Source of the DNA: Candidatus Krumholzibacteriia bacterium
Lineage (GTDB): Bacteria; Krumholzibacteriota; Krumholzibacteriia; JAJRXK01
DNA length: 64,000 bases
Assembly: GCA_041484665.1 (NCBI GenBank)
Contig: JBGPIA010000004.1
Coordinates: 160,001 to 224,000 of the forward strand
Reading direction: 5' to 3'
The translations under genes and the position numbers were made by a program. The notes beneath the pieces were generated by a model. It saw only the letters and a program-made list of their open reading frames with translations. It was not told the DNA's origin and did not search any database. Positions 1 to 64,000 of this stretch are shown piece by piece. Every line of letters starts with the position of its first letter. Position 1 is the first letter of the stretch.

Positions 1-708
1 ATGCATGAGCGCCACGACCAGGGGCGGGATCTCCAGGCGGTGGATCAGATTGTCCAGCACGGTCTGTAGGTTTGCGTACCTGAGGTAATCGCCGCCGTCG
101 TGCACCAGCAGCAGCGGATAGCGTCGCGTCCGCCGCAGGCGCGCGGGCAGATAGAGCGTGACCGCGCGGTCCTCGCCCAGTGCGCGGCTGCGCACCACCA
201 GCTCCTCGAGCGTGCCGGGGCGCGACTCGGGGTCCGGCCGCGTCCACTCGGGCGTCTCGTACCCGAGGGTGTGGACGACCGAGTTGGCACCGAAGGGATC
301 ACGTGCGCGCCGCGAGTTCAGCGGATCCTCGATCCACTGGGACTGGCCGTTGGCGAGGACCTCGAGCTTGTACTCCACGCGCGAGTTCTCGGGCAGCTCC
401 AGCACCAGCGCCCACAGGTCCGTGTCAGCGACGCGCTCGAAGGGCTGCGACGAGGGCAGACCGAAGACCCAGTGTCGCAGGTTCACCGCGTCGGCCTGAC
501 CACGGTAGGCGAACGTGCAGCGCGGCCCCTCGACCAACGGAAAACTGTGGCTGCGCAGGAACGCGTCGATCGCCGCGCCGTCGAGCGGGAGGCGCTCCTT
601 CAGCTCATCGATGGCCAGCCGGGGGACGGCGGCCACGGTGCCGGCGAGTCCGGCCCGCTGTCGGTAGATGGCCCACGGCACGTACCCGGGCCCGGCGTCC
701 AACCTCAC
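1..708 (-). CDS. Fes-like (enterochelin esterase family) alpha/beta hydrolase with N-terminal E-set/CBM48-like domain; 3' end runs off the window
   Basis: Not in the ORF track. Manual minus-strand translation gives ...FPLVEGPRCTFAYRG...LWALVLELPENSRVEYKL...IEDPLNSRRARDPFGANSVV...RAVTLYLPA...YPLLLVHDGGDY...VLDNLIHRLEIPPLVVALMH. The GTG at 708 overlaps the upstream stop (GTGA); alternative GTG at 717. Confidence 0.85.
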   Translation of the reverse strand, partial: MRLDAGPGYVPWAIYRQRAGLAGTVAAVPRLAIDELKERLPLDGAAIDAFLRSHSFPLVEGPRCTFAYRGQADAVNLRHWVFGLPSSQPFERVADTDLWALVLELPENSRVEYKLEVLANGQSQWIEDPLNSRRARDPFGANSVVHTLGYETPEWTRPDPESRPGTLEELVVRSRALGEDRAVTLYLPARLRRTRRYPLLLVHDGGDYLRYANLQTVLDNLIHRLEIPPLVVALMH

Positions 709-1811
709 CCAGCGCACGCCGCCTCCATCTGGGCCAGGGCGCCCTGGGGCGTCAGCCGCTGGATCCCGGGTCCGCCCGTCCACTCACCGGCGCGCCACGT
801 CAGGCGCGCGCCGTCCTCCATGGCCACGCAACAGAGCGGCGCGAACCGGCGCGCAAAGCGCGCCACGCGCGCCGGGTCGTCCAGACGCAGCCGGCGCCGC
901 GCGTGCGGCAGGGGCACCACGCCGCGGCACAGTGCCAGGCCGAAGTCGAACACCTCGGCGTTGCCCGGTCCCTGCGGCGGGTTGTCATGGAACAGCACGA
1001 TGCGCTCGCTGATCGCCATGGCGCCGGCGGACCAGGCGAAGACCGGCCGCGCCTGCCCGCCCGAGCGCGCGTGTCCCTGGTCCTGCTCGTCGAGCAGCTC
1101 CGCGACGCCCAACAGGCGCAGTCGGTTGAGCAGCAGCGCAATGTGGCCCCCGGCGATGGCCAGCGCCGCGCAGCCGTCAAGCTGGCGCGCGATCTCCGTC
1201 CGCTCGCTGGCAACCGCGTTGCGCTCGCGCGGGCGCAGGCGCGCATCGAACTCGGCCTGGACCGCCACCACACGCTGCAGATAGGAGTCATCGAGGGCGT
1301 GGAGCGCGTCGAGGGACGCGTCGCGCTCCGGCTCGAGCAGAACCGGATCACCCTTGTGGCGCAGCAGGTCCATCACGGCATCCATGGCGTGCGCGAGCCG
1401 GACGTTGTACAGCTCGCGCAGCTCGCGCAGGCGCTGCTGGCGCTCCCGGTGCGCGGTGGCAAGCTCGCGGTCGCGGGCGAAGATGCGCTCGGCGCGTTCG
1501 TAGAGGCGCAGGTTGATGCCGCGCCCGCCCAGGTGCTCGTGGAGCTCCTGGTCCTCGGCCTCGCGGTCCTGCCAGCCGGCCGTGATCGTGGCGATCGGGC
1601 CGTCGACGCCCAGCGCGTCGACGGCCTGGATCAAGGTCGGCGTGAGGCGCTGCGGACCAAGCAGCACGATGGCGCGTTGCGTCACGACCGCAGCGTCGTG
1701 ACTCGCGCCCCCGTCGTGGTTGGTGCCCAGGTCGCGGCCCGTGCGCTGGCCGCGGTTCTCGCCGTCACCGCCACCGGCGCGCCGCCGCGACCCGCGTGCC
1801 GGCCCGCTCAC
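705..1811 (-). CDS. Peptidase S51 / cyanophycinase-like (class I GATase fold) serine hydrolase
   Basis: IATITAGW, LAIAGGH, nucleophile motif AWSAGAMA and a PLPH His motif. The GTG at 1811 overlaps the upstream stop (GTGA); alternative start 1685. Confidence 0.75.
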   Translation of the reverse strand: MSGPARGSRRRAGGGDGENRGQRTGRDLGTNHDGGASHDAAVVTQRAIVLLGPQRLTPTLIQAVDALGVDGPIATITAGWQDREAEDQELHEHLGGRGINLRLYERAERIFARDRELATAHRERQQRLRELRELYNVRLAHAMDAVMDLLRHKGDPVLLEPERDASLDALHALDDSYLQRVVAVQAEFDARLRPRERNAVASERTEIARQLDGCAALAIAGGHIALLLNRLRLLGVAELLDEQDQGHARSGGQARPVFAWSAGAMAISERIVLFHDNPPQGPGNAEVFDFGLALCRGVVPLPHARRRLRLDDPARVARFARRFAPLCCVAMEDGARLTWRAGEWTGGPGIQRLTPQGALAQMEAACAG

Positions 1812-3031
1812 TGCGCTCGCACCTTCACGGTCCGGCCGGCGGAATCGAGCATTCCGCGCAATGTGTCGTAGTCGGGATGGCGCATGCGGATCCAGGCATT
1901 GGCCATGTACCCCGCCTCGATCGGCTGGGTGGCGGTGCCCGCCGGCGGGAGGTGCGCATCCACGATCCATTCACCGTGGGCGCGCTGGATCGCCTCAAGG
2001 CCCTCGTAGCCCGTGATGCAGCCGTCGCGGTCGGGGCGCAGGGCGATCATGCCCGCCGCGAAGCGCCGCGTAGGACGCTGGCTCGGCCGGCCGTGCGCGA
2101 TGCACATCGCCCATTCCCGGTAGAGGTCCATCTCGTTGGCCGCACAGTATAGGTCCCAGGCGCGCACACCTGGCGGCCGGCAGCCGATCTCGCTGAACTT
2201 CAGCCCCTTGGGCCCGTAGAACCACTCCATGTGCGTGGCCGAGGTCCCGATGCCCAGCGCGTGGATGACCCGCCGGCCCAGCTCCTTCACCTCGGCGTAG
2301 GCCGGGGCGGTGTCGATGCGGTTGGTGGTGATGAACTGCGGCGAGATCCAGCGCGTGCGCATCGCCTCGAGCACGTTGGGGTAGTAATGCGTGGCGAACT
2401 CGTGCACGACCTCGCCGTCGATCGCCAGCGTGTCGTAGAACGCCTCGTGCCCCTCGATGAACTCCTCGACGGCCACCGAGCGGCCGTGGTCGACGCCGGC
2501 CAGGTGGATCACCTCGCGCAGGTCGTTGTCGTTCTCCACGCGATACGTGCCCGAGGCCCCGGCGGCATCGCGCGGCTTGACGATGAGCGGGTAGCCCACC
2601 TGGCGGGCGAAGGACCAGACGAGGTCGGCGCGGTCGGCGCCCGTGGACTGCGCGCACGGGATGCCCGCCTCCCGCAACACCTGCTTCATGGCAGGCTTGT
2701 CGCGGCAGAGGAATGCCGTACGCACGCTGGTGCCCGCGATGCCGCACGCCTCGCGCACGCGGGCGATGGGCATGATGTGGGCTTCGACGCTGGCCTCGAG
2801 GCGGTCAACCGGCGTGCGCTCCTGGATCCAGCGGACCTTCTCGGTCATCGCGCCCTCGTCCACGACCGAGCCCACCCGCTCGTAATGGACCATCCAGCGC
2901 CTCAGGTCGTCGCCGAGTGCCTCCGGCGGCCGCTCGCCGATGCCGGTGACCCGGACGCCGGCCTCGAACAGGCCGCGCACGAACTCCCGCTGGTTGGCGG
3001 GGAAGACGGGCTCGACGAAGACGACGTGCAT
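1808..3031 (-). CDS. ATP-grasp domain ligase (paralog 1)
   Basis: CRDKPAMK, GYPLIVKPRDAAGASGT, VEEFIEG, THMEWF, EIGCRPPG. Start trimmed to the ATG at 3031 (MHVVFVEP). Confidence 0.9.
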   Translation of the reverse strand: MHVVFVEPVFPANQREFVRGLFEAGVRVTGIGERPPEALGDDLRRWMVHYERVGSVVDEGAMTEKVRWIQERTPVDRLEASVEAHIMPIARVREACGIAGTSVRTAFLCRDKPAMKQVLREAGIPCAQSTGADRADLVWSFARQVGYPLIVKPRDAAGASGTYRVENDNDLREVIHLAGVDHGRSVAVEEFIEGHEAFYDTLAIDGEVVHEFATHYYPNVLEAMRTRWISPQFITTNRIDTAPAYAEVKELGRRVIHALGIGTSATHMEWFYGPKGLKFSEIGCRPPGVRAWDLYCAANEMDLYREWAMCIAHGRPSQRPTRRFAAGMIALRPDRDGCITGYEGLEAIQRAHGEWIVDAHLPPAGTATQPIEAGYMANAWIRMRHPDYDTLRGMLDSAGRTVKVRAQ

Positions 3032-3166
3032 GGCGCATCTCTCGGTTGAAGGGCCGGCCACGCCTTGGTGGACCGCCGCAAGCCTGAGTCTAGCGCCCAG
3101 GACACGCCAGGCAAAGCGCAGCCGGTCCAGCCGCGGAAAGCGCCGCGGCGGAGTGCCTGTTCGAGC

Positions 3167-3195
3167 TCGACATATTGATGTCATATTGATATGCT
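3167..3195 (+). promoter_or_regulatory. vapBC promoter with overlapping operator repeats
   Basis: TCGACA(3167)-N17-TATGCT(3190), 7 nt before the ATG at 3203. CATATTGAT occurs twice (3171, 3182), and CATAT-TG-ATATG (3182-3193) is palindromic. Confidence 0.65.
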
Positions 3196-3202
3196 TCAGT
3201 GC

Positions 3203-3454
3203 ATGCGCACGACGATCCGGATGGACGACGCCCTTTACGCGCGGGTGAAGGAGCTGGCCGCGCGCACCGGCCGCACGGTCACCTCGGTCATCGAGGACGC
3301 CCTTCGCGAATCGCTCGCCCGTCGGACGGTTGCGCGCCAGCGAGAGCGGATCGAGCTGCCCACCTTCACGGGCAGCGGCGTGCAGCCGGGCGTGGACCTG
3401 GACAGCTACGCCTCCCTCCTGGATCTGATGGAGGGCAGCGGTGGTCCTCGTTGA
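3203..3454 (+). CDS. vapB: Ribbon-helix-helix (CopG-like) antitoxin VapB
   Basis: MRTTIRMDDALYARVKELAARTGRTVTSVIEDALRESL; overlaps the PIN toxin gene. Confidence 0.88.
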   Translation: MRTTIRMDDALYARVKELAARTGRTVTSVIEDALRESLARRTVARQRERIELPTFTGSGVQPGVDLDSYASLLDLMEGSGGPR

Positions 3455-3869
3455 CGCCAACGTGCTGGTCTACGCCCATCGCGGCGAGTGCGCCCGCCAC
3501 GCCGAGTTCCGCGGCTGGCTGGAGAACCTCATCAATGGCGCCGAGGCGTTCGGGATCGCGCCCGATCTGCTCGCCAGCTTCGTGCGGATCGTGACCCATC
3601 CGCGGATCTTCAGCCCACCGACACCCCTGGACTCGGCGCTGGCGTTCTGTGCTGCAGTCCTGCGCTCGGACTCCTGCGTGGTCGTCCGGCCCGGCGCGCG
3701 TCACTGGCAGATCTTCACGGACCTGTGCCGGTCCGCCGATGTGAAAGGCAACCTGGTCGCCGATGCCTACCTCGCCGCCCTGGCTGTCGAGTCGGGCAGC
3801 GATCTGGTCACGACCGATCGCGATCTCAGCCGTTTTCCCGGCCTGCGCTGGCACCCTCCGCTGCGGTGA
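3441..3869 (+). CDS. vapC: PIN-domain toxin VapC
   Basis: LVDANVLVYA...GNLVADAYLAALAVE...TTDRDLSRFPGL, with the PIN acidic residues. Confidence 0.92.
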   Translation: MVLVDANVLVYAHRGECARHAEFRGWLENLINGAEAFGIAPDLLASFVRIVTHPRIFSPPTPLDSALAFCAAVLRSDSCVVVRPGARHWQIFTDLCRSADVKGNLVADAYLAALAVESGSDLVTTDRDLSRFPGLRWHPPLR

Positions 3870-3931
3870 GCCGCGGCGGTCCCGTCCGGGTGCCTCGCAC
3901 GCGTTCGCCGGCGAAGCGCGGCTGCCCCCGC

Positions 3932-5635
3932 TCAGCGCAAGCCGGCCAGACTCCGGTACAACTCGACATACGCCTGCGCGCGCCGCTGCCACGAGAAGTC
4001 CTGCGCCATGCCGTTGAGCATCAGCGTGCGCCAGGCCCCCTGGCCGGCCGCGGCGTGCGGCATGCCGCCGGGCAGGACGCGGGGGGCGGCGGCGTGGGCG
4101 GCGTCCCCTGCGTCAGGCGGCTGCGCGCCGGTGGCGGCGGCCGCAGCGCCGGACGAGTCGGCGTAGAGGTCCAGTGCCGCCTCCAGCGCCCAGCGCGCCG
4201 CCTTTGGAGTGTAGTGTTCGAAGACGACGCCCGTTCCCCGCCCGCTCTCTGGATCCCACAGCGTCACCGTGTCGGCCAACCCCCCGGTCCGGCGCACGAT
4301 CGGCACGGTGCCGTACATCTGGCTGTACATCTGATTGAGACCACACGGCTCGTACTGGCTGGGCATCAGGAACATGTCGGCGCCGGCCTCGATCCAGTGC
4401 GCCAGCTCGTCGTGGAAACCCCGGTAGAAGCTGAGCTTCTTCGGAAAGCTGCGCTGCAGCGCGCTGAAGAACTCCTCGTAGCGCACCTCGCCGCTGCCCA
4501 GCACCGCCACGCGCAGATCGCGCTCCGCGAGCACTCCGGGTAGCACGTCGTGCAGCAGGTCGAAGCCCTTCTGCCCCGCCAGGCGCGAAACGATACCCAG
4601 GAGCGGCACGCCCTTCACGTAGCGCAGGCCGAGCCGGTTGAGCAGCAGCTCCTTGTTCTTCTCCTTGCGCCACAGGCTCTTCTCGCTGAAGCGGAACGGG
4701 ATGAGCTTGTCGGTGCGCGGGTTCCACTCCCGGGTGTCCACTCCGTTGAGGATGCCGACGAGGGCATCGCGCCGACTCTGCAGCAGCTCGTGCAGGCCGT
4801 ACCCGTAGGCCGGCGTCTGGATCTCCCGCGCGTAGGTCGGGCTGACGGTCGTCAGGGCGTCGGCGTGCAGCAGACCCGTCTTGAGGAAGTTGATCTTGTG
4901 CGCGTTGAGGTCCGCACCGTCGAGCACACGCTCGGCCCATTGGTAGAGCCCCGTGTCGGGCAGGATCGACGCCGCGAACGTGCCCTGATAGCCGAGATTG
5001 TGCAGTGTCAGCACCGTGCGCGCCTGGCTGAACAGCGTGTCCCAGGCGTACAGCGTCTTCAGGTAGACCGGCAGCAGCGCCGTCTGCCAGTCGTTGCAGT
5101 GGACGACGTGCGGCGCGAAGCGCATGCGCTGGCAGCTCTGCAGCGCGGCGTGGCACAGCAGCAAGAAACGCAGGTGCTCGTCCTGGTCGTTCGTATAGAT
5201 GCCTGGACGGGCGTACAAGTGCGGACAGCGGACGAAAAAAACGGTCGGAGCGGGTGCGCGCTCGGCCGCTGCCTCGATCGCGCCAGCGGCGGGGCTGCCG
5301 GCCTCGCTCGCCGCGGCGGCCGCGGCCGATCGCAGTGGGCGCCGGCTGGCTGGCAGCGGCATCATGAACAGCGAGAAGACGAGCGTCCTGCCGCCGAGCT
5401 GGACCGGGACGTCCTGGACGTTGTCCACCGGCTGCAGCAGCATCTGGCCGGCAGCGGCGCGCCCGGGCTTTCCCCATTCGTTCTCGATGCGGGCGTAGAG
5501 CGGCAGGAAGATCCGGACGTCGTGCCCCAGCGCGTGGAGCGCCCGCGGCAACGCAGCGGCAACGTCTCCCAGCCCGCCGGTTTTGGCGAAGGGGGCGACC
5601 TCGGAGGCCACGAAGCAGATGCGCAGGGGATCCAT
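3932..5635 (-). CDS. glgA: Glycogen synthase (GT5)
   Basis: SEVAPFAKTGGLGDV, HCNDWQT, TLHNLGYQG, MPSQYEPCGLNQMY, RRTGGLADTV. Confidence 0.96.
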   Translation of the reverse strand: MDPLRICFVASEVAPFAKTGGLGDVAAALPRALHALGHDVRIFLPLYARIENEWGKPGRAAAGQMLLQPVDNVQDVPVQLGGRTLVFSLFMMPLPASRRPLRSAAAAAASEAGSPAAGAIEAAAERAPAPTVFFVRCPHLYARPGIYTNDQDEHLRFLLLCHAALQSCQRMRFAPHVVHCNDWQTALLPVYLKTLYAWDTLFSQARTVLTLHNLGYQGTFAASILPDTGLYQWAERVLDGADLNAHKINFLKTGLLHADALTTVSPTYAREIQTPAYGYGLHELLQSRRDALVGILNGVDTREWNPRTDKLIPFRFSEKSLWRKEKNKELLLNRLGLRYVKGVPLLGIVSRLAGQKGFDLLHDVLPGVLAERDLRVAVLGSGEVRYEEFFSALQRSFPKKLSFYRGFHDELAHWIEAGADMFLMPSQYEPCGLNQMYSQMYGTVPIVRRTGGLADTVTLWDPESGRGTGVVFEHYTPKAARWALEAALDLYADSSGAAAAATGAQPPDAGDAAHAAAPRVLPGGMPHAAAGQGAWRTLMLNGMAQDFSWQRRAQAYVELYRSLAGLR

Positions 5636-5703
5636 GCGTCGATCGACGGTCCACGCCGGCGCGGCAGCCGTGCCGCGAGCTCGACGATCGTACCATTGCC
5701 CCG

Positions 5704-8700
5704 CTACGCGTGCACCTGCTCGCGGTAGGCGGCGAGCACCGGACGCAACCGGTCCAGCTCGCCCTGGAGAGTGAGCAGCGCTGCGGGCGCCTCCTCCAAC
5801 TGCCCTTGCCGACCCATCGTCTCCAGCCGCCGCGCCGCCTCGGTTGCCGCCCGCGCGGCGAAGTTGCTGACCGCACCCTTCAGCTGGTGGGCCGCCGCGT
5901 GGAGCGCGATCGGGTCGCCGCGCTCGACCGCGGTCCGCACCGCCGACAGACGCTCGTCGACGCCGTCGAGGAAGGCCGTCGCCAACTCGGCCAGCAGCGC
6001 GCGATCGCCGTCTAGGCGAGCGAGTAACTCCGCGGCGTCGACCGCCGGTGGCGCGACGGCCGTTGCTTCGGCGTTCGTGGCAGTGGCGTTCTCGTCCATG
6101 GCGTTCGTCCCTTCGGGGTGGGTTGCCGCGGTGTCTGTCGCGTCGGCGGTCGTTGTGGTGACGCTGGCTGCCGTGGCGCTGATTGCTGCGTGGTTTGTTG
6201 GCGCGGCGTGCTGGGACGACGCAAGCACTTCATCGATCACCGCGAAGAGCGCCCGCGAGCGGACCGGCTTGGCGATGTACGAGTCCATGCCGGCGTCCAG
6301 GCACGCCTCGCGATCGCCGTGCATCGCGTTCGCCGTCAGAGCAATGATCGGAAGGTGGCCCCCCGTGGCAGCCTCGCGCTCGCGGATCCGGCGGGCTGCC
6401 TCGGTGCCGCTCATGACGGGCATCTGCATATCCATCAGGACGACGTCGTAGGTCGCGCGCTCGAGCGCCTCGAGAGCGCGCTGGCCGTTCTCGACGACCT
6501 CCACCCGGTGGCCCGCTTTCTCCAGCAGACGCGCCGCCACCACCTGGTTGACCGGATTGTCCTCGGCCAGCAGGACGCGCAGCGGCTCCCGTGCGCTGCC
6601 CCGCTCGGGCGCGGGAGCGGCCCGCTCGTCGGGCCAGCGCTGCGGCTGTTCGAGGGCCTGCAGCACGGCATCGAGCAGGTTCGATGCACGGTAGGGCTTC
6701 GGCAGCCACGACACCCCCAGCTCGCGCGTCTGACGAGCGGCGCGCATGTCGCCCGCGGGGATCAGCAGCAGGAAGTTGTCCGGCGGCAACGCACACTGTT
6801 CTGCGATGGCACGGGTCGCCGCCAGGCCCTCCCGCCCGGGGAGATTCACGTCGACGAGCACCAGTCCGAATGGGCGATCCTCCCGCCGTGCCAGCTCGAT
6901 CGCGGCGCACCCCGCGGCGGCGTCGGCCACGAACGTCGCGTCGATCCGCCAGCCACCCATGAGCTCCTGCAGCACGGCGCAGTGCGACGGATGGTCCTCC
7001 ACCACCAGGATGGGCGTTCCGGCGAGGGCGGCCTGCGAGCGCGACGCATCCAGCGTCGCGGATTCGCCGGGCGTGGGTTCCTCCTGAGCAGGGGCAGGGG
7101 CGGCCGGTCCGAAGCGCGCGGTGAAGTGGAACGTGCTGCCCCTGCCCAGCTCGCTCTCGACCCAGATCGCCCCACCCATCAGCTGCGTGAGACGCCGCGA
7201 GATGGCCAGGCCCAATCCGCTACCGCCGTAGCGGCGCGTGATCGAGGCGTCCCCCTGGGAAAAGACCTCGAAAACGCGGTCGCGCAGCTCGGCGGCGATT
7301 CCGATCCCAGTATCGCGCACGGAGAAGCGAAGGGTTGTCGCCCCGCTCGCCTCCTCGCCCCCCGCAGCAGCGTCCCGTGGGCCGCGCCCCGCTGGATCGG
7401 CATCCGGATCGGAACCCCCCTTTAGACCGGGCGTGGATTGCGCCGGCGGCTCGAGCCGTGTGTCGACGAACACCTCGCCCTGCTCGGTGAACTTGATGGC
7501 GTTGCCGATCAGGTTCACCAGGATCTGGCGCAGGCGCCCGGGATCGCCCACCACCCTGGCGGGCACGTCGGACCGCACGCGCGCCCCGATCTCCAGCCCC
7601 TTGCCGTGCGCCCGCACGCCCAGGATGCGCAGGGACTCCGCTACGGTCTCGCGCACGTCGAACTCCACCGCCTCCAGCTCCAGCCGGCCCGCCTCCACCT
7701 TGGAGATGTCGAGGATGTCGTTGATGAGCGTGAGCAGCCCGTCGGCCGAAGACTCCACCAGCTGGAGGTACTCGCGCTGCTCGTCGCTGAGAGCCGTGCC
7801 CAGCACGAGCTCGGTCATGCCCACGATGCCGTTCATCGGGGTGCGGATCTCGTGGCTCATATTGGCCAGGAACTCGGACTTTGCCCGGGCGGCGGCCTCG
7901 GCCTTCTCCTTGGCGGTACTGAGGTTGGAGTTGAGGGCGCGCAGCTCGCCCGTGCGTTGCGCCACCTGCTCCTCGAGGCTCGCCCGGTGGCGCTGGAGCT
8001 CCCTGTCACGCGCCTGGACGATGGCGAGCATCTCGTTGAACCCTGCCACCAGCAGGCCCAACTCGTCGCGGCTCTCACCCCGCACGCGCACCGAGTAGTC
8101 CTTCTTCGTCGACACGCGCTTCATGGTCTGCGACAGGCTGACCAGCGGGCCAGTGATCCGGGAGACCAGGCGCCGTGCGCCCACGAAGGCAGAGACGGAA
8201 AGCACCAACAGGAGCGCCAGGGACATCGACGCAACACGGCGGACCCACGCCGTCTCGTCACTGAGATTGCTGCGGATGAACACCGTTCCGATGGGCTCGC
8301 CCTGGAAAACGACGGTGCGGAAGACCTCGATGCGCCCGAGCACACGCCGGTGGCCGTTGGGCTGAGGCGGCGGGGGCGCCCAGGCAGCCTCGCCGGCCGT
8401 TCGCACGTAGGTTCCCAGCGGGGACGTGTCGATCCGGTAGACGCAGGCCGCGTCCACGCTCTCCTTCACCTGCAGGGCGGAGAGCGTCTCGATTGCCGCC
8501 CTGCGGTCGTCGAATTCGAGGGCGGCGGCGCAGTTGCGCCCGATCACGTCGGCCAGCGTGGTCAGGTCCCGCACGAGCGTGCGGTGCAGCATGACCCGCT
8601 CGCTGGCGACGAAGGCCGTGAACGCCAGCAGCAGGACGGCGCTACTGATCCCAGCGGTCAGGAACGTGAGCTTGTGGGTGATCGATGACTCGCGTAGCCC

Positions 8701-8706
8701 GCGCAT
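5704..8706 (-). CDS. Hybrid sensor histidine kinase (periplasmic sensor-HAMP-HisKA-HATPase-REC-REC-Hpt)
   Basis: Two TM segments, HAMP ([14 protein letters not shown]), [31 protein letters not shown], two receiver domains, Hpt AHQLKG. Alternative start 8721. Confidence 0.93.
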
Positions 8707-8707
8707 C

Positions 8708-9415
8708 TCAGTCCTGTCCAAGCGCTTCCCGGCCCCGCCGCACGCGGGCCAGGCGCAAGAGCTGGGAGCTGATTCCCAGCTTCGCGCGTTCGGCGTTCTC
8801 CACGTCGATCTCGAAGCGGAGCTTGTTGTCCTGGAAGAAGAAGCCGAGCACCCCCCCCGATTCCGTGAACTCCTCGGCCTCGCCCACGGTCAGCACGGGG
8901 AGCCCGGCGAGCCCCGCGAGCAGGGGTTTCATCCAGTCCTGAGGCGCGCCGCCGATGAAGAGGACGTCGCACGGCTGCGTGACCTGGGGGCCGGCAAAGC
9001 GTTGGACGTGCAGCGTCCGCCCATTGCTCTGTTTGCCCTCGATCGACGCGAGCGTTGCGTAGAGGGAATCGTCGGCCACCACGCCGATGGTGATGGCGCG
9101 CGAGCTGTCGCCGGCCGCCCCGGCAGGCCATTCCACGAACCTCGTGAAGTTGAACAGGTACGCCGCCATCAGCTGGGATTTCGAGGTGACCCTCGCCGTG
9201 GCCGGCGGCGCGGGCTCCGCGGACGCGCACGGCGCGAGCCCTGCCAACGCGGCCAGCAGCAGCACCACCTCGCCCACCACCGTCGCCGCCGCCTTGAGGG
9301 GCATCCCGCGCAAGGGCGCAGCGTGGCCCAGCATGACCGAGGGCGAGAGCGGCGCCGGCCGTGGTGGGCGAGCCGGGCATCCCGGCGGCTGGGCGCTGAT
9401 GCGGCGTGCGCTCAT
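8708..9415 (-). CDS. YfiR-family (DUF4154) periplasmic protein
   Basis: [51 protein letters not shown]. The true start may lie downstream. Confidence 0.88.
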
Positions 9416-11490
9416 CAGAATTGCAGGGTCGCCTGTCCGAAGACGGTGCGCGGGATCTCGGTCGGGTACTGCAGCAGATCGGTGCCGGCCTCACGATGGC
9501 GGCCCTGCAGCGCATTCGTCACGCCGGCGGAGAGCGAAATCCCCGGCACGAGAGCGAATCCAAGCCGGCTGTCGAGCCGGACGTAGTCGTCCACCTGCCA
9601 CGCGGAGACCTTTCCGACGTAGTAGGTCGCCAGGTCGAGTTGGAGACGGTCGGTGACATCGAGGTAGGAGCGCAGGTTGAGCTGGAAGCGTGGCGCCGCG
9701 GAGGACGTCTGTACGCTCCGCTGGTCCGCCGATGACGGGTCGAGCACGAAGTGCATCTGCAGCCAGGTTGCTGCCCCGGCGAGCCGCCAGGTGCGCAGAG
9801 CGTGCCACTCGAAGGCGGCCTCGGCGCCGTACGTGTCGCCCCGCAGCTTGTTCTCCACGTAGATGGGGAACACCGTGTGCGCCGGTGATGGCGTGCCCTC
9901 CTGGAACGGAGCCCCCGGTTCTGTCGTCTGCAGGTTGTCGTAGCGATTGAAGAATGCCGTCAGGTCGAGCGAGATGTCGGAAGCGGGCGACGTGCGATAG
10001 CCCACCTCGTAGGCCGTCAGCGCCTCCTGCTTCACATCGGGGTTGCCGAAGAAACCGGACACCCCAGTACCGCCTCCGGGGAGCGGGAAGGCCGGGAGAT
10101 TGATGCGCGCGTGGCGTTCCATCTGCGACGGAGTCCGGACTGCGTGCGAAAGCGCGGTCCACGCGCTCGCGTGGGTCCCGATGGCCCAGAGCAAGCGGAC
10201 ATTGGGCTGCACCGCGGAGCCGGTCTCCTGCTCGTACTCGAACTTCGAGCCCAGGGTGAGCCTCAGCTTGTCGTGCAGCAGCGGGAGCATCGCCTGCCCG
10301 AAGACGTTGAACAGATCGTCATCCTGCGCAGCTCCGTCGGTGCTGATCGTCCAGGTGTCGCCGATCCCGAACCACTCGTGTCGATAGCCGAGGCCCCACA
10401 GCAGCTCGTTCCCCGCGCCCAGTCGGAGACGGTGCTGGAAATCGAAGTTGAGGATGTCCATCGACTGGCGCGCGAGCACCTCGTCGCGCTCGAGCCCCTC
10501 GTAGGAACCGACGAGACTCAGCTCGGACGTGGGTGAGATCGTGTGATCCCAGCGCCCCAACGTCGACCAGCCCCACACGTTCGCGCGGTCCAGGATGGGC
10601 TGCTGGTAGGGCGGGTCCAACAGTGAGAGCGACTGCATGCTGTTGATCCTGCCCCGATAGCCCTCACCCGTGAATTCCACGGCGTCGCGCCGCGTCGGCT
10701 GCCAGTCAATGCGGGCCCGCCCACGTCCCATCCGCCAGGTGTCGGGCGTGTCGACGCCGGCGGCGTCGACCAGGCCATCCTGCTCGAAGTACTTCGCGTA
10801 GACGCGATAGGCCGCCGCGCGTCCCATGGTGCCGCCCGCGTGCGCCACGCCAAACGCCGGGTCGTCCGGCCCACCACCCCCCTCGACGCTGTACTCGCGG
10901 GCCGGGGTGGCCTTCTTCGTGATGACGTTGATCACACCATTCACCGCGTTGGCGCCCCACAACGTGCCACCCGGGCCGCGGACGACCTCGATGCGCTCGA
11001 TCTCGGAGACCGGCAGGTCCTGCATCTCCCAGTACACGCCCGAGAAGAGCCGCGTGTACACCGAACGGCTGTCGATCAGCACGAGCATCTTGTTCGCCCA
11101 GCGCCAATTGAATCCGCGCGCGCTGATCGCCCACTTGCTGGCGTCGATACGAGCCACTTCCAGCCCCGGCGCCAGTCGCAGCACGTCGGGCAGGCTGCGC
11201 GCCCCGCTGCGCCGGATGTCCTCCTGCGTGATGACGTAGACGGCCGCGGGAGCGTCGGAGATCTTCTGCCGCTTCTTCGACACGGAGGTGACCTCGATGT
11301 TCATGAGGTCCTCCAGCGGGAGATCGCTGAGTGCCTGGACTCCGGCGGAGTCGGCTCCCGCGCCCGATTGCACGGATGTCTGCTCCGCGGCCGCGGTGCC
11401 CCCCGGCGCAACGGACGCGCCTGCCAGGATGGAAGAGACGAGCAGCCCGCTGACCGTGCGGGCGCATGCCGTGATTCGGATCTGCCGCAT
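9415..11490 (-). CDS. TonB-dependent receptor
   Basis: Signal peptide, plug domain (LEDLMNIEVTSVSKK, IERIEVVRGPGGTLWGANAVNGVINVITK), C-terminal Phe. Confidence 0.93.
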   Translation of the reverse strand: MRQIRITACARTVSGLLVSSILAGASVAPGGTAAAEQTSVQSGAGADSAGVQALSDLPLEDLMNIEVTSVSKKRQKISDAPAAVYVITQEDIRRSGARSLPDVLRLAPGLEVARIDASKWAISARGFNWRWANKMLVLIDSRSVYTRLFSGVYWEMQDLPVSEIERIEVVRGPGGTLWGANAVNGVINVITKKATPAREYSVEGGGGPDDPAFGVAHAGGTMGRAAAYRVYAKYFEQDGLVDAAGVDTPDTWRMGRGRARIDWQPTRRDAVEFTGEGYRGRINSMQSLSLLDPPYQQPILDRANVWGWSTLGRWDHTISPTSELSLVGSYEGLERDEVLARQSMDILNFDFQHRLRLGAGNELLWGLGYRHEWFGIGDTWTISTDGAAQDDDLFNVFGQAMLPLLHDKLRLTLGSKFEYEQETGSAVQPNVRLLWAIGTHASAWTALSHAVRTPSQMERHARINLPAFPLPGGGTGVSGFFGNPDVKQEALTAYEVGYRTSPASDISLDLTAFFNRYDNLQTTEPGAPFQEGTPSPAHTVFPIYVENKLRGDTYGAEAAFEWHALRTWRLAGAATWLQMHFVLDPSSADQRSVQTSSAAPRFQLNLRSYLDVTDRLQLDLATYYVGKVSAWQVDDYVRLDSRLGFALVPGISLSAGVTNALQGRHREAGTDLLQYPTEIPRTVFGQATLQF

Positions 11491-11677
11491 GGCGTTCTCC
11501 CGGTTCGGGACGGATCGGGCCCTCTTCCGGTTTCGGCAGCCATGGAACGGGATTGAGCTGTTTCCCAGGGAGGTCCGTGACCGTACCTCGTTGGTGCGGG
11601 CCGACTTCGGCAGATCTTGCAGCCAGGGGAAGGCACGCGGGCGCCGGCGGGTGGTGGAATCCCTGCGCAGCCCCGGC

Positions 11678-11683
11678 TAGAAT
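11678..11683 (+). promoter_or_regulatory. -10 box of a probable leaderless transcript for the ATP-grasp pair
   Basis: TAGAAT lies 6 nt before the ATG at 11690, with no Shine-Dalgarno in between. Confidence 0.5.
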
Positions 11684-11689
11684 GGCGCC

Positions 11690-12919
11690 ATGCGGACGTC
11701 GCTGAATGTGATTTTCACCGCGCCCTTCTTCGCGCCGACCACGCTGCGCTTCATCGAGTCGGTGGCCGATCTGCCCGGCGTGCGCCTGCGGCTGGTCAGC
11801 CAGGACCCCCTCGACCGACTCCCCCACGGCCTGGCCGTCAAACTGGCTGCCCACCATCGGGTCGAGGACGGGCTGAACGCCGATCAGATCGGCGTCGCCG
11901 TCGTCAAGCTCTCGCAGCGGCTGGGTGCCGTCCACCGCCTGCTGGGCACCCTCGAGGAGCTGCAGATTCCCCTGGCCGAGATCCGCCAACAGCTGCGCAT
12001 CGACGGGATGGGCGTCGACGCCGCGCGCAACTTCCGGGACAAGTCGCAGATGAAGGACGTGCTGCGCGCGGCCGGCATTCCGTGCGCCCGCCACCAGCTC
12101 GCGACCAGCTCCCCGCAGGCCCTGGAGTTCGTGCAGCAGATCGGGCTGCCGGTGATCGCCAAGCCGCCCGCCGGGGCGGGCGCGCGCAACACGTTCCGTG
12201 TGGAGCAATTCACGCAGCTGCAGGAGCTGCTGGCGGCCATGCCGCCGTCACCGGAGCGGCCCCTGCTCGTCGAGGAGTTCATCGTCGGCGACGAGCACTC
12301 CTTCGACAGCGTGATGCTGGCGGGCAAGCCGGTGTGGCACGCTGTCAGCCACTACTTCCCGGGCCCCCTGACCGTGCTCGAGAACCCGTGGATCCAGTGG
12401 GTCGTGGTCTACCCGCGCGAGGCCGAGCACGCGCGCTACTCGGACATCCGTGCGATCGCCTTCAAGTCGCTGCAGGCGCTGGGGATGGTGACGGGACTCT
12501 CGCACATGGAGTGGTTCCGCCGCCGCGACGGGAGCGTGGCCGTCTCCGAGGTGGGGGCGCGCCCGCCAGGGGCCCAGTTCACCACGCTGATGTCCTACGC
12601 CAACGACTTCGACCTGTACGCGGCGTGGGCGCGGCTGATGGTCAAAGACGAGTTCGTCCCACCGCTGCGCAAGTACGCCGCAGGCGCCGCCTTCCTGCGT
12701 GGCCAGGGCGAGGGCCGCGTCGTGGCGATCCACGGCTTGGACGAGGCGCAGCGCGACGTGAGCGGCCTGGTCGTCGAGGTGAAGCTGCCGCGCGCGGGGC
12801 AGGCTGCATCGAGCACCTACGAGGGCGACGGATACGTGATCGTGCGGCACCCCGATACCGAGGTGGTCGAGATGGCGCTGCGGCGCCTCGTCAGCAAAGT
12901 GCGCGTCGAGCTGGGCTAG
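11690..12919 (+). CDS. ATP-grasp domain ligase (paralog 2)
   Basis: FRDKSQMK, IAKPPAGAGARNT, VEEFIVG, SHMEWF, EVGARPPG. Confidence 0.9.
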   Translation: MRTSLNVIFTAPFFAPTTLRFIESVADLPGVRLRLVSQDPLDRLPHGLAVKLAAHHRVEDGLNADQIGVAVVKLSQRLGAVHRLLGTLEELQIPLAEIRQQLRIDGMGVDAARNFRDKSQMKDVLRAAGIPCARHQLATSSPQALEFVQQIGLPVIAKPPAGAGARNTFRVEQFTQLQELLAAMPPSPERPLLVEEFIVGDEHSFDSVMLAGKPVWHAVSHYFPGPLTVLENPWIQWVVVYPREAEHARYSDIRAIAFKSLQALGMVTGLSHMEWFRRRDGSVAVSEVGARPPGAQFTTLMSYANDFDLYAAWARLMVKDEFVPPLRKYAAGAAFLRGQGEGRVVAIHGLDEAQRDVSGLVVEVKLPRAGQAASSTYEGDGYVIVRHPDTEVVEMALRRLVSKVRVELG

Positions 12920-12946
12920 CGGTCAACGCAGTCCGGCGGAGGCACG

Positions 12947-14170
12947 ATGAGCCGTAATGTGTTGATGCTCTCCCCGGGGTTCCCCCCGGAGATGCCTTTC
13001 TTCACGCGCGGGCTTTCCCGCGTGGGCGCGCGGGTGATCGGTTTGGGGGACCAGCCGGTGGGGTCGCTGGCGCCCGTGGCGCGCGAGCACCTCGCCGACT
13101 ACATCCAGGCTCCCATCGCCGACGAGCGGGCCGTGCTGGCGCAGGTGCGCCAGTACCACACGACGCGCGCCCGCTTCGATCGCGTGGAGTGCAACTGGGA
13201 GCCGCTCATGGTGTTGGCGGCCCGGCTGCGCGAGTCGCTCGGCGTGCCCGGGATGGGCGTCGAGCAGACGATCCTCTTCCGGGACAAGGAGCAGATGAAG
13301 CAGGTGCTCGACGCGGCCGGCATCCGCACGCCGCGCCACGCCAGCGCGAAGAGCGTGGGCGCGGTGCTGGAGGCCGCCGCCTACGTCGGGTATCCGCTGA
13401 TCCTCAAGCCGATCGCCGGCGCCGGCTCGAAGGACACCTACCGGGTCGAGAGCCGCCACGAGCTCGACTTGACCCTGCGCCGCATGGGCCACGTGGAGGA
13501 GGTTAGCGTCGAGGAGTTCATCGAGGGCGAGGACTGGACCTTCGACACGGTGTGCGCCGGCGGCCGCATCGAGTTCTTCAACCTGTGCTTCTATCGGCCG
13601 CGGGCGCTGTTGGCGCGCCAGCACCAGTGGATCAGCCCGCAGACCATCGCGATCCGCAACGTCGACCAGCCCGACCTGGAGCCCGGCCGCACGATGGGCC
13701 GCGCGGTGCTGAAAGCGCTGGGCTTCCAGACCGGATTCACCCATATGGAGTGGTATCGCAAGCCCGATGGCGAGGCCGTCTTCGGCGAGATTGCCGCGCG
13801 GCCGCCCGGCGCGCACACCGTGGACCTGATGAACTTCGCGTGCGACATCGATCTCTACCAGGGCTGGGCCGAGGCCGTCTGCAACGGGAGCTTTACGCAG
13901 CGCGTCGAGCGCAAGTACAACTCGGCGTGGATCTTCAAGCGGGCGCAAGGCTCGGGGCGCATCCAGCGCGTCGAGGGGTTGGGGCCACTGATGGCCGAGT
14001 TCGGCGAGTGGATCGTGTGGGTGGATCTGCTGCCCGTGGGCGCACCGCGCCGCGACTGGATCCAGACTCTCATCAGCGACGGGATGCTGATCGTCCGCCA
14101 CCCGGACCTGAGCCGCTGCATGGAGATCGCCGATGCGGTGGGGACCAGGCTGCAGATCTGGGCGGGATGA
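12947..14170 (+). CDS. ATP-grasp domain ligase (paralog 3)
   Basis: FRDKEQMK, GYPLILKPIAGAGSKDT, VEEFIEG, THMEWY, EIAARPPG; GGAGG RBS. Confidence 0.9.
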   Translation: MSRNVLMLSPGFPPEMPFFTRGLSRVGARVIGLGDQPVGSLAPVAREHLADYIQAPIADERAVLAQVRQYHTTRARFDRVECNWEPLMVLAARLRESLGVPGMGVEQTILFRDKEQMKQVLDAAGIRTPRHASAKSVGAVLEAAAYVGYPLILKPIAGAGSKDTYRVESRHELDLTLRRMGHVEEVSVEEFIEGEDWTFDTVCAGGRIEFFNLCFYRPRALLARQHQWISPQTIAIRNVDQPDLEPGRTMGRAVLKALGFQTGFTHMEWYRKPDGEAVFGEIAARPPGAHTVDLMNFACDIDLYQGWAEAVCNGSFTQRVERKYNSAWIFKRAQGSGRIQRVEGLGPLMAEFGEWIVWVDLLPVGAPRRDWIQTLISDGMLIVRHPDLSRCMEIADAVGTRLQIWAG

Positions 14171-14256
14171 GACGCGGGACTTTAGACCGCGCCCGGATCG
14201 CGGTCTCGACCGAGAGTCGCGACGACCCCCCGGGCGTCGCTCCCTGGAACCGGACG

Positions 14257-16386
14257 TCATCGCCCATGTGACCGCCCCGGTGTCGCCTTCGAGGCGATGA
14301 TGTCCCCCAACACGTCCGCTGTGCCCTCCACCCGCTTGAGCCGTGCGTACCTCTCCCCCCCCGAATACTCCAGCTTGCAGGTCTTGTAGAACTCCGCATT
14401 CTCCACCAGCAGCTCGAGCGGCCGCCCGCGCGTCTTCGTCTCGCGGATCGCCTCGCGCAGGACCTTCCTGCTCCACTTGCGTCCATTCACGGCCACCAGC
14501 TTCGTCCCCGGCACCATACCTGCCCGCGCCGCGGGCAGATCGGGGATCACGTCGAGGATCGTGCCGTCCTCCTTCACGGTGATCCCGATGGAGAAGCGCA
14601 GATCGGTATTCTTGGCGGCCTCCTCCACCGACTTGAGCCACGGTGGGATGCTGTCGGTGTAGGCCAGAGCCCAACCGGCCTTCTCGAGGCCGCCCAGCGG
14701 CGCGTGCGCCTGCAGCTGGTCGAGGCGAGCATGCAGGAATCCGCGCCAATCGTAGTGCGCCACGCGGTCGAGCGCCGCCACGACGTCGTCGAGGATGTAC
14801 GGCATGACCTTGGGCAGGCCGCTCTCTCCGCCGAAGAACAACCGGCAGAAATCGTCCAGGCTGCGCGCGCCGCCGGACTGCTCGCGGATGATCGTGTCGG
14901 TCTCCAGCCAGATGAGCGATCCTTCGGGATAGAAGTCGGTATCGCGCCGCCAGGACGTGCCGTCGTCGCGCGCTTCGTACAAGAGCTGCGCAGCCACCGC
15001 CGTGTCCAGGAGCGGCCGCCACTGGCGGCCCTTCTGGTACTCCATCGCGGCGGCCGTCGTCGCGAGCGCGTCGCGGTACTCCTGCGCCGTCAGCAGCCCG
15101 CTGCGGGCGGTCAGGATGTTCCCCAGATACGTCGTGAGTCCCTCGTACACCCAGAGCAGATCGCCGTGCATCGGCACATCGAAGCTGTCGACACCGAGGT
15201 CGGCCGGGCGGCGGTACTTGCCGTTCCACGAGTGGGTCATCTCGTGCGGCAGCAGCCCCGCCATGCGGCGGCGCAGATCGTCGTCGATGAGAGAGCGCTC
15301 GGCAACGCGGTCGTCGCTGGACTCGTGGTGCTCCAGGCCGAAGTGGGCGGTGTGGTCCGACAGTGTCAGCAGGAAGGTGTAGCTGCGGAAGTGGTGCGCG
15401 CCGAACAGCGTCTGCTCCTCCGTCACCAGTTTCTTCCACCCTGCGATCTGTGCGGGCGTCGCCTCGAGCGCCGCGTCACTGTCGGCGGCGATGCAGATGC
15501 GCACCGGTGGGTCCGTGCTCAGCTCGATCGTGCGGAAGTGGTCGCCGGCCAGCACCGGCGAGTCCACCAGCGTCGTGAGCGACGCGGGCTCGAAATGCAC
15601 CGGCCCCGCGCCGGCCGCCATCATCTTATCGCCCAGCGCCGCGGGCGGTAGTGCCGTCCCGTGCTTCCAGCCTTCAGGCAGCGTCACGGAGGCCGCGTAC
15701 GTCAGGTCGTCGGTCTTGGCGCCCTTGGGGTACAGCAGCACCTGGTTCCAGCTCAACAACGCCAGGTGCTCGGTGATGGAGGCGCCCGACGAGTACCCCG
15801 GCGCGTCCGGTGGCGAGAGGAAATCCAACTCGGCCTCCACTCGGTCGGCGCCTGGCGGCACGTCGAGGTGCAGGGCGTACATGTCCTCGTCGTCGCGCCG
15901 CCACGGCAGGGTCGTGCCCGCCGCGGTGAACCGCAGGCCGGCGAGGTCGGTGATGGGACCGTTGGGCGCATGCTCGCCGGGCAACCACTTCGGATAGGCC
16001 AGCGTCATCGGCCCGGGCCTGGCCGGCAGCGTCAGCTTCGCGTGCAGGATGCGGCGGGGCGCCTCGCGGGCGTCCAGTTCCAGGGTCGCGGGAGGCGTAG
16101 CCTGCGCCGCCGCGGCCGTCGCAGGGGTGGCGGGCGCGACCGCCGGGATTGCCTTCGGGGTTGCCGCCTCTGCAGCCGCCTGGGCCCTTGGCGGGGATGC
16201 CGGTGGGGATTCGGCGGGGAAATCCGCTACGGCCCCCGCAGCCCAGGCGCACCCGCGTGGCCCGCCGACGCGGGCCGGACCGACGAAACACCAGGGCCCT
16301 GCAGGGATCGAACCGAGAGTGGACAGGACGACGAAAAGTGCGGAAGCGCGCCGCGCCTGCCGACGAGGTTGAGACGAGGAATCCAT
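14257..16386 (-). CDS. M61 family (glycyl) metallo-aminopeptidase with C-terminal PDZ domain, exported
   Basis: YPKWLPGEH, GLEHHESS, LLPHEMTHSWNGKYRRP, LWVYEGLTTY, PDZ-like C-terminus. Start uncertain. Confidence 0.92.
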   Translation of the reverse strand: MDSSSQPRRQARRASALFVVLSTLGSIPAGPWCFVGPARVGGPRGCAWAAGAVADFPAESPPASPPRAQAAAEAATPKAIPAVAPATPATAAAAQATPPATLELDAREAPRRILHAKLTLPARPGPMTLAYPKWLPGEHAPNGPITDLAGLRFTAAGTTLPWRRDDEDMYALHLDVPPGADRVEAELDFLSPPDAPGYSSGASITEHLALLSWNQVLLYPKGAKTDDLTYAASVTLPEGWKHGTALPPAALGDKMMAAGAGPVHFEPASLTTLVDSPVLAGDHFRTIELSTDPPVRICIAADSDAALEATPAQIAGWKKLVTEEQTLFGAHHFRSYTFLLTLSDHTAHFGLEHHESSDDRVAERSLIDDDLRRRMAGLLPHEMTHSWNGKYRRPADLGVDSFDVPMHGDLLWVYEGLTTYLGNILTARSGLLTAQEYRDALATTAAAMEYQKGRQWRPLLDTAVAAQLLYEARDDGTSWRRDTDFYPEGSLIWLETDTIIREQSGGARSLDDFCRLFFGGESGLPKVMPYILDDVVAALDRVAHYDWRGFLHARLDQLQAHAPLGGLEKAGWALAYTDSIPPWLKSVEEAAKNTDLRFSIGITVKEDGTILDVIPDLPAARAGMVPGTKLVAVNGRKWSRKVLREAIRETKTRGRPLELLVENAEFYKTCKLEYSGGERYARLKRVEGTADVLGDIIASKATPGRSHGR

Positions 16387-16807
16387 GACCAACTCCGGGG
16401 GAAGAGCGGGAGGGGGAGGCGGGCGGAGCGACGAGGTCGCGGGGCTCCGCTGCCGCGCCCAAAGCGAGCGGGCGGCGCGGCGAGCGCCTGGGACTCTACG
16501 CATGCCGGGGGGTCCGATCAACCGGCAGGTCGCAGGCCCGGCCGCGCGCGGCCGGCGCTTGGTTGGCGTCCGGCCGGTGTTCTGGTGGTGTCCGGCCGAG
16601 CTGCGGGTGGCGATCGGAGCACGAGAAGCCGGCGCCGCGGCTTGCCGTGACCCTCGCGCCCGCGGACGAGTTGGCTACCTTCCAGGGTGCAAACCTGGGG
16701 ACCGCCTGGAGCCTTGAGCACCACGCCCCCCTTGCGCACCGACGCCCGCCGTCCCGTCCGGGCGGCGGCGTGGAGCGTCGCGCTGTGACCGGGAGGAGAA
16801 ACGAGCC

Positions 16808-17902
16808 ATGACCGCAGGCCGCACGCCGCCCGACCCGCAACTGCGCCGCAAGCTGACGCCGCTGCAGTTCGAGGTCACCCAGCACGAAGCCACCGAGCCG
16901 CCCTTTCGCAACGAGTTCTGGAACCACACGCAGCACGGCATCTACGTGGACGTGGTCTCGGGCGAGCCCCTGTTCTCGTCGCTGGACAAGTTCGACTCGA
17001 AGACGGGGTGGCCGAGCTTCACGCGCCCGCTCGTGCTCGAAAATGTCGTGCAGCGCGAGGACCGCCGGCTCTGGATGAGCCGCACCGAAGCGCGCAGCAA
17101 GCGTGCGGACTCGCACCTGGGGCATGTCTTCGACGACGGCCCGCAGCCCACGGGGCAGCGCTATTGCATCAACTCCGCGGCGCTGCGCTTCGTCTCCGCC
17201 GAGCAACTGGAGGAGGAGGGTTTCGGTCAGTTCCGCGCCGCGTTCGAGGCGGCGGGAGTCCTGCCCTTGCGCGGGCAGTCCGGCGCGCCTTCTGGGGGGG
17301 GATCCGCTGCGAAGCCGTCCGAGCCGTCCAGCCAGATGTCCAGCCAGACGCCAGCCCCGACGTCCGCCCCGACGTCCGCCCCGACGCCCACCCAGACGTC
17401 CCGCACGGCATCGGCCCAGCGTGCGACGGCGACGCTTGCCGGCGGCTGCTTCTGGGGGGTGGAGCAGCTCTTCCGGGAGCTGCCCGGGGTACTCGACACG
17501 CAGGTGGGCTACACCGGCGGCCACACGCAGAACCCGACCTACGAGCAGGTGTGCCGCGGCGACACCGGCCACGCCGAGGCCCTCCAGATCGTGTTCGATC
17601 CGGCGCGGGTCTCGTTCGCGGAGATCGTGCAGTACTTCTTCCGCCTGCACGATCCGACCACGCTCAACCGGCAGCACAACGACGTGGGTCCTCAGTACCG
17701 GTCAGCGATTTTCTTCCACGACGACGAGCAGCGGAAGATCGCCGAGGGCGTGCGCACGGAGGTGGACCGCTCGGGCGCGTGGAAGCGTCCGGTCGTTACA
17801 CAGATCGCGCCCGCCAGCCGATTCTGGGTGGCCGAGGCCTACCACCAGGACTACCTGGTCAAGAATCCCAACGGCTACAACTGCCACTTCCTGCGCGATT
17901 GA
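16808..17902 (+). CDS. msrAB: Bifunctional methionine sulfoxide reductase (MsrB N-terminal, MsrA C-terminal)
   Basis: MsrB: GWPSF, SHLGHVF, RYCINS. Msr[29 protein letters not shown]. Confidence 0.95.
17355..17400 (+). repeat. 12-bp tandem repeat (GCCCCGACGTCC) encoding the APTS linker between MsrB and MsrA
   Basis: gccccgacgtcc gccccgacgtcc gccccgacgccc acccagacgtcc. Confidence 0.8.
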
Positions 17903-17924
17903 GCAGCGGCTGGCCCGTGCGGGT

Positions 17925-18341
17925 CTACCTCGCCTTGAGAGCGCGCGCGGCCCGCACGTAATCCTTCGACTTGACCCAGAGCATCATGCCGTAGCGGCCA
18001 CCGCCGGCCGAGACGGCCTGCGCCGCGGTGATGCTGATCTTGCGGCCGGCGAGCTTCTGCACGTGGCGATCCACTGCGCCAACCACGTCGGTCCCCTGCA
18101 CCAGGAAGCCCTTCTTCGGCCGGCTCACGCGCCAGCCCTCACGGCGGGCCAGCCGGCGGATTGCGCTCTGATCCTCGGCCAGCAGGTCGAGCTGGGCGGC
18201 GCCCGTGCGGGCCGGGAATCCCGAAAAGCCGAGCAGGTTCACCCCGGCCTGCTTCACGGCGGCGAGCACCTTCGCGCCCTGTCCGGCGCGGCTGGGTATG
18301 GTCACGTAGCAGTAACGCACCTTGCGGACTCGGTCTGCCAT
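17925..18341 (-). CDS. Small tandem ACT-domain-like protein
   Basis: GAGGAGG RBS before the ATG at 18341. Two ACT-like halves: SRAGQGAKVLAAVKQAGVNL and DVVGAVDRHVQKLAGRKISI. Confidence 0.7.
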   Translation of the reverse strand: MADRVRKVRYCYVTIPSRAGQGAKVLAAVKQAGVNLLGFSGFPARTGAAQLDLLAEDQSAIRRLARREGWRVSRPKKGFLVQGTDVVGAVDRHVQKLAGRKISITAAQAVSAGGGRYGMMLWVKSKDYVRAARALKAR

Positions 18342-18747
18342 AGACGGCCTCCTCGTGTTGCTGGGCATCGGCCAAAGCACGGCGCAGGCTGGGCTGGATT
18401 CAGATCGTGGGCGGCGCGACGATGGAGCCAACACTCGATGCGGCCTGGTCCCCACGAGTTGGAATCTGGAGCGAGACGACAACCCGCGCTGGCAAGTGCC
18501 TGCGGCCGGCTGCAGTAGAGCAGACTCCCGTGCAATTGTCCATCGAGCGCCTGTCGCCCTGGAGCCACCATGGCGCACCGGCACGATCATCACACTTCCC
18601 ACGTGGCCGCCCGCGCGCGCGTCTGCCATGTTACACGCGAGCGGCCAGTCCGTCGCTGCTGGGGTCTCCCCAAACGAAATGGATGCGCGGGCGCGGGTGG
18701 ACTCGAGCGACGATTGACCCGGGCCGTGTGTGGAGGAGCGCTGGCGC

Positions 18748-21700
18748 CTAGGCCCCGGCCTTGCGCGGCCCGTACGGAGGAGCGCTCTGCCATCCGGGGT
18801 CGCTCCCACCGCCGGCGCCTCCCGCCGCACCAGCGGCGGTGAGCCCCGTGCCCAAGGCGTAGGCGGCCAGTCCCGCGGCGACGCCAGCGGGGATCGGCTC
18901 GCTGGCAGTCCGGGGCGCGTGCGCACGGATCTGCGTGAAGCGCGCCAGCAGCGAGTAGACCACGGGCACCAGCACCAGCGTCAGGAACGTCGAGAAGATC
19001 ATCCCGCCCACCACGGCGATCCCCAGCGGCTGGCGCGCCTCGCCGCCCGCGCCCAGACCCAGGGCGATGGGCAGCACGCCGAACACAGTCGCGAACGACG
19101 TCATCAGGATGGGCCGCAGCCGGATGATCCCCGCCTGGGCGATGGCCTCCAGCGTGGGCAGCCCGCGCCCGCGCAGCTGGTTGGCGTACTCCACGAGCAG
19201 GATTGCGTTCTTGGTGACGAGGCCGACCAGCATGATCAGCCCGATCTGCGAGTAGATGTTCAGGGTCTGGTGGAACAGCCAGAGTGATACCAGCGCTCCG
19301 ACCACGGCCAGCGGCACGGACAGCAGAATAGTGAATGGATGCACGAAGCTCTCGAATTGCGCCGCCAGCACCAGGAAGATAAACACCACGGCCAGCACGA
19401 ACATCAGGTACAGCTTGCCGCTGGAGTCGCGGTACTCGCGCGACTGCCCCGCGAGATCGTGGCGTACGCCCTGCGGCAGATCGCTGTGGGCGATCGCGTC
19501 GAGGTCGACCAGCGCCTTGCCCAGCGGCGCCCCCGGCGCCAGGTTCGCGGTGATCTTCGCGGAGCGGACGCGGTTGTAGTGGTTGAGCTCCTTGGGCGCC
19601 ACGCTCTCGTTCACCTTCACAACGTTGGCGAGCTGGACCAGCCCGCCGGTCCCCCGCAGGTAGATCCCCTCGATCACGTCGGGCGTCGCACGGTTGGAGG
19701 ACGTGACCTGGCCGATCACGTCATACTGCTTGGTGCCGCGCTTGAAGTCGCTCATGACGCGGCCGCCCAGCAGCGTCTCCAGCGTGGTGCCGATGTCGGT
19801 CACGGACACTCCCAGCTGCGCCGCGCGCTCGCGGTCGATTCCGATGTCCAGCTGCGGCTTGTTGAGGCGCAGGTCGCTATCGAGATTGATCAGGTAGCCG
19901 AGCTGGCTGGCCTTGGCCATCATTGCGCCGACGGCCTGGTTGAGGGTCTCGTAGCTATCGGCCTGCAGCACGTACTCCACCTGGCTCGACGAGAAGCTCC
20001 CTCCCAGGCTGGGCGGGTTGATCACGAACGCGAGCACGCCCGGAATCGAGATCAACTGCGGGAACAGGCTGGCAACGATCTCCTGCTGCGTCCGGTGCCG
20101 CTCGCTGCGCGGCTTGAGGCTCACGAACATGATGCCGTTGGTCACGCTGCCAGGGCCCCCGAAGCCGAGGCCGATCGCCGTAAACAGACCATTGCGCTCG
20201 GGCAAGGGCAGGATGCGCGACTCCACGGCGCGCATGTAGCGGTCGGTGTACTCCAGGGTCGCGCCTTCTGGCGCGAGCACGACCCCGAACGCCGTCCCGC
20301 GGTCCTCCACGGGCACCAGCTCGCGCGGCAGGCTCCGGAAAACCACAACGCTGATCGCGACCAGCACCAGCGCCGCCACGATGACCAGCGGGCGCATGCG
20401 CAGGGCGGAGCGCACCGTGGCCGCGTAGACGCGATCCAGCCGCGCGAAGAACGCATCGAACGAGCGCGCGGCCCAGCCCGTCCCTGCGCCGTGGAGCGGC
20501 CGCAGGAATCGCGAGCACATCATGGGTGACAGCGTCAGTGCCACGAAACCGGAGATGAGCACGGCAACGGCCACCATGATGCCGAACTCACCGAACAGCC
20601 GCCCTACGTTACCGGTGAGGAACGCCACGGGGATGAACACCGCGACCAGCGAGATCGTGGTGGCCACTACCGCGAAGCCGATCTCCTTGGCGCCATCGTA
20701 GGCGGCCTGCAGGCGCGGCTTGCCCATCTCCATGTGGCGGTAGATGTTCTCGAGCATCACGATGGCGTCGTCGACCACCAGGCCGATCGCCAGCACCAAC
20801 GCCAGCAAGGTGAGGATGTTGATGGTGTAGCCCAGGAAGTATCCCACCGCGAACGCCCCGAGCACGGACACCGGGATCGCGACGGCGGGGATGAGCGTGG
20901 CGCGGAGACTCTTCAGGAACGCCAGGATCACCAGCAGCACGAGCGCCACGGCAATGAGCAGCGTCTCGCGCACCTCCTTGATCGATTCCACGATGTAGCT
21001 CGAGGAATCGTACGCGACGTCCAGCTTCATACCCGGCGCCAGGGTCTCGCGCAGCTCGGGCAGGATCTTCTTCACCGCGCCGGCGACGTCCACCGTGCTG
21101 GCCTTGGCCTGCTTCACGATGCCCAGCCCCAATGCGGGCTGGCCGTTGTAGCGCGCGACGGTGCGCTCGTCCTCGGCTCCCACGCGTACGTCGGCCACGT
21201 CCTTGAGCTGGACGCGGTCGTTCGCCGACGCCGACACGATGATCGCCCCGAACTCCTCGGGGGTGGCGAGCTGGCCGCGCGTGCGCACGGAGAACTCGCG
21301 CTCGGTCCCCTCGACGCGCCCGCCGGGGATCTCGGCGTTGGCGGAGCGGATCGCCCGCTCGATGTCCTGCGTCGTGAGACCGTGGGAGGCCATGCGCAGC
21401 GGGTCCAGCCAGACGCGCATGGCGTAGCGGCGTTCGGCGCCGATGATCACCGAGCCGACCCCGGGCAGGCGCTGGATGCGCTCCTTGAGCACCTGCTCGG
21501 CGAGGTCGGTCAGCTCGAGGGGGCTATGCTGACTGCTGGAGAGCGCCAGCCAGAGGATGGCCTGTGCATTGGCGTCCACCTTGGACACCACCGGATCGTC
21601 GGACTCGCGCGGGAGCTGCCCGCGCACGCGCGATACGCGGTCGCGCACGTCGTTGGACGCCTCGTCCACCGCGCGGGAGAGCTCGAACTCGATGGTGATG

Positions 21701-21969
21701 ACCGAGCCCTGCTCGCGGCTGGAGGAAGTCATGGTCTTGACGCCCTCCAGCGTGGCAAACTGCTCTTCGAGCACGTCGGTGATCTCGGTCTCGACCACGC
21801 TGGCGCTGGCACCGCGGTAGAAGGTCGTCACCGAGACGATGGGCGGATCGATGTCTGGGTATTCGCGCACGGGCAGACGTCCCAGCGCGATCACTCCGAA
21901 CAGGATGATCACCAGGCTCATCACCGTGGCGAGTACGGGGCGCTGGATGCTCAGCTCGCTGAGCTTCAT
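18748..21969 (-). CDS. RND efflux permease (AcrB/MdtC family)
   Basis: SIQRPVLATV, LAIGLVVDDAIVMLENI, GLVTKNAILLVEYANQ, RLRPILMT. Confidence 0.96.
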   Translation of the reverse strand: MKLSELSIQRPVLATVMSLVIILFGVIALGRLPVREYPDIDPPIVSVTTFYRGASASVVETEITDVLEEQFATLEGVKTMTSSSREQGSVITIEFELSRAVDEASNDVRDRVSRVRGQLPRESDDPVVSKVDANAQAILWLALSSSQHSPLELTDLAEQVLKERIQRLPGVGSVIIGAERRYAMRVWLDPLRMASHGLTTQDIERAIRSANAEIPGGRVEGTEREFSVRTRGQLATPEEFGAIIVSASANDRVQLKDVADVRVGAEDERTVARYNGQPALGLGIVKQAKASTVDVAGAVKKILPELRETLAPGMKLDVAYDSSSYIVESIKEVRETLLIAVALVLLVILAFLKSLRATLIPAVAIPVSVLGAFAVGYFLGYTINILTLLALVLAIGLVVDDAIVMLENIYRHMEMGKPRLQAAYDGAKEIGFAVVATTISLVAVFIPVAFLTGNVGRLFGEFGIMVAVAVLISGFVALTLSPMMCSRFLRPLHGAGTGWAARSFDAFFARLDRVYAATVRSALRMRPLVIVAALVLVAISVVVFRSLPRELVPVEDRGTAFGVVLAPEGATLEYTDRYMRAVESRILPLPERNGLFTAIGLGFGGPGSVTNGIMFVSLKPRSERHRTQQEIVASLFPQLISIPGVLAFVINPPSLGGSFSSSQVEYVLQADSYETLNQAVGAMMAKASQLGYLINLDSDLRLNKPQLDIGIDRERAAQLGVSVTDIGTTLETLLGGRVMSDFKRGTKQYDVIGQVTSSNRATPDVIEGIYLRGTGGLVQLANVVKVNESVAPKELNHYNRVRSAKITANLAPGAPLGKALVDLDAIAHSDLPQGVRHDLAGQSREYRDSSGKLYLMFVLAVVFIFLVLAAQFESFVHPFTILLSVPLAVVGALVSLWLFHQTLNIYSQIGLIMLVGLVTKNAILLVEYANQLRGRGLPTLEAIAQAGIIRLRPILMTSFATVFGVLPIALGLGAGGEARQPLGIAVVGGMIFSTFLTLVLVPVVYSLLARFTQIRAHAPRTASEPIPAGVAAGLAAYALGTGLTAAGAAGGAGGGSDPGWQSAPPYGPRKAGA

Positions 21970-23168
21970 CGGGCCGCCTCCCCGCTGTGGGGCTGGCCCT
22001 TTCCGTCGGCCGCCACCGTGCTGTCTTTGGCCGCCGCGCCCCCGGCGCCGGACGGCGCGCCGCCCGCCGGCTGGCTGGTCACCGGGATCACGTGGGCTCC
22101 CTCGAACAGCTTCTGGTGGCCGGCCCGCACCACGCGCATACCAGGTTGCAGCCCGCGCACGACCTCGACCGTGTCCGGCTGGCGCGTGCCGAGCGTGAGC
22201 GGTACGCGCATCACCGTGCTGTCGGGCTTCACGGCGAACACGAACGACTGGTCGCCCTGCACGAACACCGACTCGCTGGGAATGGTCAAGGCGGAGGCCC
22301 GCTCGCTCAGCACGGCCGCCACGTTCGCCGACATCCCGGGCCGCAGCACCTCACCCGGATTCTCCGCGCGCGCCATCACGCGCGCGCTACGCGTCGAGGC
22401 GTCCAGCACCGGCTCGACCACATCGATGCGCCCCTGGAGCTCGACCCCGGGGAAGGCCGTGGTCGTGACGGTCACCAGCGCGCCGCGCTTGAGCTTGGAC
22501 AGGAGCCGCTCGGGGGCGGAGAAGTTCACACGCAGCGTGCGGATCTGGGCCAGATCGGTGATGGCGGTTCCCGAGCGCACGAAGGCGCCGATGCTCACGT
22601 GCCGCGCGCCCAGAATGCCGTCGAACGGCGCCACGATGCGTGTCTTGGAGAGGCGCGCCCGCGCCAGATCCAGGTCGGCCTGCGCCACCTTGAGCGCGGC
22701 CGCCGCGTCGTCGAGATCCTGCGCCGCGCCGGCACCCTGCGCCACGATCGTCTTGGTGCGGTCGTAGGTGACCTGTCGCTGCGCCAGCAGCGCCTCGCTA
22801 CGGTCGACCTCCGCGCGCAGCTGCACGTCGTCCAGCTGCGCAAGCAACCCGCCGCGCTCGACGCGGCCTCCCTCTTGGAACGGCAGACCGACGATCGTTC
22901 CGTCGATCTCCGCGACCACCGTGATGGCCTCGCTGGCGTCGATCGTGCCGACCGCCTCGAAGCGATCGGCGACACGACCCTGCGTGACCTCGGCGATCTC
23001 CACCGGCATGGGAGGCATGGAGAAGCCACCCTTCTGCTGCTGCTTGGCACAGGCGCCTGCTGTGAGCGCCACCGCGAGCACCGCGGCCAGCGCCGCCCGC
23101 CTGCCGCAAAACGGCCGGCACGCGGCGGCTATGCGCGGGGTCTGGATCAGGGCTCGCGCGATCATCAC
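21966..23168 (-). CDS. RND membrane fusion (periplasmic adaptor) protein
   Basis: Lipoprotein-like N-terminus (TAGAC), IVAPFDG, LRPGMSA; overlaps both neighbours. Confidence 0.93.
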   Translation of the reverse strand: MMIARALIQTPRIAAACRPFCGRRAALAAVLAVALTAGACAKQQQKGGFSMPPMPVEIAEVTQGRVADRFEAVGTIDASEAITVVAEIDGTIVGLPFQEGGRVERGGLLAQLDDVQLRAEVDRSEALLAQRQVTYDRTKTIVAQGAGAAQDLDDAAAALKVAQADLDLARARLSKTRIVAPFDGILGARHVSIGAFVRSGTAITDLAQIRTLRVNFSAPERLLSKLKRGALVTVTTTAFPGVELQGRIDVVEPVLDASTRSARVMARAENPGEVLRPGMSANVAAVLSERASALTIPSESVFVQGDQSFVFAVKPDSTVMRVPLTLGTRQPDTVEVVRGLQPGMRVVRAGHQKLFEGAHVIPVTSQPAGGAPSGAGGAAAKDSTVAADGKGQPHSGEAAR

Positions 23169-24793
23169 TGGGCTGCCTCCCCGGGATAGGCGTTGTCGGT
23201 CAACTGGCGCAGGCGCGCCGCGGCCTTGGCCGACCGCACGAGGGCCTGGGAATAACGCTGCTGCGCGGCGGCCGCGTCGGCGCCCAGCCGCACCAGCTCG
23301 AACGCCGTCGTACGACCATTACGGTACTCGATGACGCCGATGCGCGCCCGTTCCAGCGCTGCGTCCGCCCCGTCGTGAGCGGCGGTGAGACGCTGGGTGC
23401 CGTGGAGGAGCTGGCGCTGGACGTCCCGGACGCGATCCTCCAGAGAACGGGCTGCAGCAGTGTAGTGTTGCTCGGCCCGCGCCACCTCCGCGCGCAGGCG
23501 GTCGCGCTCGCCGCCCCGGGCGCGCCGACTCAGCGGTACGGTCAGACTCAAGCCCGCGGTCCAGTTGGGGAAGTCGCGGCCGACGGCCTGGCGGAGGGCG
23601 TCGCCCAGACCGCCGGAGCGGGTGGATGTGAAGCTCTGGTTGCCGAAGGTGACCGTTTGCGGGTCGCCCACGAGCCCCGTCCCCCCCAACGAGCCGAAGA
23701 GATCCAGGTCGGGCCGCGCGTCCCAGGCCGCCGCCCGCTCCCGGGCCCTCGCCGCTGCCACCTCCCGATCCTTCGACTTGAGATCCTGGTTGCGGCGCTG
23801 CGCCCACGCCACCAGCGAATCGGGCGGGGCCACGGGGAACTCCCGTGGTGGGTCGTTGGTGGGGCGGAAGCGCAGGTGCCCGCTCCCCGGACGCTGCCCC
23901 AGGAGCGTGGCGAGGCGGTCGGAAGCGGCGTCCATCTGCTCCTCGCGGTCGAGCATGGCCTGCTCCTGCTCGGCCAGGAACACGCGCGCGCTGGCCACGT
24001 CGCCCGGCCCGACGAGCCCGGCCTGCGCGCGCAGCTGGACTGCCTGCAAGAACGCCTGCGCCTGGTCGCGCACCAGCTGCTGGACTGCGTAATCGCGCTC
24101 GGCCGCGTAGAGGTCCCAGTAGGCCCCCTCCACGTCGGCGGCCACGATCAGCACGGCATCCTGGTAGAGCGCCCGCGACGACTCGTAGCTGCGCTCGGCC
24201 GCGGTCAGCGGGCCGCGCGCCGACGGGCCGAAACCGGCCAAAAGCGGCTGTCGGATGTCCAGACGGGCCGCGCTGTCGTACTCGGGCACCAGCAGCGCGA
24301 AGGAGGAGTTCGTCACCGTGCGCACCGCCTCCAACGAGGCGGAGAGCTGCGTGCCGGTGCGCAGCCGGATCCGCGTCCCACCCGAAGCCATCCGCCCCTT
24401 GGTGGTCAGCACGTCCGCTCCGCCGAAGGGTGACGCCGTGGGCTGGTCGGTACTGCTGGTCTGCGCCTGGCCGAAGAGCTCCGGATCGAAGGTGCCACGT
24501 TCGGTGCGCAGGGTTCCCAGCGCAGAGGCCAGGTCGGCCTGCGCCTCGCGCGCCGCCGTGGATCCGCGCAGCGCCTGCTCCAAGGCCTGCTGCAGCGACA
24601 GTGGCGTACCCTGGATCTGGCCCAGCGCCTGCGCGAGCAGACTGTCCGGATTTGCTGCGCCCAGCAGGGGGGTGGCGTCCGCCCACGCGTCGACGTCGGG
24701 CGCCAGGAGCATGATTCCAGACAGAAAGACGCCGATGGCGCGGGCAAGCCGCGCCTGGCAGCGAAGCCGCAAGTGCGGTCCACGAACGAACAT
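23165..24793 (-). CDS. TolC-family outer membrane efflux protein
   Basis: LSLQQALEQAL, IRQPLLAGFG, AYWDLYAA, YRNGRTTAFEL. Start set at the ATG at 24793 after GGAGGG. Confidence 0.9.
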   Translation of the reverse strand: MFVRGPHLRLRCQARLARAIGVFLSGIMLLAPDVDAWADATPLLGAANPDSLLAQALGQIQGTPLSLQQALEQALRGSTAAREAQADLASALGTLRTERGTFDPELFGQAQTSSTDQPTASPFGGADVLTTKGRMASGGTRIRLRTGTQLSASLEAVRTVTNSSFALLVPEYDSAARLDIRQPLLAGFGPSARGPLTAAERSYESSRALYQDAVLIVAADVEGAYWDLYAAERDYAVQQLVRDQAQAFLQAVQLRAQAGLVGPGDVASARVFLAEQEQAMLDREEQMDAASDRLATLLGQRPGSGHLRFRPTNDPPREFPVAPPDSLVAWAQRRNQDLKSKDREVAAARARERAAAWDARPDLDLFGSLGGTGLVGDPQTVTFGNQSFTSTRSGGLGDALRQAVGRDFPNWTAGLSLTVPLSRRARGGERDRLRAEVARAEQHYTAAARSLEDRVRDVQRQLLHGTQRLTAAHDGADAALERARIGVIEYRNGRTTAFELVRLGADAAAAQQRYSQALVRSAKAAARLRQLTDNAYPGEAAQ

Positions 24794-25167
24794 CCGTCCA
24801 CCCTCCGGGTCGACATCAGGGAAGGAGAAAGATAACACGATCGCCCCCACATCACATCTGGGGATCTTGACGGCTCGGGGCCATCTGGCGCATCGGTTGA
24901 AGGACACCGGATGGAACGACCTCGTCGGCCGGCGCGTGCGCACGCTGCTGAACCAGGCACTGTCTGCGTGGCGTGGCGCTGGGTGGCGAAACGGGCGCGA
25001 TGACGCGGGCAGGCCGGTGGGGTCTGGCCGGCCCCCGTTGTGCTGCGGGCAGGGACCTCCCCCCTCGTGGGGAGGGTCGCCCTCCCGCGGCGGGCGGGGG
25101 AAGGCCGCTGGGGCGGCCGGTTCGCTGGCAGTCGCAACGTGGGGGCGGTCCCCCCCGCACGCGGCGG

Positions 25168-27552
25168 TTAGCTGCGGACCGGCTGCTCCACAAAGCGAAG
25201 GATCGCCCGGTACTGACTGCGCCCGTCGAGACCCGCCTCTTCCAGGACCATCTGCGCTTGGCCGCTGCCGAGGAAGTGCCCTTTCTGGAAGGGGTGCAAC
25301 GTTGCGGCACGACCGCGCTCGCCGGTGACCCAGCGCAGCATGGTCGGCAGGGTGAAGCCCGTGATTCCCATCGCGGCGCACGCTCGCTGTGGCGAATAGA
25401 TGCGCTCCTGCTCACGAGCCGGCAGTGCGTCGAACAGCTCCGCGCTGGCGACGTAGTAGACATCGAGATCCACACCGTCGGCCAGCAGCAGGGGCAGCGC
25501 CCGCTGCACGAACGCGTAGGCGACCTCGCTGCCCTGCAGCACGACGGTCCCGTCGGCGCGGCCGCGCACGGCGCGCAGTCGATACAGGCCCTGGGCCGCC
25601 GCCGGCGGCGGCGCCAGGCCCAGCTGCTCGCGGTCGAGCACGGGCTCGTTGGGCCGCGTCACGAACAGCGCGATGACGGCGGGGCGCTTCACCAGAGCCG
25701 CGCACAACAGCGGCCAGAGCTCCTGGGGATCCCACGGCGTGAGCGTGATGCACACGCCGGGCGGGAAGTTCTCCTGCAGGAGCTGCAGCGGCTGCGGATC
25801 GGCGTGGGTCGGTCCGTCCTCGCCTGTCTTCAGCCCGGCGTGCGCGCAAGCCAGGATCAGCGGCCGGAAGGGCTGCGGCGAGATCGCCAGGCGCGCCTGG
25901 CTGCCGATGCCGTGCAGGCGCGCCGCGATATGCGCCAGCGGCGCGAGGAACGCCGCGTACGACGACGCCAGTCCGATGTGGTGGCCGTAGCTCGACAACC
26001 CCGCCAGGAGGCCCGCCATGGCGTCCTCGCAGATTCCGCCCACGGAGAGCAAGCGCCCGCCCGGGTTGCCCGCCGCGTTCCAGTAGCCCTGCGGGAAGCC
26101 CTCGGCGCCGACGTTGACGCTCGTGGAACCGAGCAGGTCGGCGGATGCGATGAGGAATGCGCCGCCGCTTTCGCGATTGAGCCGCGCGATGGCGCGGCCG
26201 AGCTCCTGGCGCAGCGTGGTGGAGGCGCCGGGTTTCAGCGCCAGATCCGCGGGGATGCTGCTGCCTTCCGTGCGCGCCATGGCGTAGACTGCATCCACGT
26301 GGGGCGCCTGCGCGCGCGGGGCGCGCGCGTGGCGCGTGAGGCGTGTGCGGGCCTGCTCGAGGCGGTCCGCGAAGTAGTCGACCATTGGCCGGCGCGCTGC
26401 GAGCTCGTCGCGGATCACCTGCAACGCGTCCCAGAAGCACAGCTCCATCACCGTCGCGCCGCCCTCACCCTCGCATCGCTTGTGGTTCGGATCGCAGCAG
26501 GTGGGCAGCGTAGCCTGACGGCTCTCCACCAACGGTTGCAACGCCTCGTGGAACTCCGTCGAGCAGAGCTTGTGTCCCGCTCCGTGCGAGGCCTTTCCCT
26601 CGATGCCGTAGCGCCAGCCCTTCACGGTGCGGTACACGATGGCCGTCGGCTGGCCCGTCTCCAGAGCCAGCGCCCGGCGCTGCGCCGCGAGGATCTGCTG
26701 GAAGCTCATCCCCTGCTCCACGAGGATCACGTTCCAGTCGTGCAGATAGGCGAGCTCCGCGGGGTTCCACTGCACGTAGTCACCGGGCTTGCGGTCCTCG
26801 CGGCACACGCGATTGCTGTCGATGGAGGCCTGGTTCCAGTCGACGTGCAGCAGCGCGTTCGACAGGCTCGCGGTCCCGGCGGCAGCGAGCGCCTCGCTGA
26901 CGCGGCCCGGCGTGAGCCCACCCTCGCCCTCCACGATGTGCACACGTGGCGCGCCCTCGCCGTAGAAATCGCTTGCGCCCAAGGCCAGCCCCAACGAGGA
27001 CGCGACGCCCACGCCCGAGGCGCCGGTGGCGAGCTTCACGAACGGCGTGGCCGGCGTGGGGTGACCGTCGAGGGCCTTGGCGCGCAGCTGTGTGAACAAC
27101 GGCGTGCGCGCGACCGGATTGCGGCGGAAGCCCAGCAGGTCCTCCAGGCGTAGCTGCAGGCGCTCGTCCTCGGGCAACCGGTAGGGGGCGGCGATGCGCA
27201 CGATCTCGTTGCGGAGCGCCCACATGGCGTACAGCCCCATCGCCTTGTGCCCCGCCGCGTACGAGATCAGGTCGGCGTCAGCACGGTCCGGATCGCTGAA
27301 GTCGTAGTCGAGGACGTCGAAGAGGATGCCGGCGACGAAGCGGCCCGACGAGATGGAGCCGCCGGGATGCCCCGACATGGGAACGTAGTTGTAGAGCATC
27401 GTGCACAGCGACCGGTAGACGAGGTCGAGCTCCTCGTAGCAGGCGACCTCGTGCGCGCTGAGCGGACTCTGTGCGCCCAGCGGTCCCCCGTCGCCGATCT
27501 CACGCGCGATGTCGATGTATACGCCGCGCCGCGGCGCAAGCTGCAACGCCAT
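25168..27552 (-). CDS. Divergent transketolase-like TPP enzyme
   Basis: SGHPGGSIS, AGHKA, LDGHPTP, SADLLGST, GICEDAM, GEDGPTH. GGAGG RBS before the ATG at 27552. Confidence 0.85.
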   Translation of the reverse strand: MALQLAPRRGVYIDIAREIGDGGPLGAQSPLSAHEVACYEELDLVYRSLCTMLYNYVPMSGHPGGSISSGRFVAGILFDVLDYDFSDPDRADADLISYAAGHKAMGLYAMWALRNEIVRIAAPYRLPEDERLQLRLEDLLGFRRNPVARTPLFTQLRAKALDGHPTPATPFVKLATGASGVGVASSLGLALGASDFYGEGAPRVHIVEGEGGLTPGRVSEALAAAGTASLSNALLHVDWNQASIDSNRVCREDRKPGDYVQWNPAELAYLHDWNVILVEQGMSFQQILAAQRRALALETGQPTAIVYRTVKGWRYGIEGKASHGAGHKLCSTEFHEALQPLVESRQATLPTCCDPNHKRCEGEGGATVMELCFWDALQVIRDELAARRPMVDYFADRLEQARTRLTRHARAPRAQAPHVDAVYAMARTEGSSIPADLALKPGASTTLRQELGRAIARLNRESGGAFLIASADLLGSTSVNVGAEGFPQGYWNAAGNPGGRLLSVGGICEDAMAGLLAGLSSYGHHIGLASSYAAFLAPLAHIAARLHGIGSQARLAISPQPFRPLILACAHAGLKTGEDGPTHADPQPLQLLQENFPPGVCITLTPWDPQELWPLLCAALVKRPAVIALFVTRPNEPVLDREQLGLAPPPAAAQGLYRLRAVRGRADGTVVLQGSEVAYAFVQRALPLLLADGVDLDVYYVASAELFDALPAREQERIYSPQRACAAMGITGFTLPTMLRWVTGERGRAATLHPFQKGHFLGSGQAQMVLEEAGLDGRSQYRAILRFVEQPVRS

Positions 27553-27772
27553 GGCCTCCCCTTTCCCCCCGGGTTGGGCGGCGCCATCGGCCGGCCCAGA
27601 CGCTGCCGGAGCCTGGTTGCGATACCGCGAGCCCCGGCACCTCCTGCGCGACGAACGATAGGAAGCCAGCCGGGGGAGCCCAAGGCCGCAGTGGAGCGCG
27701 CGTTGGTGATCCAGAGAACGCGCCAGGGCACCTCCGAGAACGCCCGGGGGCGAACCCGAGAACGCGCGCGCG

Positions 27773-29284
27773 TCATGCCGGGAGTGTGATGGGGCGGCCG
27801 GCGGGCAACGGACGGTGGGCGGCGGGCAACGCGTCGGCTGTGGCAGGGGCAATGAGGCGGCGGCCGGGAGACGACCCTCCACCGAACGGGCTGGCTAGTA
27901 CCGCCGTCGCCGTGGCGGCGGGCCCACCCGCCTGTGCGTACGCCGTCATCCGCTGCGCCAACAGCTCACGCGCGCTCTCGCGGTCGATGGGCTGCGCGTA
28001 CTCCTTGAACTGCGCCGAGGCCGCCAGGCGCTGGGCAAGCTCCGGCCCGGTGAGCGGGCCCATGCGCGTGGCCGGAGGGATCAGGCGCGTCGCGAACGGC
28101 GGGGTGGGGACGCCGTTGGGCGAGAGCACCGTCACCAGCGCTTCTCCAATGCCCAACGTGGTGAGCGTCTGCTCGATGTCGTAGAAATCGGTCCTGGGGA
28201 AGGTGCGGGCCGCGGCCTTGAGCGCCTTTTCATCGTCGGGCGTGAACGCGCGCAGCGCGTGCTGAACGCGGTGGCCCAGCTGCCCAAGCACCGTGGCCGG
28301 GATGTCCTTGGGGCTCTGCGTCACGAAGAAGATGCCGACGCCTTTGCTGCGGATCAGGCGCACGACCTGCTCCACCTGCGTCAGGAATGCCTCGCTCGCG
28401 CCGTTGAACAGCAGATGCGCCTCGTCGAGGAAGAACACCAGCCTGGGCTTGTCCACGTCGCCCACCTCGGGCAGCTCGTGGTAGAGGCGCGCCAGCATCC
28501 ACATCATGAACGTGGAGAACAGCGCGGGCTTGTCCTGCATGTCCGTCAGCTCGAGTACGCTCACGACGCCGCGCCCGTCACGCTCGGTCTGGAGCAGGTC
28601 GGCCAGGTTGAACTCCGGCTCGCCGAAGAAGGCCTGCGCGCCCTGCTGCTCCAACTCCACCATCTCGCGCAGCAGCATGCCGACGGTGGCCTTGGACATG
28701 CCGCCGTAATCCTTCAGGTCGGACGCCCCGTCCCCCGTGAGGTATTGCAGCACCGCCAGCAGGTCGGAGAAGTCCAGGAGCGCCAGCTTGCGATCGTCGC
28801 AGTACTTGAACACCAGGGTCAGGACGCTGGGCTGCGTCGCGTTGAGACCGCGCACCTTGGACAAGAGCAGCGGCCCGAACGACGAGACCGTTGCGCGCAG
28901 CTGGGCGCCGCGCTCGCCGGTGAGGCTGAGGAACTCCACGGGACACGGCATCCCATTCTTGGCGAAGCCGGTCTCCTTCGCGCGCTGGGTGACGCGTTCG
29001 CTCGCCTCACCCGCTGCGCCGATCCCCGAGACATCGCCCTTGACGTCAGCCAGGAACACCGGCACGCCGGCCGCGGAGAGCTGCTCGGCAATGAGCTGCA
29101 GCGATTTCGTCTTGCCCGTACCCGTCGCGCCCGCGATCAGGCCGTGGCGATTGAGCATCGACAGAGGCACGCGCACCAATGGCTCGGGGTGGCACTCGCC
29201 GGCGCGCACGGGAGCACCCAGCACGATCGACGGCGGGCCGGCGGGGAACGCCGCGCGCGCGGCGTCGAGGAACTTGAGATCCAT
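27773..29284 (-). CDS. DUF853/YjgR-family HerA-like P-loop ATPase
   Basis: NRHGLIAGATGTGKT, ADVKGDVSG, VFFLDEAHLLF, RLIRSKGVGIFFVTQ, RVQHALRAFTP. Confidence 0.92.
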   Translation of the reverse strand: MDLKFLDAARAAFPAGPPSIVLGAPVRAGECHPEPLVRVPLSMLNRHGLIAGATGTGKTKSLQLIAEQLSAAGVPVFLADVKGDVSGIGAAGEASERVTQRAKETGFAKNGMPCPVEFLSLTGERGAQLRATVSSFGPLLLSKVRGLNATQPSVLTLVFKYCDDRKLALLDFSDLLAVLQYLTGDGASDLKDYGGMSKATVGMLLREMVELEQQGAQAFFGEPEFNLADLLQTERDGRGVVSVLELTDMQDKPALFSTFMMWMLARLYHELPEVGDVDKPRLVFFLDEAHLLFNGASEAFLTQVEQVVRLIRSKGVGIFFVTQSPKDIPATVLGQLGHRVQHALRAFTPDDEKALKAAARTFPRTDFYDIEQTLTTLGIGEALVTVLSPNGVPTPPFATRLIPPATRMGPLTGPELAQRLAASAQFKEYAQPIDRESARELLAQRMTAYAQAGGPAATATAVLASPFGGGSSPGRRLIAPATADALPAAHRPLPAGRPITLPA

Positions 29285-29333
29285 AGGGGCGGTGACCTCC
29301 GTCGGATCAGTGCGATGGCGGCCCGCTTCGGAC

Positions 29334-29363
29334 TCTGGGGGCGTCTGGGGGCGTCTGGGGGCG
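29334..29363. repeat. 10-bp tandem repeat x3 (TCTGGGGGCG), intergenic
   Basis: Read directly between the DUF853 start and the glgB stop. Confidence 0.75.
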
Positions 29364-29602
29364 CTGCGGGCAAAGCCGGCGCGATGGGCAGGCAGGCGAT
29401 GCCGCCATCTGCCATCGCGCCCGGCAACGCGGGCGCTTCCGCAGTCCAGCAGCCGTCAGCCCCCTGCCCAATCTCGACGGCAAATCGCGTCGGACAGGAC
29501 CTCGCAGCCAAGACTACGCTCCTCCCTACACCGGCGCCACCGCCGTGGCCAGCAAGCCCGGGCAGGGCCGTCGCCCTTCCAGGCACGGCCGCAGGCTCGC
29601 GC

Positions 29603-31957
29603 TCAATCTGCCGTGCGTTGCAGGAACACGATCGACAGGGATGGCAGCACCAGCGAGATCGCGAAGGGCTGCCCCTGTGCGGGCTCGGGCCGCGCAGGCA
29701 ATGGCTGCGGGTTGCCCGCGCCGGATCCCCCGTAGTCCACGCGATCGCTGTTGAAGGCCTCCGCCCAGGAGCCCGCCTGCGGAACGCCGACCACGAAGCT
29801 GTCGTGGCGGCGCGTCTGGAAGTTGGCGATGGCCACCAGCTGCGAGCGCGGGTCCTTGCCACGGCGCACGAAGGAGAGAACGCTGCGCGCCGCATCGTCG
29901 GCTTCGATCCACTGGAAGCCCTTCCAGTCGCCGTCGTTCTCCCACAGCGCGGGCTGCGACTGGTAGAACTGGTTGAGCTCGCGGACGTAGAGCTGCATCG
30001 CCCGATGCAGCGGGAAGTCCAGCAGCAGCCAGTCGAGCTGGCGGTCGTGGCTCCACTCGATGAACTGGCCGAGCTCGCCGCCCATGAACAGCAGCTTCTT
30101 GCCCGGATGCGCCGCCATCCAGCCGTAGAGCAGCCGCAGGTTGGCGAACTTCTCCTCGTAGCTGCCGGGCATCTTGGACAAGAGCGAGCGCTTGCCGTGC
30201 ACGACCTCGTCGTGGGAGAGGGACAGCACGAACCGCTCGCTGAAGGCGTACATCATCGAAAACGTGAGGCGGTCGTGCAGCTGCGGGCGCTGGGGAGGCG
30301 GCGTGCGCATCACGCGCAGCACATCGTTCATCCAGCCCATGTTCCACTTGTAGTCGAAACCCAGTCCACCCTCGGAGACTGGGTGCGACACCTTCGGCCA
30401 GGCCGTCGACTCCTCGGCGAAGGTCAGCACGCCCGGACACTCGCGATGGACCAGGGCGTTGAACTCCTGCAGGAACGCCATCGCTTCCAGGTTCTCGCGA
30501 CCGCCCAGCTTGTTGGGAATCCACTCCCCCGGCTTGCGCGAGTAGTCGAGGTAGAGCATCGAGGCCACCGCGTCCACGCGTAGCCCGTCGATGTGGAAGC
30601 GCGAAAGCCAATACAGGGCGTTGCTCAGCAGGAACGAGCAGACCGTGTGGCGCCCGAAGTTGAAGATGAACGTGCCCCAGTCCTGGTGCAGTCCTTGGCG
30701 CGGATCGGCGTGCTCGTAGAGGTGCGTGCCGTCGAAGAACGCCAGCCCATGGCCGTCGCGGGGAAAATGCGCTGGGACCCAGTCGAGGATGACGCCCAGG
30801 CCCGCCTGGTGCGCTGCGTCCACGAACCAGCGGAAGTCGTCCGGCGGCCCGAAGCGCGAGGTCGGTGCGTAGTATCCCACCGTCTGGTAGCCCCACGAGC
30901 CGTCGAAGGGATGCTCGGTGATGGGCAGCAGCTCCAGGTGGGTGTAGCCCATCTCCTTCGCGTAGGGCACGAGCTGCTCGGCCAGCTCGCGGTAGGTGAG
31001 CCAGCTGCCGCTCGCGGGGTCAATGGGCGAAGCCGCGCGCGTGGGTGGAGTGCTGGCCTCTGAAGCGCTGGCCGAAACGCCGGGCCCGAAGCCCACCGCC
31101 GCCGGGGCGGCCGCAGCCGGCGCGCCCGACGCCTGCGGGAGGCGTCGCCACGATCCCAGATGCACCTCGTAGATCAGGAGCGGCCTGTCGGACGACTGCC
31201 GCCGGGCGCGTTCCTGCATCCACGCCGCGTCGCCCCAGGTGTAGTCGTAGCTGTCCCAGACGATCGAAGCCGTGTTGGGGCGCCGCTCCATGAAGAACCC
31301 ACACGGATCGGCCTTGTCCGACTGGGGATGGCCCGGCAGCTTCGTGCGCAGTGCGTACTTGTAGAGCGCCCCGCGCTCTACGGCGGGGATGAAGATCTCC
31401 CAGACTCCGCTGTGGCCGCGCGGCTGCATCATGTGCCGGCGCGCGTCCCAGCGGTTGAAGCTCCCGATCACGCTGACGCGCTCGGCGTTGGGGGCCCAGA
31501 CGGCGAAGTCGACGCCGCTGACCCCCTCGTGCACGAGCTCGTGCGCGCCGAGTCTCTCGTAGAGCCGGACGTCGCTCTTCTCCAGGAAATCGCGCAGGTC
31601 GTTCTCGGAGAGCCGCGGTGGGAAACGGTAGGGGTCGTCTTCGACGGTCACCGTGCCGTCGGCGGCGGTGATGCGCAGGCGATAGGCAAACGAGGTCGAC
31701 TCCCCAGGGAAAACCGCCTCGAACACGCCGCCGGCGTGGAGGAGATCCATGGGGTGCGGCACCCCGCCGTGAGCGCTGCCGTCGCCCGGCGTGCGCTCCC
31801 GCAGCACCTCGACCGCGCGCGCACCGGGCACGAGCGCGCGAATGGCGATGGCGGCAGTGCCATCCACCTCCACTTTCTGCAAACCAAGGACGTCGAACGG
31901 AAGTGAGACGCTGGCGTCCGCGAGAGCACTCAACACCTGTGGGTGCAGTGTTGCCAC
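29603..31957 (-). CDS. glgB: 1,4-alpha-glucan branching enzyme (GH13)
   Basis: FAVWAPNA, IYEVHLGSW, HPFDGSWGYQ, DGLRVDAVASMLY, AEESTAWP, LSHDEVVHGK. Confidence 0.96.
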   Translation of the reverse strand: MATLHPQVLSALADASVSLPFDVLGLQKVEVDGTAAIAIRALVPGARAVEVLRERTPGDGSAHGGVPHPMDLLHAGGVFEAVFPGESTSFAYRLRITAADGTVTVEDDPYRFPPRLSENDLRDFLEKSDVRLYERLGAHELVHEGVSGVDFAVWAPNAERVSVIGSFNRWDARRHMMQPRGHSGVWEIFIPAVERGALYKYALRTKLPGHPQSDKADPCGFFMERRPNTASIVWDSYDYTWGDAAWMQERARRQSSDRPLLIYEVHLGSWRRLPQASGAPAAAAPAAVGFGPGVSASASEASTPPTRAASPIDPASGSWLTYRELAEQLVPYAKEMGYTHLELLPITEHPFDGSWGYQTVGYYAPTSRFGPPDDFRWFVDAAHQAGLGVILDWVPAHFPRDGHGLAFFDGTHLYEHADPRQGLHQDWGTFIFNFGRHTVCSFLLSNALYWLSRFHIDGLRVDAVASMLYLDYSRKPGEWIPNKLGGRENLEAMAFLQEFNALVHRECPGVLTFAEESTAWPKVSHPVSEGGLGFDYKWNMGWMNDVLRVMRTPPPQRPQLHDRLTFSMMYAFSERFVLSLSHDEVVHGKRSLLSKMPGSYEEKFANLRLLYGWMAAHPGKKLLFMGGELGQFIEWSHDRQLDWLLLDFPLHRAMQLYVRELNQFYQSQPALWENDGDWKGFQWIEADDAARSVLSFVRRGKDPRSQLVAIANFQTRRHDSFVVGVPQAGSWAEAFNSDRVDYGGSGAGNPQPLPARPEPAQGQPFAISLVLPSLSIVFLQRTAD

Positions 31958-32030
31958 GCCGACCGAGACCTCCCCTTCGCGCAGCGGAACTCGAGCGTCG
32001 GCGCGGGGACCCGTCGTCGGAGCTGCCGCC

Positions 32031-32264
32031 TCACACTCCCCGGGCCGGGGCGGGCATCCCCCGCTGCTGGAATCTGTCTTTCAATGTACCGAAGCTCATC
32101 GGCGCAGCGGTCACCATGAACAAGCGCCCAGCATTGGGACCCATCCAGCTCGCGTAGACCACGAGGCCGGGCACCGCGACCGCCGCCTGACCTGGATCGA
32201 TCTCCACGGTGATGACCACCCGCGCGCGTACTGGATTGCCGCCGAACCCAGGCTCGAACTTCAT
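32031..32264 (-). CDS. Hypothetical small protein or gene fragment (77 aa)
   Basis: Codirectional ORF filling the hppA-glgB gap, with GC3-rich codons and non-shadow-like composition; no clear RBS. Confidence 0.4.
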   Translation of the reverse strand: MKFEPGFGGNPVRARVVITVEIDPGQAAVAVPGLVVYASWMGPNAGRLFMVTAAPMSFGTLKDRFQQRGMPAPARGV

Positions 32265-32316
32265 GCTGGCCGTCGCGCGGCCGTCCCAGTCGTCGGCTGC
32301 TGTCGCGGGACCCGCG

Positions 32317-34908
<2,592 letters not shown>

Positions 34909-35241
34909 GGGGAATCCTCTCCTGAATCGTTGAGAACAAAAGGGTTCGAGCTGCTCGCAGTCGAGAATCGGCCGCCGGGCAGCCGCGCGGCGCGCGCAGC
35001 AGTCAGCAACGGGACGCGCGCGAAGCGCGCCCGCCAACGGCGCTGCGGCACAAGACGCACCAGGGTACCCAAAGAGCGCCCGATTTGCCAAGCGCAAGAC
35101 GGGCGCGGCGCCGCCGCCCGCGCCCGGCGGTGGGCTCGGGCTTCGTGTGGGCAGTGGGCTCTGACCATGCAACGGCTGCGGGCTCGGGCCGCGCGGAGGC
35201 TGCGGACTGACGAGCGTCGGCGCAGCGCCATCCACGAGCAG

Positions 35242-35313
35242 TCACGTGCCACAGCGGGAGCAGAAGACGCTGTCTGGGGGGACGGGGCGGCTGCACGACG
35301 GGCAGATGGTCAT
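35242..35313 (-). pseudogene. Zinc-ribbon micro-ORF (23 aa) ending at a TGA that is in frame with the downstream open frame
   Basis: MTICPSCSRPVPPDSVFCSRCGT*LLVDGAAPTLV...; TACCAT -10 box 7 nt upstream of the ATG. Confidence 0.6.
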
Positions 35314-35495
35314 GGCCGCGATGGTACGTCCGACGCGCGCCCTTCCCCAGGGGGCGATCCCAAGTGGACGATCCCCGGCCGCGGCACGATCATGGTTGCG
35401 TAGCAACCAGCGTGGCTTTCCGCGCGACCCACCGATCTCCAGGCACGCGCGAGCGCGGCGGGACGCATGGGCGCGCCGGCAGAGCACGACAAAGC

Positions 35496-35530
35496 CGCGG
35501 AAAGGCGCGAGGAAAACGCGGAAAGGCGCG
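35496..35530. repeat. Direct repeat CGCGGAAAGGCGCG x2, period 21 bp
   Basis: Copies at 35496 and 35517, just upstream of the ATG at 35540. Confidence 0.7.
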
Positions 35531-35539
35531 CGGAAGACC

Positions 35540-36163
35540 ATGATCGCCCCCCACGGTCCCCTCCCCCCGGCTTCCATGACCCCCACGGAGCTGCGCGGGC
35601 TCCACCCGCGCCTGCAAGTCGACCGGCTGCGCACGTTCCTGCGCGGCGGCCACGCCGACGCCCAGGCGGCCGCGCGCGACCTCGACGGGTGGATCGGGAT
35701 CTTCCAGGCCAGCAACGAGCCGCCCTTGCTGGTCCTGATCCTGGAGCTGCTCGCCGCGGTCGACGACTCGCGTGTCGTAGAGCTCGCCCGCCACGCCACG
35801 ACCCACCGCGGCGACGGCGTGCGCCTGGAGGCGCTGCGCATCCTCTTCGACCGGCTGCCCGACCAGACGCTGGCGCTGGCCGCACGGCACCGCGACGATT
35901 CGAGCCTCGAGCTGCGCCTGATGGTAGCCGACCGGCTGCTGGCCCACGACCGCGCCCAGGCCGTGGATCTGGCCTTCGAGATCCTGCAGGCCGAGGCGGG
36001 CGGGATCCGCGAGCACCATGCCCTCGAGCGAGCGACCGAGCTGCTGGTGGAGGCCGGCGGAGCCGACGTGGCGCAGCGCCTGCGCGAGGTGCAGGGCGAC
36101 ATGAATGACCCCGAGGGCTTCATCGCCTGGGCGATCGAGTCGATCGAGCAGCAGCGCAGCTGA
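35540..36163 (+). CDS. Hypothetical alpha-helical HEAT-repeat-like protein
   Basis: VRLEALRIL and DDSSLELRLMVADRL resemble HEAT repeats; strong GC3 bias. Alternative start 35576. Confidence 0.7.
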   Translation: MIAPHGPLPPASMTPTELRGLHPRLQVDRLRTFLRGGHADAQAAARDLDGWIGIFQASNEPPLLVLILELLAAVDDSRVVELARHATTHRGDGVRLEALRILFDRLPDQTLALAARHRDDSSLELRLMVADRLLAHDRAQAVDLAFEILQAEAGGIREHHALERATELLVEAGGADVAQRLREVQGDMNDPEGFIAWAIESIEQQRS

Positions 36164-36325
36164 CTCGGCGCGACCCAGCGCCCGCGCTGGACCGAGCGAG
36201 CGCGCGGGTGGATCGCGAGAACGGATCAGGAGGCGGTTGCGCCGGCCTATCCCGACGGCCCCAGCCCCGTGCGCCGGGAGCCGCTGAGCGCCTCGAGCCT
36301 TCGCTCCAGCTGCTCCACCCGCTCG

Positions 36326-36397
36326 GCGAAGTGCACTGCGGGCTGCGCCGCGAAGTGCACCGCGGGCTGCCCGGCGAAGGGTGCTGCGGGCCTCCGC
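36326..36397. repeat. 24-bp tandem repeat x3, intergenic
   Basis: gcgaagtgcactgcgggctgcgcc / gcgaagtgcaccgcgggctgcccg / gcgaagggtgctgcgggcctccgc. Confidence 0.75.
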
Positions 36398-36678
36398 GCG
36401 GGCGCCGTTTTGCGCAGAGCGAGCCCGCCTCCGGGTGCACCGCCCGCTACGCCGCCGGGTACGCCGTCCGGTCGGCCAGGGGGCTGGATCGTTCACTCTG
36501 AACGAGGACCCCGGACCCGGCCAGGGGGTCGTCGTTAGCCCGCGCCAAGCCGACGGCGCGGCGCGAGCACGCCGCCCGCCCCGCGCACGCGCACGCGCCC
36601 TGGCGTCCGATTGGCACCACACTTGCCCCGCGCGAGCAGCGGCACCCACAGCCCGCTGCACTGAAGGGGATCCCCCCA

Positions 36679-37440
36679 ATGAGCGTCGACGCGCTCGCAA
36701 GCAATCCCTGGCCTCTCTCCGACGCTGGCGACCGCGTCCGGGTCGCGGTGACCCAGCGCGTGGTCGAGGACCTGCGGTTGCGCGAGCGGCGCGACGCCCT
36801 CAGCCTGGACTGGGCGGGGCGGCTGCACGCCTGGGGCGCAATCCCCTTGCTGGTCCCCAATCGCTGGCCCGACCCCGAGCAGCTGATGACAGATTGGGCC
36901 GCTCAAGCCCTTCTGCTCACGGGCGGCAATACGCCCCTGCAGGACCCCCCCCGTCGCCGCCGGCCCGACGACGCCGCGCCCGAGCGCGACATCACCGAGC
37001 GGCGGCTAATCGCCTGGGCGGTGGCGCGGCGGATCCCGATCCTGGGTGTGTGCCGGGGCGCGGAGCTGCTGAATCTCGTCCATGGCGGCCGCATCTCCGC
37101 TGTGGACAAGGGAACCAGCCACGCCGGGATCTTCCACGTGCTCCAGCCCGCGCGCGACGACGAGGGCGCTGTGGCTGTGCCGTTCCCTCCCGCGACCGTC
37201 AACAGCTACCACGATCTCTGGATCGCCCGTGAGGATCTCGCTGCGGGCCTGCGGCCGTTCGCGCTGGGTCCCGACGGCTCGGTCGAGGGGTTCTACCATC
37301 CGTCGCTGCCGCTCCTGGGGGTCATGTGGCATCCCGAGCGAGCCGGCCCGCACAGCGCGGCGCTCGACGCTCTGCTGCGTGAGTCGCTGCGCGGGCGGGT
37401 GCCCTGGCTGGCCGCCACGACACAGACGTCCGCGGTCTGA
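36679..37440 (+). CDS. Class I glutamine amidotransferase, peptidase C26 (gamma-glutamyl hydrolase) family
   Basis: LLLTGGN, ERDITE, LGVCRG (catalytic Cys), VNSYH, MWHPE (His-Glu). Confidence 0.88.
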   Translation: MSVDALASNPWPLSDAGDRVRVAVTQRVVEDLRLRERRDALSLDWAGRLHAWGAIPLLVPNRWPDPEQLMTDWAAQALLLTGGNTPLQDPPRRRRPDDAAPERDITERRLIAWAVARRIPILGVCRGAELLNLVHGGRISAVDKGTSHAGIFHVLQPARDDEGAVAVPFPPATVNSYHDLWIAREDLAAGLRPFALGPDGSVEGFYHPSLPLLGVMWHPERAGPHSAALDALLRESLRGRVPWLAATTQTSAV

Positions 37441-37634
37441 CGGCGGTCGCTGGCCGCCGTCGCTGCGCGCAGTCACCGTCCGCAATCGCTCGCTGCCGTC
37501 GTCCGCTGATCGCAAGGCTGCGCGGGTGTCAGGTCCCGGCGCCTGGGCACGTCCCGCTCCGCGCGACCCCGCATTCCTTGCTGCACTCGCTTCTGCCTTC
37601 TAGACTTGCGGCATCTCCCGGCAGGAGCCCCGCC

Positions 37635-38498
37635 ATGAGCGACCCCTCCCCACCGTCCAAGCCCGGCCGCGACCGGCTGAGCAACCAGGCCTCCTCGGAG
37701 AGCCTCGATGCCGTGTGGACAGCGATCGAGGAGGGGCGCGTGGAAGAGGCCATGGACATCGCCGACACCCTCGGCCGCGAGCATCCCACCGACGGCGAGG
37801 TGCACCTGGCGCTCGCCGCGGCGGCCTACGAGGCGGGCGATTCGCCGACGGCGCTGGAGGCGGCACGCCGGGCCGGCGAGCTGGGGATCGAGGATCCGCA
37901 GATGCAGCGCTGGTACGAGGCGGCGGCGCTGTACCAGCTCTGGCAGCTCGACAGCGCGCGGCAGGTCCTCCAGGAGATCGTGCGAGACGATGCCGAGTTC
38001 GCCGACGCCTGGTACATGCTGGCGCAGGTGTGCGAGACGCTCCAGGACCAGGTCGGCGCGCGCCGTGGGTACGACCGCGCGTTCGCCATCGAGCCGGACC
38101 GCTTCCTCAAGCCCATCCGCATCGATGCGCGCGACCTCGACCGGGTCATCCTGCAGGCGCGCGGCGATCTGCCTACGGAGTTCCGCAAGGCCCTGGAGGA
38201 GGTCCCGGTGGTCGTGCAGCCGCTGCCCACCCTCGAGATGGCGAAGGCGGCGGGCGAAGACGAGCCACCGCTGCCGCCGGATCTGCTGGGCCTGTTCGTG
38301 GGCAGCAGCCAGCTCGACCACTCGGTGTTCAATCCGGTGGAGCAGCCCGGAGTGATCTTCCTCTTCCAGACCAACCTCGAGCGCATCTGCCCGGACGAGG
38401 AGACGCTCGCCGAAGAGGTCCGCATCACCCTCTACCACGAGCTGGGCCACTATCTGGGATTCGAAGAGGACGACATGCACCGCATGGGGCTGGAGTGA
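37635..38498 (+). CDS. TPR protein fused to a Zincin_1 (minimal zincin) metallopeptidase domain
   Basis: N-terminal TPR-like helices; LLGLFVG, IFLFQTNLER, TLYHELGHYLG (HExxH); AGGAG RBS. Confidence 0.85.
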   Translation: MSDPSPPSKPGRDRLSNQASSESLDAVWTAIEEGRVEEAMDIADTLGREHPTDGEVHLALAAAAYEAGDSPTALEAARRAGELGIEDPQMQRWYEAAALYQLWQLDSARQVLQEIVRDDAEFADAWYMLAQVCETLQDQVGARRGYDRAFAIEPDRFLKPIRIDARDLDRVILQARGDLPTEFRKALEEVPVVVQPLPTLEMAKAAGEDEPPLPPDLLGLFVGSSQLDHSVFNPVEQPGVIFLFQTNLERICPDEETLAEEVRITLYHELGHYLGFEEDDMHRMGLE

Positions 38499-38597
38499 TC
38501 CCGGCGCTTTGCGAGGGCACCCGCAGGCAGCCCGCGTTCCCCGGGCGCGCACTCCGGCGCCACGGGCCGTTCCCCTCGTCCTCCCGGGGCTGACCAG

Positions 38598-40304
38598 GTG
38601 GCCACCTTCGCCCGCACCCTGGTGACCGCGGCGCTGCCGTACGCCAACGGCCCGATCCACCTGGGCCATCTGGCCGGCGTGTATCTGCCGGCCGACATCT
38701 ACGTGCGCCACCTGCGCATGCGCGGTCAGAACGTGCTGTTCATCTGTGGCACCGACGAGCACGGCGTGCCGATCACGCTGGCCGCCGAGAAGGAGGGCGT
38801 GTCGCCCAAGGAGCTGGTGGACCGCAACTACGTCGGCATCCGCGACAGCTTCGAGCGCCTGGGGATCGCGTTTGACAACTTCAGCCAGACCAGCCGGCCC
38901 ATCCACTACGAGACCAGCAGCGCGTTCTTCCTCGATCTGCACCGCCAGGGCGCGCTCAAGCAGGGTGTGACCCGGCAGTTCTACAGCGAGCGGGCCGGGC
39001 GTTTCCTGCCCGACCGCTACGTCGAGGGAACCTGTCCCTACTGCGGCAACACGCGCGCGCGGGGGGACCAGTGTGAGGCCTGCGGCTCGCAGATGGAGCC
39101 CGAGAAGCTCATCGCACCGCACAGCGTCGTGGACGACAGCCCGCTGGCGTTGCGTGAGACGACCCACTGGTTCTTGGCCCTGGGCGAGATGCAATCCCAG
39201 CTGGAGCAGTGGATCCACAGCAAGAGCGACTGGAAGGAGAACGTCGTCCATTACTGCAACGGCTGGTTCGCCCAGGGGTTGGGCGACCGTGCCGTGACGC
39301 GCGACCTGGACTGGGGAGTGCCCGTGCCGCTGCCCGGCCACGAGGGCAAGGTGCTCTACGTGTGGTTCGACGCTCCCATCGGGTATATCTCGGCGACCAA
39401 GGAGTGGGCGGCGGCCCATGGCGACCCGCAGGGGTGGCGCGTCTGGTGGCAGGACCCGACCACGCGCCTGCTGCACTTCATCGGCAAGGACAACATCGTC
39501 TTCCACGCGCTCTTGTTTCCCGCCATGCTCATGGCGCACAGCGAGCCGTATATCCTCCCCGACAACGTCCCGGCCAACGAGTTCCTGAATCTGGAAGGGA
39601 AGAAGCTCTCCACCAGCCGCGGCTTCGCAGTCTGGCTGCCCGACTACCTCGACCGGTTTGCGCCCGACTCGTTGCGCTATTGTCTGGCGCGCAATCTGCC
39701 CGAGACGCGCGACACGAGTTTCTCCTGGGACGACTTCCAGGTGCGGCAGAACAACGAGCTGGCCGACGTCCTGGGCAACTTCGTCAACCGGACGGTGACC
39801 TTCGTCGGGCGTTACTTCGACGGGCGCGTGCCGGCCAAGGGCAGCCCGTCCGTGCGCGATACCGTCGCGCTGGACGCCATCGTGCGCGCGGCGCGCAGCG
39901 CCGGGGAGCAGCTCGAGACATTCCAGATCCGCGCCGCCAGCGAGACGCTGATGCTGCTGGGCAAGGAGGCCAACCGCTACTTCGACGACGCCCAGCCGTG
40001 GGCCACGCGCAAGAGCGATCCCGCGGCCTGCGCCACCAGCCTGTGGGTGTGCTGCCAGTTCGTGCGCGCGTTCGCCGGGCTGTGGGCGAGCTTCCTGCCA
40101 TTCACCATGCAGAAGCTGTGGGCGGCGCTGGCGATGGAAGGCGACCTGCGGCGCGAGGGGTGGCCGCTGGGGGATGACGGCCGCCTGATCGAGCTGCCCG
40201 CGGGGCATCCGATCGCCTCGCCGGGCATCCTGTTCAAGAAGATCGAGGACGCGCAGATCGCTCCGGAGAAGGAGCGGCTCCAGGCCATCCGGGGGCGCGG
40301 TTAG
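38598..40304 (+). CDS. metG: Methionine--tRNA ligase, without a fused C-terminal tRNA-binding domain
   Basis: TAALPYANGPIHLGH, GTDEHG, CPYC/CEAC knuckle, YVWFDAPIGY, FIGKDNIVFH, KLSTS. Confidence 0.97.
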   Translation: MATFARTLVTAALPYANGPIHLGHLAGVYLPADIYVRHLRMRGQNVLFICGTDEHGVPITLAAEKEGVSPKELVDRNYVGIRDSFERLGIAFDNFSQTSRPIHYETSSAFFLDLHRQGALKQGVTRQFYSERAGRFLPDRYVEGTCPYCGNTRARGDQCEACGSQMEPEKLIAPHSVVDDSPLALRETTHWFLALGEMQSQLEQWIHSKSDWKENVVHYCNGWFAQGLGDRAVTRDLDWGVPVPLPGHEGKVLYVWFDAPIGYISATKEWAAAHGDPQGWRVWWQDPTTRLLHFIGKDNIVFHALLFPAMLMAHSEPYILPDNVPANEFLNLEGKKLSTSRGFAVWLPDYLDRFAPDSLRYCLARNLPETRDTSFSWDDFQVRQNNELADVLGNFVNRTVTFVGRYFDGRVPAKGSPSVRDTVALDAIVRAARSAGEQLETFQIRAASETLMLLGKEANRYFDDAQPWATRKSDPAACATSLWVCCQFVRAFAGLWASFLPFTMQKLWAALAMEGDLRREGWPLGDDGRLIELPAGHPIASPGILFKKIEDAQIAPEKERLQAIRGRG

Positions 40305-40381
40305 CGCCTGAACTGGGCGTGCGCTGTGCGCGCGGCCGGGTCCACCCACACGCCGCGCATGAGCGACAGGTCGACGTCGCA
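40301..40381 (-). pseudogene. Short remnant of an FAD-linked oxidase (BBE/6-HDNO-like) gene
   Basis: The minus strand reads CDVDLSLMRGVWVDPAARTAHAQFRR*, resembling the family segment IDLSxMRGVxVDPxARTAxAQ. Confidence 0.5.
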
Positions 40382-40573
40382 GCCGCGTCTCCAGCTGTTC
40401 GGTGGCGCTTTGCAGTCACCGCCCACTGGGGGCTCCGGCTCGGCCGCTCTCGATGGCGCCTGCGAACGCCGCGAGCGCGGCGCGCAGGAGAGCCGTGTTC
40501 GAGGAGGCGAGCCTCAGACTTCCCGAGATGGCAAGGATGCGCATGGTCGCAGACTCCCCCAGCGAATGCAGGA

Positions 40574-41200
40574 TCAGGCTGGGCGACTTCGTCGCTGCTT
40601 CGCCGAGCTGGACTCGATCTCGCTCACCGCGTTGCGGTCACCGCTCGACGCAGGCACGTCCCAGGCGTCTGCCCTGCGGCGATCCCTTAGTCGCACGCAG
40701 GCCTCTTGATCCGCGGGCCGGACGCAGTCGCAGCCGATGCGCTCCCAGTCCGGGTCCGCGGGATCCAAGCCCAGCAACCGGATCGCGTCCGCTCCACAGA
40801 CGAAGAACTGACTCCGGTAGGGCAGGAGATACCCACCCTCGGCTTCCAACGACGCCCGCGCTTCTTCGTAGCTGGAGAACCAGCGATTCAGGAAAGCATC
40901 CATGCCGCGCGCATACCACGACTCGCTCCGCGGGGCAGCCGACTCGAGCGCCGCCTTCAGTGCGCCCCATGATGCGTAGCCACTTTCTTGCGCGATGACC
41001 GCGAGGGCGTGCTTCAGCCGCACGCGGTCGCGGTCATGGGCGAACTCGGGCCCGGCCGTGCCAGAGAACGAGCGAAGCCGCAGAAACCGCTCCCTGGCGG
41101 TCGCCGACTCTGCTGGATTGCCTGAGCGGAGCTGCTTGAGGAGGCGCCGCGCGTGCGCGCGATAAGCAGTGAGGCGTTTCGGTCCTTCGCGACTTTCCAC
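40574..41200 (-). CDS. Hypothetical protein
   Basis: AAGGAG RBS before the GTG at 41200; LKHALAVIAQESGYASWGALK and LNRWFSSYEEARA...GGYLLPYRSQF...LLGLDPADPDW look like a folded conserved domain. Confidence 0.75.
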   Translation of the reverse strand: MESREGPKRLTAYRAHARRLLKQLRSGNPAESATARERFLRLRSFSGTAGPEFAHDRDRVRLKHALAVIAQESGYASWGALKAALESAAPRSESWYARGMDAFLNRWFSSYEEARASLEAEGGYLLPYRSQFFVCGADAIRLLGLDPADPDWERIGCDCVRPADQEACVRLRDRRRADAWDVPASSGDRNAVSEIESSSAKQRRSRPA

Positions 41201-41411
41201 AATGGACTCCTTGGTGTCCGCTGCGTTGAGCCCGACCGACCGCAGCAACCAGGGAGTTCGCGAGGAACCGCCCCGAACATGCAACGAGGGTGAGAAATTC
41301 TTTCGCGGGCGCAGGCGCCCCTCAGCGCCTGCACGTGAGGATAGCCGGTGGAGGTGGACGCGTCAATGCCCGCTGGCCCCGATCGAAGCGGGAGCCCGCT
41401 CCCGTCTCTCG

Positions 41412-42008
41412 TCAATCGGCTCCGGTGCAGACGACAAAATCGGCAGCCTCTCGAGCTCTGTGCTCGATGATGTACCGGTCCAGATCGGGCATCCACTCGG
41501 ACTCCCATCGGTCGCGCGCGGCTTCGCCGTCGCGCTCGATCCCCCTGGCCAAGCGCAACTCCCTTGGACACTCGACCCAGATCCTCAGATCGTACAGGCG
41601 CGCCAGCTCCTTGCGCGGCGAGTAGACCCCCTCGACGATGACCACGCCACCTGGGGCGAGCTCGCACGTCTTTGCCAAGGCGTCTGCATTCCAGTCGAAT
41701 CTGGGACACTTTGCGGGTTGACCCTCCCGAATGGGCATCAAGACCTGTTCGAGAAGGCGCTCCCAATCGAAGTCGGAGCCGATCGGTTTCTCGTGTGCTA
41801 CTCCCGTCCAGCGCTCTGCGGAATTCTTGAAGAAATCGTCGAAGCGGACGCTGGCGCTACGCTGGGCGGCGCGTTCGAGCGCGCTCGCCAGCCGGGTCGC
41901 CAACGTCGTCTTGCCGACGCCGCCCGGTCCGTCGATACCCACGAGGATCGTGAGCCCTCACCTGCGCAGTGCCGCACGGCGATCGACGATTTCGGGCAGG
42001 TGGTCCAA
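41412..42008 (-). pseudogene. Uridine kinase-like P-loop kinase with an in-frame TGA near the 5' end
   Basis: TTG 42008 gives LDHLPEIVDRRAALRR*GLTILVGIDGPGGVGKTT...DDFF...VIVEGVYS. The TGA is at 41958-41960; the GTG at 41942 lies inside the first beta-strand. Confidence 0.65.
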
Positions 42009-42164
42009 GAACCTTCCCTGTCGCCCCGACGCACGGGCAGTCAGCCGCTCAAGCCAGCCGAGCGGTTTTGCGGGGCATCGATTGCAAAGCCCTCCGGGAC
42101 AGGCCCGGTCCCGTTCTACCCGGGGTCGGCCGGACGGGCAAGCTGACCCGCCCGTAGTGGCCCT

Positions 42165-42299
42165 TCAATGGTTGAGCATGTACAAGCCCACGACCAACAG
42201 CGACAGTGCATCAGCCCACAACAGTGGCGTGCTCCGCCCGCTTGCCTTCCACGTCCCTACCAAGCCGACCCCCAAACCCGCCACACTCAGAGACAGCAT
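42165..42299 (-). CDS. Possible small two-TM membrane protein or remnant (44 aa)
   Basis: MLSLSVAGLGVGLVGTWKASGRSTPLLWADALSLLVVGLYMLNH; the upstream GGAGG-TTG start is cut off by an in-frame TGA. Confidence 0.35.
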   Translation of the reverse strand: MLSLSVAGLGVGLVGTWKASGRSTPLLWADALSLLVVGLYMLNH

Positions 42300-42328
42300 C
42301 GCTGCGGCGACTCAGCGGATGTTTGCGC

Positions 42329-42553
42329 TCAATAAGAGTTGCCTCCAATTTTATCGCGGTCCAGGACTCTGGCGTCCATGTGGAATGTGGCGAGGCGGAG
42401 CAGGAAACGCCCGATCGACGGCTCCTCTCACATGATGTCGACATTGGTGATCCAGGACGGGACGGACACGAGATCCGCCGAGCCTTCCCCGACGACTTGA
42501 TTGGCGACGTTGCCGGCCTCGCTCCTGGCGTAGCGTGTCTCTGGGTACTGCAC
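42329..42553 (-). pseudogene. N-terminal remnant of a LipJ-like alpha/beta hydrolase (often fused to an adenylate cyclase or LuxR domain)
   Basis: VQYPETRYARSEAGNVANQVVGEGSADLVSVPSWITNVDIM*EEPSIGRFLLRLATF. The Trp expected in MWEEP is TGA at 42428-42430. Confidence 0.75.
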
Positions 42554-42652
42554 AGCAGTCGTCTGGTTTCCCTGACGGCCCAACTTGAATTGGCCGGAAC
42601 ACGCCATTCTCCCGCCCGTGGCGCCACCACGCCGTGCGCTCCCCCCGGCGCC

Positions 42653-43684
42653 TCACGGCTTTGTCGCGACACCCGCCCCCACGCGGCGCATCAGCATCGC
42701 CTTCTCCTTCTCCGGGAGAAACGCTGAGTCCACCGCCGTCCGCTGCCACCGCGCCAGCTCCGCTGTGGTCGCCCCCCACTCCACCGCCACCGCCCGCTCG
42801 CCCAAGAGCGAGCTCTCGAAAAACGCTGGGTCGTCGCTGCCCAACGCGATCCGCACCCCCGCCCTCGCCAGCCGCAGCAACGGATGTGGTCCCCCGCGCT
42901 GGGCCGGGTCCCAAGCCGCCGTCCGCAAGTTGCTCGTGGGACACACCTCCAGAACGACGTCGCGGCACACCAGATCGGCGACGAGTTTGGGATCCTCGAT
43001 GGCGCTGATGCCATGACCGATGCGCGTCACGCGCAGCTCTTCGTGCGCCTCGCGCACGGCCTGCGGCGATGTCCCCTCGCCGGCGTGGCAGGTGACGCCG
43101 AGCCTCGCCTCCCGCGCACGGTCGAACACGCCGCGGAAGTCCGCCGCCGGCAGCGCCCGCTCGTCGCCACCCATCCCGAACCCGACGATTCGGCAGTCGC
43201 CCGCCAGCTCGCGCGCGACGTCGACCACCCGCTGCGCCGCGGCCGGTCCCAGCTGCCGCGTGGCGTCGGCGATGAAGCGCACGTCGGGCCCGCCCACCCT
43301 GGCGCGCGCGCCCGCGACCGCCGCCAGGTGCGGCAACACCCGCGCGGGATCGATTCCTGCCAGGAGCATCTGCCCCACCGAGACGAACGCCTCGGCGTAG
43401 ACGACATTCTGGCGCTCCAGCGCGCCGAGCAGGTCCTCCAGCACCTCGCCGTAGACCTGCGGGCCGTCCAGCAGCCGCGTCATCCACCCGAACAGCTTCA
43501 GGAACTCCGGCAGGGTCGAAAAACGCCAGCCGGCGGGCGTCAAGCCGCCCGCGGGCGGCGGGGGCACGCCCTTTGCCCTCGCCCACAAGGCGGAGGCACG
43601 CGTGGCCGTAATCGCGCCCTCCAGATGGAGATGCAACTCCACCAGCGGAGGTCCGGCGGAAGGATCTGCCTGTGTGGAGGTCAA
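42653..43684 (-). CDS. add: Adenosine/adenine deaminase family metallohydrolase
   Basis: VELHLHLEG, CHAGE, RIGHG, LEVCPTSN, GSDDP. Start set at the TTG at 43684. Confidence 0.9.
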   Translation of the reverse strand: MTSTQADPSAGPPLVELHLHLEGAITATRASALWARAKGVPPPPAGGLTPAGWRFSTLPEFLKLFGWMTRLLDGPQVYGEVLEDLLGALERQNVVYAEAFVSVGQMLLAGIDPARVLPHLAAVAGARARVGGPDVRFIADATRQLGPAAAQRVVDVARELAGDCRIVGFGMGGDERALPAADFRGVFDRAREARLGVTCHAGEGTSPQAVREAHEELRVTRIGHGISAIEDPKLVADLVCRDVVLEVCPTSNLRTAAWDPAQRGGPHPLLRLARAGVRIALGSDDPAFFESSLLGERAVAVEWGATTAELARWQRTAVDSAFLPEKEKAMLMRRVGAGVATKP

Positions 43685-43728
43685 TTCTGTCCGCCTCTTC
43701 GTCCTCTGCGCCGCGCTGGGAGCACCGG

Positions 43729-45624
43729 ATGCCGCGTTCGTTGGGCCTCGTCCTCGTCGAAGCCGGTCACCTCGACCGCGCCGCGCTGGACGCGTTGCAG
43801 CGCGAGACGGGCGGCGATGACCGCGCACTGGCGGCCCGCCTGCTGGAGCGCGGCCTCGTCGACCGTGCGGCCCTGCTGAAGGCACGCGCCAAGGCTCTGG
43901 GCGTCTCGGCGGTCGAGATCGATCCCTACAGTATCGACCCGGCGATCGTCGAGATCGTTCCCGAGCAGCTGGCGCGCCGGATCAGGGCCATCGCGCTGTT
44001 CCGCGTCGGCATGGACCTCACGCTGGCCATGGCCGACCCCTCCGACATCGTGGCCATCGACCTCGCGCGCGACGCGACCGGCTGCGAGATCCAGCCGGTG
44101 CTCGCCGCCGAGGAGGACATCCAGCGCGCCATCGCCCTCTACTACGACATCGACGTCTCGATCCGCAACCTGGCCGCCGAGGAGACGGGCATCCTCGATA
44201 GCGGCGCGGGGGCGGAGCACCCCGGGTCGGCCCAGGAGCTGACGCTCGAAGACATGCCGGCCGACGGCGCGCCCGTCGTGCGCATGGTGAACCTCGTCCT
44301 GCTGAAGGCCGTGCGCGGCGGCGCCAGCGACATCCACATCGAGCCCGACAGCGACGGCCTGCGGATCCGCTACCGCGTCGACGGCCGCCTGCGCGAGGAG
44401 CACAAGCTGCCGCTGGCGCTGCACGCGGCGCTGGTGAGCCGCATCAAGGTGCTCGCCGATCTCGACCTGGCCCAGAAGCGCCTGCCGCAGGACGGCCGCC
44501 TCAGCATCAAGGCCGAGAGTCGCAAGATCGATCTGCGCATCAGCACGCTGCCCACCATCAAGGGCGAGAAGGTCGTGATGCGACTGCTGGACAAGGGCAG
44601 CGCCATGCCCAGCATCGACACCCTCGGCCTGTCGGCCGCCAACCTGCAGCACTGGAAGCAGCTCATCGACCGGCCCAACGGCATCGTGCTGGTCACCGGC
44701 CCCACGGGCAGCGGTAAGACCACCACGCTGTACGCCTCGCTGCTGGCCATCAACACCCTCGACCGCAACATCGTCACCGTCGAGGACCCCGTCGAGTACG
44801 ACTTCCCGGTGATGAACCAGGTGCAAGTGAACCCCAAGGGCGGCCTCACATTCGCCACCGCCTTGCGCAGCATCCTGCGCCAGGATCCCAACGTGGTGAT
44901 GGTCGGCGAGATCCGCGACGGCGAGACGGCCTCGATCGCCATCCGCGCAGCGCTCACGGGGCACCTCGTCGTCTCGACGCTGCACACCAACGACGCCCCC
45001 AGTGCCGCCACGCGCCTGATCGATATGGGCGTGGAGCCATACCTGCTGGCCAGCGCGCTCAAGGGGATCCTGGCCCAGCGATTGGTGCGCCGCATCTGCC
45101 CCCATTGCGTGAAGCCGGCCGCGCTGGACTCCGAGCAGGTGCCCGTGGAGCTGGGCGACTGGCTGCGGCAACAGGGCATCCAGCCCCACTGCGGCGCCGG
45201 CTGCCGCCACTGCCATGGCACCGGCTTCGCAGGTCGCGTCGCCATCCACGAGCTGCTCGTGATCGACGAGGAGATCGAGCGCTGCATCGTGCGCACGATG
45301 CCGACCGCCGACGTGCGCGCGATCGCGCGTCGGCGCGGGATGGTCGACCTGTTCAGCGACGGCATGGAGAAGGTGCGCGCGCGGCTGACCACCGCCAGCG
45401 AGGTGCTGGTGGCCACGCGCATGGGCGCCGAGAGCGACGCCGCCGGGAGCAGTGGCGACGGCCGCGGCACCGACGACCACAACAGCGGCGCCCGCAGCGC
45501 CGACGCCCGCGCCACTGACCCTCGCGCCATCGACCCGCGCAGCGTCGACCCCCGTGGCGTCGGCCCCCGCCCCAACATTCCCCTGACCCCGATCGCGGAG
45601 CCGAGCGTGCATGGCGCTGTATGA
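43729..45624 (+). CDS. GspE/PilB-family extension ATPase
   Basis: ASDIHIEP, RLPQDGR, VTGPTGSGKTTTLY, TVEDPVEY, LRQDPNVVMVGEIRD, STLHTND, tetra-Cys motif; GGGAG RBS. Confidence 0.95.
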   Translation: MPRSLGLVLVEAGHLDRAALDALQRETGGDDRALAARLLERGLVDRAALLKARAKALGVSAVEIDPYSIDPAIVEIVPEQLARRIRAIALFRVGMDLTLAMADPSDIVAIDLARDATGCEIQPVLAAEEDIQRAIALYYDIDVSIRNLAAEETGILDSGAGAEHPGSAQELTLEDMPADGAPVVRMVNLVLLKAVRGGASDIHIEPDSDGLRIRYRVDGRLREEHKLPLALHAALVSRIKVLADLDLAQKRLPQDGRLSIKAESRKIDLRISTLPTIKGEKVVMRLLDKGSAMPSIDTLGLSAANLQHWKQLIDRPNGIVLVTGPTGSGKTTTLYASLLAINTLDRNIVTVEDPVEYDFPVMNQVQVNPKGGLTFATALRSILRQDPNVVMVGEIRDGETASIAIRAALTGHLVVSTLHTNDAPSAATRLIDMGVEPYLLASALKGILAQRLVRRICPHCVKPAALDSEQVPVELGDWLRQQGIQPHCGAGCRHCHGTGFAGRVAIHELLVIDEEIERCIVRTMPTADVRAIARRRGMVDLFSDGMEKVRARLTTASEVLVATRMGAESDAAGSSGDGRGTDDHNSGARSADARATDPRAIDPRSVDPRGVGPRPNIPLTPIAEPSVHGAV

Positions 45625-46822
45625 CTACATCGCGCTGACAGCCTCCGGCGAGGAGGTGCACGGCGTGCTGCAGGGCCCCAGCCCGGCCTGGGTCGGCACG
45701 CACCTGCGCCAGCGTCAGCTCGTTCCCCTCGAGGTCACGCCTGCGCGGCCGCGCGAGGGGTCGCTGGCGCAGCTGCGCCGCCACCTGCCCGTCACCCCCG
45801 ACGACCTTGCGCTTCTGAGCAGCCAGTGCGCCGTGATGCTGGAGGCCGGCGTCCCGATCGTCGCCGCCCTGGAGCTCTTGGCCGACAACAACTCGAAGGT
45901 CCGCCTGCGCAACGGCCTGCAGCAGGCGGTCGGCGTGGTGCGCGACGGCGGCAGCTTGCACGAGGGGCTGACGCAAAGCCGTCTCTTCCCCGGCGTCTAC
46001 CTCGACATGATCCGCGCGGCGGAGACCGGCGGCACGCTTGCGCGGACCATGAAGCAGCTGGCGACCTACCTCGACCGCGAGTGCGAGATGCGCGGCAAGC
46101 TGCAGAAGGCTCTCGCCTACCCCGCGTTCCTGGTGGTGCTCAGCCTGGGGGTGGTCACCTTCCTCCTGGTCGCCATCATCCCGCGCTTCACGCACATCCT
46201 CGCCAACCTGGGCGTACAGCTGCCCTGGCCCACGCGCGCGCTGATCGCCCTGAGCAAGGTGGTCACGCGGGGCTGGCCATTGCTGCTGCTGCTGGCCGTG
46301 GGCGGCATCGCCGCCGTCGCATGGGCGGTGCGCGACCCGCGCGCACGCGCGCGCCTGGACGCCGCTCTGCTGCGGCTGCCCCTGCTTGGCGAGCTGGTGG
46401 CCAAGAACGCGCTGGCGCGCATGACCTACGTGCTGAGTTCGCTGCTGTCGGCGGGCATCCCGCTGGCGGAAGCCATGGCGGTGAGCGCGTCGACCGCGGG
46501 CAACCGCAGCCTCGCCGCGGCGCTCGCCCGCGCCCGCCGCGAGATCCTCACCGGCGCTAGCATTTCGGAGGCGCTGGCCACCACGGGCGCGTTTCCACCG
46601 CTGGTGATCCAGATGGTCGTGATCGGTGAGAGCGCGGGCAACCTCGACATGGTGCTCGCCCGCGTATGCGACCTCTACGACCAGCAGGTGGACCGGGTCA
46701 TGCGCACGGTCGTCTCACTGGTGGAGCCGTCACTGATCGTCGTCTTGGGCGGCGTCGTCGGGTTCATTGCGCTGTCGTTGGTGCTGCCGATGGTCAAGGC
46801 CGTCTCGGCCATCGGCGGATAG
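45611..46822 (+). CDS. GspF/PilC-family inner membrane platform protein
   Basis: MLEAGVPIVAAL, AAETGGTL, ALAYP, GESAGNL, SLVEP; three TM segments. Confidence 0.93.
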   Translation: MALYDYIALTASGEEVHGVLQGPSPAWVGTHLRQRQLVPLEVTPARPREGSLAQLRRHLPVTPDDLALLSSQCAVMLEAGVPIVAALELLADNNSKVRLRNGLQQAVGVVRDGGSLHEGLTQSRLFPGVYLDMIRAAETGGTLARTMKQLATYLDRECEMRGKLQKALAYPAFLVVLSLGVVTFLLVAIIPRFTHILANLGVQLPWPTRALIALSKVVTRGWPLLLLLAVGGIAAVAWAVRDPRARARLDAALLRLPLLGELVAKNALARMTYVLSSLLSAGIPLAEAMAVSASTAGNRSLAAALARARREILTGASISEALATTGAFPPLVIQMVVIGESAGNLDMVLARVCDLYDQQVDRVMRTVVSLVEPSLIVVLGGVVGFIALSLVLPMVKAVSAIGG

Positions 46823-46908
46823 GGGCTTCCACGGAGGAAGGCAGGCCCCGGCGAGACACCAAGGACCGGGGCGTCGTCAACGAGTCGTCAACGAAAGGAA
46901 TGCGATCC

Positions 46909-47439
46909 ATGCGCTCGATGCGAAACGGAAGCCGCGGGTTCAGCCTTGCGGAAGTGCTGATCGTGATCGCCTTGCTGGGCATCCTCGCCACGGTCGTGCT
47001 GCTGAACCTCGGCGGCTCCGACACCAAGGCCAAGGAATCGGCACTCAAGTCGAACGTGGCGGCGCTGCGCACCGCCGTCGATCTCTACCGCGCCGACCAC
47101 GGCTGGAACCCGTGCAGCTCGACGGACGCGAACTACCCGTGCACGGCTGCGCAGTTCCGCAACAAGCTCACCTATTACACCCGCGACACGGGGGCCGCGT
47201 CGAAGACCTACGTCGCCGACACCTTCCGCTTCGGCCCCTATCTGAAGGAGTTCCCCACGGAGCCCTTCGGCAACTCCGATGACGTGACCATCGTGGCCGG
47301 GACCAAGCGCCTCAAGGCCGACATTGCCACGGCTGTCGCCAAGAGCAGCGCAACCGGCGGTTGGTACTACGAGGCGGACAGCGGCAACCTCGTGGCCAAC
47401 CTCGGTACCACGTTCCCGGACACGTACGCGGGGTTCTGA
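46909..47439 (+). CDS. Major type IV pilin / pseudopilin
   Basis: Class III signal RG|FSLAEVLIVIALLGILA; LRTAVDLY, GPYL; AAAGGA RBS. ATGs at 46900, 46909 and 46918. Confidence 0.9.
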   Translation: MRSMRNGSRGFSLAEVLIVIALLGILATVVLLNLGGSDTKAKESALKSNVAALRTAVDLYRADHGWNPCSSTDANYPCTAAQFRNKLTYYTRDTGAASKTYVADTFRFGPYLKEFPTEPFGNSDDVTIVAGTKRLKADIATAVAKSSATGGWYYEADSGNLVANLGTTFPDTYAGF

Positions 47440-47816
47440 TGGCCGGCCTCGGCCGGACCCGGCGCAATCCGCAGGGCTTCAGCCTGGCGGAGGTCGTGCT
47501 GGCGCTGGTGTTGCTCGGATTGCTGAGCGCGGGGGCCTCCAGCCTGGTCACCTCCGCGCTTGGCACCTCCAACGCTCAGCGCGACCAGATGATCGCGCAT
47601 CTGCTGGCGGCGCGCGAGCTGGAGACCGCGCTCGCGGGTGGTTACGGCACCTTGCCCGCGGGCACGCGTGCGGCCGCCGCGGTGGCGGGCTTCCCGCAGT
47701 ACACCGCGCGGCTCTCGGTGGCCCAGCAGGGCGCCGACCTGCGGTGGGTCCGTGTAACCGTGAGTGGGCCGGCGGCAGCCGACTCGTTGGAGACGCTGAT
47801 CGCGAATCGATCTTGA
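47439..47816 (+). CDS. Minor pilin (PilV/GspI-like)
   Basis: QG|FSLAEVVLALVLLGLL; the ATG overlaps the previous stop. Confidence 0.85.
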   Translation: MAGLGRTRRNPQGFSLAEVVLALVLLGLLSAGASSLVTSALGTSNAQRDQMIAHLLAARELETALAGGYGTLPAGTRAAAAVAGFPQYTARLSVAQQGADLRWVRVTVSGPAAADSLETLIANRS

Positions 47817-47896
47817 CCGAAGCGCCCATCGGTCGTGAGAGGAGCGTGGCCCGTGGCGGGGCAGCGCAGCGGGTGCAGACCACGGGAGGGTGCGGC

Positions 47897-48388
47897 GTGA
47901 CGCGCGCGCGCCCGCAGGCGGGATTCACCCTGGTGGAGGTACTCATCGCAACGGTCGCGATGGCGGTGCTGGCCGGCGGGGCGTACGCGCTGTTGTCGGC
48001 GGCGTTGTCGGCCGAGGGGGTGGCGCAGCGCACGCAGGCGGCCGTCGGTGGCGCGGCGCAGCTTGCCCTGGCCGTCGCGGGCGAAGTCGCGCGCTGCGAG
48101 GCCGTGCTGCACGCGGCGGGGGACTCGCTCACGCTGCGTCTGCCCGGAGGCCAGAAGGTCGCGTACGGCGCGCGCGATACCGCGGAGGCGCTGGAGGTCT
48201 ACCGCACGCGGCTGCAGGGCACGGTGTGGGTGGAGGAGCCGATGCATCCCCTGGCCAGGCTGCTGCACGCCGACGGGACGGTCCCGGCGATCGCCTTCGC
48301 CCAGGGGCCGCCCGGGGTCGTCACGTGCCGTATCACCACGGCAGGCTTCGACGGGCAGTTCGCCGCCAGCCGGTGGGTGGGCCCATGA
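47897..48388 (+). CDS. Minor pilin (PilW/GspJ-like)
   Basis: AG|FTLVEVLIATVAMAVLAGG; GGGAGG before the GTG at 47897. Confidence 0.85.
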   Translation: MTRARPQAGFTLVEVLIATVAMAVLAGGAYALLSAALSAEGVAQRTQAAVGGAAQLALAVAGEVARCEAVLHAAGDSLTLRLPGGQKVAYGARDTAEALEVYRTRLQGTVWVEEPMHPLARLLHADGTVPAIAFAQGPPGVVTCRITTAGFDGQFAASRWVGP

Positions 48389-48861
48389 GATCGAGAGCAC
48401 GAGCCGGACGGGCGCCGGCGGGGCGGCCGCGCGCATGGCGCGCACAGGACGGCAGCAGCATGGCCGTGATGCTCGTGGTGACCGTGCTGGTCTCGGCCCT
48501 GGCGCTGGCCATGGCGACGGGTCTTTCGTCGTCGACGGCGCTCTCGGACCGCAGCCGCAACGGGCGGCGCGCGGCCTACATCGCCCGCGCCGGGCTGGAG
48601 CGGACGTGCGCGCAGCAGCTCCGCGCTCGCAGCGACTGGAGCGGCTTGCCGGCCGGGTCGCTGTACGCCGATCAGGCCTTCGGAGGTGGCGCTTACGACG
48701 TGGCGCTCGCGCCGGCCGGGCGCGACACGGTGATCATCACCGCGCGCGGCCACTTCCGCGATAGCAACCGCCCGTTGGTGGTGACCGTAGCCCGCAGCCA
48801 GGCGGGCGGCATTGCCTTCGCACGCATCCGCGACACGTTCCTGCAAGGGTGGCTGCCATGA
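48385..48861 (+). CDS. PilX/GspK-like minor pilin (no Glu5)
   Basis: DG|SSMAVMLVVTVLV, RAAYIARAGLE, VIITARG; ATGA overlap. Confidence 0.8.
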   Translation: MRSRARAGRAPAGRPRAWRAQDGSSMAVMLVVTVLVSALALAMATGLSSSTALSDRSRNGRRAAYIARAGLERTCAQQLRARSDWSGLPAGSLYADQAFGGGAYDVALAPAGRDTVIITARGHFRDSNRPLVVTVARSQAGGIAFARIRDTFLQGWLP

Positions 48862-50840
48862 CGAGCGGACCGCGAGACCGATCGAGGCTGGCCCGGGTGC
48901 TGGCGGGCGCCGCCGGCGGGCGGGCCGGGCTGCGCTGGGGACGTCCCGGCGGACGCCAGGTCCTGGGGCTGGACATCGGTGCCGACGTGGTGCGCATGGC
49001 ACTGCTGGAGAAGCGCCGTGGCAAGCTCTCGGTCCTCTGGACGGAGCCCATCAGCCTGACCGAGCTCAAGGGCTTCGCCGACTTCGACGCTGTGGGGGCG
49101 CGGCTCGCCGCCGTCTTGCACGCTCGCGGAGCGGAGCACGTCGAGGTCGCCGCCATGCCGCCGTGGAGCTCGGGCCGCGTCTCCATCGAGGAGATGCCGG
49201 CCATGGGCGAACAGCGCCTGCGCAAGGCGGCGCGCTGGTACGCGGAGCGGGCGGAGGGTGACGATCCGCTCGCGCAGGTCCATCACGCCATCCCGCAGGC
49301 GACACGCCCAGGCCAGGACGGAGCCGCGGTCATGGATGCCATGCTGATCTCCATCGACCGCGTCATGCTCGACGGCCTCGACGAGATGTGCCGTCGCCTC
49401 TCGCTGCGTCTGCGCTGGGTCGTGCCCCAGCCGCTGTGCGCCGCGGCGGTGCTCCCCCTGGATCTGCGGGGGCGTCCGGTCCTGGTGGTGGACGTGGGCG
49501 CCGCGCAGACCCGCATGGCGCTCGTCGTCGATGGCTCCGTTCGGCTAGTGCGCAAGCTCAGCGCCTGCGCCAACGACACGGTGAAGGCCGTCGCTCAATC
49601 GAGCGACCTCTCCTGGGAGGACGCGAGCGCCGCCGTGCGCGCCGCCGCGGCCATGCCCGCCACGGGCACGCCAGGCGCCGGTGCACCGAGCGCCGCTGCG
49701 GTGCGCGCGGCGGGCGCCGAGCTCAAGCGCCTGGCCAAATCCCTCGGCGAGGAGATCGAGCGCAGCGCCGCCTACGTCGCCGCCCGCCACCGTGCGGAGG
49801 TCCAAGCCGTGCTGCTGACCGGCGGGCTCGGGGGCTCTCCCGCCCTGAACGCCGCGCTCCGGGAGCGCGTGACTCTCCCCTTGCGCGCGCTCGACGCGGC
49901 GCAGAGTGCGCTGCTGCGCGGCGCGCGCGCTCGGGAGCCCTTCGGCTCAGATTGCGCGTTGGCGTGCGGCGCGGCCCTGCTGGCGCTCACCGGTGGCGCG
50001 TCGATCAATCTCATGGCGCGCGGCCGCCGGCCGGCCGGCCGCGAGGCAGGCGCCCGCGCAGGAGCCCGCGCGCAGCTGGGCCTGCGTGCGGTGCTGCGCT
50101 CGCGTTGGGCCGCAGCCGCGGCCGTCCTCGCCTTGGCCGTGACCGGGAGCGAGCGGCAGCTCGTGCGCGTGCAGACGAGCGCGCGAGCCCGGCTGGCAGC
50201 GCTGCAGACGCAGGCGGAGAACCTCGACGTCCTGGCCCAGGCCGCCAGCACGCGGGACGCCGCTGTGGACCTGCGTGACCGCCTCGCCGCATTGCAGCGC
50301 GTCTACCGCCAGCGGACGGTGCTCACCCCATTGTTGGCGCGCATCGTGGCCTCACTCCCTGACGAAGTGTGGCTCACCGCGATGGGCGTCGAGCGCACCG
50401 CCACAGCCGCCGACAGCACCGCCGGCGACGCCGGGCCCGCAGGAGCCGATGGCGCGGAGGGTACGGAAGGCGCGCCGGCGGCGGCGCACGTGTCCGGGGG
50501 CGCGGGCGCGTCGCTCGCGCTGCACTTGTCAGGCCGCGCACGGCGCGTCGAGCCCATCGCCGAGCTGGTCGTCAGCCTGGAGTCCAACGCTTTGTTGTCC
50601 CGCATCCAAGCCCTCGACATCCGGGAGGAGCTGGTGGGCGAGCCGGGCCGCCAGAGCCGCGTCTTCACCTTCGAGATCCAGGCGGTGCCCGCTCGCGCAG
50701 CGGATGCAGTGCTGGTCGCCGGCGGCGCGCCCGCCGCGAACGGCGTGCAGGTCGCGCACGAGGTACCGGTCGCTCCTGACGCGCAGGCTGGGCGCGAGCT
50801 ACCTGACGCGTGCGGCGCGCACGACACGCCCGCGCGCTGA
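48858..50840 (+). CDS. PilM-PilN fusion (actin-like domain, TM, PilN-like periplasmic domain)
   Basis: PilM: LGLDIG, VVDVGAAQT, LLTGG. Then INL, a TM and a coiled coil. PilN: ASLPDEVWLT, LHLSGRA. Confidence 0.82.
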   Translation: MTSGPRDRSRLARVLAGAAGGRAGLRWGRPGGRQVLGLDIGADVVRMALLEKRRGKLSVLWTEPISLTELKGFADFDAVGARLAAVLHARGAEHVEVAAMPPWSSGRVSIEEMPAMGEQRLRKAARWYAERAEGDDPLAQVHHAIPQATRPGQDGAAVMDAMLISIDRVMLDGLDEMCRRLSLRLRWVVPQPLCAAAVLPLDLRGRPVLVVDVGAAQTRMALVVDGSVRLVRKLSACANDTVKAVAQSSDLSWEDASAAVRAAAAMPATGTPGAGAPSAAAVRAAGAELKRLAKSLGEEIERSAAYVAARHRAEVQAVLLTGGLGGSPALNAALRERVTLPLRALDAAQSALLRGARAREPFGSDCALACGAALLALTGGASINLMARGRRPAGREAGARAGARAQLGLRAVLRSRWAAAAAVLALAVTGSERQLVRVQTSARARLAALQTQAENLDVLAQAASTRDAAVDLRDRLAALQRVYRQRTVLTPLLARIVASLPDEVWLTAMGVERTATAADSTAGDAGPAGADGAEGTEGAPAAAHVSGGAGASLALHLSGRARRVEPIAELVVSLESNALLSRIQALDIREELVGEPGRQSRVFTFEIQAVPARAADAVLVAGGAPAANGVQVAHEVPVAPDAQAGRELPDACGAHDTPAR

Positions 50841-50866
50841 GCCGTGCGCAACGAGAAGAGGTCCCG

Positions 50867-51544
50867 ATGGCTGCACTGCGTGGACCGAGAGGGTTGAGCC
50901 CCGTGACCCGGGCCCTCGCCGTGGCCGTGTTGCTGGGCTGCGGCGGGAGCGCCTACTACGGGCACCGCCTGCGACCCGCGAGGGTGGAGCTGGCGCACCT
51001 GCGACAGCAGTCCGGCGCGCTGCAGCGCCGCATCTCCGACGCCCACGACTTGGTCGAGACGCTGCGCAGCGAGCGCAACGAAGCGCGCCAGTGGGTCGGC
51101 TACGGGCTGATCCTGCAGGCCCAGACACCGGGGCGCTCGCTGCGGGAACTGCTGCTGCGCTGCGGGGCGGGCGACGGTCCCCGCGTACAGGTGCGCGAGG
51201 CACACTTCGAGCCGGCGCCCGTAGCGCAAGGATTCGCGCGCATGCGCTTCCACCTGGTGGTGACGGGCACGGCGCTGGAGCAGCTGCAATTGTTGCGCGA
51301 CCTGGACGCGGCGTTTCCGCCCGTCGAGCTGGAGAGCGCGGAGCTCACCTCGGAGCCACCCGCCGTGACACCCGGCACGGCCGGGGCGTTCAGCACGACG
51401 GCGGTGGCCGGGATGTCCGGCCCTTCGCGCGGGTCCACCGGGCTCGACAAGCTCGCGCGCATGGCCGACGCGCTCCCGGGGGGCGGCGCCGCTGGACGCG
51501 TCGTCCAGACGGAGCTGAGAGGCTACGTATATGAACCAAACTGA
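50867..51544 (+). CDS. PilO/GspM-like protein
   Basis: N-terminal TM, coiled coil and a ferredoxin-like alpha/beta pattern; operon position; GAGG RBS. Confidence 0.65.
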   Translation: MAALRGPRGLSPVTRALAVAVLLGCGGSAYYGHRLRPARVELAHLRQQSGALQRRISDAHDLVETLRSERNEARQWVGYGLILQAQTPGRSLRELLLRCGAGDGPRVQVREAHFEPAPVAQGFARMRFHLVVTGTALEQLQLLRDLDAAFPPVELESAELTSEPPAVTPGTAGAFSTTAVAGMSGPSRGSTGLDKLARMADALPGGGAAGRVVQTELRGYVYEPN

Positions 51545-52130
51545 CCGTACCGCGCTCGGCGGCGAAGAGAGGGACAAGCTCGCCGCCGGATACGTCGCCC
51601 AACGCGGCGGCCGACGCACGGGCCGATGGACTGGCCGACGCGCGGCCCCCACCACGCGCCCACCGCTCGCGCGTCGCGCCGCGACGGGGATGCTGCTGGC
51701 CTGCGTCGCGCTCGCGGCCTGCGGTTGCCGGCACGAGCGCGCCGCGAGCCACGCGCCAGCCGCGTCGCAGCTTGCACCCGGAGCGCAGGAGCCGGCCGCG
51801 CTGGCCGAGGCCTCCATGCAGGAATTCCGAGCGTACGTGATCGGTGATACGGGCAGCGCGCCGCTGCCGCAGCGCGATCCATTCGCGCGCGGAGCCGCGC
51901 CGACCACTGGGGCCGCCGCGCCATCTCCCGCGCGCCCTGCGCCGGCGGCGGCGCGGCCGGCTCCCTTGCAGCTGCAGGGACTGCTCGAGCGGGACGGGGT
52001 CTGGGTGGCACTGATCGACGGCCAGCGCGTGCGCACGGGCGACGCGCTCGGCGAGTGGCAGGTAAAGCGTATCGACGCCGCAGGCGTCACGTTGCAGCAC
52101 GGCGCGCTCCGGCGCCGGCTGGGCCTGTGA
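51531..52130 (+). CDS. PilP/GspC-like lipoprotein
   Basis: LAAC lipobox, RDPF, LQLQGLL...VALIDGQRVRTGD...VKRIDAAGVTL. Confidence 0.7.
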   Translation: MNQTDRTALGGEERDKLAAGYVAQRGGRRTGRWTGRRAAPTTRPPLARRAATGMLLACVALAACGCRHERAASHAPAASQLAPGAQEPAALAEASMQEFRAYVIGDTGSAPLPQRDPFARGAAPTTGAAAPSPARPAPAAARPAPLQLQGLLERDGVWVALIDGQRVRTGDALGEWQVKRIDAAGVTLQHGALRRRLGL

Positions 52131-52153
52131 CGCGTACTGGAAAGAAGGCAGGC

Positions 52154-53512
52154 ATGCGAACGGGATTGGCACCGACGGTCCTGGCCCTCGCGCTCGCGGC
52201 GCTGACTGCGCCCTCGACTCCGCAGCCGGCGGCGGCCGGGCCGCAGGGCGCGCCGGCCACGGCGCCACCGCGCGCCGCCGAACCAGCGCCCCCGCCAGCT
52301 GGGGCGCAGAGTCGCTACAACCTCCAGTTCCGCAGCGCCCGCCTGGACGCCATCCTGCGCGCTCTGGCCGAGGCGCACGGAGCCAACCTGGCCGTCACGG
52401 GCGAGCTGGACACCGTGATGACGGCGAACCTCAGCAGTTTGACGCTGCCGGACGCTCTCGAGGCGCTGCTGGGAGCGACCCGCTGGACGTGGACGGAGGA
52501 AGCCGGTCTCTACCGCGTGGTGCCTGGCGGTACAGTCGTGACGCGCATCGTCCCGCTGCGCTATTCCAACGCCGGGCAGGTCGCCGAAGTGCTGCGAGCG
52601 CAGCTGCAAGACGTGACGATCAACGCCGAGCCCCGCAGCAACAGCGTGCTCGCCAGCGGCCCGGTGCCGCGCGTGCGCGAGGTGGCGCGGCTGCTTGCGG
52701 ACATCGACCACTCGCGCCCGCAGGTACGCATCCGCGCCGAGATGGTCGAGGTCAGCCTCACCGACTCCGATGTGCGCGGGGTCGACCTCGACGCGCTGCT
52801 CTCCGGACGGGACGCCGACGCCCGGCTGCGCACGGCCTTCGGCGACGTGCTCGACCCCTCCACCTTGAAGGTCCACACGCTGCAAGGCGACCTGGAGGTC
52901 ACCGGGATCCTCGCGGCGCTGCGCGAGCGGCGCAAGGCGGCGCTGCTCTCCAGCCCGGAGATCACCACCCTCGACAACCAGCCCGCCCGCATCCACGTGG
53001 GCGAGCGTGTCCCCTACCAGCGCGCCACCACTGAGACGCAGACCGGCGCCACGTTGGCGGAGGTCGAGTTCCTCGACGTGGGTGTGAAGCTGGAGGTCAC
53101 TCCTACGGTGAGCGACGACTCCACGCTCTACCTGCAGCTGCACAGCGAAGTGAGCGAGGTGCTCGATCAGAGCGTGCAGAACGTTCCGCGGATCGGCACG
53201 CGCGAGGCCGACACGCGCGTCATGGTCCGGCACGGCGACACCGTGGTGATCGGCGGCCTGATCCGCGACAACATCACGCGCACCACGAAGAAGTTCCCGG
53301 TGCTGGGCGACATCCCGCTCCTGGGGCTCTTGTTCCGGCGGGACACGGACGTGAAGACCAAGACCGAGCTGCTGGTCTTCATCCACCCCTGCATCCTGCC
53401 CGATCCCGCCGACCTGCGCCCCACCGCCAAGCAGCAGGAGCTGCGCGACCGATTCACGCCGGAGGGCTATCGGGAGGACGCGGACGGGACGACGGGCGGT
53501 CGCAAGCGCTGA
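52154..53512 (+). CDS. Secretin (GspD/PilQ family)
   Basis: QVRIRAEMVEV, LSSPEITTLDNQPARIHVG, GVKLEVTP, VIGGLI, PVLGDIPLLGLLFR, TELLVFIHP. Confidence 0.95.
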   Translation: MRTGLAPTVLALALAALTAPSTPQPAAAGPQGAPATAPPRAAEPAPPPAGAQSRYNLQFRSARLDAILRALAEAHGANLAVTGELDTVMTANLSSLTLPDALEALLGATRWTWTEEAGLYRVVPGGTVVTRIVPLRYSNAGQVAEVLRAQLQDVTINAEPRSNSVLASGPVPRVREVARLLADIDHSRPQVRIRAEMVEVSLTDSDVRGVDLDALLSGRDADARLRTAFGDVLDPSTLKVHTLQGDLEVTGILAALRERRKAALLSSPEITTLDNQPARIHVGERVPYQRATTETQTGATLAEVEFLDVGVKLEVTPTVSDDSTLYLQLHSEVSEVLDQSVQNVPRIGTREADTRVMVRHGDTVVIGGLIRDNITRTTKKFPVLGDIPLLGLLFRRDTDVKTKTELLVFIHPCILPDPADLRPTAKQQELRDRFTPEGYREDADGTTGGRKR

Positions 53513-53559
53513 GTAGCTTGTCGCGCGGCCGGTGTGAGTGGCTTGTCGCGCGGCCGGTC
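53510..53559. repeat. 25-bp tandem duplication starting at the secretin stop codon
   Basis: tgagtagcttgtcgcgcggccggtg / tgagtggcttgtcgcgcggccggtc. Confidence 0.8.
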
Positions 53560-53666
53560 GGGGGAATGGCCCGCCGGGCTCGGGCGCCCCGCAGGCCCGC
53601 AAGACGCCGGAAAACGCGGGGGCTCCGTGTCGAGCCCAAGCGCACCCAGCCTCCCCGGCGGGGGGT

Positions 53667-53695
53667 TTGACAGGCGTGGATCGGCAGGGTAAAGT
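53667..53695 (+). promoter_or_regulatory. Near-consensus sigma70 promoter
   Basis: TTGACA(53667-53672)-N17-TAAAGT(53690-53695); predicted +1 near 53702. Confidence 0.7.
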
Positions 53696-53701
53696 CGGCT
53701 T

Positions 53702-53795
53702 GGGACGAGTCGCAGGTGGTCCCCCGCGGGGAAGGCCTCGCGGGGGCCACTTTACGCACCAAGGGGTTCGCTACATTGCCCCTGCAACCCGTCCC
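53702..53795 (+). ncRNA. Candidate structured small RNA of unrecognised family
   Basis: Begins at the predicted +1. The 5' end GGGACGAGTCGCAGG pairs with the 3' end CCTGCAACCCGTCCC (13/15). Internal hairpins at 53716-53750 and 53762-53783. Confidence 0.45.
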
Positions 53796-53859
53796 CGCGC
53801 CCGGTCCCCCGGGGCCGGAACCTGCTGTGACCGCCTGCCGGCCGCCCTTGCAGCCGCGG

Positions 53860-54120
53860 TCACTCGCTCGTTTTCGGGCTTCCCCACCGCGCAGCCGCCG
53901 CCGCGATCCCCAGCGCCGCGAGCGCCCATACCCAGATGATGGCACCTGCTCCCACGCCGTAGGTCAGGAAGGCCGCGTGGGCCGTTGCGCGATTGAATTC
54001 CGTCAAGATGGCCGGGGGGACCGTCTTCTGGAAGATCGAGAAGAACCACTGGCCAAGTATGATTCCGATCACCTCGCTGCCGACGAGCAGAGCGAGCGCC
54101 GCGACGAGCTTGCCTCTCAT
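53860..54120 (-). CDS. Small two-TM membrane protein (86 aa)
   Basis: Two hydrophobic helices; GGAG upstream; coding-like codon usage. Confidence 0.7.
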   Translation of the reverse strand: MRGKLVAALALLVGSEVIGIILGQWFFSIFQKTVPPAILTEFNRATAHAAFLTYGVGAGAIIWVWALAALGIAAAAARWGSPKTSE

Positions 54121-54490
54121 GGGGATCTACTCCAACCGATCGTGACTGGCAGCTCGCTGCGGCAAGGAGCCCTCGGCCGGCCTGACTGGCTCCTCCATCA
54201 CCGTCCGCAAGCGCATGCCGGTATCCTGACGTGAACCGTTCCCTGGGCCCCGGTCCCCGTCGCCCGCCCCACTCTAACCCTGCGGTCGCGTTCTGTTCCA
54301 CTGGTGCTTGCCGGCGATTGTCCCGGCAGAATGCCCCCTTGCGAGCGCGTGGTGCGGGCGGCCAGTCCGTGCGTGGATGCCGCTCCCCGTCGCAGGACAG
54401 GTCGCCGATCCGGATCTGTGATCTAGCTCTCATGGGCGAAAACGTGGGAGAATCCCCTCAGGGGTGCATGCTCCGACCCCTGGGCCCCAG

Positions 54491-54526
54491 TCGGCGGCGC
54501 TGACCGTATCGGCGGCGCTGACGGTA
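54491..54526. repeat. 18-bp tandem repeat x2 upstream of the secreted-protein gene
   Basis: tcggcggcgctgaccgta / tcggcggcgctgacggta. Confidence 0.7.
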
Positions 54527-54572
54527 GCATCGCGACGACGGTGCTGTGTCCTATCACCGGGGAGGACTCCCG

Positions 54573-55586
54573 ATGGACTGGAACAAACCTCTTGGCGCTT
54601 GCGACTCTTTGCTCCCGCCGACGGGCCGGCGGGCTCGCCGGCTCTTGCCCGCGGCGACTGCCCTCTTCGCTGTGGCCCTGTTGCTCTGCCAGGCGCCCGG
54701 CGTCGGCCGGGCTCAGTCCGTCACACTGGCGGGCCTGTGGCCCAATGAGGACGGTCGCATCTGGAATTACGATGCGGTCTACCAGGAGCTGGGCGGCCCG
54801 CCGGTTGCGTTCCGCGCCAGCTTGCTCTTCGATGGGTCCGCGCCGATGCCGGGCGGCGTTACCGTGCAGAACCTGAAGGGAATCGTCTCCGGTCTGGCAC
54901 CGCTCGCCGCGACGGGCGCACGTCCAGGTGACGTCGCTTTGGCGGGGCTCTCGGGCTTCCAGCGATCGCTGTGGATCGCGCGACCGGACCTGCGGCCCGC
55001 GCTGCAACGACGAATGGCAAGCACAGCGGCCTTGACGGAGGTGCGGTGGCCGTTCGTCCTGCTGGGCCCGGCGCAGCTCGCCGACGGTGTCGGTTTCTCG
55101 AAGACCTCCTCGCAGGTCGGGATCTGGCGCGGCGAAATCGCCAACTGGTCATGGTGGTGGCTGCTCGACAACCTGACTGTCGGGGCTCGCTTCGACCAGC
55201 AGCTGGTGCCCGACCTCGCCTCCAACGTGTATCTCCACGCTGAGGTGAAGCAGATCCTCCCCCAGGCGACGCTTCCGAGCGGGACGTTCAACAACGTCCT
55301 GGTCATGGAGTACGTCGTCGATTACGGCCAGCAGACCATCACGGACGAGAGTGGCCACCTGATCGGGACGGGCCGCTATGAGACCCGCGGGACGATCTCC
55401 TTCGCGATGGGGGTGGGGCCGATTCACTCCGACGAGGAATTCGTCGTTGCCGAGCTCGACTGCCCCAGCGGGTGCCCGCCTCCACACGCCCCGGGCGAGG
55501 TGCTGGCGCAGGGTGAGCTGACGCTGCGCGAGCCATCGGTGCCCGACGCGCGCAGGAGCTGGGGCGAGCTGAAGGCCCGGTACTGA
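54573..55586 (+). CDS. Exported hypothetical beta-rich protein with C-terminal SWGELKARY tail
   Basis: GGGGAGG RBS, signal peptide (..GVGRA|QS), LWPNEDGRIWNY, FAMGVGPI; ends PSVPDARRSWGELKARY. Confidence 0.8.
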   Translation: MDWNKPLGACDSLLPPTGRRARRLLPAATALFAVALLLCQAPGVGRAQSVTLAGLWPNEDGRIWNYDAVYQELGGPPVAFRASLLFDGSAPMPGGVTVQNLKGIVSGLAPLAATGARPGDVALAGLSGFQRSLWIARPDLRPALQRRMASTAALTEVRWPFVLLGPAQLADGVGFSKTSSQVGIWRGEIANWSWWWLLDNLTVGARFDQQLVPDLASNVYLHAEVKQILPQATLPSGTFNNVLVMEYVVDYGQQTITDESGHLIGTGRYETRGTISFAMGVGPIHSDEEFVVAELDCPSGCPPPHAPGEVLAQGELTLREPSVPDARRSWGELKARY

Positions 55587-55694
55587 CCGGGGCTCGCGCA
55601 TCCGCGGGGCTCCCCGCGGCTTGCCGCGAGGGGGGGCGGCCAGGCGAACCGGGCCACCCCACCCCAGCAGCGGGAAACGCGACGATGATGCGCC

Positions 55695-58600
55695 CTACTT
55701 GACGAGCATCATCTTCCTCTGCAGCACGGCGCCGTCTGCCGTCAACCGTGCGATATACACACCGCTGGCGACGCGCTGGCGGGTATCGTCGGCGCCGTCC
55801 CACACTGCCTCGTGGCGGCCGGCGGGGCGGACCTCGCTGAGCAGCAGCCGCACCCGCTCGCCGCGCACATTGTACACCTCCAATTGCACCGCGCTCTCCC
55901 GCGCCAGGTCGAACGCGATCGTGGTGCGCGGGTTGAACGGGTTGGGATGGATGGAGGCCAACGCGGTGGTCTTGGGCAAGGGCGTCACGCCCGGCGCGCC
56001 CGTCACGGCGGGCACGAACTGCAGGCGGTAGTGCCCGTCCTTGGGCAGGTCGGCGGCACCTGCCTTCCACACCGCGATGCAGTAGTAGCCTGCCACCGGG
56101 ATGTCCACCACGAGCCACTCGTCATCACCGGCTGGATTGAACCAGGCGACGCCGTTGAGCAAACCGCTGTTCTTGCCGTGATACGGCAGACCGCCCTCGT
56201 GGATCGTGAGGCCCCAATCCACCTGGCCCGCATCCTCGAACAGGCCGATGGCGATAGGACCTGGGTCGAGGTAGACCTCGTGGAGCTTGAGGATGTGGCC
56301 CGGACCCAGCCCGAAGCCGGTAAAGACGCCGGCAGGATTGGTGCCCAGGTACGTGGAGGCGACCGTCTCGGCGGTGTAGCTTTGGGTTCCGCCGTTGTTC
56401 ACTACACCCACGTCGAACGCGCGCACGGGCGAGGTGGCCCGGAAGTTCGCGAGCACGAAATCGGACTGACCGGTCGACCACCCGGACATGGTGCGCAGGA
56501 CGTTGAAGCCGGCCGACGTGCCGCCGGCCATCTCGTGCAGCCGCGGGTCGACGTCGCTGGCTGCGCCGGGCATCGTGGCCGTCCCCTGCCACCAGCCGTC
56601 CCGGCCGGCTTGGACCGGCACCGGCGTGCGCAGCCCATCGCAGTTGTACGAGACCGGCTGCAGTCCGCCCAGGATCACGTCGTCCCAGCCGCCGGTAGGA
56701 TCACCAGGAGCGTTACGCGTGAAGGGCGTCGCCACGGCCAGCTGCAACGGGGACCACACCCACTGCCGGCCGTAGAAGTTGTTGAGCTCGCTGATCTCGG
56801 TCACGGTGTGGTTGTCGTCGAGGCGGTACGTGAGCGTGTGCCGCCCGCCGGGGACGTTGTAGGTGATGCTGGAATTGGAGGTCGTCAGGCCATTGGGCGA
56901 GATCGACCCCATGAAGGACGTCCCGACGTTCACGTCGTCCACGAAGTAGCGGGTGTAGAAGTTGCCCGAGCCGTTGAGACCGGCGTTGATCAGGGCCACG
57001 TTGAGGTACGTGGACGCGCTGTTGCCCGCCAGCGTGGTCGGGAAGGGAACCGAATTGAACGTGCCGTCGGGCGCGGGGCGCGGCACGAAGGGGCCGGCCC
57101 AGCCCGCGGGCGTCGTCGGCAGCAGGTCGGCCGGCGTCATGTACGGCTGCACGATCACGTCCACCGCGAGCGCGGCCTTCACCGCCGGGACGTCCTTGGG
57201 ATCGCGCCAGACGGCGACGCAGAACCAGCCGCCCGTCGTGGTGGAGGCCGTGAGCTGGGCGTGGCCGCTTGGGTCGGTTTTTGCGTACGCCGCGTAGCTC
57301 AGCAGCCCACCGGTGGCGAAGTTGTTGTCGTAGAGAGCGATCTGGATCGGCCCAGCCGAGGTGTCCACGTCGGCCGCGACGGTGAAGTTCTGCGCGGAGG
57401 GCACGTTGAACTGCCGCAGCTGGATGTAGCGGTTGGCCGGCAGCGTCACGGCGATCGGCGTCCCGAAATTGATCGAGGAGCTGAACTCCTTGATTGCGTT
57501 GTACTGGCCGGTGCCGTCGTTGCCGTTGGTTACGCCGACGTCCCAGGTGTTCGCCCCGGAGTTGTCGAAGCGAACCAGCATCGCGTCCAGGCAGCCGGCC
57601 GGCCGCGACGATGTCCCGTAAGTCACGGCGCCCAGGAAGCTGAAGCCGTTGGTGGCCCCGCTGGTGTGGGCGTCCAGGCGGGCGTCGTAGTCGTCGCTGT
57701 TGTTGACCGCCCACACCGCCACGCACGAGTAGAAGCCTCCGGTCTGGCTGAAGGTGAGCCCGTCGCAGTTGGAGCTGACGAAGAGCGGCACCGTGGTAAA
57801 TCCACCGATGGGATCAGGCGGCGCGCCGCGCGTCACCAGGGTCGACGTATTCAGAATGAGCGGCGACCAGACCCACTGGCGGCTGTAGCGATTGTCGGTC
57901 TCGATGTGCTCGGCGTGCTCCTCGGGAGAGTCGGCCCACACCGACAGGTTGTGCCGCCCACCCGGCACCGTGATCGGACCGTTGTTCCACCAGGCCACCA
58001 CCTGCCCCGGGCCGCACACGATGTTGAACGACCGCAGGGCGACGAACAGCCCGTCCCGGCGGAACTCGTTGGTCCAGGTGTCCATCGTCGGCAGCTCGCC
58101 CCCGTTGATGAAGGCAATGTTGAAATAGGTTGTGGTGGAGTTGCCGAACAGCACGGTGGGCGCGGGCGCCGAGGTGAACGAGGCATCGGCGGCTGTGCGC
58201 GGCACGATGGGATACGCCCAGCCCGGCTCGTAGTGCCCCGGCCTCATGTCGGCCGGATAGGGATCGCGGATCGTGATCGGCCCGAACGACGCATACTGAT
58301 TGTCCCAGTTGCCTGCCCGGTCCACGCTGCGGATGTTGAAGTAGTAGGCTCCGGGATTCAGGTCGGCAGTCGTGAAGGTCGTGACGTTGCCGATGTCCTT
58401 GGTGGTGTTGGGCAACGCTGGCGTATTCAGCGTCACCGAGACGCTGTATCCATCGATCCCCGAGAGGTCGTCGGTCGCCGCCGTCCACGTGTACTGGATC
58501 GTCCCATCGGGGGAGGAGACCGCGATCGAGTGGCTGGGTGAGCCAAGATTGCCCACCAGGCCCGGATCGGTCGTATCGGTCTGGTTGAAGCCGTTGTTCT

Positions 58601-60287
58601 CGCAGGTCGCCCAGAACTGGGTCTTGAGCTGCGGGTAGGCGGCCTTGAACGTGGCAATGAATGCCGCGGGGGTCGTCGGCCCGTAGTTGTGCGCGAGATC
58701 CATCATGTCCTTGAAATTCAGGTCGAGCTCGTCGATCCCCTGGCTGTAGGCTGGATCGTCGTCCTGCGTAGAATCGATGATGTCGCGCAGCAGTGCCGCC
58801 ATCTGCCCCTCGGACTGGAAGGCGTCGTCGAACTGGTTCACGACTCCGTCCTGGCACGGTTGCACGGTCTCGGCGTTGCGGAAAAACTGCGAAGCCAGTC
58901 CGTAGTCACTCGCCAGCGATTCGGTGAGGAAGTCGGCGGCGAAGTCGGGGAAGCCCTCCGCCCAGGCATCCTGGCCGCTCTCCTGGCACCACAGGCAGTG
59001 GCCGCAGTCACCGGAGCTGTCGCAGCGCGGTGGGGAATTGCAGTAGTCGTCGTTGTCGTAGTCGCCGAAGTCGTCCACCCAGTGGTGGCTGTACTCGTGC
59101 GAGATCGTGTCCTCTCTCCACTGCTTGCCGGCATTGATGTGCATCTCCTCCCAGAACGGAGTGTACCAGGAGTTGCTGTCGCTCTCGGGCCATTGCACAT
59201 CGACCGACGGTGTGTCGTAGCCGCGGTTGTAGTACCAGCGCCAGGTTCGGGTGGCAATGGTGAGGATGTGCAGCGCCGGATAGTCGCTGGCGTACTTGGG
59301 CCGGCGGCTGCCGAAGTCGATGAAGGTCCCGGTGAAGTCCTCGATCGTGCCGGTATCCCAGATGTAGTTGTTCTCCAAGATGTCGGTCTCCTCGACCTCC
59401 ACCCGGCCGTTGGCGGCCTCGAACTCGAGGTAGATATCTGGATCCTCGCTCTGGTCGTAGAGGAACGTGATGTCGAAGTAGCCGTTGGCGTCGGTGCTCG
59501 CCGCGGCGAGCTCGTCGTCCCAGTCGACGTCTTCGTCCATTACGCGCACGGTCGCGCCGTCGGCACCGACCGCCGGGCCATCAGAGCGGTAGTAGAAGAA
59601 GCGTCCCGTCACCCGGATGTGGTAGTCCTTGTTGATCACGCCATCGCGCGGGGCGTCGCCTGCGGCCTCCTCGGCGGAGACGCCCTTGCCAAGCGCGGGC
59701 TGCGCACGCGGCGGCGCGGTCGGCGGCTCGACGCGCGCCTCGGCTGTGACCGAGGGCGGAGGCACCAGGTCGGTGCGCGGGTCGAGCGTGGTCTGGTCCT
59801 CGCGCGCGGGGCCCTTGCCCAGCGCGGTCGTGCGCGGCGTGAGGCGGATTTGCCGCGTGTAGACGTTCCCGTTGTACTTGAACGAGAAGACCACGGGATC
59901 CGTGGGGTCATCCGGGATCGCGCTGAAGGTGACGTCGAGGGGCACCATCGCCGTGAGCGCGGTTGGTGTGCCAGGTGGGATGCTGAACGAAACGGGCTGC
60001 CAGGTGGGGACCCCGGCTCCCGAGCGGCCCCCCAGGCCGGTCAGCGAGAAATCGCTGACCGAGGCGTTCACGGCGCCGGTGATGCGCAGCGTGCCCTGGT
60101 AGATCTGACCCTGCACGGGGTAGGTGTACGGTCCCGGTGGCAGCACCTGGACCTTGATCGGCGGGCCGAGCGTGGCGGCGACCGGGTCGGCCACGAGCAT
60201 CAGGAGGAGCATCGCAAGGATCGGTGCGAGCAGCCCGCGCGCGGCGAGCGGGCCGGGGGCGGGCCGATGGGAACCACGGCGCTGCAT
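55695..60287 (-). CDS. Large secreted zinc-metalloprotease-like protein with FN3-like domain, two long CARDB-like repeats and a C-terminal FlgD-Ig/T9SS-A-like domain
   Basis: Signal peptide; SHEYSHH plus downstream AWAEGF; WTAATDDLSGIDGY; repeats ending RQWVWSPL; C-terminal PNPFNPRTTIAFDL...WDGADD...SGVYIARL...KMMLVK. Confidence 0.88.
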   Translation of the reverse strand: MQRRGSHRPAPGPLAARGLLAPILAMLLLMLVADPVAATLGPPIKVQVLPPGPYTYPVQGQIYQGTLRITGAVNASVSDFSLTGLGGRSGAGVPTWQPVSFSIPPGTPTALTAMVPLDVTFSAIPDDPTDPVVFSFKYNGNVYTRQIRLTPRTTALGKGPAREDQTTLDPRTDLVPPPSVTAEARVEPPTAPPRAQPALGKGVSAEEAAGDAPRDGVINKDYHIRVTGRFFYYRSDGPAVGADGATVRVMDEDVDWDDELAAASTDANGYFDITFLYDQSEDPDIYLEFEAANGRVEVEETDILENNYIWDTGTIEDFTGTFIDFGSRRPKYASDYPALHILTIATRTWRWYYNRGYDTPSVDVQWPESDSNSWYTPFWEEMHINAGKQWREDTISHEYSHHWVDDFGDYDNDDYCNSPPRCDSSGDCGHCLWCQESGQDAWAEGFPDFAADFLTESLASDYGLASQFFRNAETVQPCQDGVVNQFDDAFQSEGQMAALLRDIIDSTQDDDPAYSQGIDELDLNFKDMMDLAHNYGPTTPAAFIATFKAAYPQLKTQFWATCENNGFNQTDTTDPGLVGNLGSPSHSIAVSSPDGTIQYTWTAATDDLSGIDGYSVSVTLNTPALPNTTKDIGNVTTFTTADLNPGAYYFNIRSVDRAGNWDNQYASFGPITIRDPYPADMRPGHYEPGWAYPIVPRTAADASFTSAPAPTVLFGNSTTTYFNIAFINGGELPTMDTWTNEFRRDGLFVALRSFNIVCGPGQVVAWWNNGPITVPGGRHNLSVWADSPEEHAEHIETDNRYSRQWVWSPLILNTSTLVTRGAPPDPIGGFTTVPLFVSSNCDGLTFSQTGGFYSCVAVWAVNNSDDYDARLDAHTSGATNGFSFLGAVTYGTSSRPAGCLDAMLVRFDNSGANTWDVGVTNGNDGTGQYNAIKEFSSSINFGTPIAVTLPANRYIQLRQFNVPSAQNFTVAADVDTSAGPIQIALYDNNFATGGLLSYAAYAKTDPSGHAQLTASTTTGGWFCVAVWRDPKDVPAVKAALAVDVIVQPYMTPADLLPTTPAGWAGPFVPRPAPDGTFNSVPFPTTLAGNSASTYLNVALINAGLNGSGNFYTRYFVDDVNVGTSFMGSISPNGLTTSNSSITYNVPGGRHTLTYRLDDNHTVTEISELNNFYGRQWVWSPLQLAVATPFTRNAPGDPTGGWDDVILGGLQPVSYNCDGLRTPVPVQAGRDGWWQGTATMPGAASDVDPRLHEMAGGTSAGFNVLRTMSGWSTGQSDFVLANFRATSPVRAFDVGVVNNGGTQSYTAETVASTYLGTNPAGVFTGFGLGPGHILKLHEVYLDPGPIAIGLFEDAGQVDWGLTIHEGGLPYHGKNSGLLNGVAWFNPAGDDEWLVVDIPVAGYYCIAVWKAGAADLPKDGHYRLQFVPAVTGAPGVTPLPKTTALASIHPNPFNPRTTIAFDLARESAVQLEVYNVRGERVRLLLSEVRPAGRHEAVWDGADDTRQRVASGVYIARLTADGAVLQRKMMLVK

Positions 60288-60309
60288 GGTATGTCGTGCC
60301 TCCTGCCGG

Positions 60310-60942
60310 CTACTTCGGTGAACCGTTGTCGGCGCCGCCGCCCGCAGGCGCGCCGCCGTTGCCGGGCGTGGGCGCGCCAGGGCCGAGCTTCATGGCATCG
60401 ATGATGGCTTGCGCCTCCTCAGCCAGGTCGGTCATGCCCATGGCGCGGGCGTGGCGCTCCTGCATCTCGATGTAGCCGAGCTCGGTGTCGAGCTTGAGCC
60501 GCTCGATCTGGCGCTCCAGCTCGAGCGCCTGATGGGCGTCCACGGCTTGCTGGAAGGCGAGCGTGAGCTGCGCGAGGCGCTGCTTGTATCCGGCCTTGGC
60601 CTGCTCCATCTCCTGGGCCAGCGCGGCGCCGAGGTTCGCGACGTTCGGGGCCTGCGCAGGAGCGATCAGCTCTGCAGGCGTCGCGTGGAGATCGACCTGC
60701 CCGCCGCGGATCCCTGCAATCTCGGCTTGGTTCACGTCCAGGTCCGCCCTCGCGAGGGTTGCGCCATCGGGGGCCGTCACTTGGATGACGGCAGCCTTCG
60801 CGGCGGTCGGCCGCTGCACGGCGGTGGCCGCGTCGACGGCAGTGGCCGCGGCGCCGGCGGCGGGCGCGGGCGCCGGCGGGGTCGTCGCCGCCATCAGTGA
60901 AAGCGATACAACTGCAACCGCGACAATTAGATAGCGACGCAT
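60310..60942 (-). CDS. Exported hypothetical protein with a coiled-coil C-terminal half
   Basis: GGAGG RBS; signal peptide MRRYLIVAVAVVSLSLMAA; ends 22 bp before the large protein start. Confidence 0.78.
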   Translation of the reverse strand: MRRYLIVAVAVVSLSLMAATTPPAPAPAAGAAATAVDAATAVQRPTAAKAAVIQVTAPDGATLARADLDVNQAEIAGIRGGQVDLHATPAELIAPAQAPNVANLGAALAQEMEQAKAGYKQRLAQLTLAFQQAVDAHQALELERQIERLKLDTELGYIEMQERHARAMGMTDLAEEAQAIIDAMKLGPGAPTPGNGGAPAGGGADNGSPK

Positions 60943-61232
60943 TGGCAAGCGCCTCCGGGGTGAGCGTGGGTGTGCACAGGACCGGGGAGTTGCCCAGCAA
61001 CGGGTTGGGACGGTCCACCCCGGTCCCTCTCACCAGGATCAATGTCGGGCTGGGCGGCGATCGCACATGGGCCGTGGTGAGATGTCGGATGCGCGATCCC
61101 GTGCGCCCGGAAAGGCGATGCTGGATGGAAACCGGCTCGACCGGCGACGCCGCGGGGGGCTCGCGGCGCCCTCATCGGCGGGCAGCGGCCGCTCTGCCCG
61201 TTGGAGGTCGGAAGGTCTTGGTGCCGCCGGTC

Positions 61233-63635
61233 CTACGGTGCGAGTCCGGCGCGGTGCAGGAGGTCGTTGAATCGCGGGTGCCCGCGCAGGCTCGCCAGGC
61301 AGGGATCGACCTTCAGGAACAGGGCGTCGCCTCCACGCGCGCTGACGGTATTCTCGAGCAGCGAGAGCGCCTTCTCCGTCTCCCCCAGTCGCGCGTAGAG
61401 TTGCGCCAAACGCGAGGCGTACGCGGGCCCCGTCCCCCCCATGGCGAGCGCGCGGTCGACGCACGCCCGCAGGTAACCGCGCGGGCCAGCGGCTGCATAC
61501 GCCGCGCGTAGTGTCGCCACGGCTGCCGTGCCCCCTTCCTCTGCGGGGAGGTACGTCTCCAACACGTCCAACGCCGTGGCGAAGTCGCCCTTGAGCTCGC
61601 TGAACGTGACGATCTGGGAGTGAGGGAGCGCAGACGTCGGGGCGATCTCCACGGTCTTGCGTGCCTGCGCGATCGCGTCGTCGAGGCGACCGGCGTAGGC
61701 GAGCTCGGTGGCCAGATCCCAGTTGATGAGGACCGAGAATGGATCGAGCTCGCGGGCGCGCAGGTCGTGCTGGATCGCCTCGTCGGCATGCCCCTCCGCT
61801 CCAAGGATGATCGCGGACAGCAGGTGCGCCTGTGCGAGCCCCGGGTTGAGCTCGAGGGCGCGCACGAGCTCGCGCTTCGCTCCCGCCCAGTCCCAATTGC
61901 CGAAGAAGAGTGCGGCCCCCATCGAGGTGTGGGCTTCGGCAGACGCCTCGTCGCGCGCGAGCGCCTTGCGCGCGTTCTCCTCCACCTTGGGCATCGCCAC
62001 CTCCAGCGGCTCCGTCGAGAAGATCTGCGCGAGCAGCAGGTGCGCGTTGGCGATCCCCGTGTAGTAGCGCGGGTCGTCCGGGTCGAGCGCAATCGCTCGC
62101 TCGAAGAGCCCGATGCTCTTGCGCACGGCCTCGTCCGACGCCATGTCCCAGAAGTGCACCCCCTCCAGGTAGAGATCGTTCGCCCCGGGGTTGACCGCGC
62201 GGCCGCCCCCCTCCATCCGTGCGTGCTCCTGCGGTGTGAGCTGGACTTGGATCATCTTCGCGATGTCGATCGCCACTTCGCGCTGGAGGGTGATGACGTC
62301 TCTCAACTCCCTCTCGTAGCTCTTCGCCCAAAGGTGCCGATCGCTCGCCGCGTCGATCAGCTGCGCGGTGATCCGCACCCGGCCCTCCGAGCGGAGGACC
62401 GAGCCCTCGATGACCGCGTCGACGCCCAGCTCGCGCGCGATCTCGGGAAGCGGCTTCTGCGTCCCCTTGAAGCGCATGACCGACGTGCGCGAGATTACCT
62501 TCAGCGCGCCGATCGGCGCGAGGTTCGTGATCAGCTCCTCGGTCATGCCGTCGGCGAAGTACTCGTACTTCGCGTCGCCCCCGAGGTTGGCCAGCGGGAG
62601 GACCGCGATGGAGCGGAAGCGCGGCGAAGACGCGCGCGGTGGGGCGGGGAACGCCCGCCCCTCGTTCGCAGGCCCGCGATGGCGGAAGAAGTCGGTCCTG
62701 CGGCCTGCAACGACCGCGACGGTCGCGCCGGCCACAACGAGGCCGAGGGCGAGCCACCTGCGCGATCGCCGCCGGAGCGGACCGGAGTGCGGCCGGACGA
62801 CCGACGCGTCGTGCTGTAGTGTCTCCAGCGACGCGCGCACCTCGCTCGCGGTGCGGTAGCGCTGCCCCGGCTCCTTGGCGAGGCAGCGGAGGATCGTTGC
62901 ACGCAGGCCCGGCGGCACGCGCGGCGAGAGCGGCGGCGCCGGATCGTTGATGATTGCGGTGGCGACCTCGACCACGGAACGCCCCCCGAATGGTAGCTTG
63001 CCCGCTACCATCTCGTAGAGGACGACGCCCAACGCCCAGATGTCGCTTCGTGCGTCCGAGGCCGCACCGCTGAGGACCTCCGGCGCGAGGTATGCCGGGG
63101 TCCCGACGACGAGACCGCTCTGGGTGAGCTGGAGGGCATCATCGCCGGGGTGATCACCGTCTCCCGACGCCCGCTTCGCCAACCCGAAGTCGAGGACCTT
63201 CGCGCGGCCCTCCGGTGTGATCACGACGTTTGCCGACTTGAGATCGCGGTGGACCACACCCCGTTCGTGCGCGTGGGCGAGCGCGTCAGCGATCTGGGCG
63301 CCGTAGCGGGTCGCTGAGTCGATGGGCAGCGGCGCCAAGGCGACCAGCTCCCGGAGCGTCCTCCCCTCGACCATTTCCATCGCGATCGCGACGCTCCCGC
63401 CCTCCTCGAGCACTTCGTAGATCGTGCAGACGTGCGGGTGGTTGAGCGAGGAAGCGGTGCGCGCCTCGCGCAGGAGCCGCGCCCGGGCCGTCTCGTCCGC
63501 CAGTGCCCCGGCCGGTAGCACCTTGAGCGCGATGTCGCGGCCCAGCCGCTCGTCGTGGGCGCGGTACACGACGCCCATGCCTCCCGCGCCCAGCTGGCCC
63601 TTGATCCGGTAGCGGCCGATCGTGGTGCCGATCAT
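61233..63635 (-). CDS. Hanks-type Ser/Thr protein kinase with TolB-like alpha/beta domain and TPR repeats
   Basis: LGAGGMGVVY, ALKVL, HRDLKSAN, DFGLAK, GTPAYLAPE, SIAVLPLANL, YFADGMTEELI, TPRs. Confidence 0.95.
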   Translation of the reverse strand: MIGTTIGRYRIKGQLGAGGMGVVYRAHDERLGRDIALKVLPAGALADETARARLLREARTASSLNHPHVCTIYEVLEEGGSVAIAMEMVEGRTLRELVALAPLPIDSATRYGAQIADALAHAHERGVVHRDLKSANVVITPEGRAKVLDFGLAKRASGDGDHPGDDALQLTQSGLVVGTPAYLAPEVLSGAASDARSDIWALGVVLYEMVAGKLPFGGRSVVEVATAIINDPAPPLSPRVPPGLRATILRCLAKEPGQRYRTASEVRASLETLQHDASVVRPHSGPLRRRSRRWLALGLVVAGATVAVVAGRRTDFFRHRGPANEGRAFPAPPRASSPRFRSIAVLPLANLGGDAKYEYFADGMTEELITNLAPIGALKVISRTSVMRFKGTQKPLPEIARELGVDAVIEGSVLRSEGRVRITAQLIDAASDRHLWAKSYERELRDVITLQREVAIDIAKMIQVQLTPQEHARMEGGGRAVNPGANDLYLEGVHFWDMASDEAVRKSIGLFERAIALDPDDPRYYTGIANAHLLLAQIFSTEPLEVAMPKVEENARKALARDEASAEAHTSMGAALFFGNWDWAGAKRELVRALELNPGLAQAHLLSAIILGAEGHADEAIQHDLRARELDPFSVLINWDLATELAYAGRLDDAIAQARKTVEIAPTSALPHSQIVTFSELKGDFATALDVLETYLPAEEGGTAAVATLRAAYAAAGPRGYLRACVDRALAMGGTGPAYASRLAQLYARLGETEKALSLLENTVSARGGDALFLKVDPCLASLRGHPRFNDLLHRAGLAP

Positions 63636-63869
63636 GAGAGAGGGACTCTCCCCGTCGAACGTAGCGTGAGGGAGTGCAGGAGGGGGAGAGTCTAGCGCAC
63701 GCGCCGGCGGCCGGCCACCGCGAGGGCCAGCGCGCGACCTCGTGAGCGAGGCCTGTGCCCATCAACCCCACGGGAGCGCTGGACCCGACGGTGCGCGCGG
63801 GATCGGATCCTGGGCAAACGCGGGCGGTGCCCCACGGGGCCGCCGATCGCGGTGGTGGGGCGCCCTGGG

Positions 63870-63998
63870 TTAGATGTACCGCCCGATATCGATGTTGCGG
63901 ATGACGGGGTCGATGCACTCGACGATCTCGTCGGTGTGCTGGCCCGTCTCTGGATCCAGCGCCGCCAGGTCGAGGAGGGTGGTCTGCCGCGGCCGGCG
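63870..63998 (-). CDS. 3' end of an unidentified CDS entering from beyond the window
   Basis: ...RRPRQTTLLDLAALDPETGQHTDEIVECIDPVIRNIDIGRYI* with GC3-rich codons. Confidence 0.55.
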   Translation of the reverse strand, partial: RRPRQTTLLDLAALDPETGQHTDEIVECIDPVIRNIDIGRYI

Positions 63999-64000
63999 TC

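Follow-up and report, generated by a model that had tools for sequence, protein, structure and literature searches.

The genes described here form one conserved ligase-esterase module that is repeatedly linked to glycogen genes and has its own clade of glycogen synthases (GlgA). It is present in a 64,000-nt stretch of the genome of a Candidatus Krumholzibacteriia bacterium, hereafter the window (GCA_041484665.1, JBGPIA010000004.1:160,001-224,000, forward strand), and was compared in 80 orthologous loci, which come from eight named phyla and are anchored on the ATP-grasp ligase AG1. The reading we prefer, tentatively and at somewhat less than an even chance, is that the module forms peptidyl or aminoacyl esters on alpha-glucan, a short non-ribosomal peptide being reversibly esterified to cytoplasmic alpha-glucan. 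No description of the ligase-esterase-glgA gene set was found in the literature at the level of titles and abstract openings, in agreement with the original prediction, which knew of no characterised pathway with these genes.

Organization of the module in the Krumholzibacteriia genome

The genes in the window and those preceding its left edge on the same contig (coordinates marked C4) are listed below.

C4:154238-155161, off the window, same strand as esterase 1 and downstream of it: AstE/AspA-like peptidase
C4:155163-157082, off the window, same strand as esterase 1 and downstream of it: GCS2-CBS ligase (PF04107 above cut-off)
C4:157302-158036, off the window, same strand as esterase 1 and downstream of it: esterase 2
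C4:158033-159427, off the window, same strand as esterase 1 and downstream of it: AG4, divergent ATP-grasp protein
1..708, running past the left window edge to C4:159485, (-): esterase 1, N-terminal CBM20/CBM48/Fes-N-like domain and PF00756 alpha/beta-hydrolase
705..1811, (-): S51-fold (cyanophycinase/PepE-like) protein with a helical insertion of about 110 residues (Pfam S51, E 2.4e-5)
1808..3031, (-): AG1, L-amino-acid-ligase-type ATP-grasp protein, 407 aa
3191..3869, (+), strand opposite to glgA: vapBC (RHH antitoxin and PIN toxin), local insertion
3932..5635, (-): glgA of the cassette-linked clade, second GlgA of the genome (TIGR02095)
5704..11490, (-): hybrid histidine kinase, YfiR/HmsC-like protein and TonB receptor, local insertion
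11690..12919, (+): AG2, L-amino-acid-ligase-type ATP-grasp protein, 409 aa (LAL_C2 match)
12947..14170, (+): AG3, L-amino-acid-ligase-type ATP-grasp protein, 407 aa (ATPgrasp_N match)
29603..31957, (-): GlgB branching enzyme, sole copy found in the genome

The three ATP-grasp reading frames of the original prediction are real, and RDKxxMK, HMEW and ExxxRPPG are invariant in all three. The GTGA stop/start overlaps that it reported can be read in the sequence at 1808-1811 (AG1 and the S51-fold gene) and at 705-708 (the S51-fold gene and esterase 1, called Fes-like there); likewise, glgA lies upstream of AG1 on the same strand with vapBC between them, and glgB is found farther along. The proposed extent of the gene set was too small: the genes seen exist, but the operon continues beyond the left window edge with four further genes (AG4, esterase 2, the GCS2-CBS ligase and the AstE-like peptidase), and at its largest the module comprises five ligases and four proteins with a hydrolase fold. 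The grouping of AG2 and AG3 with glgA holds for the conserved module, but in this genome the block of histidine kinase, YfiR and TonB receptor genes, about 6 kb long, separates the two from glgA. In the relative G002 glgA abuts AG2, and in both G002 and G021 glgB directly adjoins AG3; the glgB gene of the window was probably once adjacent to AG3.

Several neighbouring genes were rejected as members. VapC has no match in the 80 loci nor in the cassettes of two relatives, and vapBC is considered a local insertion, as is the kinase-YfiR-TonB block: YfiR and the TonB receptor have no match in the 80 loci, while the kinase has generic matches in 14. The M61 peptidase, transketolase-like and HerA-like genes were ruled out, having no match in the 80 loci.

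Link to glycogen genes and the GlgA clade

The glycogen link of the module is strong. The neighbourhood comparison proposed in the original prediction shows the enrichment: 54 of the 80 loci have glgA within 10 kb, as do 33 of the 46 that are at least 19 kb long, against a chance expectation of about 0.5% (from 22 glgA matches in 15 genomes totalling 98.7 Mb, taken over 21 kb). In 39/80 loci glgA directly precedes AG1, its end being less than 400 bp from the AG1 start. Some glycogen gene is nearby in 58/80 loci; glgB, glgP, glgC and malQ occur beside the cassette in 10, 9, 6 and 4 of the 80, respectively.

Almost all linked GlgAs (47/49) fall in one clade (SH 100), separate from the other GlgA that these genomes encode, as was confirmed by IQ-TREE on 46 rows; the clade also holds three unlinked GlgAs, unlinked GlgAs having been sampled narrowly. 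Among 15 genomes, 7 retain a GlgA of this clade as a second copy. The other GlgA of the window genome is encoded at C5:21223-22656 together with glgC and GH57 genes. Chance adjacency of the module to glgA is ruled out by the neighbourhood counts and the GlgA trees. The AG1 and GlgA distances correlate at 0.58 overall, while between phyla the correlation is weak (0.13).

Cassettes are also linked to glycogen genes of different descent. Four Gemmatimonadota loci carry a GH57-glgA-glgB block, L003 and G021 have only glgB, and in Enhygromyxa a glgA from outside the clade is accompanied by glgC. A carrier from the latter genus, Enhygromyxa salina SWB007 (L073), is in culture, so that a direct test is possible.

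The linked GlgA resembles that of the classical GlgC-GlgA-GlgB pathway in passing TIGR02095 (508 bits for the window protein, with a cut-off of 328) and in its intact motifs (KxGGL in 45/47, QKG in 47/47 and EPxGL in 46/47 sequences), and glgB, glgP, glgC or malQ stand beside some cassettes; the linked proteins differ in forming a separate clade with fixed residues of its own. We know of no ligases or esterases in the classical glycogen pathway.

Reduced versions of the module

The glycogen link is not universal, as is shown by reduced loci in Bacillota-type and Actinomycetota genomes. Glycogen genes are near the Bacillota-type version, consisting of a ligase and esterase 2, in 1 of 45 long loci, and near the actinobacterial AG4-esterase version in 2 of 20. 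The other 44 and 18 loci, respectively, have none, so the core chemistry needs no linked glgA. Thus, the glycogen link that had been predicted stands for the AG1-anchored loci, while the reduced ligase-plus-esterase versions mostly lack it.

ATP-grasp and GCS2 ligases

Judged by their sequences, AG1-AG3 are old, distinct clades of L-amino-acid-ligase type with intact motifs. The two other paralogs are 32% and 36% identical to AG1, and the genome contains no further copy of the family (next match E 2e-14, versus 1e-207 or better). AG1, AG2 and AG3 each form their own cross-phylum clade (SH 100, 100 and 99), and recent local triplication is therefore rejected. AG2 is present in 34/80 loci and AG3 in 42/80.

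The best solved-structure matches of AG1-AG3 in profile comparison are L-amino-acid ligases (E 1e-39, 5e-30 and 5e-24), the references being PDB 4WD3, which we take to be RizA, 3VOT and BacD (3VMM). Like these enzymes, AG1-AG3 have a three-domain layout (Pfam ATPgrasp_N in AG3 above the cut-off, LAL_C2 in AG2 just below it) and a conserved N-domain Glu, HxE and ExxxRxxG, which align with 4WD3 and 3VOT. Residues E83, K112, K152, H267, E269, E281, R285 and G288, which include the two ATP-binding Lys, are invariant in 48/48 sequences, while each of AG1, AG2 and AG3 has distinct fixed pocket residues. The difference from L-amino-acid ligases is in the setting, with three old paralogs beside esterases and glycogen genes. 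Known L-amino-acid ligases serve secreted antibiotics and normally form amides, not esters. No exporter or transporter family was found among the 26 recurring-neighbour representatives scanned.

AG4 shows weak matches to the RimK/LysX families, which modify proteins. It has homologs in at least 7,431 clusters, the best 120 source names being all "hypothetical protein", and its ESM Atlas cluster has 8,601 members. A plasmid search gave seven distant matches to AG1 and no match to AG4. In the GCS2 ligase E48, E50, E79 and E86 are conserved in 20/20 sequences, and R320, E335 and R337 in 19/19 aligned; these columns are presumably the metal-binding Glu residues and the catalytic Arg. The operons of a survey by Iyer, Abhiman, Burroughs and Aravind (2009), reportedly predicted to make peptides and to mix ATP-grasp ligases, COOH-NH2 (GCS2) ligases and peptidases, are similar in combining both ligase types with peptidases.

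Esterases

Esterase 2 accompanies the ligases in all versions of the module. Esterase 1, present in 55/80 loci, consists of an Ig-like N-domain and an alpha/beta-hydrolase domain with a Ser-Glu-His triad (S261/E332/H361), invariant in 36/36 sequences; the triad of esterase 2 is likewise invariant. The predicted structure of esterase 1 (pLDDT 90.7) has the same two-domain fold and triad as the CBM48-CE1 feruloyl esterases (wtsFae1A/B 6RZN, 6RZO, 8BBP; DmCE1B 7B5V) and Fes (2B20, 3C87), the whole-length TM-scores being highest for Fes (0.68-0.72 versus 0.55-0.59), and its nearest folds include polysaccharide de-esterases. However, esterase 1 is only 17-23% identical to these proteins, and xylan-use and siderophore genes are not nearby.

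The N-domain had been likened to glycogen-binding modules, and it does resemble starch-binding ones. Its best solved match is the starch-binding domain of glucoamylase (E 0.008), and Pfam Enterochelin_N matches 17/17 N-domains, with weak matches to CBM20 in 10/17 (best E 9e-4) and to CBM48 in 5/17 (best 2e-4). The key site-1 residues of the A. niger CBM20 are W543, K578 and W590 (PMC9069913). Glucoamylase E576, K578 and W590 align with E92, K94 and W105 of esterase 1, while W543 is outside the aligned stretch, with W60 (46/57) as its candidate counterpart. K94 is present in 55/57 and W105 in 47/57 AG1-type esterases, and each in 3/18 actinobacterial ones (the profile was built from the AG1 set, and the related sequences are not independent). 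The alignments thus suggest that the CBM20 site-1-like residues of esterase 1 are mostly lost in the relatives unlinked to glycogen. Here esterase 1 differs from the CE1 esterases, whose CBM48 domains are reported not to bind starch (PMC8040265).

S51-fold protein and comparison with the cyanophycin system

The S51-fold protein is present in 56/80 loci and in locus L069 is fused in frame to esterase 1. Its model (pLDDT 92.4) has cyanophycinase as the best Foldseek match (E 2e-7, TM 0.44 by query length), and hhalign relates it to 13 PepE-type proteins with a probability of 97%. The original prediction of an S51-type Ser hydrolase is right as to the fold, but the triad His and Glu are not conserved across the family: the columns hold Ser/Cys in 53/55 orthologs, His in 16/56 and Glu in 13/55. 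In most members the protein is likely a peptide-binding pseudo-peptidase. In the window copy Ser224 and His266 are present, with Asp296 in the Glu column, so that this copy alone could be active.

The module is similar to the cyanophycin system (CphA1, CphB, pseudo-CphB 7UQV) in placing an ATP-grasp ligase beside an S51-fold protein in a storage context. However, the ligases here lack the Mur-ligase domain (about 410 aa versus about 870), and the CphA profiles score 33-45 bits on these proteins of 407-409 aa against cut-offs of 850-877; further differences are the non-conserved S51 triad, the 110-residue helical insertion, the two esterases and the GlgA clade. Esterases play no part in cyanophycin turnover. 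The suggested cyanophycin-like pair of synthesis and breakdown enzymes is ruled out by the single-domain architecture of the ligases and by the S51 triad.

Possible function and alternative explanations

If alpha-glucan is indeed esterified, GlgA and GlgB would make the alpha-1,4/1,6 glucan from ADP-glucose, while AG1-AG3, with their distinct pockets, would activate alpha-amino acids as acyl-phosphates and then link these to one another. The product might be extended or capped by AG4 and, in loci that have it, by the GCS2 gamma-glutamyl ligase with its CBS domain. The serine of esterase 2 could then accept the acyl group and transfer it to a hydroxyl of a sugar, whereas esterase 1, aimed at the glucan by its starch-site-like domain, may remove it with the S51-fold protein as a peptide-binding partner; the assignment of writer and eraser is a guess in both cases. 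Recycling of the amino acids would fall to the AstE-like peptidase.

The main competitor, open to considerable doubt yet a serious possibility, is a free cytoplasmic oligopeptide or gamma-glutamyl peptide, a compatible solute or nitrogen reserve recycled by the hydrolases, with shared stationary-phase or stress regulation accounting for the glycogen link. It would suit the assignment of AG1-AG3 to the L-amino-acid-ligase family, the GCS2 ligase with its invariant catalytic Glu and Arg next to an AstE-like peptidase, the core versions without glycogen genes and the result of the transporter scan, but it leaves unexplained the distinct GlgA clade that accompanies the module and is retained as a second copy, the presence of two obligatory esterases instead of peptidases, and the starch-site residues retained in the linked clade. 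Modification of a protein is unlikely: the ligases would attach a tag to GlgA, to GlgB or to a protein of the granule, or make a peptide from which the linked GlgA starts its chains, and the hydrolases would reverse this. The position of glgA directly before AG1 and the RimK/LysX-family matches of AG4 agree with such a role, but AG1-AG3 resemble ligases of free amino acids rather than of proteins, no small conserved carrier was seen among the clustered ORFs of at least 90 aa, and cassettes also stand beside unrelated GlgAs or none.

Synthesis of a cyanophycin-like high-molecular-weight amino-acid polymer beside glycogen, cleaved by the S51-fold protein, which takes up the storage-polymer option of the original prediction, is highly improbable in view of the absent CphA architecture, the triad counts and the esterases, which would have no role in it, even though the S51 fold is nearest to cyanophycinase, there are several ligases, and the window copy keeps Ser224 and His266. 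There is equally little to expect from repair or salvage, in which ATP-dependent activation and ester or lactone hydrolysis would clear damaged or acylated sugars and amino-acid adducts in granules; in its favour, the minimal unit of a ligase and two esterases is widespread and independent of context, but as many as five ligases, each with a fixed pocket of its own, fit stepwise synthesis better.

Bacterial glycogen is regarded as an unmodified glucose polymer. Taken as a whole, the esterification scheme would mean peptide-decorated glycogen in at least eight phyla, made with a dedicated GlgA clade, up to five ligases and a serine-hydrolase-fold esterifier, and erased by a starch-binding esterase with a pseudo-peptidase. 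The decoration would serve as a joint store of carbon and nitrogen or as a mark controlling the turnover of granules. The module would then be the glucan-directed arm of a wider, unstudied ligase-plus-esterase acylation system found also in Bacillota-type and Actinomycetota genomes. This full picture is possible, though we hold it to be rather doubtful.

If true, a classic storage polymer would be found to carry a new type of chemical decoration, the reversible amino-acid or peptide mark being a new layer of carbon storage that could be set beside the phosphorylation of glucans in plants and animals. The scheme would also name a function for the second GlgA clade and give a role to the very large unannotated AG4 family. 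Were a free peptide the product instead, the module would still represent a peptide pathway not described before, in which four or five of the ligases are new.

Gene content and layout

The three paralogous ATP-grasp ligases with shared motifs (AG1, AG2 and AG3), both GTGA overlaps, and glgA, vapBC and glgB all lie where the original prediction had placed them. The left edge of the window falls inside the gene of the first esterase (Est1), and the minus-strand operon extends past it on the same contig with AG4 (a fourth, divergent ATP-grasp protein with weak Ddl/RimK matches), Est2 (a second, small esterase of family PF00756, its start overlapping the stop of AG4), a CBS-bearing GCS2 ligase, and an AstE/AspA-like peptidase. 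The complete set on one strand comprises glgA, AG1, the S51-like gene, Est1, AG4, Est2, GCS2-CBS and AstE, with AG2 and AG3 divergent from it. Several proteins of this genome contain Ala/Pro/Gly-rich insertions or tails, which are marked in the list.

1-708 (-): Est1, running off the left edge
705-1811 (-): S51-like protein, Ala/Pro/Gly-rich
1808-3031 (-): AG1
3191-3869 (+): vapBC pair between glgA and AG1, on the strand opposite to both
3932-5635: GlgA, Ala/Pro/Gly-rich, 567 aa compared to ~480 in orthologs
5704-11490 (-): three-gene signalling unit between glgA and AG2 (TonB receptor, YfiR/HmsC-like protein, CHASE8 hybrid histidine kinase)
11690-12919 (+): AG2
12947-14170 (+): AG3
14257-16521, 18748-25381 (-): M61 glycyl aminopeptidase and RND efflux system, between AG3 and glgB
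16808-17902: MsrB-MsrA fusion with Ala/Pro/Gly-rich linker
29603-31957 (-): glgB
Locus L001, 16033-17427: AG4, Ala/Pro/Gly-rich C-terminus

The ligase trio is present in two of 40 relatives of this genome, and in both the module is uninterrupted and glgB adjoins AG3; hence, vapBC, the block of kinase, YfiR and TonB genes, and the 15 kb ahead of glgB were inserted locally. The M61 gene has no match in the 80 orthologous loci described below. In many of these loci glgA and AG1 are direct neighbors, and in this genome vapBC may break the coupling between glgA and the ligase operon.

Conservation and linkage to glycogen genes

The scan of GTDB genomes yielded at least 607 stretches, at least 399 of them encoding relatives, and the best 80 loci were retained. 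All are AG1 orthologs (63-71% identity), the closest relatives among the matches listed and a non-random set in which kin are not independent: Myxococcota (35), Planctomycetota (15), Gemmatimonadota and Acidobacteriota (7 each), Pseudomonadota (6), Actinomycetota (3), Eiseniibacteriota and Binatota (1 each), and five without an assigned phylum.

Genes within 10 kb of AG1 in the 80 orthologous loci
S51-like 56; Est1 55; AG4 44; AG3 42; Est2 40; AG2 34; all three paralogs together 32; GCS2-CBS 19; AstE 8; formylglutamate-amidohydrolase-like 7
glgA 54; glgB 10; glgP 9; glgC 6; at least one glycogen gene of any kind 58

Many of these loci are truncated; of the 46 reaching at least 19 kb, 33 contain glgA and 36 contain a glycogen gene of any kind, the chance expectation for glgA being about 0.5% (from 22 glgA matches in 98.7 Mb). 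The formylglutamate-amidohydrolase-like gene (e.g. L053, 17177-18097, and six more loci; Pfam match under the cut-off) may replace the AstE-like gene, which is absent from the sequence covered in all seven.

The cassette-linked GlgA clade

The second glgA of this genome is located on a different contig, within a glgC/GH57 cluster. In the FastTree phylogeny of 88 GlgAs (two partial rows excluded), one clade (SH 100) unites 47 of the 49 cassette-linked proteins, spanning six named phyla and this lineage, and the same split was obtained by IQ-TREE with 46 chosen rows (SH-aLRT 100). Where a cassette-bearing genome has a second GlgA, that protein lies outside the clade, as do four separately labelled, low-identity GlgAs from Gemmatimonadota GH57 blocks. 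The clade retains intact catalytic motifs, plus some clade-fixed changes. It includes three unlinked GlgAs (L088, L094, L099), all of a single related genus, each directly after glgB and in relatives lacking the ligase trio, possibly remnants after cassette loss.

Among 15 cassette-bearing genomes searched, seven had two glgA matches, four the linked copy only and three the unlinked copy only, while in one a non-clade copy lies beside the cassette; thus, the clade GlgA is frequently but not invariably an extra copy and is not a strict requirement for the cassette. AG1 and GlgA distances are correlated (Spearman 0.58, n = 45, permutation p 0.001), though between phyla the value is only 0.13. 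Unlinked GlgAs were sampled narrowly, and these data at most suggest that the clade is dedicated to the cassette. In the Acidobacteriota genome G047 the linked glgA is fragmented and carries an internal TAG (L046, 5800-10000, and L126), reflecting either real decay or a sequencing error; its unlinked second glgA is whole.

Ligases, esterases and the S51-like protein

AG1, AG2 and AG3 form three clades (SH 100, 100 and 99; 16 rows each). Their nearest solved relatives are the L-amino-acid ligases 4WD3 (E 1e-39), 3VOT and BacD, with which the catalytic motifs align, being invariant in 48/48 sequences. Many residues are paralog-fixed, including the C-terminal loop and a column beside the invariant N-domain Glu; we take these columns, from work on L-amino-acid ligases, to be specificity positions. 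AG4 is highly conserved but unannotated, and it resembles Ddl only distantly. It has at least 7,431 homologs (of 8,000 candidates scored), all names present among the best 120 matches are "hypothetical protein", and its cluster in the Atlas comprises 8,601 putative ATP-grasp proteins. The active-site columns of GCS2 are invariant.

The catalytic triads of both esterases are invariant (36/36 and 41/41). The predicted Est1 structure (pLDDT 90.7) resembles both Fes and the CBM48-CE1 feruloyl/acetyl esterases, with about equal E-values and a TM-score favoring Fes. The best match of its N-domain alone is the starch-binding domain of A. niger glucoamylase (E 0.008), with glucoamylase E576, K578 and W590 falling on Est1 E92, K94 and W105 (numbering derived from the 6FRV alignment). 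W543, K578 and W590 are named as key binding residues of that domain in PMC9069913, whereas CBM48 domains of CE1 esterases do not bind starch according to PMC8040265, which counts against the starch-site reading of Est1.

The fold of the S51-like protein is that of cyanophycinase, plus a long helical insertion. Once this insertion had been removed, profile alignment with 13 PepE-type proteins placed the triad at S224, H266 and D296 in the window's protein, which retains Ser and His. Among orthologs the triad His is retained in 16/56 and Glu in 13/55, and since both are mostly lost, canonical S51 peptidase activity is unlikely for most members; conserved H186 and H238 could act in place of the triad His. 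The in-frame fusion to Est1 in L069 points to the S51-like protein being a partner of Est1; a fusion in L005 lies inside a longer, possibly erroneous ORF.

Possible function

Acyl-activating ligases are obligatorily paired with esterase-fold enzymes, which suggests that the product is ester-linked; for the AG1-3 version, the glucan synthase and the starch-site residues suggest that the acceptor is alpha-glucan. Peptidyl or aminoacyl esters on glycogen are our tentative first choice, the chemistry being inferred throughout; a free peptide co-regulated with glycogen genes is a somewhat less probable reading. Protein tagging or priming seems unlikely. The original prediction likened the ligases and the S51-like protein to the cyanophycin pair, but the module differs from the cyanophycin system in ligase architecture and in the S51-like triad, and a cyanophycin-like polymer is quite improbable; a repair system is slightly more so.

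The module's parts belong to known families, and for their combination no characterised precedent was found among the titles and abstract openings of the papers searched. Predicted operons of this type may be listed by Iyer et al. (2009).

Glycogen-free versions

A distant ATP-grasp subfamily (25-30% identity; seed, a Peptoclostridium plasmid gene) was studied in 75 metagenome loci. Est2 adjoins the ligase in 61/75 of them, and in 44 of the 45 reaching at least 9 kb, with a further esterase recurring in 24, while glycogen genes are nearby in 1/45. The minimal operon, an ATP-grasp gene with one or two esterases (L136-L210; e.g. L196, 8001-10735, and L157, 8001-9935), occurs on low-GC contigs, many gut-derived, and has no known function.

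In the phylum to which an Acidimicrobiales genome belongs, 40 of 297 sampled genomes carry AG4 (44/301 if four unpublished matching genomes are included). Of 20 actinobacterial AG4 neighborhoods, hand-picked from the matches, 18 contain Est2, 17 Est1 and two glycogen genes. In the Est1 N-domains of this set K94 is retained in 3/18, W105 in 3/18, W60 in 2/18 and N122 in 4/18, compared to 55/57, 47/57, 46/57 and 53/57, respectively, in the AG1 set, a contrast that is partly circular, as the profile was built from the latter. In L229 (8472-13500) a reduced actinobacterial cassette (Est1, AG4, Est2) lies immediately ahead of glgA and glgC, and its Est1, in contrast to most unlinked ones, retains K94 and N122.

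These counts show that the constant unit is a ligase with esterases, and the contrasts in glycogen genes and residues indicate that the AG1-3 version gained glycogen genes and retained starch-site residues. Judging from these comparisons, the core module is older than its link to glycogen.
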